Part shown: positions 1-64,000 of the stretch, in pieces | How the letters are laid out: each line of letters starts with the position of its first letter | Numbering within the stretch: the stretch's first letter is position 1 | NCBI GenBank assembly: GCA_973895155.1 | Contig: OZ316897.1 | Coordinates: forward strand, 20,277,224-20,341,223 | Direction of reading: 5' to 3' | DNA length: 64,000 nt | From: Marsupella aquatica | Taxonomy: Eukaryota; Plantae; Marchantiophyta | Position numbers and translations under genes: made by a program | Notes under the pieces: model-generated | Databases searched by the model: none | What the model was told of the DNA's origin: nothing | The model's input: only the letters and a program-made list of their open reading frames with translations

Positions 1-240
1 AAACCTCTGTCCCATTTTGGTTCTTGTTGACTCCACCCGTCCATTGGAAGAAGTCTTTGTCTCACATCTTTTCCTTCGAGTCAAAAAGGTTTGAGGGGCC
101 TACAGCCCAAAACAAATACCACCTGGTGCGGCGGTAAAGGCAGGGTACATAATTTTTGGTTTATTTCATAGCCTCACAATTTTCCATCAGATTCAATCTC
201 GGACATAAAATCAGAGAAAGTGGGACAAGTTCACTTTAAA
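1..240 (+). repeat. Dispersed direct repeat (other copy at about 10586-10824), truncated by the window edge
   Basis: Shared text such as gggcctacagcccaaaacaaataccacctggtgcggcggtaaaggc and atcagattcaatct..ggaca occurs at both sites. Confidence 0.85.
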
Positions 241-1812
241 ATGCCTATGTTTCTAAATTCTGCAACTCATCCTCACGAAACAGCCACTCACCACCAATTC
301 TGCTTAAAAATTGGAATGAATTCATTTTGATTTATTGCCAAAAAGAACCTTCCCTTCCTCTACAGTGTATGCTATTTTGTAAGTTCTGCGTTGTCGGGGC
401 TATGGTAAATACCGTAGTCATCATTAGGTTCGCAGTCACTAACCGCATAACATTAATTTAAGGTCGTTTCCACCTGCTGCGATCCCGTGGCTTATTTTTT
501 CCTGGCCGTTGATGATCCTAGTATCGATATATCAGTGTTTTCACGTGAGCCTGCCCTAAACCCTTTGTTTGCAGCGTCATCTGGGTTTCTCTTCCTGTTC
601 GCGGTGGAGGCAATGACGAATGTTGTGTTCGTAGCAGCGATGGATTCCTGGGAGATTTTGCGGATTGGCGCGTCGATAGGGTTTGTTTGGAGATTTCGCG
701 AGCGGCGGGAGTTAGATTGTGGCTGAATGGAAGGTTTCGCAAGTGCCACGACTGCTCATTTCGATCGTCGATGTGAATCGGTTCAATTTAGAGTTGAAGT
801 GGGAGTTGAAGACCTTCATAGAATCATGTGTTTGCGACTGTATCCAGCCTTTTAGTGTGCCATTTACAATTTGATGTCCCATAAGTGCTTGTATGTTTGA
901 TTTGTAGCTCCATTACTCTCTTCTTTCTAGGTATGTTGAAGTGTACAGTCTTTCGTGTTGTACATTACAGGCATCTGAGGAGTTGCGTGCAGATTGGACA
1001 AGGCAAGTGCATTCCACATGAATTGCAACGCAGGTAGTAGTTGTATTTCTTTCACATTCTTGAAGTGCAACTCTTTTTCATATGTGAATGTTGACGGCTC
1101 TTCACTGATTGACTGTCGAATTCTGGTTGAATGCAAGCGTGAGGGGATTTGTAATTGAATTAGCAGCTATGGAGGGAAGGGCTGCAAGATGGTGAGGAAA
1201 AGAAGCGGGAGTAAGTGCTGCCTCAAACCTTGCATGGATTTGTCATGGTCGGCTTTGTATAAGTAGTGGTTGTGGTGACTTACCTTCTCAATATCTGTCA
1301 CGCATTCACAGAGAAATTGCTCAAAGTGGAATGCCAATTTCCCAAGCATTTCATACCGCTGGTCATGTTGTAGTTGGAACTTTAGAGCTTCAACCCTCTC
1401 TATTAAACCACTGGTAGACTTCTATTGGTCCTGATTAGCCCAATGATTAGCCCAATTGCACACCTTCTGATAAATGCCCTGGCTTGCCAAATTTCAGCCA
1501 CTAGAAAGAAACTTGACCCTTAATGAAATTGCAATAAAATTACAGAGTCTCAACACGTACATTTTCAAGTTTGTCTCAAGTTATCAGTTGTTTGCCACGT
1601 CCTTGTTATTTCTACAACTATGTCTTCCTCCTAGTTAGGTTGCCCTGGCCCCTTCATTTAGGTATATTTCCCTTAGCCTCCTAGAATTGTGAGGACCTAT
1701 TTTAAAGATGTGTTGTAGGCAATGATTATACCACAATGTCAAAGGAAAGCTATAGCCAAACATAACTCCATTTGGCCATTGCAGAATTGGCACAAAAATG
1801 AAGCTTCAACTA

Positions 1813-1817
<5 letters not shown>

Positions 1818-1849
<32 letters not shown>
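1818..1849. repeat. (CT)n microsatellite
   Basis: Uninterrupted tc dinucleotide run of about 16 units. Confidence 0.95.
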
Positions 1850-1854
<5 letters not shown>

Positions 1855-2839
1855 TGCTCATCAGCAACAATCGTGTGCAACCAAGTCATCTACATTAGCG
1901 TGAGACCCCAATAAGTTAACCAGAACAAGAGGCCATGGCTCTACTTGTCGAGGCAACAATCAATACCATGCCAGCACAGTTCACTAATTAAATGACATAG
2001 GATACACCAGGAATGACCCAGCTGCTGATTCATAATAAACCCCAGGGTTTATCTGGGCAGAACCTGGTTTCATGCCTCAAATCCAATTTTCCAAGCGGGA
2101 AACTAAAATGTTATTTAGTCTCGACACAGGCCAGGTGAAAAAGGGACCTTCATTTGCTGTAGTTTCATGTAAATAATTGCTGTTGTTTGTTTTGGATGAT
2201 GTCATAGATAGAGGTGAACAGCGAAAACATTTTAAATGATTGAAGAGAACCAAACATCTTATTGTAGTTTTTTTAATTCCTTTACCAAAAAAGTCCTTAT
2301 ATCATGTTCAGAAAACTCTCCGTTAACTACATCCAATAGTTTAGTTTTGACATGCATGGATCTCATCTCCTTTGTAAATATGGTTCTCTTCACAAACAAA
2401 CATATAATTAAAGATTTCCAAATTTCCAAATAGTTGTTGCTGGAACATTTGTAGCTGGGCAAGAACAACCTACTCTACTCTTCTACTTTACTGTGTCACT
2501 TTGCAACAACCTTGCTTGTCTAGCTGGTAGACCAAGTGGTTCAAACCTTGGAAACCCAGGTTTTGAAACTTGACACATCCCATGTGGGCGGTTGGGCATG
2601 GCCTCTACCCTGTCCCAAAGTCTGGTGCACTGTGCTAGGCCTAGGCTTTTGCGCCAGTCGGACACGCACCTGGTCACCCCTTGCTTCTTTCTCCCTCCCC
2701 ATCAAGAGACTATTTTGTCCATCTAGAGCCTGGCTTTGCTCCATTATCATGATGGTAACTTGATGGTAACTTTAATTCAGCTGAGTCTCTCCTCACCAGG
2801 GCAGGTATCCAGTTCCCAAACTGAGTGTCCCCCGTGTGC

Positions 2840-5800
2840 TCATTCACACTGGCATTTTCTCCGGTAACAGCGTCCTCTACGTCGTTTATGTGTACAGCCA
2901 AATTGATGTTCATCGGACTGAATCCAGCCTAATCCTTGCAGTACCGAGTCAGAAAGGAATCCACACGCATGAACATGTAGCGCGAATCCGTCTGTCGGAG
3001 CTATTTGGCAGGAATGCTCCGGTGGTGCCGCTCTTCTCGTCGCAGTGCTTCTGTCTCCATGAGGCCAGAAGTTCCTTCCCAAACTATCGGGTAGACTGTT
3101 CAAACTCTTGCATCTGCGAAGCATCACGAGTCTCAGGGATGACATGCGCCCTAAACTGTCCGGAAGGGTCTCTACATTTCCACAACAGACCACCCGAAGG
3201 GTTTCTAGAGACCCAAGGTTACCAAGTTCTTCCGGTAAACTCTTCAGCATTTTCGCCCGAACATTCAGTTTCTTCAGCGCTTGAAGCTGCCCCACGCTCA
3301 CCGGGACTCGTTGCAACCTATCCGCCCTTATAACCAAATCTAATAGTGAAGAGAGGTTCCCCAAACTGTCCGGTAGCTCCTCAAGCTCGTCAGCCCCGTT
3401 TATCCTTAACGTCTTCAGAGCCGAGAGCTGGCCGAAATTATCTGGCAATCTTGCCAATTTGCTGCAGCCGCCCAATATCAGTTCTTGCAGGGCAGAGAGA
3501 CGACCAAAACTCTCGGGCAGTCTCACAAGACTTGGACAGTTAGACAGACTCAGCGACACCAGCGAGACTAAATTCCCAAATTCATCGGATAGCGCCTCCA
3601 GCTCCCAGGCCGCTCGTATGGTCAATTGTTCAAGAGCCCTGAGTTGGCCGAAATTGGCAGATAATCTCCGTAACCTGTAACACCTTTGTAGATCTAATTT
3701 TTTCAGGGCCGAGAGATTCCCGAAACTCTCGGGCAATCTTCCAACACGACTACAGTCATAGAGATGCAAATATGCGAGGGCAAGTAAATTCCCAAAGCTT
3801 TCAGGTAGGCCCTCCAGGTTCTCTGCCCCTTCTATCTTCAAGCTTGTCAGGGCCCTGGATTGGCCAATACTTTCCGGCAGCGTCTTTAGTTGCGTACAAT
3901 GAATCAGCTCAAGTTCTTGCAAGGACAAAAGACTCTCAAAACTGGCAGGCAGCCTCTCTAGACTGACACACGCTTTTAGAGATAGAGATGTCAGGGAACA
4001 TAAGTTCTCATGCAGTCCGAATTGTCTCACTTCTGTAGGCTCTTGACAGCTCAGCCTCCGGCAATCCGCGATGCGCAACTCTTTCAGCGAGGAGAGGTGC
4101 CCGAAGGATTCGGGCAGACTTGCAAGCCCGTCACATTCAAGAATGTCTAATGTTGCCAGGGAAGAGAGATTCCCAAAAGATTCGGGGAGACTTGCAAGCC
4201 CCTCGCAACCATGAATGACTAATGATGCCAGGGAAGAGAGACTCCCAAAAGATTCGGGCACACTTGCAAGCCTGCCACAATAACGAATGACTAATGATGC
4301 CAGGGAAGAGAGACTCCCAAACGATTTGGGGAGACTTGCAAGCCCCTCGCAACCACGAATGACTAATGATGCCAGGGAAGAGAGACTCCCAAACGATTCG
4401 GACAAACTTGCAAGCCTGCCACAATCACTAATTTCTAATGATGCCAGGGAAGAGAGATTCCCAAAAGATTCGGGGAGACTTGCAAGCCCCTCGCAACCAT
4501 GAATGCCTAATGATGCCAGGGAAGAGAGACTCGCAAAAGATTCGGGCAAACTTGCAAGCCTGCCACAATAACGAATGACTATTGATGCCAGGGAAGAGAG
4601 ACTCCCAAAAGATTCGGGCAAACTTGCAAGCCTGCCACAATAACGAATTTCTAATGATGCCAGGGAAGAGAGACTCCCAAACGATTCGGGCAACCTTGCA
4701 AGCCTCCCACAATCACAAATGACTAATGATGCCAGGGAAGAGAGACTCCCAAACGATTCGGGCAAACTTGCAAGCCTGCCACAATCACGAATGACTAACG
4801 ATGCCAGGGACGAGAGATTCCCAAAAGCCTCCGGCAGCTCCACAAGTTCTGGAATCTGCCGTAAGACTAAATGTTTGAGGTGCGGTAGGTTGCCGAAAGA
4901 AGGCCACAGTCCTGTCCAGCTGATCTTCGTCAACTCCAACCGTTTCAGTTGGTACAGATGACCGAAATTGTCCGGCAGATGGGAATGGCCAGATATATAA
5001 GAGAGCGATAAAATGCGCAGGTTGCTGAGCTTCCCCAATGCCTCAAGACTTTCCTCCGGGATCTCCCAGCCTTCAAGCTGTAAGACAGCTAGTTTTGTCA
5101 TGTCCTCCAGACTGTGAGGGAGGACACGGAGTTTTTTCATGTCCTCCAGACTGTTAGGGAGGACGCCGGTGGGAAAAGTAGTGCTTTTCAGTAAGCAAAG
5201 CTTCCTTGATAAGGTGTCGATGCACCCTTCGTGTAAATCCCGCACCTGCAAATACTTTAGTACCTGAAACTCTGGCATTTGAGAGGGGTTTTTTAACATT
5301 AACTCCGAGAATTGCAGAGTAATTGTCTGTACTTGCACCTGTTGAAAAAAGTACAAGTTAGATTAGACCTTCTTGTGCCGAAAAGGTTCAATACTTAAGC
5401 ATCGAATAAATGTAAACAGATATTGCATTACACTAATGACTTAATTATAATTCTTTCAGAAACATAATTCGGGAATCTATCGCTTCCAAGAAAACTCTAC
5501 AAACTGTTGGCATTTATTTCATCAAACTGCATACTAAGACATAACCGACACTTATTTTGGTCTCAAAGTTTCTGGTTCAGTACTTACCGCATTTGCATTG
5601 ACAACATCCACTGCCCCCTTGGAGAGATGATTGGCCAAATCACGCAGGTGTTCGTGCACCCACACTTGCTTGTACTTGATCCGCTTCCGTCTTTTCATGT
5701 CAACTTCCTTGACCAAGGATGTCCTCAGCAAGTTGGCCCACCCGGATTCTGAATCTCCAAAAGCAGTGCTCCAAGCAGCAACGGCTGTCTCCACCGGCTC

Positions 5801-8800
5801 CTCAAAGAAACATGTCCCAGCTTCGATAAACATTCCTTTCTCTCCGGGCGACAGCGCATCATAGCTCACTCTCAATGAACTCCACACTCTGTCCTTATCA
5901 AGGCCACCAACAGATTCAGCTCTACGCAGCTTGCCTAATGTCTCCTTCCAGACCGTAGCATTAGTCTTGTGGTCCCGAAGATAGCACCCCAGTACTTCGA
6001 GCGTCAATGGTAAGCCGGCGCATTTCTCAACCACTTCCTTCACGCTTTCTTCCAAGTGACGATTCACTTTGGTAAGATCCTCCGGAATTCCTTCTTGCTG
6101 AAATGCATGATGGCAAAAGAGCTTCTTTGCCTCGTTAGACTTGAGAAATTCAACGTCATAGATGGCACAATTTGGAAAAATATTCAAAACGCCCTTATCA
6201 CGAGTGGTAAAGATCAGTCGACTGCCACTGCCAAACTCATCCATTCTAGGCAGAATTCTGACTTGACTTTCCGAGTCAATATCGTCCATCGCGATCAGAG
6301 ACTTCTTCTTCTGAAGATGAGACCATTGCAACGAATTATGGTCCACCCTATTTCCTTTCCGAAGAAACTGGTTGAGTACCCAATCCTTCAATTCGTGCAC
6401 CTTCATGCCTTTGACATTTTCCACAAAACATGTGTATTCGTATTGTGGAGAGATATTGTTGAATAGCTCCTTAGCAATAGTGGTTTTCCCGATGCCACCC
6501 ATACCCACAATTCCTAGAACTGGAGTAATTGTTAACTTCTGTTGAACCTTGAAAACACGGCTCTCCAAAGCCGTAGGGTAACCTGGAAGCCCATACACCA
6601 TTGCCTGGAAAGATCGATACAACACGTCAATTCTCTCATATCATTATGGAAAGGAAGTTTAGAAAATTGTCTCCAGTGACATAGAGATGTCGTCCACAAT
6701 TTCTTCCTGTTCCTAGTACTGCCTTTCTTCTGCACCTGCACCTGTCGAAGCTACCTTCAAATCAATACTTCGTAGTGATTAGCAGAGGAACTCTAAAGTC
6801 GTATACAGTACTCCTTTCTGACGATGGGAATCGCTCTCATGGGAGTGCGATTGGGATAAATTCAGCTAGCGCATGCAATAACTCTATCAAAGTTATATCT
6901 TTTCGAATGTCTTCCATTTCTCTCCTACCAGAAGGTCTCTACAGCGCCTGGAAGAAGCATTTGAAGCATGCAATGCTATGATTACAATTGACGGAAACTA
7001 GACGGAACGGACAACTTAGACTCTGATTTGCCAAGAGGAGCACGCTTTGAAGGTTGAAGTAATCTGTCCAAACTGAAAAGAATGAGAAATAATCCAATAG
7101 TAGTTGACTCCTTCTGACAAACAAAAGATAAAAACTTCTGTGCATGAAAGTTCACTTTTTAAAATAATGGTTACCCAGGTGGGACAAATTTTAACCAGCC
7201 AATGGACATCGTTGTTTTTTCTCATGTTGCTGGCAGTCGATGCAGATATTAAACACATATTAACAGAACAGTAAATAACTTGCAGTAGAGAAACGTAACT
7301 CCACCCAATACAAATAATCTATTTCAGGGATCGAGGTACGTATACTCCACCTTTGAATCAGAAACAACGCCCTGGAGAAACTCTGTTAGAGCAGAGAAAC
7401 TTCTACAAGTCTTGTCCAGCGGTCTGCAGACAGAGATGTGGTCTGCGCTTCCCACAGTGTTGAAACTAGTGCCATATCTTGCAGATCCTTCTTTAACAAC
7501 TACACCACTAAAACCTCCCTGCAAAAAAGTTAAACCAAAGAAGATATGTCATATATAGCATAACAAATCTCCTTCCTATGACTCTCATCGAGCCCTTGGC
7601 TGATCCTCTGCATACTTGATGTGTCAACCAGCAGTAAATAAAAAACTATAGATAGATATGATGACGATGCAGTACCGAACCCAGTCAAGTTCACATGCAA
7701 ATTCAATACACCAAGCTCCATATCACTACTTCTGTCAATGTGTCATCATGATTGATATCTTTGATTGCACTTTTGAAAGCTGTTGTGATTCCATTCATAC
7801 TATACATGGGGAATTATGTTGAGCATGTGTGAACCTTAGATTTTCAAAATAGTAAGTTGGACATTCAAGGATCATTTGTCCCCACCGATCAGGGCCGCAG
7901 GTTCAAATAGTATTGAGACGTCAAAATATGGGGATTAGATAATGATTTGCTCACAAATCTTGTTTATTTTACAGTTCCAACGGCTCCATGGCCATTTGAC
8001 GCAACATCCATCGACGCAGACGTCCGTTAGGAAAAACCGTGCGAAGAGAAGTCCGTATTGAAGCCAAATTGGGTACTTTTGACTGAATGCATGCATAGTG
8101 GATTGTTTCCCATCACAAATTATAACTAGAATTGGCGAATATATAACTTTGCATATCCATTCTTTCAATCAAGTACAAGTGGAACTACTTCTTACCGATT
8201 TGGTTGGGAGACTTTCTCCGACTCCTGCAATTTGCCACATCTTGTATAGTCCATCTTGTACGTGGACAAGATTGTCAAAGTAGAAATTGACTCTTGCTCT
8301 TGGTGTACTGAGAGTTTTCACATATTCCAAGAGAGGACCTTCACCCACAAAATGTTGAGCTATGCGGCTGGAGACTCCTTGATGCGGTGTAGAATAGAAA
8401 AAGATCCCCTTTACATTTTCCAAAAATGCAGTTAGCTGAAAGTATTTCTCAGAATTTCTCGTCAAGCGGCCTGCTGTGCTTGACGCATACACGCATATGT
8501 CCTTTATGACTAAGCCCCCAAAACTATGACCAACCAATACGACAGGGCGGCAGCGTTCTTGTCCGATCTTTGCAGTCAGAAGATCTGATGTCAAGTTCTC
8601 ACTTATGAGATGCATGTCAATCGTTCCACCTTCACAACTCTTAATAACACTAGCATCGTAAGAAACAGACAGAATGCGGGCATCGGGAAACTTCTCCACC
8701 AGCCAAGTTTGTGGCCAAATGGAGGATCCGTCCCTACATTTCCACGTAGACAAATGGGCATCTTCATATTCCCCGTGTTGGAATCCATGGAAAAATAAGA

Positions 8801-9285
8801 CTTCCATGCTTGGTTGGCCGGGCGGGCTATACAATTCGTACACAGAGGCGTTCAATGGAGACACCTGATAACGCAAGCCAAAATAATCCAAGTTAATTCT
8901 CTGTGGACAATTTCGTACAAAATGCGAAATCAGCTGGGACAAGATTGTATAAATTTCAGAGATGAGAGACTGAGACGCGTCACAAACTGTAATCTTGCCA
9001 CCCCTGTGACAAAAGAAGCACAGTTTAGGTCCCACCATTCACAAGGTAGTATAGAGAGATCACCACCAAGTCTATGTTGGAAAGTACCTGACCAGCGTCG
9101 GCTGGGATTTTCGAGGGCAGACGGAGCAATTTATTTCTCTTCTGGAACACGGCACTTGCAGCTACGGGTACAGCTACGGCCGCACAAGTTGCAACAACTG
9201 CAACGAGCCGGGTGAGAAAACCCATGGCAATGCAGCACAAAAGGACTGTCCACAGCATTACCATGAGCCGGTTTGGAAAACTCAT
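2840..9285 (-). CDS. HNL-type NLR immune receptor (alpha/beta-hydrolase + NB-ARC + LRR), copy 1; predicted exons 9285-9088, 8864-8196, 7518-7351, 6604-5588, 5338-2840 (about 1516 aa)
   Basis: Hydrolase motifs FFHG, LVGHSFGG (nucleophile elbow), FFYSTPH, DHISVC. NB-ARC motifs GMGGIGKTT, LIAMDDID, GSRLIFTTRD, CAGLPLTL and VHEHLRDLA (MHD equivalent). 24-aa LRRs follow. All four introns read GT..AG and join in phase 0. The start codon and the exon 3 donor are less certain. Confidence 0.9.
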
Positions 9286-10309
9286 AGCGATACGGCGCAA
9301 AAGTTAAAGAAAGCTCAGACTAAAACCCTGCCGCAACCTCGAAAACTAATTGACTAAAGTGTTCGTTCGGAATCACTACAGAGATTCGGGACATGTTATT
9401 GTTGAGTGCCTGCAGCTGGACGAAAACAGAATGGTCCGGGGGTGCAGCACGGTCACTTTAGCTGTTTCTGATGCATCGACGTCGTTGCCCTCATCTGCTT
9501 AGAAGTAGTACAACATGGCAGAAACCCCGCAGTTTGCACTCACGCACATCGACGTTTCTTCGGGAAGCAGTGCTTCGTCAAGGCTCTCAAGCTCTCCATT
9601 GGGGTTCCGAAAGTTGGCATCATGATCTTCCTTTTCGCCACGACTAAAATGTCGTCCTCGTTTTTGCTCTCTGTCGGTGCTGCTAGATTCTCGATCGATG
9701 TTCTGCCGAGTTTGTGTGCACTGGACAGTACTCGACAGTTCCTCGATGTTAGTTCACTCCAATCATACACTGTGTAGTCTTTACAGTGTTTTGACTTTAG
9801 TCTCACAGCATCTATTTGAGTCGACCGAAAATATTTTAAGTTGACAAATTTATGGGGCCTCTTTACGTCACTCAGGCCTATGTCTTAGCCCCACATTTTT
9901 CAATCCTTCAATCTCAGCCATACAATCAGAGAAAGTGGGTCAGGAACCAGCTCGGGAGGATTATTGGTGTAGCCCTACAGTAGTTACCAGAGGATTGGGA
10001 CCTGTGACCAAAAGAACTATTGTTCAATTCGAGATGATGTGTATGCCTTTCACTCCCACTATAGATAAGCATTGTTAGTGGTTGAGTGGATTGACCTACC
10101 CTTGTCATTGCCATGATTCTCAGGCGAGCATGGCAATGTTGCCCCGGGCCATCTTGGCTCTAATCTTTGATCTTGCTCTTTGCATCTACATAGCCTGCGG
10201 CCAGATCTTCCATGTGTGGGTGGCTTGCTTTCTAGTCCTCATCAAGACCCCATGTTTGACACTTCATTGTTAGGTGAAGTGCTCATTTGGAGGCCAAAAA
10301 GAAAAGAAA

Positions 10310-10824
10310 ATACACAAGTTCACTTTGAAAAACTTCTGTCCCGTTAAATAGATTTGTGTTTTCTCAGGAGAATTTCACTTTTAAAAAACATCTGTCCCAT
10401 TTAGAATTGTGTTCTCTCAGGACAATTTCACTAAACTTCTGTTGCATTTAGAATTGTGTTTTCTCAGGACAATTTCACATTAGAAAACATCTTGTCCCAT
10501 TTAGAAATGTGTTTTCTCAGGACAATTTCACTAAATCTCTGTTCCATTTAGATTTCTGTTTTCTCAGGGCAATTTCACTTTAGAAAACCTCTGTCGCATT
10601 TTGGTTCTTGTTTTCTGCACCCTGTCCATTGGAAGAAGTCTGTCTCACATCTTTTCGTTTGAGTCAAAAAGGTTGGACGGGCCTACAGCCCAAAACAAAT
10701 ACCACCTGGTGCGGCGGTAAAGGCCTCGGTACATAATTTCAGGTATATTTCATGGCCTCATATTTTTCTATCAGATTCAATCTTGGACACACAATCAGAG
10801 AAAGTTGGTCAAGTTCACTTTAAA
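10310..10824 (+). repeat. Tandem array of about 53-60-bp units followed by the second copy of the repeat at 1-240
   Basis: About five units of ctgtcccatttagaattgtgttttctcaggacaatttcact, then the conserved block shared with 1-240. Confidence 0.8.
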
Positions 10825-11477
10825 AAGCAAAAGTGCACATCCACCCCCACTATCATACAAATAGGCATTTCCAGGGCATTTTCATCCTAGATGCTTTTGT
10901 GATTATTTGAGTGAAGCTTATTAATGATTCATCCATGCAAAACTTACCACCTAAATATTTACTATAATGTTCATTAATCCAAAAGTGCCCAAAAGTTTGA
11001 GGAAATTAAAGCTTACTAAGCTCCCACCACCAGTTGGCCCAAGTCAAATTTGCAACCATCTTAATGGAGGACTTTACTAATAAAATGGGGTGAAGACCTC
11101 CTGCAAATATGAGACTGTTTGAGTCATTGCCCATCAGCCTTCTAGTACATAATGGCATTCAGATTCAGAATCATGTACCAATTCTCAACAATAGATTTAA
11201 CTCTCTCCAAGTGCACACTCCCAGGAAGAAGCATCCGTTGTGTACTAAATGGGGGTTTGCACTACTTGATAAGTGCAAACCTGAAGGATTATGCACTTAT
11301 TCATAAAAGAACATTCTTTGTCAGTGATTAGTCTTGCGACTCACAACCCAAATTGTACATCCCTCCCCTAAATTTGGTGCCCACCCCATAAGTGCAATTT
11401 TTAAGTCTACTAAAAGCAGGCATGCACATATCAGTTAAATGCAATTTATTGGGATTGGGCACTTCCCGATAAGAGTA

Positions 11478-14400
11478 TGTTACATATTGCTCTAGTCTTG
11501 TGACTCATGAGCTAACCACAGTTAGGCTAACTCGGGTTAGGACTTAGCTAATGTTAGCGCTAGTGCTGTTGTGTATTAAGCCAGGGCTGATGCCAGACCC
11601 TGATGGAACTTAGGCTCATTGTTACGGAGCTAGTTGAGAGATTGAGAGAGCTTGTGCTGTGGATGCTTGGTATGGCCGTTCGGCCTAGAGTGCAGTAAAG
11701 CTCTTGTGTGTTCCCGTGGACGTAGCCTCATGTGGAGGTGAACCACGTATCTCTCTGTGTCGACTCTTGTGTGTTGGATGGTTCATGGGCTTGCCGTTGT
11801 GAATGTCGTCAGTGCTCAACAAGTGGTATATATCAGAGCATGCCTGGAAGGTGACGAGGATTTTTCGTGACGGTTTTTCAGCGTTCATTGTCGGTGGCAC
11901 ATTCAGAGTTTCGTTGCATGAAACTTGAATGTGTGTGGTTGTGCGGATAGGTTAGTGAGAGGGCGTTCTAACGGTGGTTAGAACTCGCTGATCGATATCT
12001 GTGGTGCGGAGGAATTGAAAATTTGCGTCATTCAGATTTTATTCGTGTTCGACGGATTTTTGGGGGAGAGACCAGAGATCGCTTTTTTCAACGGTGTGAG
12101 CCGTGCGGTGCGGGAGGGATCGCACATTCTAGCTCAACTTGAAGGTTAAAGCGAGCTGGTCATTTCGGTAGCTGGATTGCTGCCGAGTTGTTATCGAGTG
12201 CGACGTGACGAGTGAAGGAGGCGTTCAGGTTTTTTCACAAGCTATGGAGCTTGTTCTCATCTGAACCAGGTTTCTCATCATGACGTCCGACTCGGTGGAA
12301 GAAACGTGAAGTGCTACGGCTCAACGGTTTGATCGCGACGAGGTGGTCGTTTTGAGCCCGGGATTGGCACTTGACGTGGAGTGAAGGTGACGCGATGGAA
12401 AGTTTAGTCTTTGCTGAGCTTGTAGATGGCGCCGACTCAATTCGGCAACTTTTCATGTCGGTGCACTTCACTTTCTCAAGCTAAACGGCATTTAGGTTTG
12501 TTAAAAGGCCTTATTTGTGGTTAAATCAGCTTTGTTTTTAAAGGTTACTTTAGACTGATTTTTTCGTGTGTATACACACGGCCCGAGGACCTCCCGTCAA
12601 ACATCAATTCTCCCTGGTCGCGGCTGTTTTTGGAGCGCCGGCCGGCGCAAAAACAGCCGCCCTGCCCTTTTGCCGCCGCCCCATTTTTTCTTCCCCTTGT
12701 GCCCCTTTTACTGCCTTGCCCACACCCCCGCAACCCTATCCATTCGAGTTGTCGGCGACTTGCGCCCCGGCCCCCCCCCACGACCCCCGCAGAGTATACG
12801 GGGGCTCCCTCCGCCCGGCCCTCCTTATTAACCACCGCGCCCCGCCCCTCTGTACTCCGGCTGAGCCCTGCCCTGCCTTAAGCTTGCAACCGGGACCTGC
12901 CGCCCGTCGCCCCTCCCTTGTCGCTTTTTCCCCGTACGCAGCTGCGTACGTAGCCGCCCGTATTCTCCCCGGTGTTCCGCCCTTCGTACCCCCGGCCCAT
13001 ACGGGGTATTTTTGGTAAATAAGGGGCTTTGCACCCCTTTAGGACCATTTTTTAACTTTTTCTTTCCTCTTTACTTCTCCATTTGTGCCGGGACCTGCCG
13101 CCCTCCGTTTTAACCGCTTCGACAGGGGGAACGACCCCCTGTGAGACCTGTCGGGCTGTGCGGGAATATTCCCAAAAAATAAAGAGCTGTTTTTTGGCCG
13201 TTCAACAAAGATTCCGTCCGCCAAACGGTAACTTTTTTGGTTCTTTTTCGGTGAGGTCGTCGCCACTAGAGTTAGCAACGCGGTGCACCAATCACATTGC
13301 GATTCCGACGACGGGTTGTACTTGGTATTTTGGTTATTCCCTGAGGTGGTCAAAATAGGGGAGTTTCCCAAGGTTTTATCCACCCCGATCAAAATTTGAA
13401 TAACTTTTCCGTCAAATTTTAATTTTGATTTTGGCTTTTAGTATTGGACTCCTAGCTTTGTGGGCTACGCGGCAGTGTTGAGTTTTGAGTTTTATGAGAA
13501 GTGCCAAAAAAAGACGGTTTTTTGTGATTGTTTCATATGAGTGACTTGGAGAATACTGGAAGAATTGGCGTCGGTGGAGCTTCAGGATTACGATGATCAG
13601 ACGGAGAGTCTGAGGAGGAGCTGCTACCGTTTGAGGAAGAACTAGTGTCACCGGTATGATCACCGGTGCGGCGTGCTATGGAGGAAGTTGTTCTACTACC
13701 AGAGCTATCGGTAGTGGGGAAGAAGAGGGAGATGACTAGATTTGGAGGAGTGAAGTTTGAGGTGGAGAAGTACGATGGTCGTACTGATTACTTGTTGTGG
13801 GAGAAGCAAGTGAAGGGTGTTCTTAGGGCCATGGGCTTAGCTCATCTGCTCTCTTCACGAGAGTAGTATGATGGAGAAGAGGAGATCTCAGAGAAGCAAT
13901 GGAGACAGGAGCAGGTGATTGCAGTCAATGCACAGTGATGCTTTATTTGAAGCCGCACATCATCAAGCAGTTGGATGATTATGCGGATTGTGCGTCACTA
14001 TTCAAGGCTCTAAGAGAGAAGTACGATCAGGAAGATGCATCAAATTGGCTGTATAAAAAGTCTCTCTTGATGAGCCTCGGGCTCAAGGAAGGGAGCAAGA
14101 TGCAGGATCATCTGGATAAATTTGATAGTCTAGCGATGGATCCGTCAAACCTGGGAAAAGGAATTGAAGATGAGGATAAGGCCTTGCTTCTGCTAAGCTC
14201 CTTACCGCCGTCTTATCAGGGCTTGAAATAGGTGCTCTTGTATAGAGATCTGAAGTCCATTTTGTATAATGAGGTGGTGAGCTCTTTACTGTCTGATGAT
14301 GCTCAGAAGAAGCTGGGTCAATCACAAACAACATTTTCTTCTGACACTTCGCTGAACGTGAACCGTGGGAGAGCAGCGCAGCGCTTAAATGGGCAGAACA

Positions 14401-17400
14401 GGTTTAGATTTACATCACGGGGGAGATCTAAATCCAAAGGGAAATTGCAAGAGAGGAAGTCTCTTGCATGTTGGAATTGTGGCAAGCCTAGCCACATGAA
14501 ATGGGATTGTCGAGTAAAGAACCCTACTGCATCAGCAAACGCGGCATCGAGCTCGCATGAGGTAGATTTACTCGATGATGATGACATATTGTGATGCCAA
14601 GGTTATGTTGTCAACGTAGTGTCAAATCCAGGTAGTGATGACTGGATTCTAGATAGTGCATGTACTTTTCACATTTGCTCTATGAGAGATTTTTTTAGTT
14701 CTTACACAGTTTCCAACGGGTCAATGTTGATGGGAAATGGAATCCCATGTCAAGTTGTTGAACTTGGATTTGTAAGATTTCAGATGTTTGATGGTGCTAT
14801 GAGAACGTTGAGGAATCTGAGATATATTCCCAACATGATGAAAAATTTCATTTCACTTGGAGTTTTAGAAACAAATGGCCATCAGTGGAGTTTTGCTAAT
14901 GGTGTCCTTCAGGTTTCAACTGGTACTAAAGTTGTATTGAAGGGAAAGAGACATAACAATCTATACGTTTTGGAGGGCACTGTAGTCTGTGATGAAGCCA
15001 ATGTAACCTGATCTCATGAGGAGACGGCCCGGCTATGGCACTTCTGTTTGGGCCACATGAGTGAAAAAGGTTTGGTTATTCTTTAGAAGAAAGGATTACT
15101 TTCTAATTTGCAATCTTGTAAGTTGGAATTTTGTGAGCACTGTGTGCTTGGGAAGCAGCACAAAAAGCCCTTTGGAGTTGGAACTCACACCAGCAAGAAG
15201 GTACTTGAGTATGTACATAGTGATGTGTGAGGTCCAGCCCCTACTCCCTCACATTTTGGACGGTTATACTATGTCACGTTCATAGATGATTACTCAAGGT
15301 AAGTGTGGATATACTTTCTACATGGTAAGTCTGATGTTTTTGCCACTTTTAAGGAGTGGAAAGCCCAAGTTGAGAATGAGAGTGGTAATAAGGTGAGATA
15401 TCTTTGATCGGATAATGGCGGTGAATACAGTTCCGAGGAATTTAGAACGTATTGTAAGGACTAGGGGACTACCCGCCATCTCACAACAAGTTATACTCCT
15501 CAGCAGAATGGTGTTTCTGAGAGACTCAACCGAACACTATTGGACTGCTTGAGGAGTATGTTGAGTCAATCATGCTTACCACATGAGTTTTGGGCTGAAG
15601 CTGTCAATATTGCAGCTTATTTGGTAAATTTTTCTCCATCCACTTCTATTGGATTCAAGACGCCATTTGAAATGAGGTACGGGCATCCAACAGATTACTC
15701 ACATCTAAGGATTTTTGGATGTGATACTTATGTACTTACACCTTCCCAGCTTTGATCCAAGCTGGAGTCCAAGTCAAAGAAGTGCATTTTCCTTGGCTAT
15801 CAGAAAGGTGTGAAGGGTTATAGGTTATGGGATCCAGTAACCTGTAAGCTAATTGTCAGTAGAGATATGTCTTTTAATGAGTCCAGATCATCAAAGGAGG
15901 GGGAGAGTTCTCAGGACTCCCATACTGACAAGGGAAATCTCCCATCCTGGACTGGGTTGAGGGGGAGATTAGTCATGATGTTGTTCATGATAGGAGAGAT
16001 GGAGAAGCTCCAGACTTGGAGCTGGTTCATGTGATGGAACAAGAGGAGAAGATTATTGCTGGGGTACCTCAAATTCAGCCAGCAACAGCAACAGATCAGC
16101 CTGGGTCATCTACTAGAAGAACTTCCAGTCGTTCTACTACAGCTCCTACCAGGTATGGTCAATGGGCAGACTCATCTAAGCTAGATGATATTGATATTGC
16201 ACCTGATGAAGATGATATGGCTTTGATCTTGGAAGAATGAGAGCTTTCTTCGTACAATGAGGTTTGTGCTTCAGAGCAAAAGCATGAGTGGAATGCAGCA
16301 ATGCAGAGGGAGTTGTAATCTTTGAGTGACAACAAGACATGAGAGCTGGTGGAGCTTCCAAGAGGTTAGCAAGTGGATTTACAAGTTGAAGGATAGTCCT
16401 TCAGAGGGTGGAGACAAGATCTACAAGGCAAGGCTTGTTGCCAAGGGATTCACTCAGGAGAAAGGAATGGATTACAATGAGGTCTTTTCACCGGTGGCTA
16501 AGTATTCCACAATTCGGATCTTGTGTTAGCTTGTTATGTTTTTTGGTTTGGTGATGGATCAAATGGATGTTGTTACTACTTTTCTTTATGGCAACTTAGA
16601 AGGGATCTTCATGAGACAGCCACTAGGCTTTATGAAGAAGGGCCAAAAGAATTTAGTTTGCAGATTGCTCAAGTCCTTGTATGGATTGAAGCAGTCTCCC
16701 AAACAGTGGAACAAGCAGTTTGATGATTTTATGCTTGCTCAAGGTTTTACAATGATGGTGTATGATCTTTGTGTGTATACAAAATCAGTCAAGAATGATG
16801 TATTTGGTTTCATCATTCTGGTGATCTATGTGGATAACATGCTGATTGTGGCTAAAGATCAATCTGAGGTTGACAGTCTCAAGGCGAAATTGAGTGCTAA
16901 ATTTAGGATGAAGGATCTTGGTAAGGCCAAGAGGATCTTAGGGATGGAGATTTTTAGGAACTCTGATACTGGACAGTTATGCTTGAGTCAAGGCCAGTAT
17001 GCGAGGAAAGTACTTGCACAATTCAACATGGAAAACTATAAGCCAGTGAGTTTTCCTTTAGCTTTACATTTCAAGTTATCATCAGCTTTCTCTCCTATGG
17101 ATGCTATGGAAAAAGGTCTGATGGCTAAGATTCCTTATGAGAAGGCAGTAGGTAGTCTGATATATTTGATGACTTATACTAGGCCTGACTTGGCTCTAGC
17201 AATGGGCAAGGTTAGCAGATTCATGTCAAATCCAGGGAAGATACATTGGGAAGCTGTGAAATGGATTCTCAGGTATCTGAAGGGAACACAGGACTATGGG
17301 TTACTATTTGATGCTAGATCAGATAAAACGTTAGTTGGCTATATAGATTCTGACTATGGAGGCTGTCTGGATACAAGGAGGTCTACAACTGAGTTTTATT

Positions 17401-18345
17401 TACTCTTAGAGGAGGATGTATCAGTTGGAAATCTACCTTGCAGAAGTGTATATCTCAGTCTACTATAGAAGCAGAGTATGTTGCAGCAGCAAAAGCAGCA
17501 AAGGAAGCAATTTTGTTAGACAAGTTGATCGCGGAGATGGGTTTAGAGCATGGCAAAATGACTCTAAACTGTGATAGTCAGAGTGCTCTTCACTTGGTTG
17601 CTAACCAGGTGATGGATAGCAGGGTGAAGCATATTGATATCAGGTACCATTTTATCAGGCAAACAGTATTTGATAAAACTTTTGAACTAGTCAAGATTGA
17701 TAGAAAGCTCAATCCCGCTGATGCCTTTACCAAAGTGATTCCTTTGGAGAGTTTCTCAAGACACCGTGTTACTTTGCAGGTTTTGTAGTTGTAGTGCAAG
17801 TAGAGTTATCTAGCAATATGTGACTATTTGTATATGGATTACTCATTCCTGTTTGGCTACAGCTTAGTTCTAGTTAACCCTTAGTTAACCCTTGTGGGTT
17901 TTTGGGGGAGACCTGGTTTGGTGATTGTCTAGAACTTCCCGCTGAGGATTCCATATGGTAACATTTAGTCCAGTCCCCAAGACAAGAGTCAAGGGGGAGT
18001 TTGTTAGATATTGCTCTAGTCTTGTGACTCATGAGCTAACCACAGTTAGTATAACTCGGGTTAGGACTTAGCTAATGTTAGCGCTAGTGCTGTTGTGTAT
18101 TAAGCCAGGGCTGATGCCAGACCCTGATGGAACTTAGGCTCATTGTTACGGAGCTAGTTGAGAGATAGGGAGAGCTTGTGTTGTGGATGCTTGGTATGGC
18201 CATTCGGCCTAGAGTGCAGTAAAGCTCTTGTGTGTTCCCGTGGACGTAGCCTCATGTGGAGGTGAACCACGTTTCTCTCTGTGTCGACTCTTGTGTGTTG
18301 GATGGTTCATGAGCTTGCCGTTGCAAATGTCGTTAGTGCTCAACA
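11478..18345 (+). mobile_element. Full-length but decayed Ty1/copia LTR retrotransposon
   Basis: 344-bp TG..CA LTRs at 11478-11821 and 18002-18345. TSD GAGTA on both sides. PBS tggtat(atat)cagagc after the 5' LTR and PPT aagggggag before the 3' LTR. Order gag-PR-INT-RT-RH. Confidence 0.97.
13732..17788 (+). pseudogene. copia gag-pol, disrupted by many stops and frameshifts
   Basis: KFEVEKYDG gag start, CWNCGKPSHMKWDC zinc knuckle, WILDSAC protease, FWAEAV and KGYRLWDP integrase, KARLVAKGF / LYGLKQ / YVDNML RT, KHIDIRYHF RNase H, split over about 10 ORF fragments. Confidence 0.95.
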
Positions 18346-18498
18346 GAGTATATGTGCACTTATCAATTCTTTGCACTTAGAAAGTTGTTGTCACCAAAAA
18401 CACATCTGGGGCGTGTTTGAACTTAAAAAATGTGCAAAGAGTGCAAACTGTGTGTTACAAAATGGATAGAAGTGGAGGCCTTGCATTTAGCTAGGTTT

Positions 18499-18843
18499 TG
18501 TTGAACATAGACGACAATTGAAACGACAAGCCCATGAACCATCCAATGCACAAGAGTCGACACAGAGAGATACGTGGTTCACCTCCACATGAGGCTACAT
18601 CCACGGGAACACACATGAGCTTTACTGCACTCTAGGCCGACCGGCCATACCAAGCATCTACAATGCAAGCTCTCTCTATCTCTCAACTAGCTCCGTAACA
18701 ATGAGCCTAAGTTCCCTCTCTCCAAGCAAACACTGCTTGGTTATAGAGTGTGCACAGTATGATTAACCTAACCAAGTCTGTGACTAAGGTTAGCATTAAC
18801 TACGGTACAGTCGTAACTCTAGACTTAAGAGTAAATCCTAACA
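18499..18843 (-). mobile_element. Solo LTR of a family related to the adjacent copia, in inverted orientation
   Basis: 345 bp with TG..CA ends and GGTTT on both flanks. 18499-18715 is the reverse complement of the 3' part of the 344-bp LTR; the remainder is more diverged. Confidence 0.9.
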
Positions 18844-18924
18844 GGTTTGCATGCATGGAATTTGCACTTGAAGAGAACCTACTGTAAGAATGTGCTCCAA
18901 TAATCAATAAGTTTCAAATGGATT

Positions 18925-19485
18925 GCATGACCCTAAGTTTTGAGAACTATTCCTCCTCATTATTTCTTTCAGATCAGGTTGAGATTCAATTTAATCTTTA
19001 CCCTCCATGGAATTGGATGTATGGGAGATTGGGAGCTCACAAGTTGAACAACATTTTGTCCAATTGAATTGATTTGGATGGATGTAGACAAGGGTGAAGG
19101 CAGGGCAAACACACTGCTGAGTTAATGTGAACAGTTCAAACAGCAGTGTCAATATATTTGTTTCCATTGTCCAATGCTGATTGCATCAAGCAGTAGCTCT
19201 CCAGTTTATGACCCAGCTACGAGATCTATTCAATTTTCATGATTTACAAAACATTGAGCAACAGGGCCAATGACTCTCTCACCTTACAGGGTGGTGTCCA
19301 ATTCAAGTTGGATGGACATGAGATCCCAGCTTCCTGCACAAAAACAACCAGCCCGTCCATAACATGCAAATTATATTGATTGAATCATTCAGTTTCTTAA
19401 AAATTGCCTCATTGAGTGCTCCCAAGTGCAGGTAGAGTATTCAGTTCAATTGGGACTTAGAGTCTTCACACTCGAATTGAAACAT
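18925..19485 (+). repeat. Diverged dispersed repeat, partly matching 55410-55680
   Basis: Shared blocks aga.c.ggttgag.ttcaatttaatct, tcagtttcttaaaa.t and gttcaattgggac...gtcttcacac...aattgaa. Confidence 0.6.
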
Positions 19486-20008
19486 GTCTCGTAAATTGGA
19501 CTGCCTCTATGTCGACATCTGTAAATTTTTCTTCCCTCCCTTTCCTATTTTCTTTCTTCAACCTTGATTAATTTGAATTTCTTGAGTCCCTGCTTTTCTG
19601 TTTTTCCTCCTTGCCAACCCTGTGAGTGGGAGAGGGCCTGTGCGGTTGGCGAGGGATTGTGTAGGACTGGGGAGTTGGGTGCAAGGAGAATAGAAGGCGG
19701 GATAGAAGGGAGAAAGGTGTGTAGGGTGTCTGGGGTTGGCCAGGCACATGGTCACTCAAGGGCAGAGGTGTGGGCAGTCAAATGCTGGCATGGTCTGCAC
19801 ATTGTGGAGAAGCTGGGAGAGGAAGGAGCAGGGACTAAGGGCAGGCAGGGAATTCAAGAGGGAAAACTGTGGTAGTAAAAAATAATTGAGAGGCAGATTC
19901 AATGGTAATGACAGGCTGGAGAGAGAGTCACAAGGGGTCCAAGATAAATAACCACCCATCAACCTATTCATTAAAAGTGTATTTTCTTTTGTTCACAAAT
20001 GAGTCTTG

Positions 20009-20097
20009 AAATGTACACTTTCATGGCCCCAAATGTACACTTCAAGACACCCAAATGTACACTTTTGTGTCTCTAAATGTACACTTTATAGGCCAAA
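20009..20097 (+). repeat. Left subterminal AAATGTACACTT motif cluster
   Basis: Four copies just inside the left TIR. Confidence 0.85.
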
Positions 20098-20339
20098 TCA
20101 CATTAATATTATATTAATAAATAATACATATTATATTATTTAATAACTCACATAGAAATGGAGGATAAAAACTTATAAAGTTATTTCATCCCCATTTAAG
20201 GACCAGATATTCTGTGAACAAAATAACATCATTCCAAATAGATTATAAAATATCTTTATACAATTATCTGCAAATTTACATTGAATACGAACATATTTCT
20301 AGTACTATCCAAGGGGCTTAACACAAGTCAATTAAATAT

Positions 20340-21398
20340 CTAAACCAAGTGCTCCCTACAATGTGTATTTGAGCATGTGCCCCTGTCTCCTTTCCTATCT
20401 ACCCTATTGTCACGGTTGCAACTCCCTTTATTTTCAGGGAGTTGAAATCTGGTGGTGTTGTTCCTAATGGCTATAATCTCCCGCAAAAAGTGTCTGAGAT
20501 TTTCTCTATATGGACCTGAATAGTCCTTTCCTAAAAATGATTTAGCAAGTGAGTTGACAAGTGCATTGTCAAGTTCCACCTCAGGACGTAAACTACATAT
20601 ACGGTGCTTTACATTCCAAGGGATCTCATTACTGTTGAGGTCCAACACACTATGTGTAAACTGTGACTTCCAAATTTTTGCTGCAAATCTCTTGCTAAGT
20701 TGATCATAAGTAATCTCATTTTTTGCCTTGTCTCTCTTCATGTGCAAAAGAGACCACTTTGGAGAGTTGAGAAGAAGATAACATCGAATGTCACTTGCAT
20801 GTGATAGTTTCTCAAGACATGGCCAAAGAATTGCTAGAAGAAAATTATCTCCACGATTGGCATGCATGTAGGGCACTGGAAATAATCCGGTCATGTCTGG
20901 GTTGGCAAATGCCTTAAGGGGGGAGTCATCCACAAGGAGGGTGTTGGTTTCATCATATAGATTTCCAAATGCATTCCATACCACCTGAAAATCCTTTAGT
21001 AGCACATTTGCCTTTCCGTTTGTAATGTCACGCCTTTGAATGCCTGTGTCAAAGGCTTCCACCTGTGTGAATACAAACTTAAGTTTCAACCGCTCCTCAA
21101 CAGTGAACATCATGTTCAGCATTTTCACTGTTCGTTCTACCCCAGCACAAGTCCAAATTGCAACGTCAAATCTGTCAAAAACCAACTTTAGAAACTCATG
21201 GAGCCCTGGTTGTTCTGTATACATGCGACTAATACCATTTTTTCTATCCCAATGCACTCCACTTGAGGTGACAATATTCCTGGATGTGCCCTTGCTTTGG
21301 AATTCAATAGAATCCCAAAGTATTTTATTAAGGTCCAAAATCAGCAACTTCCGCTTGACGGGACCAGGTCTCGATTCTGCAAGTGCACCAAACACCAT
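20340..21398 (-). CDS. FCP1/NIF-family HAD phosphatase-like protein (transposon cargo)
   Basis: KRKLLILDLNKIL (HAD motif I variant), PGLHEFL..FDVAIWT, KDFQVVW and YDETNTLLVDDSPLKAFANP. Open frame; the true start or an upstream exon is uncertain. Confidence 0.8.
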   Translation of the reverse strand: MVFGALAESRPGPVKRKLLILDLNKILWDSIEFQSKGTSRNIVTSSGVHWDRKNGISRMYTEQPGLHEFLKLVFDRFDVAIWTCAGVERTVKMLNMMFTVEERLKLKFVFTQVEAFDTGIQRRDITNGKANVLLKDFQVVWNAFGNLYDETNTLLVDDSPLKAFANPDMTGLFPVPYMHANRGDNFLLAILWPCLEKLSHASDIRCYLLLNSPKWSLLHMKRDKAKNEITYDQLSKRFAAKIWKSQFTHSVLDLNSNEIPWNVKHRICSLRPEVELDNALVNSLAKSFLGKDYSGPYRENLRHFLREIIAIRNNTTRFQLPENKGSCNRDNRVDRKGDRGTCSNTHCREHLV

Positions 21399-21615
21399 TC
21401 TCAGAGAAAAGACCAAAAGTGAACTTTGGATTAGGATTGTCTCAGTCCAAAAATACAACACAATGGCTGACAAAAACGAAAATTAACCTACATACCGTTT
21501 TTAGAAGCCTCACAATGTGTAGACGGATATGGAAACTTTAATTGGTGAGCCCATTCTGTGAGACCGAGAAGTATTTTAGATTGATATGAATAAATAGAAA
21601 GTCAAAGGCTGAATT

Positions 21616-22023
21616 TCATTCCGAAATAAGAGATCCGTATTCATCAATAATCATGTCAACACCAAGCTCCTGTTGGATTTCAAAATTGACATCTGAAGTA
21701 CTTTGTTCTACCCAATAAGGAGAAGTCCAAACAGGAGTTATGAACCCCAATTCTCCCCTCTTATACTCCTCCTTATTGAGAATTGAAGGAGCAGCTTCCA
21801 ATGATATTTCTTGGCCTCGATTTGGCCCACTTTTCCACACGTAACATCGTGCGTCGCGTTCCAATGACCTCCATCCAGTTGATCCAACTCTATTCCCTTT
21901 ATTTTTTGAGAACGGAAGGACAACAGGACTCCTCGAGTGTGAACGAACGAACACCAATTTGTCATCAGAAGCTGAAAAGAGTGTGTCAGGACAAGTTGAA
22001 GCACCTGCTGTAATGCTGTACAT
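21616..22023 (-). CDS. Possible exon or small ORF of unknown function inside the transposon
   Basis: 135-aa open frame preceded by a plausible short intron (donor near 22089, ctaac branch site and cag acceptors near 22006-22017). No recognisable domain. Confidence 0.3.
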   Translation of the reverse strand: MYSITAGASTCPDTLFSASDDKLVFVRSHSRSPVVLPFSKNKGNRVGSTGWRSLERDARCYVWKSGPNRGQEISLEAAPSILNKEEYKRGELGFITPVWTSPYWVEQSTSDVNFEIQQELGVDMIIDEYGSLISE

Positions 22024-22489
22024 TAGTTAGAAATGATGGAAATTTTATAAATTTTAAACTTTTTCTAACTCAAGGTACAATCTAGTTACCTTTTGTAGCA
22101 ATTTAGATCAACTGAACACTTAACCTAATGTTATGCTTCATCGGAGGCTATTGTATTGGACAAGGATCGCCAATATAAATCCTTGCTCTTTACATGCTAC
22201 CAAGAAAGAAGGCTGGACATCATTGGAGAAGCAATGCAGACTAGAAGATTCAAGAACTGGCCTCCAAAACACTTCTTCAACAAGAATGAGCTCTGTATAC
22301 AATTATCACAATCAGCCGATCTATGCTATTTTAGTTAAATAGCTATCATGGTCAGAAAAGTCTCATACTTTTTCAGGAGGTAGTAGTTGCGTAGTAGAAT
22401 CATCCCTGCAAATTTCATCTCAAACCGACATGTGGTTTGAAAGTTAGAATTAATTTAGTTTTGCTGTTTTTCGCATAGCCGCGACTTCG

Positions 22490-23170
22490 CCGACGCTTTG
22501 TGAAGCGTCCCTTGTATTCTTTGGACGCTTTGAAAAGCGTCCACCCAAAGACCACGACGCTTTCTGAAGCGTCCACCACCCAACCAGTTGTACTCCGACG
22601 CTCTGCAATCCACATGAGGAGCGACGCCCACAGAAGCGTCTGCTACCCCGAAGGCGACATCGACACTGCGACGCCCACAGAAACGTCTGCTACCTCGAAG
22701 GTGACCTCGACACTGTGACGCCCACTGAAGCGTCCCGCCCGGAGCCCAGAAAATGGATGCTGCGACCAAAACCTTAAAATTCAGCCGACGCTTTCTGAAG
22801 CGTCCACAAAAGTCCTTTGTAGTTTTGGACGCTTTCTGAAGCGTCCACAAAAGTCCTTTGTAGTTTTGGACGCTTTCTGAAGCGTCCACTATGTTCTCGA
22901 CACTTAGAAAAATTTTCAGTTTTCGCATTTTTATAACACCGCGCCACTTTTACCGATTTATTTGAGACACTTAGAGATCTCAGAAAAGTCTGAAACTTTA
23001 CCAGCATAGAGACTATATGTAGTAGAGTATCCTAGAAAAGTTTCAACTCATTCCGACTCTTAGTTTAGAAGTCAAAATTAGATTAAAATCATTATTTATT
23101 AGTTTTACCGCAAACACTGACGCTTTGCAAAGCGTCCGCTCAAACCTCGACGCTTTGAGAAGCGTCCCCT
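22490..23170. repeat. Cluster of GACGCTT-N4-AAGCGTC palindromes, including 41-bp tandem units
   Basis: Copies near 22492, 22524, 22556, 22787, 22828, 22869, 23119 and 23149. Confidence 0.85.
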
Positions 23171-26100
23171 GCATTTTCGACACTTTCAGCAGTATCCATT
23201 CACTTTTCAAGGATGACCGTCATTAAATTTATTCAAGACCCTTTAGATATGAAAGGGCAATCCATGTCCTTTCAGTATCTCAGTCTCCTTGGGTTCCTGC
23301 TAGCCTATATGAAGTAGAATTTGTGTCATTTTCAAGTGTGAAGAAATAAAGTAGTGCCTGTGGCATGTGCTGCAGTACTGTAATCACCTTTGCAAAGCTT
23401 CCGTGTATTTTCGTATGGTATGGAGCTTGCAAATACAAAGGAATTCTTCTCCCTTCCTTGGTCTGAATGATTGAGAGTTTAGATCATTGAAGTAAAATTA
23501 CTTGTATAAAGTTGAATCTCAGAAGTATGAGGGAATAGATTCCTTAAGTGGTGACAACCCATCTTCTTGAGTTCTTAATGCATAGTTTTTGGCGTGACAT
23601 TGCTTGTGCATGGGATGCAAAGATTGTTACTCACCAATTACCTGTGACTTCAATTTGATCATGATGGTGTTTATTATTCGTGACTCAGAGTACCGACTGG
23701 ATATCGAAGTGATTGATTACTAGTTTCTTCTGAGTACCTTTGGAAGGAAAGGTTGAGACGTGTTGACGGCATTTTAGTAATCATCCTAGTACAGTAATCC
23801 ATTCCAAAAATGTTCTTACGGATATACCACCCAAATCACATCAAATGAAGTATTGATGAGAAGTTACCTTGGTGTTTTCCAGACTCCCTTATCATACCTC
23901 AAGATTTCATTGTGTTTTGTTATTTGTTTCCATTTTATTAATTGCATTTACAATGTTAAGCAAACATTCAAATCTATGCCTTGCTGAGCAATCATAGTAA
24001 AAGGCTCAAACCTGTGTTTTTGTTACCTTAGTCATTCATAAATGTTAAATGATAGAAAATCATTTCTTTCTTGTTCTTCCATGGGATCGAATACCGAGTT
24101 TTGGACATTAAATGCTGATTTATGTCTTTAGTACAATACTACACCTGCCTGGTTGTCAGCAGCCGTTGATGCATTTCCTTCTGGATTGATGGGAATGTCA
24201 GGCAATCCGTCGGCTTCCCCACGAGTCAATTTGTTAGTTTCAGCTTCATTTGAATCTCCAAGCCTCGTTGCGCCTTCGTTGATCAGATTGGTTGAAGAAA
24301 GATGATCAAACATATCAACCCTTGCTCCTTCCAGTTGCTCCATCTGTCCTCCCGGCGTTGTTGGATTGGGATCATCCTTGTCCAAGTTATCATCAACTTG
24401 AACTTCATTGGGCCCCGGAGGGATGTCATCTAAACCAGATGAACGGTTTGGTGCAAGTCCAATATCATCATCTACATCGTAAGGCTCACCTTGACCAACA
24501 CGGTCATCCAAATTCTTGACATATGCCTCCTCTGATGCCTCTACGCCTTTAGCCACTTTGTCAGCAACATCATCAGACTCAGAACCGTCGGATTCAACAG
24601 CGACAGCTACAGCCGCAATAGTGGTAGCCCATTGTCGAGAATTTTCAGCAAGTGATTCACAATGGGCTTTAAGTGAGGGAACTCTCTCGCAAAGGTAGGA
24701 AGCAAAAGCTTCCACAAAATGCCTCTCGGACTGAGAGTCACAATAAACAAAGCATTCCCTATCGCAAAAAAATGATGTCTTCATGACTTGGCCACCGGAG
24801 AAAAAATCTAGAACCAAATCTCCCGGTTCTGATAAGGATTCAATAATCCTTCGGATCATCCGCGTGGGTTTGGCATGAGGATTAACCCATCCTCCGCGAC
24901 TACCAACTGTCTCAAATCGAGGGGCCATATTCATAATCTTGACGGCCTCTTCCGGGTCCAAAACCACTTTTAGGTTGTCGTTTTGTGTCCCCTCATCTGA
25001 TTCCTTAGCTTTCCCCTTTCCCTTGTCGATCTTGCATACTTCATAATCAACATCCTTTGAAGTATACAAGAATTTTGGCTTTGGATAGTTGGGCTTGAAA
25101 ACTTCATTCCAATTGACGTCTTCATCTCGAGAAATCCCTGCAAAGATAACTTCTTCAATCCCTCCACCCCAACATGAGTCATGAGGGTGCGGTTGATCAT
25201 CTCGGGAATAACTCCCATACTCAATGTGAATGGTCAAAGCTTTCTCTTGTCCCAATTTACGAAGGGCACCATGGACATTCAGTGCAAGTTGTCCAGGATG
25301 AACTGTTATCGTCACCACAATCGTGGGATTTTGTGGAAGCTCCACAATGTATTCAAAGAGAACAAGAATCTTTGCTTCAGTCCACTGTTTTTGCGGAAGC
25401 CGGCTAAAATCAACAATGGCAAGAGGGCAGGTCGGAGGAGCTTCTTGCAATGACTCTGGATCAATGGTCTTCATGAGATTGTCGCTAAAAAATGTAACCC
25501 ATGGTAGGGTCCGAGAACGTGATCCTCCGCCAAATCTCTGGCAGTATATATCATCTAGGCGGAATACCAATGTCGTCGGCAAGATTGCGCTCTCCCGCGT
25601 ATGATTTGGCTTTAAAAGGTTGGCAAGATAGACCTCGCCAGCGGCTCTTCGACACCTGCTGAACTCTGAATCAATTGCTAGCGTAGGAAGAACCTCAACT
25701 ACTTTCCCCCAATTAGTATTTGTCGGGAAATTCACCGCATCCTTGGTGCAATAGTAGTCTTCAATAAGGGACTTGAGTTTCCGCACGATCTTCACATCTT
25801 TGGCCAACTCCTCTATAGATGGCATGTCTGATTTATTAGAGGCATCTTTCTTTAGCAATACCTTTCCTGACTTCACCCGCGTCAGTATTCTTGTGATGTC
25901 TCGTTGTGAGATCAACTCACCATCAAAACAACGAAACATGGCAACAGTAATTGCTTTTTCAGACTTCTCATTTCCTTCTACACCAGCTCCATCGGGAAGT
26001 TTCCCATCCAACCACAATTGGCATACCAAACTCCATAAATCAAAAAGAGCATTGTCGACAAACAGTAACCAGTAGACATTACGACAATCTTTCCTTCCCA

Positions 26101-26192
26101 TGGTCATTCTTGCAAGAGCCAACCAATCCTACAATTGCAAAGGAAAGTCTGTTAGTTCTCCATAACTCAATTGTTTGAAAGCACTCAGGTGC

Positions 26193-26535
26193 GGACTGAG
26201 ACCATCCCAGTCCAACACAGAACTAGACAGTATCAGTGGAAATATTATATTGAATGTGCATGATTTAGTTTGGACTAGGACCATCCCAATCCAAAACAAA
26301 ACTAGACGGTATCAGTGGAGAAATATTCTACTGAATGTGCATGAATCCATTTGGACTGGGACCATCCCAGTCCAACACAAAACTAGACAATATCAGTGGA
26401 AATAGTCTATTGAATGTGCATGAATCCATTTGGACTGGGACCATCCCAGTCCAACACAAAACTAGACGATATCAGTGGAAATATTCTACTGAATGTGAAT
26501 GTATCCATTTGGACTCGGACCATCTCAATCCAAAG
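26193..26535. repeat. Five 79-81-bp tandem units, each containing the palindrome GGACTGGGA-CCA-TCCCAGTCC (intron 2 of the ParB-MTase gene)
   Basis: Palindrome starts at 26193, 26272, 26353, 26432 and 26511. Confidence 0.9.
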
Positions 26536-28414
26536 CAAACTTGAAGCTTTGTGGTCAAAGACTACCATCTCAATTGTAATCACACATGGAGAGTCTACGG
26601 TATTGTACCAATCAAGCAGTAACACTTCGTACCTAAATTTTTTGATTGTCTTGAGCGTTTGTTTTGTTGTCCCCATGTTTTGGCCGGCTAGGTTTTCCAC
26701 ATTCCACAAATTGCCGCCTAGCATGAACGACTGTATCTTTGAAGCATGACTGAAACACCATCGTGCTATTGATAGCATTAGATCGCATTGAATGCTCAAC
26801 TAATATTGACGATGGTGTTCGATGAGATAATATTCTTGACTTTCGAAATTCCAGCTTTTTTGCCAATGCTGTTAGCTTGGCATCCTTGTTTGCCCATTCT
26901 CGAATCCATCTGGCTGCTCTGGCCGAATGTTGACCGCTAATGGCAAGGAATTGAACCTCCCCCTTTTTCACGGCTGCTACAAAGTCCCTCCTATCTGATT
27001 CCGTGTTGTCATATTGCATTAGGTTTCTATGTTTTGTAGTGTAAGGAATCAAGTCTGCTATGTGTGGTTCATGCCCCGGATTTCTTATCATGGAATTGGC
27101 CACCTCCTTTACATGGTCTGCATTCAACATTCTGTAACAGAGTCTTGCCGACGCAGGGAAAATACTCTCTACGGGAATAGAAAATATCGAATTGATCCCA
27201 AACGTATAATATTGCTCCATTTGTTGCAGTACCTCATTACCTTCTAAGACCTTCTTCTCCTCAGGAGCGTCCAACTGCTCGTCCATATCTTGTGAATGCA
27301 CTGTCAGGTTTTCTGTAGTGTCATCCATGATGGCACTGTCAATTTTCTATTTCTTCTTTTGTCTTGGCCTCTTTTCACTTGCACTTGGCTTCTCAACCGG
27401 ACGTTTCTTCTCAACTGGCTTCTCAACTTGGCTTCTCGTACTCGGGTTCTCAACTGGCTTCTGAACTCGGCTTCTCGTACTCGGCTTCTCGTACTCGGCT
27501 TCTCGTACTCGGCTTCTCAACCGGCTTCTCAACTGGAAGTTTCTTTTCAACCGGAGGTTTCCTTTGGCTTTGTTTTTGTTTTCCCACTGCTCTTTGAGAG
27601 GTTGCTGCTGTAGTTCCCGCGGTCTCTGTTGTAGGTTCTGGAGCTTTCTCTGGCGCCTTCTCGGGCACAGGGTTTGTATTCACCGTTGGAAGGTTTCTCG
27701 TCTTTGACAAAGATTCTATCCATTGCTTTGCTTTGACTAAATCAAAGTTGGGATCAAATGCAACATCCTTATCAATTAAAACACCAGGCTCCTCTGACTC
27801 CAACGATAACAATCCAACTTTCTCAAGTAAATTGCTTAACGTCCAAGTAGTTTCAAAAGAGAAATTGCCTTGGTGCTTCATCATGTTGAGTTTCAAATAT
27901 TGAAACCCATACATAATGTCGACTGGAAGCATACCAGTTACCCCGATGACCAACTTCTTTGTGTCATATGTCTTTGGAAAAAATCCCATTGACAAAACGC
28001 TCAATTCACCACTTGCGTGCCATTCGACATTGAATTCTGAGGAGTATGCCTTTGACATAAGGTTAACTTTAACCCAGCATGACCTATCGTGCATCTCCAG
28101 AATGACTGAATTCATCCCTCTCCCTCCAATGCCAACAGAGACCACAGGTCCGCAAACCAAAGTCAGGCTATCATTTGCTCTGCACTTTAAGGTCAAAACA
28201 GGTTCAATCATGCTTGATGGCACTTCATTATTAAGCGGGGTTCTTGAGAACTCAAGCCCCCATCGGAAGCCTGGGGATCTCTCATCTAGTAAGAATCCGT
28301 CCCGGCAGTCGGTCGGTGCAATCGCGGGTTTGAAACCAACAAGATCGCTCCCTGCATCATAAAAACGCCATCCATGTTAGACTTATTAAGTTTAAAACAT
28401 TTGAATAACTCTTG

Positions 28415-28755
28415 TTGGATTAGGATGGTCCTAGTCCAACTTGAGATGGTTTTAGACTTGCTCCTACAATCGAGATTCAATCTCCTGGATGGATTAGGAT
28501 CATCCGAGTCCAAGTTTGGATTGGGATCATCCGAGTCCACGTTTGAATTAGGATCATCTGAGTCCAAGTTCGGATTGGGATCATCCGAGTCCAACTTTGG
28601 ACTGGGATCATCCGAGTCCAACTTTGGATTGGGATCATCCGAGTCCATGTTTGGATTAGGATCATCTGAGTCCAAGTTTGGATTGGGATGGTCCGAGTCC
28701 AAGTTTGGATTGGGATCATCCGAGTCCAACTTTGGACTCGGATGGTCCCAGTCCT
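28415..28755. repeat. 27-bp tandem array of the same palindrome (intron 1 of the ParB-MTase gene)
   Basis: About 10 units of ggattgggatcatccgagtccaa(g/c)ttt at 28491-28755, plus a degenerate copy near 28417. Confidence 0.92.
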
Positions 28756-29984
28756 CTAAGACTTAGGGAGGATAGGTGATGGATACTTACTAGGGATTCT
28801 TGATTGAAATTGTCTGGAGTCTTCAAGTGCCAGTTCTACACTGTCGCTCATAGAGGAGAGGTCAAACTCCTCTGTTGCTTCCACGGAGGACTTCACAAGG
28901 ACGCGATTCGCTTCCATCTTTCTGACACGTGGCAGAGTGACACGTGGCTTCTTAGCAGGCGTCCGATTTAGGGCAATGAAAAAGAATGGAGGTGGAGGCG
29001 GAAGCAGGCGGAGGCGGGGAGGCGGAGAGAGAGCGGAGAGCAAAGAGCGAGGAGAGCGAGCGAGTGGAGGCAAAGAGCAGAGAGCGGAGGCGGAGAGTGG
29101 AGAGCATGAGCAGAGTGAGGAGCGAAAGAGTGAGAATGAGAATGAGGTCCTGGCTGGACCTCTCCGTCCCTTTACCCCCTCCTGCCTCACCCCGGCCTGC
29201 GTACGGCCGGTTGCCTCCTTCTCCTACGTACGGCCTGATAGTGCGTACGGCCTGCTCCTGCGTACGGCCCGTTGCCCGCACCCTGCATACGGGCCTCCTT
29301 CCTTGATGTCCTGCCTACCTAACAGCCTTGCACGGTAGTCCCCGCGCAATTATGCTCGTGAAGATAAGGTGTGCCGCAAGCTAAGGTGAAGGGGTACTCA
29401 ACCCTTATCTTCACGCGATTTTTGTTTGAGCCGACTCGAGCAAAGGGTATATTTCGGGAGACACCCACTTCGGAGCTCATTCTTGTTCTAGTTTCCCAAA
29501 TCTAAGCTCCATGTAATCCGGAGTTTCTCTTAACTTTAGTGTTATATATTGAGCCACTTACCTTCAATGGGTCAGCTTAGCCAGCTTCTTGACTTTTGGG
29601 GTCCTCTCAGTTTATCTTTTACAGACATGTGTGGTTTAGGGTTCAATTTGTTTTTTACTCCCAAGATTTAGTGGCATATAGCTTGTATTTCAGGGTTCTG
29701 GGAAAGTTTTTACCAATCTACAGACAACAATGTATCCCCCTTGGATGTGATATTCATATTCTACCAGATCTTAATACTAAGGTGAGTATAAGGTTAATGC
29801 ATTCAAATATAAGGCTAGGTTTCATTATTTCATGAAACTGTATGTAGACATTAGGGTCTACCTTAAGACCACGCAAACTTTAGGCTACACCATATAGGGA
29901 GATCCGTAAAATACGGAGTCTTCCTAAATTTGGAATTTTCTTAGCTTAAAATGTTTGAAGTTTATCTCCCGTTACATTATGGGT

Positions 29985-30780
29985 TGGTCTAGGATGGTCC
30001 TAGTCCAAGTTTGGATTCGGATGTGGACTAGGATCATCCGAGTCCAACTTTGGATTGGGATCATCCGAGTCCAACTTTGGATTGGGATCATCCGAGTCCA
30101 ACTTTGCATTGGGATCATCCGAGTCCAACTTTGGATTGGGATGGTCTGAGTCCAAGTTTAAACTTGGATGGTCCAAGTCCTAGTTTGGATTGGGATGGTC
30201 CGAGTCCAAGTTTGGACTTGGATGGTCCAAGTCCTAGTTTGGATTGGGATGGTCCGAGTCCAAGTTTGGATTAGGATGGTTCAAGTCCAACTTTGGATTG
30301 GGATGGTCCGAGTCCAAGTTTGGACTTGGATGGTCCAAGTCCTAGTTTGGATTGGGATGGTCCGAGTCCAACTTTGGATTGGGATGGTCCGAGTCCTAGT
30401 TTGGATTGGGATGGTCCTAGTCCAACTTTGGACTGGGATGGTCCCAGTCCAAATCCAGACTCGGATGGTCCCAGTCCAAATCCAGAATCGGAGGATCGTA
30501 CTCCAAATCCAGACTCGGAGGATTCCAGTCCAAATCCGGACTCAGATGGTCCCAGTCCAAATCCATAATCAGAGGATCGTAGTCCAAATCTAGACTCGGA
30601 GGATTGCAGTCCAAATCCGGACTTGGATGGTCCCGGTCAAAATCCGGACTCGGATGGTCCTAGTCCAAATCCAGAATCAGAGGATCGTAGTCCAAATCCG
30701 GACTTGGATGGTCCCGGTCCAAATCCGGAATTGAAGGATCGTAGTCCAAATCCAGACTTTCAGGATCGCAGTCTGAATCA
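29985..30780. repeat. 27-bp tandem array of the same palindrome (predicted 5' intron of the transposase gene)
   Basis: Roughly 28 units, changing from ggattgggatcatccgagtccaacttt to agactcggatggtcccagtccaaatcc along the array. Lies between donor gtgagt (29782) and acceptor tgcag (30825). Confidence 0.92.
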
Positions 30781-30840
30781 AAATTTGCATGACTTTGGTT
30801 TTAATCCATTTTTTTCAGTGTGCAGGATAATAGGAAAAGG

Positions 30841-33800
30841 ATGTCTCAAAGGTTTTCTAGGGGCGATGATGTGACCTTGACAATGGATGGTTACGACGTT
30901 GGAAATGGGACAGTTCAAAAGACAGATCCGCAAGAGAGTGTTCAAAATATTGTGCTTGGAGAGAATCGAATTGGGGTTCTCATTGAGAAGGCCTTTGGTG
31001 AGACCAGGAAGCTCCCTTTTCCAATGCCTAGGGCGGAAAATCTTCATGATGCCATTGACTCATGTGTCATTTGGGATATGTCATGTGCATATCGATCTGC
31101 AGATAAGATTACTCAAAAACGCATCAGTATTGGTAGTTGTTCGACTCGAAAAGATAACAACATCCATAATTCTGCAAATGTACAGGAGGATGCTTCGACC
31201 ACCCTAAGGCCAGGTGATGAGGTTGAAATGTTTATCTCTGGCCATTGTGTGGCCTTTGGAGTTGTTTTCAAGACTGATCCAATGGAGAGATGTCATAACA
31301 TATTACTCGGTGAGTCTCGGGTTAGTGTAAAAATCACAGATGTGATTCATGGTAGTAAGACTTTACCTTACGCACATGGTGGAGCTGCAACAATTGAAGA
31401 GGCAAAGGGCTCCTGGGTTCTATGGGATGTGGCTGACGTCCACAATAAAGTATGGAATGTTGATATCGATGGGAGCAACAAATCTTCCTCTAAGAAGCAG
31501 AAGGACAAGGCGGATTTTGTTTCACAGTCTTGTTCGGCAAACACCACAGACACTAAGTGTGACTATTTTCATCGGGCAAACTGGATGTCAGAGTTGGTTG
31601 AACTCTACACTGGTTTGGATCGAACCAAAATGGTTGCCACGGGAACGATCACTGTCCCTCAAGTGACGGCAGCAGTTGATGATGAAATTCTTGGTGATGA
31701 CCATGTTGGGATTGCTGTGAAAGATGTCGTGGCAGCACAATACTTTCCCAACATCCACAAGGGAGTAGTGAGTTTGATTCGATGGCGGATTGATTCAACA
31801 AAACTAGTTACAAATGGAAAATTTTTGTCAGACATTTTGGTGGAAGGTTCTGAAAGGATGGACTCAATGGATAGGGATGAACTCAATGCGGATGTAAGTG
31901 ATAGAGGAGTACTGCGTTCAAGGCCCTACAATTTTAACAAGAGGAATCAAGTAGATCCAAATGAAAAGAAGAGGAGGTTGTTGGAAACCAAGGCAATTTC
32001 AAAAACAACAGAGGCGTCAATTGATGACGTGAAAAGAGAAAATTGTTGCAAGCAAAAATGTTGTCTCATTATGCCAAGGGAAAACATCGAAGATATTAGG
32101 ATGGAATTTCATGGGATGTCAAGCGAGTCAAAAACGTCACACATTTTCAACCTCTTTCACTATAGAGAGGATGATGTTCGTGATAAGGGACACCATGTTC
32201 TTAAGGGTATGGTCGTATGCAGACATGCATTTGCAATTATCCACGGTTTTAGCCACACCAAATATTATGATTACAAAAGGAGATATGTGGAGGGTTGCAA
32301 AATTGGGTTCCATGGCAATACGGGCTTGATGAAAACAAGGGCAAATACCTTGCATGCACGAGCTCTGTTGGAGGTTTTTTTGACTCGAAATGCAGAGCCC
32401 ATGCCTCATATGCCTTATGGAGGGGCACATGGGACAGACTCTATTGAGTACCGTCTTCCGGCGTGTTACAAAAAGCTAGAGATTCTGGAAGATGTGAGAA
32501 CAAAGATGAAGGAAGAAGGGCTTCCTCCTGTCACAGAGATACTCTCTACAAGATCTGGAGTAACTCATTTGCAAACTTCAGTTTTCATAAAGATGGTGCA
32601 TTTGCCAAGTGTACTCTTTGTTGTGAATACAAAGACAGTTTGATGCGAGAAAGAAGGAAAAAAGAACGTGCTGAAATTGAAGAAAAACGAGCGCAACATC
32701 TTCGTGAGCAAATGTCACGTAGATATGTTTACTACGCTCATCGAGTGATGGCCAAACAACACCCAGGAGAATATCTTTGCATTATTCACGACAAGATGGA
32801 TCAAGCAAAGACATGGATTCCAAAAATGGTTAGTACTCCTAAATCTCTTTCGGGTCATGGAATGCCGCTACCTATTGCTCTCACAGGGATGTTGACCCAC
32901 GGGAGGGATCCAGGAGTTTATGCACACTTTAGTGTCACTGGCCTTTGGCCAGGAGATGCCGATTTCACGGTGACATCCTTGGCTAAGTGTCTTCGAGACC
33001 TTGAAGAGTACAATGGAGACAAGACAGGTGACATGTTGGATGGCCTTCATTGGGAACCTCACAGACCTTTCTTTCAAGCCCTACTTGACTTTGAAGCATT
33101 TTTGACGGGTTATTTGGAACCAAAGAATATACCGGTGAATAGGTATATTGGTTCTGAAGATGGAGCTGAGAGTCGGACTGAGACCGTCCCAAACCAGCAA
33201 GATGAGGATGATGGAGAAGACATGCAAGGAGAGCAAGGCAGTCCATCGTTCAAGCCCTTGCCAAGGCACCTAACATTGCAGATGGATAATTCAGCAAAGG
33301 ACAACAAAAACCAGACTGTCATGGCATTTTGTAGCGAGCTTGTGAGTAGAGGAGTATTTGAAACTGTTCAAATGTCTTTTCTAATGGTTGGTCATACGCA
33401 TGAAGATGTTGATGCACTCTTTTCAAAGGTATCATATCAAGTTCAGCACAAAGAAGTTGCAACCCTCCTTGCTCTTATGGCAGAGGTATGGGAATGCGAG
33501 AGCATTCATCCAGTTCCCAGATTGATACAAGAAGTTGCATCTTACAAAGAATATCTTCAAACTTTCAAGGTGAAAGATATTCAAGGTCACTCAAAACCTG
33601 TATCATTTCTTTTCTCTATGAGAGATAATGTACCAATATTTCAGTATAAGTCCCATGTAAAGCAAGCTTGGGCTCCAATTGGTGGAAGGTGCATTTGGGC
33701 AACAGATCTGACAACAAATTCTCTTCTTTTACCAAGTGGAGAGCCCTTAGCTAAATCCATTGGAGAGATACACAAAAAATCTGAAGAGATTATCCCATTT

Positions 33801-34601
33801 CTTAACAAGTACCTTGATTTTTTGAGAAGGAGTTGCACTGATGAGACATCTATAGCATATAAGGAAAGATTTCCTCTTGTGAAATATTGGGAGAGAATTG
33901 TGGAGTTGTTGACAAATGGGCTCGCACTAGAAGGGGAGGGAAGTACTCAATTTCCCTTGGAAAACAGATTTTGGCCTAAGACTAACCACGGCACTGGTTA
34001 CAAGGTCAACCAACCGGAACAAAGTGGTCCTCCAAGTGAAGATGAGGAGAATGCAGAGATGACGGCTCTTCAAAATGAGGTCTTGGAAGAGATGGAAGAT
34101 CAAGCAGCACCATTTGTTGGATCTCGAGTTGAGAGAGAACAAGGACGATGGATTCCTTTACAAGATATTTGTGAAGGAAACTTTGTATTTCTTCGACCCG
34201 AGGATGACTGGGAGAATAAAAATGGTGGAGGTCATTTCTGGTTGGTGAGAGCTTTGGGTTTGGTGGACCCAAAGCATGAAGTCCCAACTACATCTTCAAC
34301 AAACCCTTCTCTGCCTCGATAGTACGCTCCAATGTTCCCAGTTGAATGGTGGAGGCCTAAACACTCTAGTAAACTTGATGTGACTGAGAGTGCGCGGTAT
34401 CTAAATTGTTTCATGTCCACTAAGACATGGGAACGAGATCCAGGGTTTGGTGAGAATACTCAACATTGGCAGTATGCAAATTCTGCAATGTATGGTTTTA
34501 AATCTGGAATGAAAGAAGAAAATATGGCGGGCAGAGGTTTGAAGATCCCTCGAAATGTTCTACAAACTGTCCAAAATTATCTTCAAAGGATGGACAAGTA
34601 G
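30841..34601 (+). pseudogene. Transposase with three Tnp1/En-Spm-like N-terminal repeats, a Cys-rich region, a DDD-type (DUF7869/Sola-like) core and a C-terminal aromatic SH3/BAH-like module; disrupted
   Basis: Core motifs IIHDKMDQ, LQMDNSAKDNKN and FLMVGHTHEDVDALFS; also CCKQKC and FAKCTLC. ORFs 30820-32643 and 32463-34322 join by a 1-nt shift at cttcctcctgtcac (about 32528). An in-frame TAG at 34320-22 separates the last part. Confidence 0.85.
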
Positions 34602-34854
34602 ACTTAGTTGTTAGAAGCTATAATAATTAAATAGATAGTTTACTAGTTTTTATGTAACTAAGATAGTCACTCATTCAAACATAGTAATTTATGTACTAGT
34701 TATTTACTATTCTAATAGTTTTAATGTGATACTATCTCCTCATTTTCTAAACTTTTGATCATTATAAATATGAATGTTTGCTTTTTCTACATAATTAAAA
34801 ATGTTTTTCTATTCATTCCTTTCTTTTAAATGATTATAATAAGAGTTGGTAGGC

Positions 34855-35220
34855 AAATGTACACTTTTTAGGCCAAATGTACACTTTATTGCACTAAAAG
34901 TTACACTTTCTAGACCAAATGCACTTAAATGTACACTTGTTAAGCCAAATGTATGCATTTTGCACTCAAATGTACACTTGTTAAGCCAAATGTATGCATT
35001 TTGCACTCAAATGTACACTTTCTAGGCCAAATGTACTCAAATGTACACTTTTAAAGCCAAATGTATCTATTTTGATGTTCAAATTTACACTTTTCATTGC
35101 CCAAATGTACACTCTTTAGGCCAATTGTAAACTTTTCTATCCCCAAATGTACACTTTTCATTGGCCAAATGTACACTTTTCCAAGCCCAAAAGTACACTT
35201 TTCACTGCCCAAATGTACAT
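34855..35220 (+). repeat. Right subterminal (CC)AAATGTACACTT motif cluster
   Basis: More than a dozen exact or degenerate copies just inside the right TIR. Confidence 0.9.
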
Positions 35221-35958
35221 AAATCAAATAATAATACACTTTTAATGAATAGGCTGATACCCCCATACATGCAAGTTGGCAACCAACAACCCAAACAGAC
35301 TGCCTGGCCTCTTAAATGGCCCCTTGTGCCCCCTTTGCTCGAGGGAGAAAATTCCACCACACAACAACCAGCCCAAAACAGATTGTATGACCTCCTCATA
35401 AACAAAGGCTGTCTCCACCCTCCAATTTTTTAAAACATTAAACGAGGTGAAATCCCTTAAAAGAGGGGGAAAATGTTTACTTCTTTCTTTGTTGCATGCC
35501 TTAAGAATTAACTAAGAAAACACTCTCCTTGGCTCCTCCTAATCGTCCATCAGTGTCATACTCATTGTGTCTTACCTGGTACCTAGTGTAGGACTTGCAC
35601 TATCTTCCTGTCCCAGATGTAGATTTAGTCATACCAGATGTACCCAGGATATCAATTGCACTCCCTAGAAGTATTCTTACACACTAGCTCAATACCCGTG
35701 CGTTGGACAAAGATACCGTGAAACAAAGATGTCGTGTTGCCCAAGATGTCGTTAAGGAAAAAGATGTCATTAAGAGCAGAGATGTTGTGTTGCCCAAAAA
35801 ATGATGCAAACCTTTATTATATGAGTTAATGTTGTCAAATGTGGTTGTCCCTTTATATATGTATCCCTAAACCCTATCACACCAGCCAAGATTAGTTTGA
35901 CCCCCAACCCCTTCAGTTGTTATCTCATCCAGATATATATTTAATTTTTCCAAGTATA

Positions 35959-38900
35959 TGTGAGAATATGAATGAGAATGAGTCATGTATAGTCCGTGGC
36001 GGTTGGTACATATAATGGTGCCGGTCCGGTGACTGGCTGATCCGGTCGTCCGGTCACCAGATAGAGTTTAACACTCCCTTTTGGATATATAGTGACAACT
36101 ATATAGACAATATAAACTATACCTATTATATCATGTTCATAGGGAATACATGATATAAGTACAGGCGAGGTAGACTGCCTCGTTAAAAAACCTTTATCAA
36201 CTCTAGCTTAGTAAAAACTCTACCAGTGTAGCAGAGAAAAAATATGAGTGCTAAAGGAAAAAGAGTGTAGCCTAACAGTCCTCGTTGTTATAAATGTCAA
36301 TATTAAATAAAGTTAGATGCTATAGTAAATCTAGTTTTAACATCTGTCTTATCAGTGGGTTGTCGGCATTGTGTCATCAGCAGCATCAATCGTCATGTGG
36401 AGTAGCAGCTTCCACGGTCATCATGCGTTGCATGCTCCGTAGTCCAATCGCCTGGCAGTATCGGTGATGAACTGATGGTGATAGTGATTTGGTGAAGAGA
36501 TCCGCACAGTTGTCTGCACTTGAAATCTGCAGAATGTTGATCTCTTTTCCATGTAACTCGTGGGTGTAGAAAAACTTCGGAGCTATATGCTTCACGTGGT
36601 CGCCTTTGATGAATCCTTTCGTGATCTATTGTATACATGCTGCGTTATCCTCAAAAATGTTAGTAGGCTTCGTTAGTGGTGGTAGGCCGCATTTGGTGTT
36701 GATGTGATTTATAAAGGATCGTAACCAAACGGCTTCACGACTAGCCTCATGTAGAGCTAAAATCTCTGAGTGATTCGATGAGGTTGCTGTTAGGGTCAGT
36801 TTCACGCTTTTCCAAGAAAAAGCGATACCCCCTATGGTAAAGACATATCCAGTCTGAGATTTTGCGGTATCAGTGTCGGAGAGATATCCGGCGTCCGCAT
36901 ATCCTATGAGCTCGTGGTTTGCACCGAATGGGTAAAATAGCCCGGTATCGGTGGTTCCACGTAGATATCTAAATACGTGCTTAACTCCATTCCAGTGTCT
37001 GGCTATGGGAGTTGCACTATGTCTGGCTAGTAAGTTAACGGCAAATGCAATGTCTGGCCTGGTTTGATTTGCTAGGTACATTAATGCTCCTATTGCAGAA
37101 AGATACGGGGTTTCTGGTCCTAGTAGTGGTTCATGTTCTTCGCACTTGCAAAAAACATCAGTGTTGTTTTCTAATGAACGTACAACCATTGGTGACGTCA
37201 ATGGGTGTGCTAGGTTCATATTGAACTGTTTTAGGATCTTTTCAGTTTGTGTTGTCTGATGGAGCATCATGCCAGTGGGTAGGATCTCTAGTTGTAATCC
37301 TAAGCAAAAGTTTGTATGTCCAAGGTCTTTCATCTCAAATGTTGATTTAAGACTAGTAATAGTATCTTCTGTAATTTGGGGTGTCCCAAATATATTTAAG
37401 TCATCAACATAAATAGAAATGATGACATATTCATCATCCACATGTTTAATAAATAAACATGGTGTACTGGCATCATGGGAAAAACCCATGGCAATCATTT
37501 CATCAGTAAATCTTTGATACCATACTCTGCCACTTTGTTTCAGGCCATACAATGCCTTCAACACGCGGATAGCTGGTCCACGGCGAGTATTCCGTACGGT
37601 TGACACAACGGTGTCGTTATTATGAGTTACATGTGTAGATGACACATGAGGTGTAACTTGAGATAATTGTGTTATAATCTTATGTAAGTATGAGATATGC
37701 GATTTAGCGCCTTGAGCTAAGCCTCGGCGTCGTTGCTCCAACTCGGGAGGTGATTGCATGTATAGACAAGTGTCTAATGTTCCATATAGATATGCAGTTG
37801 CAACATCCAATTGTCGCATCTGTAATTGATGGAAAATGGCAAATCCGATAAGGTATCTGAATGTTGTGCTATCCATAACCGGTGAATAGGTTTCATCGTA
37901 ATGAATTCCCGGTTGTTGTGTAAATCCTTTCCCTACCAGACGTGCTTTGTAGCGTACAACTTGGCCTTTATCATTTCTTTCGCGGACGAATGTCCACTTG
38001 TAGCCAATGAGATGATTGTACGTCTTGCAGTGTTGGCTCGACTGGGCCAAAAGTGTGTCTGCTTAGTAGGGAATCTAATTCTCCGTTTATAGCTTTTTGC
38101 CATTCAGGCCAATCTGGTCTGTTTTGACATTCTAAGATAGATATTGGTTTGGGTGTCTCGTTAGTGATATGTGTTGCCACCATTAATGCAAAAGCATCAT
38201 CTATTGAAGTAGTATTTCTATCCCACATCGTACCGGTGTGTGCGTAGTGGATAGAGATCTCTTCATGAGTTGTGGATTCGGTATGATCGACATCAGGTGA
38301 AGGTGGTAGAGATGAACCACGCCTTCTTGGTTGTTTATCCTTTGATCCCAAGGGTCTGCCACGTTTGGTACGAGGCTGGGATGTATTTGCTGGCTCACTT
38401 GATAATTCGATGCGAGCAGATGCTCTCGCAGCTGGAATATGTGAGCGGGTAATTTGTGATGTATCGACAAAAGCGTTTGGAAGTTCTTCCACAATCTTGT
38501 GGAGTTGCAAAATTCACTGAACTTCTTTCTCCCCTTGATTGGTTCCAAGGTCTTGCCAAAATGGCGAATGTCTTTCCCACTCCAAAGGTGGTTGTGGTTG
38601 TGGGGTTATTAATGGTGGATAAACATGTTCATCAAAATGGCAATCTAGGAATCTGGATTTAAAAACGTCGCCAGTTGTTGGCTCCATATATCAGATTATG
38701 GACGGAGAGTCAATTCCGATGTATATCCCCAACTATCATTGGGGTCCCATCTTGGTTCGTTTGGGTGGAGTAATGGGGACCATTACTTGACATCCAAATG
38801 AACGAAGATGTGATAGGTCAGGTTTGATACCATTAGCAATTTGGTATGGGCTATAGGTATTAAAAGCCGATGGGCGGTATTGAATTAATGCATTAGCCTG

Positions 38901-41900
38901 TAATATGGCATGTCCCCATGCTGAGACGGGGAGTTTCGATTGCATTAGTAGTGGGCGTGCAATGAGCTGAAGGCGTCTAATGACAGCTTCACCTAATCCA
39001 TTTTGGAAATGCACGTGGGGTACAGGATATTGTACGTCGATGCCAAGTGATGTACAAAAGTCATCAAATGTTTCAGATGTGAATTCCCCTGCGTTGTCCA
39101 CCCTTAGTGTCTTAATGGGGTGATCTGGGAATTGTGCCTTCACGCGCAGGATTTGCGCCAAGATGCGAGGCATCACCATGTTCCTCGTTGAAAGCAGGGT
39201 CACATTTGACCATTTAGTTGATGCGTCGATTAATACCATAAAGTAGCGGAAAGGTCCGCTTGGAGGGTTAATTGGCCCGCAAACATCTGCATGGATGATT
39301 TCCAAAAATTTGGGTATGTTGGTTGGCAATTTTGATGTCGTGGGCCTTGTTATTAATTTGACGCGTGAGCATGCAGTGCATGGGGTGCTAGCTAGAATGT
39401 GGCGTGTATTGATTGGAATGCCACTTGAATTCTTAATGATTTTTCTTAGCATTGATTGGCCGGGGTGGCCAAGGCGTGCATGCCAACGCGCGGGCAATTC
39501 ACTTGTATGAGCATTGTTGTGTAGGCATTCAATATGAGTTACATAAAACCCGCAGGGGTACGAGAAAAAGGTTTCTTTAATAATTTTTCCCGTAGGGGTA
39601 TTTTCAACCAAGTCTATCACTTCCTGATCTTTGGTATCGACATGTAGTTCGTTCGCTCGTATATCTCTAAAACTGAGGAGATTACGGGTTGCATTCGGGG
39701 CAAAAATAGCAGATTCTATGTGGATAGCTGTACCCTACGGAAGTCTAATGGAAGCTGGGCTGAAACCCTCTTCTATTTGGCTAGGGCCATTGATAGTGGT
39801 TAGGGATTGACGTGAGGGTGTGATCTTGTAAAAAAGGTGTCGATCCCTAAGGATAGTGTGCGTAGTTGCACTATCTATAATACATGTGCTGTGACTATTT
39901 AGATCTAGGGTTGTGGAGCTACTTGCCACTAAGTGTGCCTCGGGTTGGGCAGGTAGATCTGAAAAGTCTTGGAATGGGTCGCTACACTCCATAAACACCC
40001 CGTGGGTTTCACGGGGTGGTGCCCTAGAGTTTTGTCCGTCCTTGAGGGATCGTTGATATAGTTCTTTAAGGTGTTGCGGGATTCTACAGTTTCTAGCTAG
40101 GTGGTTTGTCATGCCACATGTATGGCATTTCGGGCGTTCCCGTTATTGTCGAGATTGTGACCAATCATTTCGGCGGTTGTTGCTACATGTTCTTCCACCG
40201 CCACGTCCGCCGTGTCCACCTCGTCCTCCGCGTCCGCCACGTCCATCGCGTCCCCCATGTCCTCCGCGTCCACTAAAGGTCCGTCGGAAATTGTGTTGTG
40301 CGCGTTGGTTAAAGAAACTCCCCTTCTTGGGGTTGTTTCTATGGTTGCCATTCCTACTGCGCTTAATGCCTTGCCTTGATGTGGATGGTTCAGCGGTATC
40401 GATAAGATGTGTTTCACTCTGTGATTCTGAGGGCAGTGTGCCCACAAGACGTTTTCTAGAGTTAACTAAAAGGAGTTCTTGGTTTCTCTCTGTGACTAGA
40501 AGGTGGGCTATGAGCTCGGAGTATTGCCCGAACTTCATGTTTCGATACTGTATTGATAGCAACACATTCGATGAATGAAATGTCAACAAGGTCTTCTCTA
40601 GCAGATCCTTGTCTGTGACCGGCTCGCTACATAGTGCAAGGGTTGAGGTTATTCTAAAGAGTTTGCTATTGTAGGCTGAAATAGAGGTAAAGTCCTGGAC
40701 TCGTAGGTTTAGCCAGTCTTGCCTGGCTTTAGGTAGTTCGACCAGTTTTTGGTGGTCGAATCGGGTTTGGAGCACTGTCCAAAGTTCACGAGGGGTTGAG
40801 AGGTGCATGTATTGTCTTTGTAGGAATCTATGGATATGGCGTCTAAGGAATACAAGGGCCTTAGATTCGTTGGCTTTAGTTAATGGGTCTGGTTGGGGTT
40901 CGCCAGCTAGTATAGGTTGAGCCATCCCTATAGCTGGGAGTAGGGTTAGCGAGGTAAGGTTCTCTCTGAGGTTCATTGACCATTCCAGGTAGTTGCTACC
41001 ATCGATGTCTAGGGCTGGAAATGTTAATTTCTCTAGGTTGGTCATCGGGTTGGTGGCTTGATTCCTTTTAATGGTAATGGAGGCTTATATACTAGCAAGT
41101 ATAGTAAGAAACGACAAAGCACATTTCTGCGGCATGCAAAGTGGGGCTGGGTGGAGAGAGCATGCAAATCCGGAATTCAATTTTAGGGTTTGCACTTAGG
41201 ATTTAGGTTTTCCTTGCTATTTGGTTAACTGCAAATTTTCCTTTGTATTTGCTTTTTCCTTTGTTAAACTATGCAGTAATGGAATTGTGCAATTTGTGCA
41301 GTTATGGGTGGTAATATACTCTTGCCTTGGTTAAGTGCACATGTAGCTTTTGTAAAGTAAATTTTTCTTGGTTACGGTGTGCAGTTATGCAGATGTGCGC
41401 TTAGGTTTTGCAGTTATGGTTAAGTGCAAATTTGCCTTTGTAACTGAAATCTCTTTGACAGAGTTTGCACTTAAAGAGGGTTTGCGGTTATGTGCGGTTA
41501 TGGATCGTGCACTTAGCGGATTTCGATCTTTCTTCCACGTTTTGTCGATGTATCCGGCAGCGATGTTGCGCTTTCTCCCGAGCTTGGCCTGCTCGTGCGC
41601 TTCTGCTGCTATCTTCACGTTCTCCGCTTCAAATTCTTCTCTCGCTTTCCTTATGCTGCTTTCAATTCCGCCTTCTTCTCTTATCTCTTTATATCAGTTG
41701 CTTCAATGTCGGGGCTCTCATTCTTATGGTGTCCCTTTTGAATTCCTTCAACGAGTTGTGACAGCATCGGCTGTCTTCGGCTTCAGGTTTCTACTCGCTC
41801 TTGGTTTTACCTGCTTCTCTTCTCACTGTATCTTCCCCTCGCTAAGTCGAAGTCCTGGGGCCGATGCTGCTTTCAGTCTTTCTATTCCTTCTATTTTATG

Positions 41901-42700
41901 TCACTTTTGCATCGATCTGGCTACCCTACAGGTTTGCAATTCCCAGAAAATTTGAGTCTATTCTGCTTCTTGCTTCCAGGCTGATCTTCCGTGCGACATC
42001 GGGCATTCGCGCCCCCTATCTCCTCCGATTTTTGGGATTTCTTAGACTGCAAGAGATCCGATTACGATTTCCTATCTCCTTCTCTCTTTGATAATTTGAG
42101 TTTGCTGAGGGGTATCGCTGCTTCTTCTTTCTATTGCGGGCTTCCTTCTTTTCGATGTCTCTTCTTTGCATAAAAGAAATCTAATCTCAAGTGAATTCTG
42201 CGAGCGTTTCTCCTTCTACGGCCTCAAGACCATCCTGGCGCTCTTCCTGCTAGATCATTGCACATTTGTCAGGTTTTTGCCTAGCTCGTGCGCCTCTTCA
42301 TCGTGGTGTCCTTAGCCAATCCTGTTCAATTTTTGGGGTCTCCTCAATTTTCGAAAGTTCTTATGGCCTCCTCATTGTCTTTTCTTCCCTCTGTCCTTAT
42401 CTTCTCTTTTGCTATTCAATTTTTCCTCTCAATCTCCTTAGCCCTTGCTCAAGTAAAAATGAGACGTGCATACTCCAGTGCCAATCACGCTGTATCCATT
42501 CGGCATAAAAAAAATTTCACAATCTTCCATGGTCTGTTCTCTCCTTTCTTCTTGGCTCCGCTGGTAAGTCCTCGTGCTGATAACGTGTGAGAATATGAAT
42601 GAGAATGAGTCATGTATAGTCTGTGGCGGTTGGTACATATAGTGGTGCCGGTCCGGTGACTGGCTGATCCGGTCGTCCGGTCACCAGGTAGAGTCTAACA
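35959..42700 (-). mobile_element. Ty1/copia LTR retrotransposon, Bianca-like, decayed
   Basis: 115-bp TG..CA LTRs at 35959-36073 and 42586-42700 (4 differences). TSD GTATA on both sides. PBS cgttatcagcacgag and PPT aaaagggag on the minus strand. Gag begins MTNLEKLTFPALDIDGSNYLEW. Confidence 0.95.
36386..41045 (-). pseudogene. Bianca-like copia gag-pol with stops and frameshifts
   Basis: CHTCGMTNHLARNC knuckle, IIDSATTHTIL protease, WHARLGHPG / HADVCGP / LRVDNAGEF integrase, LYGLKQSG / YVDDL RT, KHIAPKFF / ADLFTK RNase H. Confidence 0.95.
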
Positions 42701-44880
42701 GTATATTTATTTTCATAAAATGATTTCATATGAGTACCAAGGGGAATGGGTGTGTACACTCTCCTTGCATTGCATGCACATGAGGAGTACATTGGGGCAA
42801 GGTCAATACAAATAAGACAATGGAGGGATTGGATACAGAGTGTAGTTGCAAGTACAATGAGGATGTCAAAAGGAAGCAATGTACTTGCTAAAGTGATGAG
42901 GAATATCAAGAAAGATTCTTCTTTTTGTCGTGGCTTTATTTTTATTTGTCCTCTTAGCTTTGCTTGCTTGTTTGAGTTATTTCACTTGGCATGGAAAAAA
43001 GGTAAATTTTGAATCACGACCACTTCAAAACATGGCGCAACCCTTTACTATAGGAGTTAATTTGTCTAAGCTTGTAGTCTGCCCTCTTTTCTGACAATCC
43101 CACAGTCCAAAAAACTGACTTTAAAAACTGCTATGGCCATCATGTATTCTTGCGAAAACCAGTGTGCAACTGGGCCAGGCAGGATTCTGTATGGTAAAGA
43201 AAAATATACCTTTCTTAGTGCTCCAGGGTGTGTCGCAATGGTGTGCATGGCTGTTGGGAATTCATTTAAAGGTACAGGGTTCATATCCAAGCTTGACCAA
43301 TGTTTGCTCCTCTGGTGTCATATTCAAACTGGAAAATTAATTAATAATGGGGCCAAGGAAATAATTTCCAAAATAATTGAAAGGGGTGACTTGAAACTTA
43401 CATATGATAAAAAATAAATGAAAAACCTAGAAGGGGCTTTACCACCAAATTCATATGGATGAAAATACAAAAGGAAAGCCTTTCATAGGACAAACGAAAA
43501 CCTAAATAATAACAGTCAAAATCTATACATTCTGAGTGCAGCAAATGGCTTGTCAATAAGGAAACTTCATATATATATCTGATTGTACTTCTTGTCTTTG
43601 TGCACTTGTAATGCTTGTATCGTAAGTCAGGTGCAGCTCTATTGCAGAATCCAGTGGTTTAGAGAACATTTTTCAGATGGTCTGACTAATCAAGAGTTTA
43701 GTAAACTCGTCTAATAGCAGGATGGACTACAGTAGCTAAACTCACTCTTCCATCTAATTGGGTCAAATATATGCGGAGCAGTCACTTTTATGGTCATGAC
43801 CTCATTTGAAGGTAATGACTCGGGTGGCACTGTGGTAACGTGGGAGAAACAATCGGGGTTCCAACCCATTCAGCAAGAGCTACATGCAAAAACCCAAGCA
43901 GGGAGTCGCACCCAAGACCTGACACATGTTCAATGCCTTTGCAAAACGACTGCATAGGGTCTGCTGTGAGCGCCTTGCACAATAAGAGCAAAACCAAAAA
44001 AGCACCGTAAGCTTATGAGTGCCTGAACACATCAATTGGAAGAAGTACATTGAATTTCATTGACACAGGATTGTGGGAGAAAACTGAGCTAATCTCACAC
44101 GCACAAGTCGTTGGCAGCTTTCGCGTATCACTTGGGTATGCTATGGTTGCCTGGAAATCCTCCTTAGTTTGGACAATCGAATCTTCCTCTTCAATTCTCA
44201 TCAGCCTCCACAACAATTCCTGCCTGCTCTCTCAATATCCTTACTCACTGCCTTTCATATCCTCCAAAATTCAGTGCAACTCCAACATCAAAATCATGAA
44301 ACGGAGGCTCTTCTCCCTGCGAAGTACCTCACCACAGACAACTTGTTACGTCTGACGAAAGTAAGGCTGTTACAGTATAGAACCTTTAGGAAGGCCAGGT
44401 GAAGTTTACATGTTAAATTTAAATAAATTATTTATGACATTATTTTTATATTCAAAAAGTAAAAATAATTAGATTCCAATGGGATGATTTCTACCACTTA
44501 CTCTTTGTTGTTTGGGATGTCAAGCTTGGATTTTCCCTCCTTTTTATGGTTTCCGGGTCTACCCATTTTTTCTTGGGTCATGACAAACACCAGCACTAGT
44601 GTTTGTTTGTCACTGCCAACTTGGTCATTTGTGTCTCAGGGGTCTCACAATATGGAGGCCTCCCCAGACATTTGTAGGCCGCAGACCCCCTAGATGTAAG
44701 TTTTTTTTTCTTCAATTTTTTAACTCCTATAGAGTTGGAATGTTCCAAAATTTTGATTAAAAATACATCAATATTCTTATAAGTCTCAAAATTAGATTTA
44801 AAATACTTTATCGTTCTTCTATTAAAATTCTTAACTCTTTTCTTAGAACCAATAAATTGACCCTAACATTCATTACAGAT

Positions 44881-44955
44881 AATGTGCCATTTTTGTGAAA
44901 GTGAAACCCCCAAGGTTTAATGTGCCATTTTTGTGAAAGTGAAACCCCCAAGGTT
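44881..44955. repeat. Perfect two-copy tandem duplication with a 38-bp period
   Basis: aatgtgccatttttgtgaaagtgaaacccccaaggtt appears twice. Confidence 0.9.
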
Positions 44956-45275
44956 CGTGTTTACAGCGGAAATGGCTGACATGGCCATACATGATGCCAA
45001 GAAGTTTGCAAAGCACTTATTATGAGGGTCCACAATTGAGGTGCATGGCCTCTACCCTGTCCCAAAGTCTGGTGCACTGTGCTAGGCCTAGGCTTTTGCG
45101 CCAGTCGGACACGCTCCTGGTCACCCCTTGCTTCTTTCTCCCTCCCCATCAAGAGACTATTTTGTCCATCTAGAGCCTGGCTTTGCTCCGTAATCATGAC
45201 GGTAGCTTTAATTCAGCTGAGTCTCTCCTCACCAGGGCAGGTCTCCAGTTCTCAAACTGAGTGTCCCCCGTGTGC

Positions 45276-48200
45276 TCATTCACAAGGGCATTTTCTCCGG
45301 TAACAGGGTCCTTTACGCCGTTTCTCTGTACAGCCAAAATGATGTTCATCGGACTGAATCCAGCCTAATCCTTGCAGTACAGAGTCAGAAAGGAATCGAC
45401 ACGCATGAACATGTAGCGTGAATCCCTCCGTCGGAGCTATTTGGCAGGAATGCTCCGGTGCTGCCGCTCTTCTCGTATGAGTGCTTCTGTCTCCATGAGG
45501 CCAGAAGTTCGTTCCCAAACTATCGGGAACACTCTTCAAACTCTTGCATTTCTGAAGTATCACAAGTCTCAGGGATGACATGCGCCCTAAACTGTCCGGA
45601 AGGGTCTCTACATTTCCACAACAGAGCACCCGAAGGATTTCTAGAGACCCAAGGTTACCAAGTTCTTCCGGTAAACTCCTGAGCAATCTCGATGCAACAT
45701 ACAGTTTCTTCAGCGCTTGAAGCTGCCCTATCCTCACCGGGACTCGTTGCAACCTATCCACCCATATCTGCAAAACTTGCAGTGAAGATAGGTCCCCCAA
45801 ACTGTCCGGTAGCTCCTCAAGCTCTTCAACCTTGCATATCGTTAACGTCTTCAGAGCCGAGAGCTGGCCGAAATTATCTGGCAATCTTGCCAATTTGCTG
45901 CAGCCGCCCAACATCAGTTCTTGCAGGGCAGAGAGACGACCAAAACTCTCGGGCAGTCTCACAAGACTTCGACACTTAGACAGATTCAGCGACACCAGCG
46001 AGACTAAATTCCCAAATTCATCGGATAGCGCCTCCAGCTCCAGGGCGGCTCGTATGCTCAATTGTTCAAGAGCCTGGAGTTGGCCGAAATTGTCAGATAA
46101 TCTCTGTAACCTGTAACACTTTTGTAGGTCTAATTTTTTCAAGGCCGAGAGATTCCCGAAACTGTCCGGTAGCTCCTCAAGCTCGTCAGCCCCGTCTATC
46201 CTTAACGTCTTCAGAGCCGAGAGCTGGCCGAAATTATCTGGCAATCTTGCCAATTTGCTGCAGCCGCCCAACTTCAGTTCTTGCAGGGCAGAGAGACGAC
46301 CAAAACTCTCGGGCAGTCTCACAAGACTTCGACAGTTAGATAGATTCAGCAACACCAGCGAGACTAAATTCCCAAATTCATCGGATAGCGCCTCCAGCTC
46401 CCAGGCCGCTCGTATGGTCAATTGTTCAAGAGCCCTGAGTTGGCCGAAATTGGCAGGTAACCTCTGTAAGTTGGAGCAGTTTAGTAGTTCTAAGTTTTCC
46501 AAGGCCGAGAGATTTCCGAAACTCGCCGGCAATCTTCCAAGACGCTCACAGCCATGTAGTTCTAATTTTTTCAAGGCCGAGAGATTCCCGAAACTCGCCG
46601 GCAACCTTCCAAGACGCTCACAGCCATCGAGATGCAAATATGTGAGGGCAAATAAATTCCCGAAGCTTTCAGGTAGGCCCTCCAGGTTCTCTGCCCCTTC
46701 TATCTTCAAGCTTGTCAGAGCCCTGGATTGGCCAATACTTTCCGGCAGCGTCTTTAGTTGCGGACAATTAAACAGGTGAAGTTCTTGCAAGGACAAAAGA
46801 CTCTCAAAACTGGCAGGCAGCCTCTCTAGACTGACACACGCTTTTAGAGATACAGATGTCAGGGAACATAAGTTCTCATGTCTCACTTCTGTAGGCTCTT
46901 GACAGCTCAGCCTCCGGCAATCCGCGATGCGCAACTCTTTCAGCGAGGAGAGGTGCCCGAAGGATTCGGGCAGACTTGCAAGCCCGCCGCATTTAAGAAT
47001 GTCTAATGTTGCCAGGGAAGAGAGACTCCCAAAAGATTCGGGCAAACTTGCAAGCCTGCCACAATAACGAATTTCTAATGATGCCAGGGAAGAGAGACTC
47101 CCAAACGATTCGGGCAACCTTGCAAGCCGCCCACAATCACGAATGACTAATGATGCCAGGGAAGAGAGACTCCCAAACGATTCGGGCAAACTTGCAAGCC
47201 TGCCACAATCACGAATGACTAACGATGCCAGGGAAGAGAGATTCCCAAAAGCCTCCGGCAGCTCCACAAGTTCTGGCATCTGCCGTAAGACCAAATGTTT
47301 GAGGTCCGCTAGGTTGCCGAAAGAAGGCCACAGTCCTGTCCAGCTGACGTTAGTCAACTCCAACCATTTCAGTTTGTACAGTTGACTGAAATTGTCCGGC
47401 AGACGGGAATGGCCGGATATATTAGAGAGCCATAAAATTCTTAGGTTCGAGAGCTTCCCCAATGCCTCAAGACTTTCCTCCGGGATCTCCCAGCCTTCAA
47501 GCTGTAAGACAGCTAGTTTTGTCATGTCCTCCAGACTGTGAGGGAGGACACGGAGTTTTTTCATGTCCTCCAGACTGTTAGGGAGGACGCCGGTGGGAAA
47601 AGTAGTGCTTTTCAGTAAGCAAAGCTTCCTTGATAAGGTGTCGATGCACCCTTCTTGTAAATCCCGCACCTGCAAATACTTTAGTACCTGAAACTCTGGC
47701 ATTAGAGAGGGGTTTTTTAACATTTCCTCCGAGTCTTGCACAGTAACTGTCTGTACTTGCACCTGTTGAAAAAAGTACAAGTTAGATTAGACCTTCTTGT
47801 GCCGAAAAGGTTCAATACTTAAGCATCGCATAAATGTAAACAGATATTGCATGACACTAACGACTTAATTATAATTCTTTCAGAAACATAATTCGGGAAT
47901 CTATCGCTTCCAAGAAAACTCTACAAAGTCTTGGCATTTACTTCATCAAACTGCATACTAAGACATAACCGACACTTATTTTGGTCTCAAAGTTTCTGGT
48001 TCAGTACTTACCGCATTTGGATTGAGAACATCCACTGCCCCCTGGGAGAGATGATTGGCCAAATCACGCAGGTGTTCGTGCACCCACACTTGCTTGTACT
48101 TGATCCACGTCCATCCTGTCATGTCAACTTCCTTGACCATGGATGTCCTCAGCAAGTTGGCCCACCCGGATTCTGAATCTCCAAAAGCAGTGCTCCAAGC

Positions 48201-51200
48201 AGCAACGGCTGTCTCCACCCGCTCCTCAAAGAAACAGGTCCCAGCTTCGATGAACATTCCTTTCTCTCGGGCCGACAGCGCATCATAGCTCACTCTCAAT
48301 GAACTCCACACTCTTTCCTTATCAAGGCCACCAACAGATTCAGCTCTACAGAGCTTGCCTAATGTCTCCTTCCAGAACGTAGCATTAGTCTTGTGGTCCC
48401 GAAGATAGCACCCCAGTACTTCGAGCGTCAATGGTAAGCCGGCGCATTTGTCAACCACTTCCTTCACGCTTTCTTCCAAGTGACGATTCACTTTGGTAAG
48501 ATCCTCCGGAATTCCTTCTTGCTGAAATGCATGATGGCAAAAGAGCTTCTTTGCCTCGTTAGACTTGAGCAATTCAACCTCATATATGGCACAATTTGGA
48601 AAAATATTCAAAACGCCCTTATCACGAGTGGTAAAGATCAGTCGACTGCCAATGCCAAACTCAGCCATTCCAGGCAGAATTTTGACTTGAGTTTCCGAGT
48701 CAATATCGTCCATCGCGATCAGAGACTTCTTCTTCTGAAGATCAGACCATTGCAATGAATCGCGGTCCACCCTATTTCCATTCCGAAGAAAGTGGTTGAG
48801 TACCCAGTCGTTCAATTCGTGCTTCACGCCTTTGACATTTTCCACAAAACATGTGTATTCATATTGTGGAGAAATATTGTTGAACAGCTCCTTAGCAATA
48901 GTGGTTTTCCCGATGCCACCCATACCCACAATTCCTAGAACTGGAGTAGTTATTAACTGCTGTTGAACCTTGAAAACACGCTTGTCCAGAGCCGTAGGGT
49001 AATGTGGGAGCCCATACACCATTGCCTGGAATGATCGATACGATACGCCAACTCAGATATGATTATGTCAATTCATGTGGCGCATGCAATAACACTTACC
49101 AGATTTGTATGCAATTGAATGTCTCCTACTTACGTACTACCAGAAGGTCTCTATAAGCCTGGAAGACTTTCCGAAAACGAGGCTTGTGCAATATACAATG
49201 TAGGATTACAATAGACGTAACTTTGACTTTGATTTGAACAAGCGGAACACGATTTGAAGTTTGAGATAATCTGTCCAGACTGTAAAGAATAAGAAGTAGA
49301 CCTAGGTAGTTGACTGCTTTTCTGGAAAAAATACAGATTAAAACTTCTGAGCAAGAACATTCACTTTTAACAATAATGATTACCCTAGTGCTCTTGAGAA
49401 GGGACAAATTTTCATCAGCTAATGGACATCATTGTTTTTTCTAGCGTTGATGGCAGTCGACGCAGACATTAACCTCATTTTAACAGAACGGAGCATGAAT
49501 CAGGGGCTGTGGACAAGATACCCATCATCACTAGTGAAGTCGTTGAATACTAGTAGATGGCAAAACAAATTAACATTAAGAGCACAGCAAGAACGACGAG
49601 TCATAGTGGACAATCACCAGAAGTTCAACCCAAAAATTGTAGACAACAACTGATAAAGATTAAGAGCACGTCTAGCAAAACGATCATAGCAGAAATTCAC
49701 CAGAAGTTCAATGTACTCCACCTTTGAATGACTGGAGATACGACCAAGAAAGTTCTTCAGGGCGTAGAAACTTCTAGATGTTTCATTAATGGGTCTACAA
49801 ACTGAGATATGGTCTGCTCCGTCCACGAGGTTGAAATGAGAACCAAATCTTGACGATGCTTCTTTTACAACGACTAGAGCATGAAATCCACCCTGCACGC
49901 AAGATAACCACAGAAACAATGTTACCATTCATTAAAGTAGAAAACTCTCTAGGAGACTTCTCATTAAGTCCTTGGATCATTCTCACAGAAGTGCTTGCTG
50001 TGTGGACTAACCGCAGCAACAATTCTATGCCTGGCCCGGGGAAATTGATTGATATTCCAACAAACAAGAAAACATCATTTAGAAGCAAACTCAACATCTA
50101 GATGTTGCCATTGTTTTTTTGCAAAACTCAAATTCAATTGTTGGAAGCTGTCACTCACAGCATTCGTGTCACCGAAATGAAAATAATACTGAGCTTGCGT
50201 GCACAATAAAGTTTGCAGAATAATTTCAGGGATCAACTGGCTCCATAGATCAAGGCCGGAAGTTTAAGAAGTATCCACATGCACAAAATTCAAAGCTTGA
50301 GGTCCAAGATGGTGTGCATTATAATCTCATTTCCCATTGTCAGTGGCTCCTAGCCCTGTTGGACTCCACTAAAATTGCAACCTTTTCTCCGAAGACTGCC
50401 CATGTATTAGACTTCCAAGGGGGTTTCAAAACGTACCAGTTCGGTTGGAAGGCTTTCTCCAACTCCTGCGATCTCCCACTTCTTATATTGGCCGCGTTGT
50501 CCGCAGAGTTTGACAAAATTTTGATGAAGTCTTTCTGCAACCTTACTAAGCGTGTTCACGTATGCCTGTAAAGGACCTTTCTCCACAAAATGTTCAGCTA
50601 TGTTGTTTGCGATCCCGTGATGGGGTGTTGAATAAAAAAATATCCCCTTAACATTTTCTAAAAACGATTTGAGCTTGTCATTTCTGTCGGAGTTTCTCCC
50701 CAATAAGCCTATCTCGGATGCTGCGTACACGCAGACTTCCTTAATCACTAAGCCGCCAAAGCTGTGGCCTACCAAAATGACTGGGCAACAAGACTCCTGC
50801 CCTATGTTCGCATCCAGCAGATCTGATATCAAGTTTTCACCCATATTATACATATCAAAGTTTTCACTGTCGCCACTTTTCATCACTCTAGCATTGTAAG
50901 CGACAGTCAAAATGTGTGCATCACAAAACTCTTTCGCCAACCAGGTTTGTGCCCAGATGGAAGACCCATCTCCACATCTCCAGGTCAAAAGGTGTGCCTC
51001 ATCGTAGTTCCCATGTTGAAAGCCATGGAAAAATACGATTTCCATGCTTGGTGTGCTCGGTGGGCTATACAATTCGTATAAGGATGTGTTCAGCTGAAGC
51101 AGTAAGGAACACAACCAAATAACGGGAAGTTAATCTTTTACCAATCTAGGACACAATGACCATTCAGTTGGGCTGAACTTAATGTGAGCCGGTTGTGGGT

Positions 51201-51423
51201 GTAATCATAGTTTCGTATAGCATCTTATCATCGAGATTGTTCTTTGTCGGAAAGTCAAATTCAAGCCATGCGGATACATAGAACTCAACACACTATCTCT
51301 CGCAGGGGCGTCCTCGTGGTCTGGACTGGACAATACCTGACGCGCATTGAATTTCCGTGTCTTCGATTCAGATGCTTCTGGAGACTTAGATGAGCAGCAA
51401 CGAGAAACAAACCAATGCAACAT
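45276..51423 (-). CDS. HNL-type NLR immune receptor, copy 2; predicted exons 51423-51337, 51093-50437, 49892-49722, 49025-48012, 47762-45276 (about 1471 aa)
   Basis: Same motif set as copy 1 (GHSFGG, FFYSTPH, DHISVC, GMGGIGKTT, GLPL, VHE, LRRs) and the same intron positions and phases. Start codon uncertain. Confidence 0.9.
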
Positions 51424-52589
51424 TTTGCCTGCGCGATCTTCCACAGGAACTAAACTGGATATGGCTTTATCGATTAAACCTGCGGTTTTTCCAACAGATC
51501 CAGTTATGGTCGGCAAACCGGTAACAAGTTACCATCTTCTACCAAATTAAACCGTATTCTCGAGACCAAATATGAACGTGCTTGGGACACATTCTTCACA
51601 AGCACCAAGGCTGTGCTTTCATGAGGTATGCATAACAAACAAGTGCCTGCACTTGATCCCAGACGGAGTGTCTCAATGTCCGGATCATCAACCGCGAGGA
51701 AGCCCTACAAGCTCTCTCGAAATGTCCAGTCCTGTATGCCGTAGCACTCACTGACATTGAGGCACCGAAGAAGCATGCTCGGCTGCAAACCGAGACGCAG
51801 CACCGTACTTGTATCATCGTTGCACCAAGATCCATTAGAAGCAGCCCGGATCACGCAAGCCGATGACCAAGCTAAGGACTACTAGTTTTCCCATCGTAGT
51901 TACTGAACATGATACAAAAAGTGCGATACACCACTCAAAGGTACAAAAAGTGCTTTGTACGTAGACTGAACTCCAAGATGGTGGACTATTAGAAAACCCA
52001 AGAAGTTTATAATGGGAAGACTGCAGATCTAATCCCAGCATCGAGAGGAACCCTGCACACTTAGATGAGCAAGTTCGATTTGGCGTACCTGAAGAACGAC
52101 GTCCACAGCATTAGACTTCGAGCAGACAACACGAAGCTCAATCTTAACCGACCCCTAGCAGATTTCTTTCAGATTCACGGCTCGATTCACCGCCGCCCTC
52201 GGTTCTGGAATGGGACCACCAAGATGTCAAGTATGTACAGTGGGATTCAGCCCCCGTCCACTGATTTGAACAGCCGGTTCAGAAGGGGATGACTAAATGT
52301 AACTGAAGAAGCTTCTTCGCGTTCCTCATTCCCTTACAGTCCGCCACACAGGGACAGGAACATCACAGCAAGAGAAAGACTCATCCACGAACATAAATTA
52401 TCGATCAAGTCCTGGAAGCACATCTCGAATGCACAGAAAACATCAAACCATCAAACCATCGTTGCTAGCTTCTGCTCCACTCCTTGTCCCTTCTCCTTTG
52501 CTTCGCTCTGGCAAGAATAAACAGCAGTGTAGGGTAAATCCCTGACTGGCTCTGGAGAGAAAAATATATAAACTTTGTACAGAAACCGA

Positions 52590-52960
52590 ACATAGTACAA
52601 AAGAACAAACAAAGGTCCAAGTGGACAAAACCAAATGTAAAGAAGTGAGCAAAAGGGTACACTAAAAACAAAGAAAGAGGAACTATGTAAAAGAAGTGAG
52701 CAAAAGGGAACACTAAAAACAAAGAAAGAGTAACTATGTAAAAGAAGTGAGCAAAAGGGAACACTAAAAACAAAGAAAGAGTAACTAAAACTAAGAAGTG
52801 AGCAATAGGGAACCCCTAAAAAACAAGAAAGAGTGGACAAAACCAAATGTAAAAGAAGTGAGCAAAAGGGAACACTGAAAACAAAGAAAGAGGAACGAAA
52901 ATTAAGAAGTGAGCAATAGGGAACCCTAAAAAACAAGAAAGAGGAACTAAAACTAACCCA
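52590..52960. repeat. A-rich tandem repeat (about 50-57-bp units) downstream of the non-LTR element ORF
   Basis: About six copies of aagaagtgagcaa(a/t)agggaac(a/c)ctaaaaacaa(a)gaaagag. Confidence 0.85.
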
Positions 52961-53003
52961 AATGGACCGAGGCCTCATCATTCCTAGCAAATGTGGCAGA
53001 AAG

Positions 53004-54155
53004 CTAATGGTTTATATCAAGTGTCAAAACTAAATTGGCAAGTGGGACTGGAACGTCCTCTAGGGGAGCTAGCCGTTGCAGGGGCACACTAGCACCCACT
53101 GTAAGAGATCGACGATAGATGGCCCGAGCTTGAGCACACTGTAAGGTGACTGAAATGCGTTGGCGAAAGTGCATGGTCAAAACAGATAGCGGGGGTCCGG
53201 TGGGACCCATCCGGCCATGAACATCCCAGGCGGCTTGCCGAAGAAGCCCATCAAACTGATGATGAAGATGCCCGAATATCTCAAGAGCAAGGGGGAGGAA
53301 ACTATCAGATGAAGCTCGTCCAACATATTTGGGCTCCTTCGTTGTTGTCGCACGTGATGCTGCTGCCCCTGCCGTTGTTGCCGTTGTCCCAGTGATGTCT
53401 TGGCGCAATGGGTTTGCCACCACTACATCTGCCAAAGTACGTTGACCCTCACGGACCATGGTAAGATCCACCTGTAACCGCTATGATGGAGGACCAGGCA
53501 ACTCGAGAACCACCTCCCGCCGCACATATACCAAGAGCCCAAAGAGAACCTAAGTAGTCGCATCTCTCACAGCGTCGTGAACAATAATGGTTTCACCTCC
53601 CAAACTGCACCGAAGAAGATGGACACCTGTGACATCACAAGGCTTCCCACAAGTGCAAGAAGGAGGTAAACCTGCAAGAAGTGGGTGGGGTAGCCCCATA
53701 CGAAGACGCATGGCTGTCGAGAACTCAGTTGAAGACATCCGCAGATGAGGAATGACTGGATTGGCCTGAAGCCATCCTCCTGCGCCCTTCCCTCCGGCAG
53801 GAAGAATCCGAGCACGATCCGTGTCAGGTGCCTCGAAGAGGACGCTGGAAAGGGTGAAAGCGTGCATACGCCCAGCAAGGTCTGCCTGAAGATGGACGGG
53901 GTCCAAGGATTAAAACTCCTGAAATGAAGGTAACGCAACGCGAACGGGATCTGGTAATGATGACCGCACCGCTAGCAATTGAACCTGAAATGGGAGGGAA
54001 ACCTCCTCTACGTCCATGAGAGATGAAAGAAAAAAAGGTCTATCCTCAGTAAGGAAACGATCTGCCAACAATGAGAAGGCGGCCGCTCACGAGCCCAAAA
54101 AGGCCAAAGGTGCAAGGCTCTCAATGCAAGTAAGCCCAAACCCACCCTGAGAAAT
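53004..54155 (-). mobile_element. 5'-truncated, decayed non-LTR retrotransposon with restriction-like endonuclease (CRE/R2-group-like)
   Basis: GGFGL end of RT at the truncation point, MRLRMGL, CTCG..HLLRC zinc motif, HDAVRD, D..ADVVV..K.PKY..FLPLALEIFG endonuclease motifs. Frameshifted. Confidence 0.8.
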
Positions 54156-56252
54156 AGTGTCACATTTTCAATGTCACATTTTTTCTAAGTGTGACTAGAG
54201 TGTGAATGATCCTCACTTTTGGGTGGGGTGAATGACAAAAGCATTTATTGTTGCTCACTAGATTCAAACCTGGGACTTGTCACATCCCAAAGGAGCTTCT
54301 CTACCACCCAGCCTTGGGGCAGTTGGTGTTCAGACTGATTCGCTCCAGGTATTCAACCAGATATTAACGTTAGAAATATTGGGCAGCGGGCAGTCAACGG
54401 GGCAGTTACGTATAGGGCTAATAAAGACTAATCCATGGGATTAGCCTCGATCTTGAGTTTAGTTCTTAATTAATTTGAAGGGTAACAATAATAAGATTTT
54501 GGACACAGTATAGGCAAAAGCTAATTGTGCCTGCGGTACATACATACAATTGGCTCTTCCTAAGTACACAATCCATAATAATTGCAATGTGTCCGGTTCT
54601 TCCCTTTTTTCCCAACCATTTTTCACTTTCGCAGGTGCAAAGAGGGACAACAAACATGTAAGTGTAAGTTCTATATAAGGACATATGTATTGTGAGTAAG
54701 AGCACAAAATCCTATACTCAACTCTTAAGGATAAGAGCATAACCATTTTATTCAGAGTTGATGTTGCAGTTATGGGATAGTTGTCAGAAGTTTACTAACA
54801 ATAAGGATGTATAGCATGCTATATCCATTTAGGGAAGGCACACGGTCCTGCTTGAATTGTCATAATGATCATGCCCAGAGTGTGTAACACTAAGACCAAG
54901 TGACACTAATTAATATGCACAGAGTAAATACTGTAAAGAGTGTATGTAAATTGTATGTGAATTATGCAAATCAGACAAAAAACCATTTAAATGATCTTAA
55001 ATGCATTAAATGAGGGAAGCCTACATACCCATACAAATAGGCCATTTTCATCCCAGATGTTTTGTGATTACTTGAAATATCAGGATTATTATACATCTAT
55101 CTCAAACATACCACCTAAATGGTTTATTGTATTGTTCATCAATCCAAAAGTGGCCAGAAGTGAGAGGAAAGTTGAAGCTCCCACCACTCTGTAATATGGT
55201 TTGCCCTAGACCATCTAGTTTACAGCCATCTCCATATTGGTCGAGGACTTTACTAAGCCAGCGCCCAGAACTCCCACAAACATGAAGTAGCTTGAATTCA
55301 TGTTGAATCAGCCCTCTAGTATATGATGACTGAGACAATGACATTGCAATTTCAAATCATGGACAACTGATCAATGCCCAATGATCAATTTCAAATGACC
55401 TGATTGCTTGATCCTGAGTTTTCAAAATCATCCCTCAATATTATTCCTTCCAGACCTGGTTGAGCTTCAATTTAATCTCTTCCGCTGCACGGAATGTAGG
55501 TGTTTGGGCGCTTACAACTTGAAGAATGTTTGTCCAATTTAATTAATTTGGACAGTACATCAATCACTCACATGCATTTTATATGGGATCACTCAGTTTC
55601 TTAAAACTGATTGCCTAGTTGATCACATGCAAGTGCTAGAGTAGGTTCAATTGGGACCAAGTCTTCACACCTAAATTGAATTTGGAGTGGCGAGGCTGAA
55701 TATCAAATCTTCAAAAAATCCAGAACTTCAAAGTCTACATTCTCCAAATGAATGTAAATGTTAGGGTTACTTTGCTTTCCATTCCTGCCATCATAGTCAG
55801 GTATTTGGATTCGTGATACTTTACAAGCTTGAAGCTCATTGAGGCTTCAATCACAAGGACAACGTGACTATCACATTGTTTTCTTGAAGCTCAGTGAGGC
55901 TTTACATGAATGAGCAGACTATCACATCATTTTCTTGGACACTTCTTCAGGCAGTTCATTTGTTAGTAGTCCACTCTTGACTGTGGAAAAATAGTTGTGG
56001 TCATTGAACAATAGCCAATCCTACTTGGCAATCTGTGAGCCCTGGTGAAAGTCCAGGTGGATTGAGTTTTCTTGGCCAAATTCAATGTAGACTGCTTGGC
56101 CTCTTTCATTGAGGTAGGGTCACTTTCAATCATGAAGCTTGTTTGGCTATAAAAGGTGAGATATTTGGCCCTTGAATGTGCCCGCTCATTTTGGTCTGGA
56201 AGAAATGAGACTTGTTGTCTGTTCTGGCTCAGGCTCAATGAGTGATCAAGTC

Positions 56253-59200
56253 TCAGATGGCCCCCAAGTTGTCCAGTTCTACAACTAAGTGGACATACAT
56301 AGCATGCGACCATGTGAGAGGGACAACCCATGCTGTCTTGCCAGTTATCCGATCTACTTGCTCTGGAAGTAAGCCTGCCTTAGTTTGGTGGTCAATGGCC
56401 CATTGAAGAGTCTCTTTGGCCAGGTCAAGGCTACCACACTTGGCATCATAGAGTCCCATCCAAAGGGTTGTCAAAATCCAAGGATTACCACCTACATAGT
56501 GGTCATTTTCATATCGTTGAAGGCCTCCCACATTGGGGATGGTGAGCTTCTTCCTAATCTCGTCCGCAGTGAGCTTCATCCGTCTATCGTCCACCTTCAC
56601 CACATCAAATGGAATGCTCAATCCAAGTAGGGAAACATCCACCACACCTGATTCAACACTAGAAGTAAGAGTTAAGCCTTTGAGGGACTGGTCCCTCTCT
56701 GTAAAAAAACTGGAGCCATGGTAGAATGAGCCATACAATGCATTGCCATGAGTTGTCCAAAATAAATCAGAAATTATAATGACAACAGAAGTAGAATTGC
56801 TTAGTAAAAGAGTGTTAATTAAAAAGTTCTTTAGCAAGCAAGGGCTAATGTTTTTAGCAAGGCCTTCCTAGGATATCAATCAGGTGAGCCCCAGGGCACC
56901 AGAGGGCATTCAAGCCTAAGGCCGGATTGCTATCTCATGAAAGCCTGAACTTCACAGCAGTACGTTGAACATCCTGGTCAAGATTTAGGGACAGATGTTT
57001 TGCAAAGAGGGGGGAGGGGATTGTGTTCTCCAAAGCCCAGAATAAATGCAACTTTAAAAATGGAGAGACTGATGAATCAAACACAGGAGTGAAAGTGAGT
57101 AGAAATGAGAAAGGGAAATGATGGTGGGAGCAATAAGGCTCTCATGAGATGAATATCTCTAAGCAAAAATCATCTTCAAGCCCCTTCTCTAGTAAAAGCA
57201 ACTAACATCTCAGAGAAATATGGAGTGAATATTGCCAACTATTAGAAAATGAGTTGCCAAACTTGGCTTACTGTCTTCACTGTGGATAGATTTGACTGTG
57301 AAGCAACAACTTAAGGATTCTAATTAAGATCAAGTCTTCACTATCCACACACATATTGCATTGACCTCCCATATCAGTCTACAATTTAGTGTCAACTTCA
57401 AGTTTGGAAACTGTAGAGACTCATTCCATTCTCCATAGGCAGGCCCTTTCCTTTCTTAGCAGCTCATTTGTCAAGATTCACTCTCTAATTCAAACAATTT
57501 AAGTCATCGTATCTGTACAAGCTAGTTTGACATGAAATTAAGAGATTGTCTCCCTACCTTCAACCCACATGAAGTATTGCTCATAGCCTTTTGGATTTGT
57601 CAGAGTGAATGTTCTTGCAGACTTCTCCTTGGCCTCCATGTATTGACCTTTGTCAACCTGCAGTTTTAGAACACGGAGAAACTGGCCCCTCTCCTCAGAC
57701 CACCCATTTACCATAATCCCATCTTGAATGCCCTCCCCAACCTTTAGCCAGGCCATGGCTTCAAGATTGTGATTGAGTAATTTGGCAAACTCTGCTGCTG
57801 CCTTCAAGCCAGCAACAACTGCCCCAGCTGAGTAGATATGCTGCCCATGGCGCTCCTCCCACAAGTCTTTGGAAGCTAGAGGAAGTCTTGTCTCCGGATC
57901 CACAAACAGAACAAGGAACTCTGCCCCCTTGTGAACTGTTCCCCACACCTTGTAGAAACACCTTTCATGATTTAATAACCTTTACCAGAAATGTGTGCAC
58001 TGATAAAAGTTATGTCATTCTTTAAAGAACATTAATGTATATATCATGTATCAGAAATGCAAAGTTCACAATGCCCACTAGACACAATCATTAATGAGGT
58101 GACAATTTATACCATCCTTCGTCTCGACCTGATCCCCATTTCCAAGTTGAACCCCATCACAGCATTTTCTGGTTCTCTGGCTAATGTAAATCAACTCAAT
58201 TTATTGACTGAATCAAGTATATTATTTATTGCCTAAATTACATACCTCCTAATTTTGTAATCAATAATAACTGGTCTAGTTTTGGGTTCATATGGACCAC
58301 TTTAGAAATTAGAAAATCACTAGAATACTCTTTGAAAATGTAGCTTAGATTGAGATGTTGCAAATTAACATTCAAGTGACCCAAGGAATGACCTATAAGT
58401 TTCAATAATTTCACTAATAACTACAGAGAGTATAATTTGATAATTGACGTTGTACACACAATTTTAATAACCAGCCCACATGAGGAAAGACTGCAACACT
58501 ACCTCAGCTGTTACACCTCAAGTATGTTTGACATCTCATTTAGGCAAGGGGTGGACTCTATGTAAAAGTTAAGCAAGTTTGGGTTCCTGGTGTTGGGTTT
58601 CTGTGCAGTTTAATATCTTGCTTTGGGCATCAAGAAATTGGGGTAGAACAAAGCAGAACAAAAAACTCACACACCTTGTCAGCAAATTTTCTAGCCTCTC
58701 CATGGATGGCTAGGAGCTGCAAATAATGCTGCCACATGCCCCAGATGATGGAGCCTGTCTCATCCACCTGAAGGCCCCACTGTGGGGCAAGATGGCCATC
58801 AGTGAAGTGGCGTTGATGCCAAGAGCCATCAGCACTCTGAACTTTGATTGTCCACTCATAGAACTTGCTCACTAGATCATGATATCCACATAAGTCAATT
58901 GCAGTTGCTATGTATGCGCCATCCCGTCCCCAGCAGTAGGCATAGCCTCCACATTTCTTGAAATCCTCATCGACTTCGGGAGCGGCAATGAGAGCTCCAC
59001 TGGTTTTGTCGGTGAGCAGCTTGAAGGTTAGAACAGAGCGCCTGAACAGTTTTTTGATGCTCTCATTGTGTGTCTTCAGGGGTCTGCTGGGTAGTAGAAA
59101 GTCTTGCCAGTATTTGATTGTAAGTTCCTTGAGTTTGGGTGCTCCAATTGCTTTTGCTGCCTGAATGAAATTAAATGAAATTGAATCAGCATTAAAGTCA

Positions 59201-61817
59201 ATTGAATCCCAAAAGGGATTAACAGACAAACAGGATCGGTAGGGCATGAGAGATTTTGTTTTTAGGCCTGCTCTAATAATTAATACCTGTTCTTGGAGGA
59301 AACAAATTCTCGATGGAAGAAGGGGGTAAGTTAGCATGAGCCCTTGCCAATTGAAAGGTAAGAAACACATCTCTTGAATTGAGCATTATGGGCAATAGTA
59401 GCCCCTCAAAACTCGAGATAGAGCCTTGTTTTTCAAGGCACCATGGCACTCATAAGAAATCTGTGAGGTCTTTAAGTGAATTAATGTACTCTTTCCATAG
59501 CATTCTGGGCAGTAATAGAACCTCAAAACTTTAGTTAAAGCCCTCATCATCTTTCAGGGCATTATGGCACAAATGCACTATAAACAGGATGCAATTCTGT
59601 GTTGTTTTTGGGGCATTATTGGAGAAGAATGTACTATCAAGATTTGGGTAAACTTATTAAGAAGATTCTCCTCTACTTTTAATAAATTTAGCTAAAATAA
59701 ATTCTCTCAGCCCTATTATTGTATTAGGTCCTGTTATCAGAGAATTGTTGGCAATAATAGCCTTGCAAAATTCGTGCTGCAGCTCTCAGTTTTTGGGGCA
59801 TTATATCCCACAGTGCTCTATAAACATGATTTCGCTATATACATTTATAAAATTTGGAGAAAATTAGAATAAATTGATCAGGAAAACTGGGCAAGGCAGG
59901 AAACAGAGTACAGGAACAAACAGAGCTTCCCCAAAAGCAAGGTAAATGCAAAACATTGAGTGGAAGGGTCCCCCACCGATTCATGACGTGCTTGCGTGAA
60001 GTTCAGCCAAAGCTCTCCAAGATTTGAAGATTGTCATCTACTATTAGAACTAATAAAACTAAAAATCTCTTAGGCCAAGTGTATTAAGGTTATGTCACCA
60101 GAGAAGTCTGGGCAACAATAGCCCCACAAAACTCAAACCTGAACTCTCCTTTCTAGGGGCATTATATCCCACAATGCCCTATAAACAGCACTTTACCAAA
60201 TGCATTTATCCAATCTTACTTATAAAGTTAGGGTAAGAAGCTAGAGTTGGGGTCTGGTCTTCTAGAGTGAAGCCTCCAGACACTTACTCTAGGGCGTTCC
60301 AAAATCTTTGTGCATGAAAAACTGAATGTGCATAGAGAGAATGAGGTATAGTATTTGAAGGAAAGCTAGACTTCTAGAGTGGAACCTCTAGACCTTAATT
60401 CTAGGGCCCACCAAAATATATGTTCACGGACAAAAAGTATGCGCGTAGAAAAGGATGAATTTATGTTCATGGAAAAAAAGGATGTGCATGAAAAGGAAAA
60501 TGCGTATTAAAATCATAGACATACATGACAAAATTTTCTCATCACTTCATCCTTTTTTTCATCATTTCATTAACATTCTGGGCTCATTTGGAGAAAATGA
60601 AATGATCCCAAAAAACGTGTGAGGAAGGAAACAGAGTTGGGGTCTGGGCTTCTAGAGTGAAGCCTCTAGACCTTAATTCTAGGGCCCACCAAAATATATG
60701 TTCACTGAAAAAAGGATGTGCACGGAAAAGGATGAATTTATGTTCATCGAAAAAAAAGGATGTGCATGAAAAGGAAGATGCCTATTAAAATCATAGACAT
60801 ACATGATAAATTGTCTCATCACTTCATCCTTTTTTTTCATCATTTCATTAACATTCTAGGCTCATTTGGAGAAAATGAAATGATCCGCAAAAAAGGTGTA
60901 AGGAAGGGAAACAGAGGACAAAGAAAGCAAAGAGAGCTTCCCTCCCCCAAAGTAAGCTAAATCCAAAATCTTAAATAAAACGAAAGTGTCCCCCACCCCC
61001 TGCATGAGGTGCTTGCCTGGAGTTCACCCAAAGCGCTCTCGACGCTGTTTCCTGCACTAATGTATATGGGCAGATTGACCGTGTCCGCCTCCGAGGTATC
61101 GATCGTCCAACTCATGGCTCCGCTCATTCCCACCAAAATCTCCTTTCCATTCAGCACAATCCCACTCGAGCTCTCTCCCTGGTGCCCATCGCGATGCTGC
61201 TTCTCATCCTCCCCCTCGCTCCCCACATTCTTCACCGTCAGCGTCTCCCTTCGTCGACCTGCCTCATAGCCCGTGCACTCTCGACCTCCCCCCACTGCAA
61301 ACGCAAATTCATGCCTCCAGTAGAGCAGCGCGTCGTTCTTCTCCTCGAACGCCACACAATTGTATCTCATGCTTTCTGCGATGGAAAATGAGGCGGAGAC
61401 GTATACCCTGACTGTCAATGCGCTCCCCGTGAGTGACGTGATGTCGAGGCTCCGGACCACTGTATCGGCTTCTGGTAGGCAGAAATCCGCCACTTCCAAC
61501 GCTATCGGTAATGCGTTGCACGTGCTCTTCGTCACGAGGATGTTCGTGTCGGGAATGTAGAACTGGTTGTGTGTCCACTGTCCGCTGTTCAACCATGAGA
61601 TGTCGAATGAAAGGTGCTCGACGTACACGCCCAGCACGAACTCGTTGATGTGGTTCGGGAAGCCGATGTTCGGCCACCAGAGCCGGTGAAGCTCTCCGTC
61701 CTCGCTCAGGGCCCCGAGGAATTTCCCGTTTCCTATTATCGCATCGATCACGTGTGGCTTGCTTTTCGGAACGCTTTGGCTGCTGGCCAACAGACATGAT
61801 GTCCCGCAGGTACTCAT
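56253..61817 (-). CDS. Glycoside hydrolase family 15 (bacterial-type glucoamylase/trehalase-like); exons 61817-61017, 59160-58675, 57948-57558, 56647-56253 (about 690 aa)
   Basis: AIIGNG..GEL..LWWP N-terminus, GALIAAP, GGYAYCWGRDG, QVDETG, DLWEER, GLQRYEND.Y.GGNPW, LLPEQV and PLTWSHA. Exons total 2073 nt in one frame. Intron 1 uses a GC donor (cag|gcaagc). Confidence 0.9.
60243..60915. repeat. Imperfect tandem duplication (about 300-390 bp) within GH15 intron 1
   Basis: agagttggggtctgg..ttctagagtgaagcctc at 60243 and 60633; duplicated aaaatcatagacatacatga...ggctcatttggagaaaatgaaatgatcc block. Confidence 0.85.
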
Positions 61818-64000
61818 TTTTTCAAAATTTCCCCTCCCCTTCTGAACCTCACCGTTCCCCAAAATTGAATTGAGTCACCACGAACTTGTCCGATTGAATG
61901 TAGATTCTCATTATAATCGAGAGGACAATTCACCTCCCAGATTGTCGATAGGGCTGTGAGGGTTGGCCGAAACTCCTCTGCATTAATTAGAGCCCATTGG
62001 CCGTGAGTTCTCGTCCTTATGTAGAGAACTTGTCATCTCTCTAGTGATGCATAGGGCTGCTCAAATGATCGGAAGTTCTCGGCAATACTGCATGTGTAGA
62101 GAGAGCATACAAATTATTTATCCTATCCCATTGATGGTTTCTAAGTTCAAGTTCTGGTGATAAATGAGACGATATTCAACCTCTTGAGGGCCATGGGGAT
62201 GGGCAGAGATGTGTTGGCGGCCTGATGCGGCTGTGTTCTTGCCAAAAGTGCGGCCATTCCAAAGGATGCAATGGTTCAGGAAGAGGATCCGAAAGACGAG
62301 AACTCATGACCTAAACTTCGGATTGCCAAACGCTCTTGGCCAGAATTACGAACGAAATCGATAGGACTTGATGATTCAACTTACAACAACTCTTGATCTT
62401 CCTGTCGAACCGCTTGAATCCCTGGGCATGCAGGTTGTTTAAGTAGTGTCATTCAAAATGATGCCATAATCGGTACAATGGAACGAAATGCATCAAATTT
62501 TCTCGACCAACTCTTGAGATGCCTCGCCGGATAAGTAAACGATTATGTTGCTTCACAATCTCTGAAGATCATCCCTCTTTTGCATGCCGCTCCTACTTCG
62601 CCAAATATGGATCAGACGTACCGACAAAAGTGTTTGGCAGTGCCCCTGGCAGCCCGGGCTGTCAGCTGTGTTAGCCGCCTGGCGCCGACAGTTCCTGGAA
62701 CTCAAGATAGATGCTTCATTATGTCGTTTTTACAAGAACCATTATTCGGTGGAAAGTCTAGGAGGGCATCTCAGGCACGAGGCATCATGTTGGGATTTTC
62801 TCTTTCACAATGTTCTGCGTCCGGGGTGGGATTGTCGGCCGACTGTCTGCCCCAATAGGTGCATTATGTGCCCATTCCGGATACCAAGGAAAATCCTTAA
62901 GAACAATTAGTAACTGAGCTCACGTCTTTTCTCTCGCTCTATACAATCACCCGGATTGCAAAAGCGGTGTTCACGAGCACCATCATTAAACAGTTTGGTG
63001 TACACTGAGAAATTCGAGTTGGCATCTAAGAATAGGTAAGAACAGGAGGCGGATGCAAAGAGGCTTGAGAGAGGGTTGAATGTGGCCTCGATCAATCGGT
63101 CAAGCCACATGAGATCGCCAGTTTGCCGTGGAGAATGTCTCAGTCAGCACTGCTCAGACTGTACTACTTTAATTTGCATGTTTGCTTTCACAAAGTCATC
63201 AGAGATCGTTCACAAAATTGCCCCTTAATGTAGCTGGCCTGGACAGCATGTACCTAGCGAAGACATGGATCATACTCTGCTTTTGTTCACAGTGGCTTGA
63301 AATGCAGACGAGTCGCTCGATCCCAACAGAAGACCAATTCTCTTCTGGAAGCAGAACTTCTCGCCTTCGACAGCACCTCATCTCACCTCTCACAATGTCT
63401 CCAGAGCAATATCCAAAGCCAGCGTTTACTTCCGTGTCCATCCGTCCGCTCCGAGGTCCGGTTCGGCTAGTGCAGTCGAGCTTCCTTGATCGCCTCAATC
63501 TTGATGAGACCAGAGCATTTCTTCGGAAACTTCTTGGCCACCGATATTCTAATTAAGTTACGGACTGTTTGAAATTAAGTTCGATGGGCCCCAATAGTCA
63601 GGCTCCCCCTCATCTCTGGAGTTCTTCTGCCTAGACAAGCTTCTCATCTTTCCTCCTGACAATCTCTGTCGATTACAGTGGGAATACATCCGAACTCCAC
63701 TGGATTGATTCGTGAAAAAGACGATGGCGTCCCTCCCCTTCCATCCTCTCCACACTGTCACTAAATGTTACTGTACTTCCTTGAATGAGGGATTTCCCAA
63801 GCGTGCTATCTTGACTGGTGGTGGTCCAGAATTCGCCCGTTCTGGAGCCCATCTTATTTCATTCATGCACGCCAACTGACTTGACTATGGGACTGACGAG
63901 ATCACATATTAGATCATGACTTGGGTGAGTAGAAATTCGAGAGACCAGCAAGTCACGAAAAGCACTGGAAGCTGCATTCTTCATATAACATGTCCAAGCT

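Follow-up and report, generated by a model that had tools for sequence, protein, structure and literature searches.

A large element bounded by inverted repeats

The window analyzed here is a 64-kb stretch of Marsupella aquatica DNA, within which an element of ~15.3 kb occupies positions 19958..35258. Between its ends lie a DUF7869 transposase, a divergent accessory gene encoding a ParB-like/methyltransferase-like protein, and a phosphatase open reading frame (ORF). The terminal inverted repeats (TIRs) are 26 bp long (left, 19958..19983, + strand; right, 35233..35258, − strand) and match at 25 of 26 positions; when the 200-bp regions at either end were shuffled 10 times, the best pairings reached 15 to 17 of 26. 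The single mismatch, like the ACCC on both flanks, had been recorded in a first-pass annotation of this DNA, and both observations hold. The two ACCC copies (19954..19957 and 35259..35262, both on the + strand) likely represent a target site duplication (TSD), and the longest direct repeat flanking the element is 4 bp.

No empty site was found in a comparison of the 64-kb window with itself across the junction or among contigs from public runs, nor did any other copy show both of its ends, so the case for a 4-bp TSD comes from a single copy. In run X1, a unique-flank contig covering 18814-19987 without differences ends 30 bases inside the left end, which implies that 19958 is also where other copies begin. 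One contig of run X3 begins at 35233, which suggests that another copy also continues into ACCC, so insertion may favor this flank, or the locus may have been duplicated.

The termini read ATCA[A/G]CC or, alternatively, CA[A/G]CC. The latter reading, offered in the first-pass annotation as CA..TG ends with a 2-bp AT duplication, would make this a CACTA/EnSpm-like element. The subterminal arrays, the size, and the two divergent genes recall the algal EnSpm elements with 2-bp TSDs described in PMC12477816, in which ParB-methyltransferase genes are also cited for red algal elements. However, this reading conflicts with the first base implied by the X1 flank contig, the terminus is not of the CACT/CACAG type, and ACCC/ACCC would become a chance event of ~1 in 256. 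Moreover, Pfam searches at E 0.1 or E 5 returned no match to the Transposase_21/23/24 domains, which mark CMC elements in PMC5751038. With the flanking repeat left to chance and a CACTA transposase domain not found, the CA..TG reading is disfavored, and we consider a CACTA/EnSpm-like element very improbable.

The transposase

The transposase (30841..34601, + strand; ~1,250 codons) is a single gene whose frame shifts near 32538 and meets a stop at 34320-34322. It consists of repeated N-terminal beta-type units, a CxxC motif, a D...D...GHTHEDVD core, and a conserved C-terminal domain. The core, DNSAKDNKN...GHTHEDVD, matches Pfam DUF7869 (E 5e-44), which bears out the earlier call of a transposase inside the TIRs, and a 1,300-amino-acid relative, P0154, aligns with the protein end to end (40% and 58%). 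Profile searches retrieved no solved relative of the transposase or of its C-terminal domain, and neither the transposase profile nor a 19-mer from the TIR had a match in viral contigs. KDZ identity was rejected: only DUF7869 matched, and the longest flanking repeat is 4 bp, in contrast to the 8-bp TSD of KDZ elements.

The accessory gene and the phosphatase ORF

The accessory gene runs divergently from the transposase, from ~28330 to 21616, and carries one frameshift and two stops. Exon 1 (26633..28330, − strand) encodes an N-terminal domain, a Lys/Glu-rich linker, and a ParB-like domain containing AISGQHS; the frameshift falls between ~27645 and ~27463, and the stops lie at 27347-27349 and 26633-26635. 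Five relatives cover both exon 1 frames as one protein. A GT-AG intron (26129..26632, − strand), whose junction is spanned by the Calypogeia model P0128, precedes exon 2 (24144..26128, − strand), which encodes a helical domain, a beta-class amino-methyltransferase fold, and an acidic low-complexity linker. The C-terminal part (21616..22008, − strand) is a conserved domain, as evidenced by tblastn of P0127-P0130 (E 7e-20 to 3e-14), and has no Pfam match. The "chromatin reader" of the first-pass annotation is weak, amounting to a BAH hit far short of the cut-off (E 0.052) in the C-terminal domain of one relative.

The methyltransferase-like region matches Pfam N6_N4_Mtase (E 1.9e-6), in agreement with the divergent ParB-like/methyltransferase-like gene called at first pass, and its predicted model resembles MboIIA (Foldseek E 5e-6) and CcrM (Z 15.4, rmsd 3.6, 192 residues). 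As modeled, the region keeps the beta-class fold and the SAM-binding motif I, which reads DFFSGGQV and is invariant in 7/7 family sequences. Fold and motif order (IV...I) are shared with M.CcrM, M.MboIIA, M.RsrI, M.PvuII, and rotifer N4CMT. Beta-class amino-methyltransferases read D/S-P-P-Y at motif IV, whereas this position is DFSR here and D-[FL]-x-R in 7/7 family sequences, which departs from both D/S-P-P-Y and [DNS]-P-P-[YFW], the canonical catalytic motifs as given in PMC8885841; the present domain is also fused to a ParB-like domain and borne by a transposon. DFSR was placed at motif IV from the strand order of the model and from alignments rather than by residue-level superposition. Substitution of the SPPY residues S and Y is described as abolishing the activity of rotifer N4CMT (PMC8885841).

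Judged from these motifs, the accessory protein is probably SAM-binding yet inactive, and it likely binds DNA rather than marking it. Alternatively, the protein could still methylate DNA as a non-canonical 6mA/4mC enzyme and so mark the element that encodes it, as PMC12477816 proposes for the algal versions. The whole beta-class fold is kept, the motif IV Asp and all of motif I are invariant over 30-48% identity, the distant relative L055 reads DLPF, which is close to DPPY, and a liverwort is described as using a bacterial-type 4mC enzyme (10.1101/2021.02.12.428880). However, the catalytic motif has lost its two prolines and its aromatic residue in 7/7 sequences, and DIRS1 elements are a described case of inactive amino-methyltransferase domains (PMC4738411). 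We regard an active enzyme as unlikely, if a serious contender. Marchantia DN4MT1 can be likened to the accessory methyltransferase by analogy alone.

The ParB identity of the N-terminal domain is a soft assignment. Its look-alikes in the Atlas are DUF3723 (0.95) and ParB_N (0.91), and the ISGQHS motif is invariant, but the predicted model of the domain has a pLDDT of 39.6, no ParB match was returned for the region by Pfam or by PDB profile search, and the ParB-like profile had no match in metagenome contigs.

The NIF/FCP1-like HAD phosphatase ORF (20340..21395, − strand), also recognized at first pass, is an open frame of ~351 amino acids from the first ATG. Pfam NIF matches above the cut-off (E 5.9e-14), and HAD-IIID matches at E 2.1e-14, under its family cut-off. 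Only the first Asp is kept in the first motif, LDLNK. Members of this protein family dephosphorylate RNA polymerase II CTD-like substrates.

Subterminal and palindromic arrays

Both ends carry arrays with a 22-bp period, as the first-pass annotation had noted in describing subterminal motif clusters. The left array (20009..20087, + strand) comprises four copies of AAATGTACAC, and the right array (34850..35220, + strand) has the same orientation. Of 13 exact copies of AAATGTACAC, the left end holds 4 and the right end 9, and every one is on the + strand. When one mismatch is allowed, the window contains 20 matches versus 4.6 expected, and 17 of these 20 lie in the two ends.

A second type of site, a 25-bp palindrome, occurs 35 times within the element and nowhere else in the window (0 expected). 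One array of these sites at a 27-bp period (28415..28756) adjoins the start of the divergent gene, and a second, larger 27-bp array (29984..30773) lies directly upstream of the transposase. A 79-bp tandem array inside the intron at 26129..26632 also includes palindromic sites. Palindromic arrays likewise precede related transposases that have no visible accessory gene (L001, L004, and L007), so the palindromes may be transposase sites.

Amplification, decay, and a nested insertion

The earlier suggestion of an element family is borne out: the TIR element, with its likely 4-bp TSD, is repeated, as the depth of its interior contigs shows. In run X1, the unique-flank contig has a depth of 11.3, and six interior contigs (at least 99% identity) have depths of 364-455, which are 32-40 times the unique-flank depth in this one public run. 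The accessory gene accounts for five of the high-depth contigs and the transposase for the sixth; thus, cargo and transposase have been amplified together. The run search listed no data set of RNA, which has no bearing on whether the element is expressed.

The present copy is dead and decayed, with frameshifts and stops. Other copies, as represented by public-run contigs, lack both cargo stops and have an extra base at the transposase frameshift; the two exon 1 stops are missing from all aligned contigs of four runs. The present copy also contains a nested, solo-LTR-like insert of 2,135 bp (22009..24143) with TG...CA ends and CCTGC on either side, which is absent from other copies. Insert-free joins of 24142 to 21989-22001 were found in three contigs of X1 and seven of X3. 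The 5-bp duplication, the TG...CA ends, and the insert-free contigs led us to reject an ordinary intron at 22009-24143. The lesions in both genes, the nested insert, and the palindromic sites had gone unnoticed at first pass. Because these 2.1 kb are a nested insert, the parent element measures ~13.2 kb.

Relatives of the accessory gene

Six matches to the methyltransferase exon and six to the ParB-like part were recovered, all 12 at 30-62% identity and with most of the query aligned. The named relatives come from the liverwort Calypogeia fissa, and no named host gene is among the 12. Metagenome contigs supplied 18 loci with an intact transposase ORF, and both of the loci with more than 2 kb upstream carry a ParB-like plus beta-methyltransferase gene. 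On these two distant contigs, L006 and L055, such a gene is paired with the same transposase family. Locus L004 has 8.6 kb upstream without the gene, which the long decayed loci also lack. A TIR/TSD scan of 31 of 80 loci, most of whose contigs stop inside the element or are decayed, gave no pair with a duplication of at least 4 bp (14 loci; the other 17 were scanned at a 3-bp threshold).

The accessory protein shows weak direct homology to its counterparts in L006 and L055, and leave-one-out profiles gave no link among the three. The best phage family for all three is phrog_67. The L055 protein had no match in viral contigs, and when the L006 protein was compared with phages by tblastn, only matches at E 0.2-0.7 came back, mostly to DNA methylases.

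These comparisons bear on whether the extra genes are passengers, that is, host genes or separate elements caught between TIRs by Pack-type capture, with no role in transposition. The phosphatase family has cellular members, many related transposase loci show no cargo, and the accession numbers of the Calypogeia transposase and accessory-gene relatives are 59 and 225 apart rather than adjacent. However, the accessory gene is of full length and encodes bacterial-type domains, no named host gene is among its 12 matches, and it has been amplified with the transposase, a pairing that recurs in L006, L055, and Ectocarpus. There is only a slight chance that these genes are passengers. We propose with good confidence that the accessory gene would be a standing part of the element rather than a captured host gene. 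In line with the first-pass view of an element family with accessory genes, the ParB-like/methyltransferase-like gene has been amplified with the transposase and is conserved in liverwort-type relatives; the "DNA marking" component of that view is doubtful because the catalytic motif is changed in 7/7 family sequences.

Comparison with known mobile elements

The first-pass annotation did not recognize the gene combination. It has in fact been described: Sola1-1_Ec32 from the brown alga Ectocarpus is a 21.5-kb element with a 4-bp TSD, a transposase, and an opposite-strand gene for a ParB-like/N4-N6 methyltransferase, and the same design is cited for green and red algae (PMC12477816). According to that description, the likeness extends to a giant TIR element, a 4-bp TSD (likely in our element), termini starting with A, and an opposite-strand ParB-like/methyltransferase gene; the best match of Sola1-1_Ec32 is the transposase of moss Sola1-1_PPa, and nested insertions and pseudogenized transposases are also described for giant algal elements. 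The published account differs from our element in its 282-bp imperfect TIR with AACCG termini (here, 26 bp and ATCA), its length (here, ~13.2 kb without the nested insert), and its accessory protein of 1,104 amino acids (here, ~1,350, with extra N- and C-terminal domains). The changed catalytic motif and the added phosphatase set the present element further apart from Sola1-1_Ec32 as described. The two-gene combination is therefore already known from algae; what differs here is the D-[FL]-x-R motif, the phosphatase, and the 35 palindromic sites inside the element. A limited literature search found no land-plant report of the pairing.

The published element with the same two-gene design lends substance to the Sola lead of the first-pass annotation, and by this analogy membership in Sola1 is likely. 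TIRs, a likely 4-bp TSD, and presence in bryophytes are shared with Sola1 elements, including Physcomitrella Sola1, as reported in PMC9033089 and PMC3845634. Insect Sola1 elements are described as shorter than 3 kb, with one ORF and an AWWT target (PMC3845634), whereas our element has an ACCC target, which departs from AWWT/AWDT, and two accessory genes. Sola1-1_Ec32, as described, is merely biased to end in A, so AWWT may not define all Sola1 elements.

A more distant parallel comes from fungal Starships, in which DUF3723 is likewise described as a conserved accessory gene of large mobile elements (PMC9156397). DUF3723 clusters are among the nearest Atlas look-alikes (0.95) of the ParB-like domains of both our element and L006. 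Starships use a tyrosine recombinase according to the same source, in contrast to the DUF7869 transposase here, and because Pfam DUF3723 has no match in this element, the likeness is a lead only.

A proposed mechanism and its implications

On balance, we favor reading the locus as a degenerate member of a repeated family of ~13-kb TIR transposons, likely Sola1-type, whose ParB-like/methyltransferase-like accessory gene would bind rather than methylate the element's DNA. The DUF7869 enzyme very probably recognizes the TIRs together with the 22-bp subterminal arrays, cuts the element out, and generates the 4-bp duplication. More tentatively, and short of what we would call probable, the ParB-like domain might load on the 25-bp palindromic arrays that surround the promoter shared by the two genes, in the manner of ParB on parS, while the probably inactive SAM-binding methyltransferase domain would coat or read that DNA, thereby setting the expression of both divergent genes or keeping host 5mC silencing off. 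That the phosphatase may tune element transcription is a doubtful suggestion.

A broader idea, which is speculative and which we think improbable, is that in giant Sola1-like transposons of bryophytes a ParB-type clamp on the element's own palindromic arrays delivers a methyltransferase-fold pseudo-enzyme, together with a CTD-type phosphatase, and so keeps host silencing away from the shared promoter. On this view, the pairing would match the DUF7869 family in age, and bacterial-type N4/N6 methyltransferases could have entered liverwort genomes by way of such elements.

That some eukaryotic transposons bind and mark their own DNA via a ParB-methyltransferase protein has so far been proposed in a single paragraph on algal genomes. 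In bryophytes, a family that has amplified recently makes the idea testable, with Marchantia and Physcomitrium as workable models, the 25-bp palindromes as candidate binding sites, and, in the changed catalytic motif, a natural contrast to relatives that stay closer to the canonical sequence, such as L055 (DLPF). The ParB-like domain is also linked, as a lead, to the unexplained Starship gene DUF3723, and the Pfam family DUF7869, so far unnamed, is placed as a likely Sola1-type transposase.

Element boundaries, gene content, and family ascription

The element at 19958-35258 is genuine, though this copy is dead; it belongs to a family of giant transposons that amplified recently. The boundaries proposed in the first-pass annotation hold, as the terminal inverted repeats (TIRs) at 19958-19983 and 35233-35258 share 25 of 26 bases (shuffled end regions gave a best inverted match of 15 to 17 of 26) and ACCC lies directly outside each. 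Its subterminal motif clusters were also recovered: AAATGTACAC occurs exactly 13 times, always on the plus strand and within 420 bp of the ends. This motif (20009-20087 and 34850-35220) keeps one orientation at both ends rather than being inverted, and its core, TGTACA, is a palindrome. The three genes annotated between the ends correspond to a DUF7869 transposase (E = 5e-44), a methyltransferase-like gene with an N6_N4_Mtase match spanning only 29 residues (E = 1.9e-6), and, for the HAD phosphatase-like ORF, a NIF phosphatase match (E = 5.9e-14).

Physcomitrella has Sola1 according to a table in PMC9033089; the ACCC flanks differ from the AWWT target preference of Sola1. CACTA and KDZ identities were each rejected on both domains and ends.

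The first-pass annotation did not recognize this gene combination, but the pairing of a transposase with a ParB-like/methyltransferase-like gene is already known, as in Sola1-1_Ec32 of Ectocarpus (PMC12477816). In the portion of PMC4738411 available, some eukaryotic amino-methyltransferases are traced to phage ParB-terminase loci and DIRS1 elements are described as carrying inactive amino-methyltransferases, and that portion names no comparable DNA transposon. Neither Sola nor ParB is mentioned in PMC6431247. What is new here is the land-plant example (none was found in the literature searched), together with the changed catalytic motif, the extra phosphatase, and the candidate binding arrays.

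The transposase and its relatives

The transposase is a single gene (30841-34601, plus strand) aligned throughout by a 1,300-aa relative: the match is 40% ahead of a frameshift near 32538, 58% beyond it, and continues past a stop at 34320. A search returned 187 matches; among the 120 listed, the named ones come from the liverworts Calypogeia fissa and Riccia sorocarpa, with the C. fissa relative at 68% across 61% of the query. A tree built from 37 catalytic cores, with no root and no outside references, puts the window enzyme with Calypogeia in a 25-row group (support 100/99) and leaves metagenome loci L006 and L055 outside it on long branches.

A metagenome scan using the transposase alignment as query confirmed 522 of the 598 stretches listed and yielded at least 80 loci, in at least 65 distinct groups. 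An intact transposase ORF of at least 500 aa is present in 18 of the 80 loci listed. Two of these 18, L006 and L055, have more than 2 kb upstream, and both carry an accessory gene. At L006, this is a divergent 853-aa ORF with IDGLHR followed by a methyltransferase part (phrog_67, E = 1.4e-6; DIPK at the motif IV position). The L055 gene is upstream, same-strand, and intron-bearing, with IDGGHR and an N6_N4_Mtase match (E = 1.5e-7; DLPF); its SET match falls narrowly short of the cut-off. The accessory gene was not found at L004, which has 8.6 kb upstream, or at long decayed loci. Direct similarity between the window accessory family and the L006 and L055 proteins is weak (hhalign E = 0.0015-0.77), and leave-one-out profiles gave no link between them. 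The window's ParB-like domain and that of L006 nevertheless share an identically described Atlas neighbor (179 aa, 162 members, DUF3723 31%). Among cluster members, the accession numbers of the Calypogeia transposase and accessory relatives are 59 and 225 apart, with no adjacency evident.

One three-locus group (L007-L009) has NIF-like remnants on the strand opposite a decayed transposase and upstream of it. There are three in tandem at L007:2480-5380 (also at L008 and L009), and GGTGGCCACC palindrome arrays lie between these remnants and past them. The L006 accessory protein ends in a Cys/His-rich finger (L006:1564-1800, minus strand) that has no Pfam match. At L055:271-5743, the gene upstream of the DUF7869 transposase combines the near-canonical DLPF with a C-terminal SET-like domain; its product is a candidate active version uniting DNA and histone methylation. 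The DUF7869 transposases at L063:220-4773 and L058:1018-5352 (1,445-1,518 aa) look SET-like by eye at the N terminus, and Pfam gives DUF7869 alone. Other neighbors of DUF7869 transposases are a 507-aa divergent ORF with no Pfam match (L042:164-1684, minus strand) and a Ulp1-type peptidase (L062:2-679).

The accessory gene

The accessory gene starts near 28330 on the minus strand, divergent from the transposase. Because five relatives carry an N-terminal domain of unknown family and the ParB-like domain on one protein, we place a frameshift between these domains in the window copy. A GT-AG intron (26632-26129, minus strand) leads into the methyltransferase exon, and a Calypogeia gene model crosses the same junction. 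The last 130 codons (22008-21616, minus strand) lie past a 2,135-bp insert, and the phosphatase ORF (21395-20340, minus strand) is open. Searches returned six relatives for the methyltransferase exon and six for the ParB-like part, named only from Calypogeia.

The predicted model of a 490-residue core (pLDDT 68, pTM 0.56) resembles the beta-class amino-methyltransferases MboIIA, CcrM, RsrI, HpyAVI, PvuII, and rotifer N4CMT (best Z, 15.4). Motif I reads DFFSGGQV in all seven sequences, and in all seven the strand expected to carry D/S-P-P-Y at its end has DFSR, DFGR, DFTR, or DLAR there instead. Since N4CMT activity requires the D/S-P-P-Y motif, as stated in PMC8885841, the bryophyte accessory proteins are likely inactive or unusual as methyltransferases; SAM binding is likely retained. 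Assignment of the N-terminal region as ParB-like rests on an invariant ISGQHS and Atlas look-alikes, and Pfam, a PDB profile, and fold prediction gave no confirmation of it.

Palindromic arrays and a proposed mechanism

A 25-bp palindrome, TTGGAYTRGGA-N3-TCCYARTCCAA, occurs in 35 copies (up to three mismatches), all within the element, against a chance expectation of none. Most lie in the accessory-gene intron and in two arrays of 27-bp period that flank the shared promoter region. Family-specific palindrome arrays are found directly upstream of related transposases (L001:633-1588, L004:7419-8084, and L055:5873-6200), including transposases with no visible accessory gene.

The DUF7869 enzyme would most likely perform cut-and-paste transposition with a 4-bp duplication, and the element-specific accessory protein would most likely bind the element's own DNA. 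We favor a noncatalytic role in which the ParB-like domain would load at the candidate arrays and the protein may control or shield the shared promoter. Such arrays are also seen ahead of related transposases that have no visible accessory gene, so the N-terminal repeats of the transposase are just as plausible as their binding partner.

Copy number and decay

Fourteen public runs from seven studies contain part of the window; four contain at least half its words, and the contigs of those four were compared. In X1, one of the four, a contig (depth 11.3) that matches the left flank without a difference ends at 19987, 30 bases into the element, which is the branch expected of a 31-letter graph if other copies start at 19958. 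Six interior X1 contigs with at least 99% identity (five from the accessory gene and one from the transposase) have depths of 364-455, or 32-40 times the flank as judged from single-contig depths, which we read as tens of near-identical copies; X1 may come from the source of the window itself. Less neatly, the X3 contig that begins at 35233 and agrees fully with the right junction suggests that another copy also continues into ACCC. The 15 joints listed, of 190 in all, include no contig with an empty site.

The stops at 27349 and 26635 are absent from every contig compared in all four runs, and contigs insert one base at 32538 or 32540, where the transposase is frameshifted; the 34320 stop is not among the contig rows shown. 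CpG observed/expected is 0.48 in the transposase and 0.35 in the phosphatase, versus 0.70 in a flanking NLR, and stops in the element fall at CAG codons, a pattern that would fit past cytosine methylation by the host.

The 2,135-bp insert, between the methyltransferase exon and the last 130 codons, has TG...CA termini, each bordered by CCTGC, and it is bridged by contigs in X1 (three) and X3 (seven). As these contigs join across it, we take it to be a later, solo-LTR-like insertion into a parent element of 13,161 bp. On the minus strand, the insert with its duplication (22004-24148) starts with GT and ends with AG exactly at CAG|GT sites and could be cleanly removed as an intron by splicing. 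It carries GACGCTT palindromic repeats (22492-23166).

Flanking genes

The element is flanked by hydrolase, NB-ARC, and LRR genes, of a type found in bryophytes. Taken with the liverwort relatives of the element's genes, they point to a liverwort or moss as the likely host. These flanking genes form two alpha/beta-hydrolase, NB-ARC, and LRR gene copies (2596-8854 and 45043-51092), about 42 kb apart and 92-95% identical in their LRR and NB-ARC parts. Between them sit the transposon and two Copia-type elements (11473-18345 and 35959-42700), whose LTR pairs are about 96% identical. There is also an LTR fragment in inverted orientation at 18498-18718, and on the minus strand 56253-59385 contains exons of a gene for a glycoside hydrolase of family 15.

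Follow-up and report, generated by a model that had tools for sequence, protein, structure and literature searches.

A liverwort EnSpm/CACTA-like transposon carries a ParB-like domain fused to a probable pseudo-methyltransferase, together with palindromes that the protein may bind

In this study, we analysed a 64,000-nucleotide window of the Marsupella aquatica genome (contig OZ316897.1) and found a complete transposon whose cargo gene, on the minus strand, codes for a ParB/sulfiredoxin-like domain followed by a helical region and then by a complete beta-class amino-methyltransferase fold. Motif IV of the methyltransferase fold is altered throughout the family, and a 25-bp palindrome is confined to the element. 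We propose, with a probability of about 0.5, that the cargo protein is a transposon accessory factor that binds the palindromes of its own element and serves in anti-silencing or activation rather than in DNA methylation (features in Table 1).

Table 1. Coordinates of the transposon, its genes and its repeats, counted from the first letter of the window.
Feature	Position	Strand	Remarks
Whole TIR-bounded DNA transposon	19957..35259	.	15.3 kb with the nested insert, ~13.2 kb without
Left TIR, 27 bp	19957..19983	+	25/27 identical to right TIR
Left subterminal 22-bp repeats	20009..20087	.	core AAATGTACAC
FCP1/NIF-like HAD phosphatase gene	20340..21398	-	E 5.9e-14; DxDxT position reads DLNKI
Single palindrome	21426..21450	.	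just upstream of FCP1-like gene
Last exon, resumed part	21616..22008	-	conserved ~100-aa C-terminal domain
Solo-LTR-like insert, 2135 bp	22009..24143	.	TG..CA ends; private lesion, splits last exon
Acidic linker	24144..24680	-	poorly conserved; predicted disordered in homolog
Single palindrome	24361..24385	.	in coding linker
Beta-class (permuted) amino-methyltransferase fold	24680..25540	-	DFSR, within LAIVDFSR, 25411-25400; motifs X-I, NPHAKP...DLVLDFFSGG, 24883-24791
Helical region	25531..26130	-	first part, with ParB domain, aligns to KorB and pNOB8 ParB
Five palindromes, intron 2	26191..26533	.	79-bp period; core as in 25-bp palindrome
Exon 2	26633..28351	-	N-terminal region, Lys/Pro/Glu-rich repeats with frameshift, then ParB-like domain
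ParB/sulfiredoxin-like domain	26636..27247	-	ISGQHS 26941-26924 (ISGQH 26941-26927)
Eleven palindromes, intron 1	28415..28756	.	
Putative exon 1	28791..28917	-	ATG at 28917; without homolog support
Twenty-four 25-bp palindromes	29984..30722	.	27-bp period; between two divergent genes
DUF7869 transposase	30841..34601	+	E 5e-44; repeated N-terminal domains
Right subterminal 22-bp repeats	34850..35219	.	core AAATGTACAC, as on left
Right TIR	35233..35259	-	

The element, present in dozens of near-identical copies, is a multi-copy, EnSpm/CACTA-like DNA transposon, a class assignment that rests on its anatomy and on the match of its transposase to DUF7869, which we take to mark the CMC/EnSpm group. 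The anatomy comprises the 27-bp terminal inverted repeats (TIRs), the 22-bp subterminal repeats and, tentatively, a CC at both flanks as a possible 2-bp target duplication; checked for a CACTA/CCC terminus, the ends read CATCA and TATCA. At the left end, read depth steps in sequencing run X1. The transposase gene of this copy carries a frameshift near 32538 and a stop at 34322. A Plavaka element with its PAG cassette was not recovered: Pfam scans returned DUF7869, NIF and N6_N4_Mtase only, and no SET, oxygenase or Plavaka match. An Rfam search gave no match within the element.

The sequence-only reading had described a gene in which ISGQH and NPHAKP strings are joined by canonical introns; both strings lie on the minus strand and both introns (28790-28352 and 26632-26131) are GT..AG. 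Homologs back the joining of exons over intron 2, and 161 homologs provided no match for the putative exon 1 and intron 1 or for the first 300 residues. That reading had also counted three lesions and placed the end of the gene at 24128. The three are all present in exon 2, where the reading frame shifts between 27682 and 27452 and stop codons stand at 27349 and 26635, but the count falls short by the solo-LTR-like insert, beyond which the last exon resumes. The insert is flanked by a 5-bp duplication (CCTGC, at 22004-22008 and 24144-24148), and its empty site is seen as contig ends in runs X1 and X3; because of these features and its TG..CA ends, we dropped the interpretation of 22009-24143 as a third intron. 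No Pfam family matches the C-terminal domain encoded past the insert, which the fold search hardly covered.

The NPHAKP string had been assigned to motifs X-I of beta-class enzymes, and the absence of a Rossmann methyltransferase fold at 24700-25500 had been named as grounds for rejection. The assignment is borne out by Pfam N6_N4_Mtase (28.4 bits, where the cut-off is 26.7, and spanning only 29 residues), by a profile-profile comparison with 12 phage beta-class enzymes (probability 96%) and by whole-fold comparison. Folded alone from its single sequence, the window protein gave an unusable model (pLDDT 36), and the fold evidence comes from the AlphaFold model of a homolog, P0155, 27-36% identical to it. 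The top 20 rows of a fold search with this model were all permuted amino-methyltransferases, CcrM among the matches (Z 17.6, rmsd 3.4, 220 residues aligned), and the model has a permuted Rossmann fold with the motif order III-IV-...-X-I-II.

Motif IV departs from the catalytic [DNSH]PP[YFW]. A global profile alignment sets DFSR against DPPY, and the suspicion that this copy, lacking DPPY or SPPY, might be catalytically dead extends to the whole family, whose consensus is D-[F/L]-x-[R/H]: neither DPPY/SPPY nor PP occurs in any of 53 strings, and the fourth place is F, Y or W in just one of the 53. Since the alteration is family-wide, the cargo protein is probably a pseudo-methyltransferase rather than an enzyme that produces 4mC or 6mA; of the two possibilities raised earlier, that the family carries an amino-methyltransferase becomes less likely and that it carries a derived DNA-binding module more likely. 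In the bdelloid N4CMT, changing SPPY to APPA is reported to abolish activity (PMC8885841).

We nevertheless considered an active, non-canonical amino-methyltransferase that is loaded by its ParB part on the palindromes and writes 4mC/6mA as a self mark or as a block to 5mC silencing. The whole fold and motif order are kept, and several residues are nearly invariant (motif X Lys 63/64; motif I Asp 59/65 and Gly-Gly 61/65 and 60/65; motif IV Asp 52/56), counted over homologs only about 15-55% identical. Our preferred model reads these counts as a sign of retained function, but such strong conservation of cofactor-pocket residues suits a working enzyme too, which limits that model. Some phage enzymes have DILY or DLPY where others have DPPY, phage thymine dioxygenases are described as activated by ParB (PMC13229309), and in red algae PAG2 has been described as a putative N6-adenine methylase (bioRxiv 2025.02.11.637652). 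The phage variants, however, retain the Tyr that the land-plant transposon family lacks, the acid expected in motif II is not conserved (one column further on, Asp occurs in 25/62), and motif I, D-F-F-S-G-G where DxFxGxG is expected, is about 90% conserved yet has a Gly loop one residue short. We therefore regard an active enzyme as unlikely.

A ParB/Srx nucleotide-binding fold is predicted in the cargo protein family. The sequence-only reading had staked itself on such a fold at 26700-27200, and ParB-fold proteins do occupy rows 21-27 of the search with the homolog model (Z 7.2-5.5); all scores are below 8 and each alone is modest, and the seven rows are consecutive. Alignments to KorB and pNOB8 ParB span residues 77-372 and 62-378 of the model, and among viral proteins the top match of the homolog is a phage protein of 494 aa that bears the name ParB/Sulfiredoxin (712 columns, E 7.8e-9). 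At the sequence level, the ParB part had no significant match in PDB, Pfam, NCBIfam or PHROGs, comparing its profile with a single phage ParB domain yielded a probability of 0.3%, and DndB was a weak profile match in 2 of 13 members (E 0.0048, below the cut-off). The earlier label, ParB/DGQHR-like, survives in its first half: the family motif is I-S-G-[Q/A]-H-S, and the NCBIfam matches of the 13 members include no DGQHR family. Canonical ParB CTPase clamps bear a GxxR arginine patch and a catalytic EN; here the family shows G-[Q/A]-H-S, with an Asn conserved and the Glu not evident.

All 43 matches to the 25-bp palindrome lie inside the element, against 0-2 per shuffled window, the pattern having been derived from the arrays, whose tandem copies are not independent. 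A pattern-free count gave 1.83 dyads per kb inside the element and 0.27 outside, and six sites of different settings share 86% of the core and 30% of the flanks. CpG depletion over the arrays revealed no clear protected zone. The subterminal repeats have a different motif, which implies two DNA-binding specificities. In the model that we prefer, a dimer would read the two-fold symmetric palindromes through the ParB-linked helical region, and loading at arrays in introns and between the two promoters would let the protein coat the element or spread along it. The methyltransferase fold may be kept as a scaffold for DNA contact, dimerisation or cofactor holding, as the fold is retained in METTL14. 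By likeness to VANC on VANDAL elements, the outcome would be anti-silencing or transactivation, leaving the element transcriptionally active. The palindromes could instead be bound by the transposase through its repeated N-terminal domains, and the results are compatible with activation or repression alike.

Palindromes spread along the element, its EnSpm-like anatomy and the capacity of ParB proteins to bridge and condense DNA (according to titles and abstracts in the literature) would also suit a structural transposition cofactor, which would occupy sites within the 13-kb element and bridge or compact it, allowing the transposase to pair its ends. TnpA of maize En/Spm is a cofactor of this type. 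The palindromes, however, cluster at promoters and introns while the ends carry another repeat, and we hold this role to be rather improbable.

Next to the cargo gene lies the FCP1/NIF-like gene; in three gene models of Riccia, too, it lies beside the methyltransferase-like region. The conserved FCP1-like gene and the conserved C-terminal domain together suggest contact with the transcription machinery, with an effect in either direction. KorB and DndB are examples of autorepressors, and with KorB among the fold matches and the largest palindrome array sitting between both promoters, the protein might limit transposase expression through operators there. That the palindromes also lie within introns, and that contact with the transcription machinery is suggested in either direction, makes autorepression a poor candidate. 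A captured passenger without present role, which the four lesions of this copy and the many fragmentary database homologs would fit, is very improbable, since the stop at 26635 is missing from the entire depth of the other copies in four sequencing runs, the empty LTR site exists, and specific residues are kept from liverworts to a fern.

The preferred reading, an accessory factor that binds its own element, has precedents. Red-algal Plavaka (EnSpm/CACTA) elements carry the accessory genes PAG1-3, and in Bostrychia PAG3 (ParB plus oxygenase) adjoins inverted-repeat arrays proposed as ParB binding sites, according to a preprint (bioRxiv 2025.02.11.637652). These are likewise giant EnSpm-type elements with accessory PF01555 methylase and ParB domains and tandem inverted-repeat arrays by the ParB gene, and this earlier report of such cargo lowers the surprise of ours. 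Compared by description, Plavaka has the two domains in separate genes, PF01555 being joined to SET in PAG2 and ParB to a 2OG oxygenase in PAG3, whereas our element joins ParB and methylase folds in one protein with an altered motif IV, its third gene is FCP1-like, its transposase matches DUF7869, and its hosts are land plants.

The fusion of both folds in one protein on a plant transposon, which had been likened to phage ParB-methylase fusions, stands. In fusions of the ParB-terminase loci, ParB is N-terminal to N6_N4_Mtase, as in the plant protein (PMC4738411), and this type is its best structural match among viral proteins. The phage example FP_Epona AUV56449 keeps DPPY, which the plant protein lacks, and the latter is spliced, has a helical insert of greater length and ends in a tail specific to eukaryotes. 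A phage-type fusion with its catalytic half repurposed is the likely origin. MpDN4MT1 of Marchantia and the bdelloid N4CMT (Z 15.3) also place a prokaryote-derived beta-class fold in a eukaryote, but they are active host genes with TSPPY (Marchantia DN4MT1; bioRxiv 2021.02.12.428880) or SPPY, whereas the cargo protein is transposon-borne and without the motif; ParB does not occur in the available portions of either paper. Like the cargo protein with its candidate palindromes, VANC of VANDAL is an element-encoded accessory protein whose targets form tandem repeats (PMC5735166). Its activity is proven, whereas anti-silencing by the cargo protein is a proposal, and no kinship of fold is expected. 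VANDAL elements are Mutator-like. In fungi, the language-model scores of the ParB-like part (0.94-0.96, involving no alignment) point to clusters in which DUF3723 occurs in 31% and 98% of members; DUF3723 proteins are among the cargo of Starships, which use tyrosine recombinases, unlike our DUF7869 element (bioRxiv 2021.12.13.472469).

VANC is described as the sole proven transposon self-targeting anti-silencing system, and the red-algal ParB-plus-effector cargo with its inverted-repeat arrays as a proposed, not yet tested one (bioRxiv 2025.02.11.637652). The same design is now found in liverworts and probably ferns, and the element brings a candidate protein and a candidate 25-bp site together in dozens of near-identical copies. 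If the protein does bind and protect its own element, ParB-based self-recognition would be a strategy shared by transposons across kingdoms, and one that might serve as a tool for changing plant chromatin at chosen targets. A bolder version, which we find doubtful, is a phage-derived ParB/parS-type clamp on land-plant chromatin that loads at the palindromes, spreads, and then either sets an N-methyl mark through a non-canonical D-F-x-R site or has its C-terminal peptide recruit, with the FCP1-like phosphatase, the RNA polymerase II elongation machinery: a transposon anti-silencing system assembled from components of bacterial partition and restriction-modification. The element is also a caution that PF01555 matches in bryophyte genomes need not mean 4mC/6mA activity.

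We found no description of the land-plant family in the literature searched, subscription papers and Repbase reports being mostly outside it; the Bostrychia supplements may list land-plant homologs. Among 185,579 prokaryote genomes there was no direct sequence relative (76 pattern matches, none confirmed), and no longer homologs appeared among 6588 candidates. A metagenome scan yielded one locus from 173 matches, 1.8 kb long and without context. The named relatives come from two liverworts and a fern.

The ParB–methylase-fold feature is real, and the reading of it that we consider most likely, with a probability of about 0.5, is a self-recognition protein: a dimer would read palindromes via its ParB-linked helical region, the protein would coat promoter and intron regions, a dead methylase fold would serve as scaffold, and the putative outcome is the maintenance of an active element. 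Both motif strings on which the sequence-only reading had built its fusion gene lie on the minus strand where it placed them, both introns have the proper ends it described, and the three lesions it counted, one frameshift and two stops, are all real. Its end point did not hold: all five first homologs extend beyond the end of the window's reading frame, and the gene is longer, continuing into a conserved C-terminal domain that was matched by 25 of 168 proteins (eight matched both this domain and the methyltransferase region). The intervening stretch is a solo-LTR-like insert, a fourth lesion, as judged from its termini, its flanks and contigs of the sequencing runs X1 and X3, in which 22008 is joined directly to sequence past 24148. 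The insert itself occurs at high copy in the sequencing runs, and tandem repeats of 41-47 bp lie within it. At the intron 2 junction, the end of the ParB side and the start of the helical region are separated by a two-residue gap in three homologs (P0158, P0026 and P0002). P0158 and P0002 are gene predictions; a further homolog, P0155, is read from a 4.5-kb contig as one 1009-aa frame. Among 161 homologs, none matched exon 1 or the N-terminal 300 residues.

Features of the element and its surroundings (window coordinates)
Feature	Position	Strand	Remarks
Inverted repeats, 27 bp	ends at 19957 and 35259		25/27 identical, CC outside each
Subterminal repeats, 22-bp	both element ends
DUF7869 transposase		+	divergent from studied gene
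FCP1/NIF-like gene	20340-21398	-	downstream of studied gene, same strand
Conserved C-terminal domain	22008-21616	-	last part of studied gene
Solo-LTR-like insert	22009-24143		TG..CA ends, CCTGC flanking each side
Alpha/beta-hydrolase-NB-ARC-LRR gene, two similar copies	2840-9038 and 45276-51129	-	92-95% identical in parts
Glycoside hydrolase family 15 gene fragments	56253-61874	both	several frames
Degraded copia-type retrotransposons, two	14232-17788 and 36626-41084	+ and -	RVT_2 matches

The 666-aa frame at 26128-24131 matches N6_N4_Mtase above the Pfam cut-off over 29 residues, and its best PDB sequence matches are M.RsrI, M.MboIIA, CcrM and M.PvuII (E 0.005-0.8). A model of P0155 (94 sequences; mean pLDDT 76; 501 residues >=90), which shares 27% identity with one of the window's two frames and 36% with the other, was searched against 48,161 PDB chains. 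Permuted amino-methyltransferases fill rows 1-20, at model residues ~463-740 (Z 17.6 for CcrM, 15.9 for PvuII, 15.3 for N4CMT), and rows 21-27 are PadC, KorB, SerK, pNOB8 ParB, SbnI, sulfiredoxin and Atu1540 at residues 53-214, two of them extending to residue 372-378. The ParB Z scores are each modest (7.2-5.5); the seven consecutive rows form one superfamily, and SerK, SbnI and Atu1540 we take to have the ParB fold. Both the methyltransferase and the ParB/Srx fold thus appear, so the objection that neither exists, named in advance as decisive against the fusion, fails. The best match among viral models is a 494-aa phage ParB/Sulfiredoxin protein (712 columns aligned), which, judging by lengths, probably spans both domains.

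LAIVDFSR aligns to the DLIITDPPY strand in a global profile alignment with 12 phage beta-class enzymes; local profile alignment with phage enzymes covers motifs X-I-II only. Family-wide, the four residues at motif IV are DFSR (11), DLTH (9), DFGR (5), DLAR (5) and others, with PP in 0/53 and an aromatic F/Y/W in fourth place in 1/53, while the motif IV Asp is retained in 52/56, the motif X Lys in 63/64 and D-F-F-S-G-G in ~90%, counts that take in a few near-duplicate proteins. The Gly loop lacks one residue, and motif II has no fixed acid. The site has lost its base-stacking half and partly kept its cofactor half, and DNA methylation by the protein is unlikely. A non-canonical but active enzyme is an unlikely reading. 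Marchantia DN4MT1 has TSPPY (bioRxiv 2021.02.12.428880) and N4CMT requires SPPY (PMC8885841).

The candidate target of the proposed self-recognition protein is a 25-bp palindrome, two 11-bp arms with 3 bp between. All 43 matches at <=5 mismatches lie within the element; shuffled windows (n=20) gave 0-2 each. Because the pattern was derived from the arrays, two less circular checks were added. Six sites in different settings (27-bp arrays, a 79-bp array, and singletons in the coding linker, intron 1 and the region upstream of the FCP1-like gene) agree at 86% in the core and 30% in the flanks, and 11-3-11 dyads with at least nine complementary pairs occur at 1.83 per kb inside the element versus 0.27 per kb outside. 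CpG content over the palindromes gave no footprint. Alternatively, the palindromes could be bound by the transposase's repeated N-terminal domains. The motif of the terminal repeats differs from the palindrome. Among the other readings, a transposition cofactor is quite unlikely, an autorepressor improbable and a passenger highly improbable.

The unique left flank, a single contig, has depth 11.3 in run X1, against 364-455 for internal contigs, ~99% identical, which suggests, as a rough figure, 30-40 young copies of the element; X1 may come from the source sample itself. The stop at 26635 is missing from the entire depth of four runs and the additional base near 32538 is present in part of the read depth; therefore, less damaged family members exist. 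Three Riccia gene models fuse a NIF domain to a methyltransferase-like region, so the gene order is conserved; a domain scan confirmed NIF in both models scanned (two of the three). Since DLNKI replaces DxDxT, the motif expected there, the FCP1-like domain may also be a pseudo-enzyme. The C-terminal domain profile (21619-21918, minus strand) has a weak PDB match, possibly by chance, to the AFF4 peptide of P-TEFb complexes (E 0.093), which binds cyclin T1; the gene adjoining this domain is the FCP1-like CTD phosphatase. The transposase N-terminus (30850-31452, plus strand) holds two or more repeats of ~75 aa with 38% identity, which resemble TnpA-type domains and had no Pfam match.

The closest known case is the Bostrychia Plavaka EnSpm elements, where one accessory gene combines PF01555 with SET, another ParB with a 2OG oxygenase, and inverted-repeat arrays are proposed ParB sites (bioRxiv 2025.02.11.637652). 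Iyer and colleagues describe ParB-terminase methylases in phages and, for chlorophytes and chytrids, Dam enzymes fused to ParB-HTH; they also report DIRS1 elements whose methylase domains are inactive (PMC4738411). VANC would be the functional analogue of the proposed self-recognition protein (PMC5735166), and for a phage ParB the ability to activate an enzyme that modifies DNA is reported (PMC13229309). Our literature search found no account of a land-plant ParB-methylase-fold family. What is new is the land-plant hosts, the direct fusion of ParB to a methylase fold and the family-wide loss of motif IV; also new are the partner gene, which is FCP1-like, and the defined operator candidate.

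A profile search gave 239 proteins at E <=0.001, 150 among the matches listed. Organisms named among 29 distinct proteins are Riccia sorocarpa (11), Calypogeia fissa (1) and Ceratopteris richardii (1), the last a fern record of one distant member with degenerate motif I; other searches added three Calypogeia names. Together with the hydrolase-NB-ARC-LRR genes nearby, the homologs that carry names suggest that the host is a liverwort. No relative was confirmed in the prokaryote genomes scanned. Three unnamed ESM Atlas clusters (81-109 members), which may represent a wider related family, score 0.94-0.96 with the methylase-fold part (24640-25546, minus strand). The ParB-like part (26636-27247, minus strand) scored 0.94-0.96 against fungal clusters of DUF3723, a conserved Starship cargo family that may itself be a ParB-fold protein.
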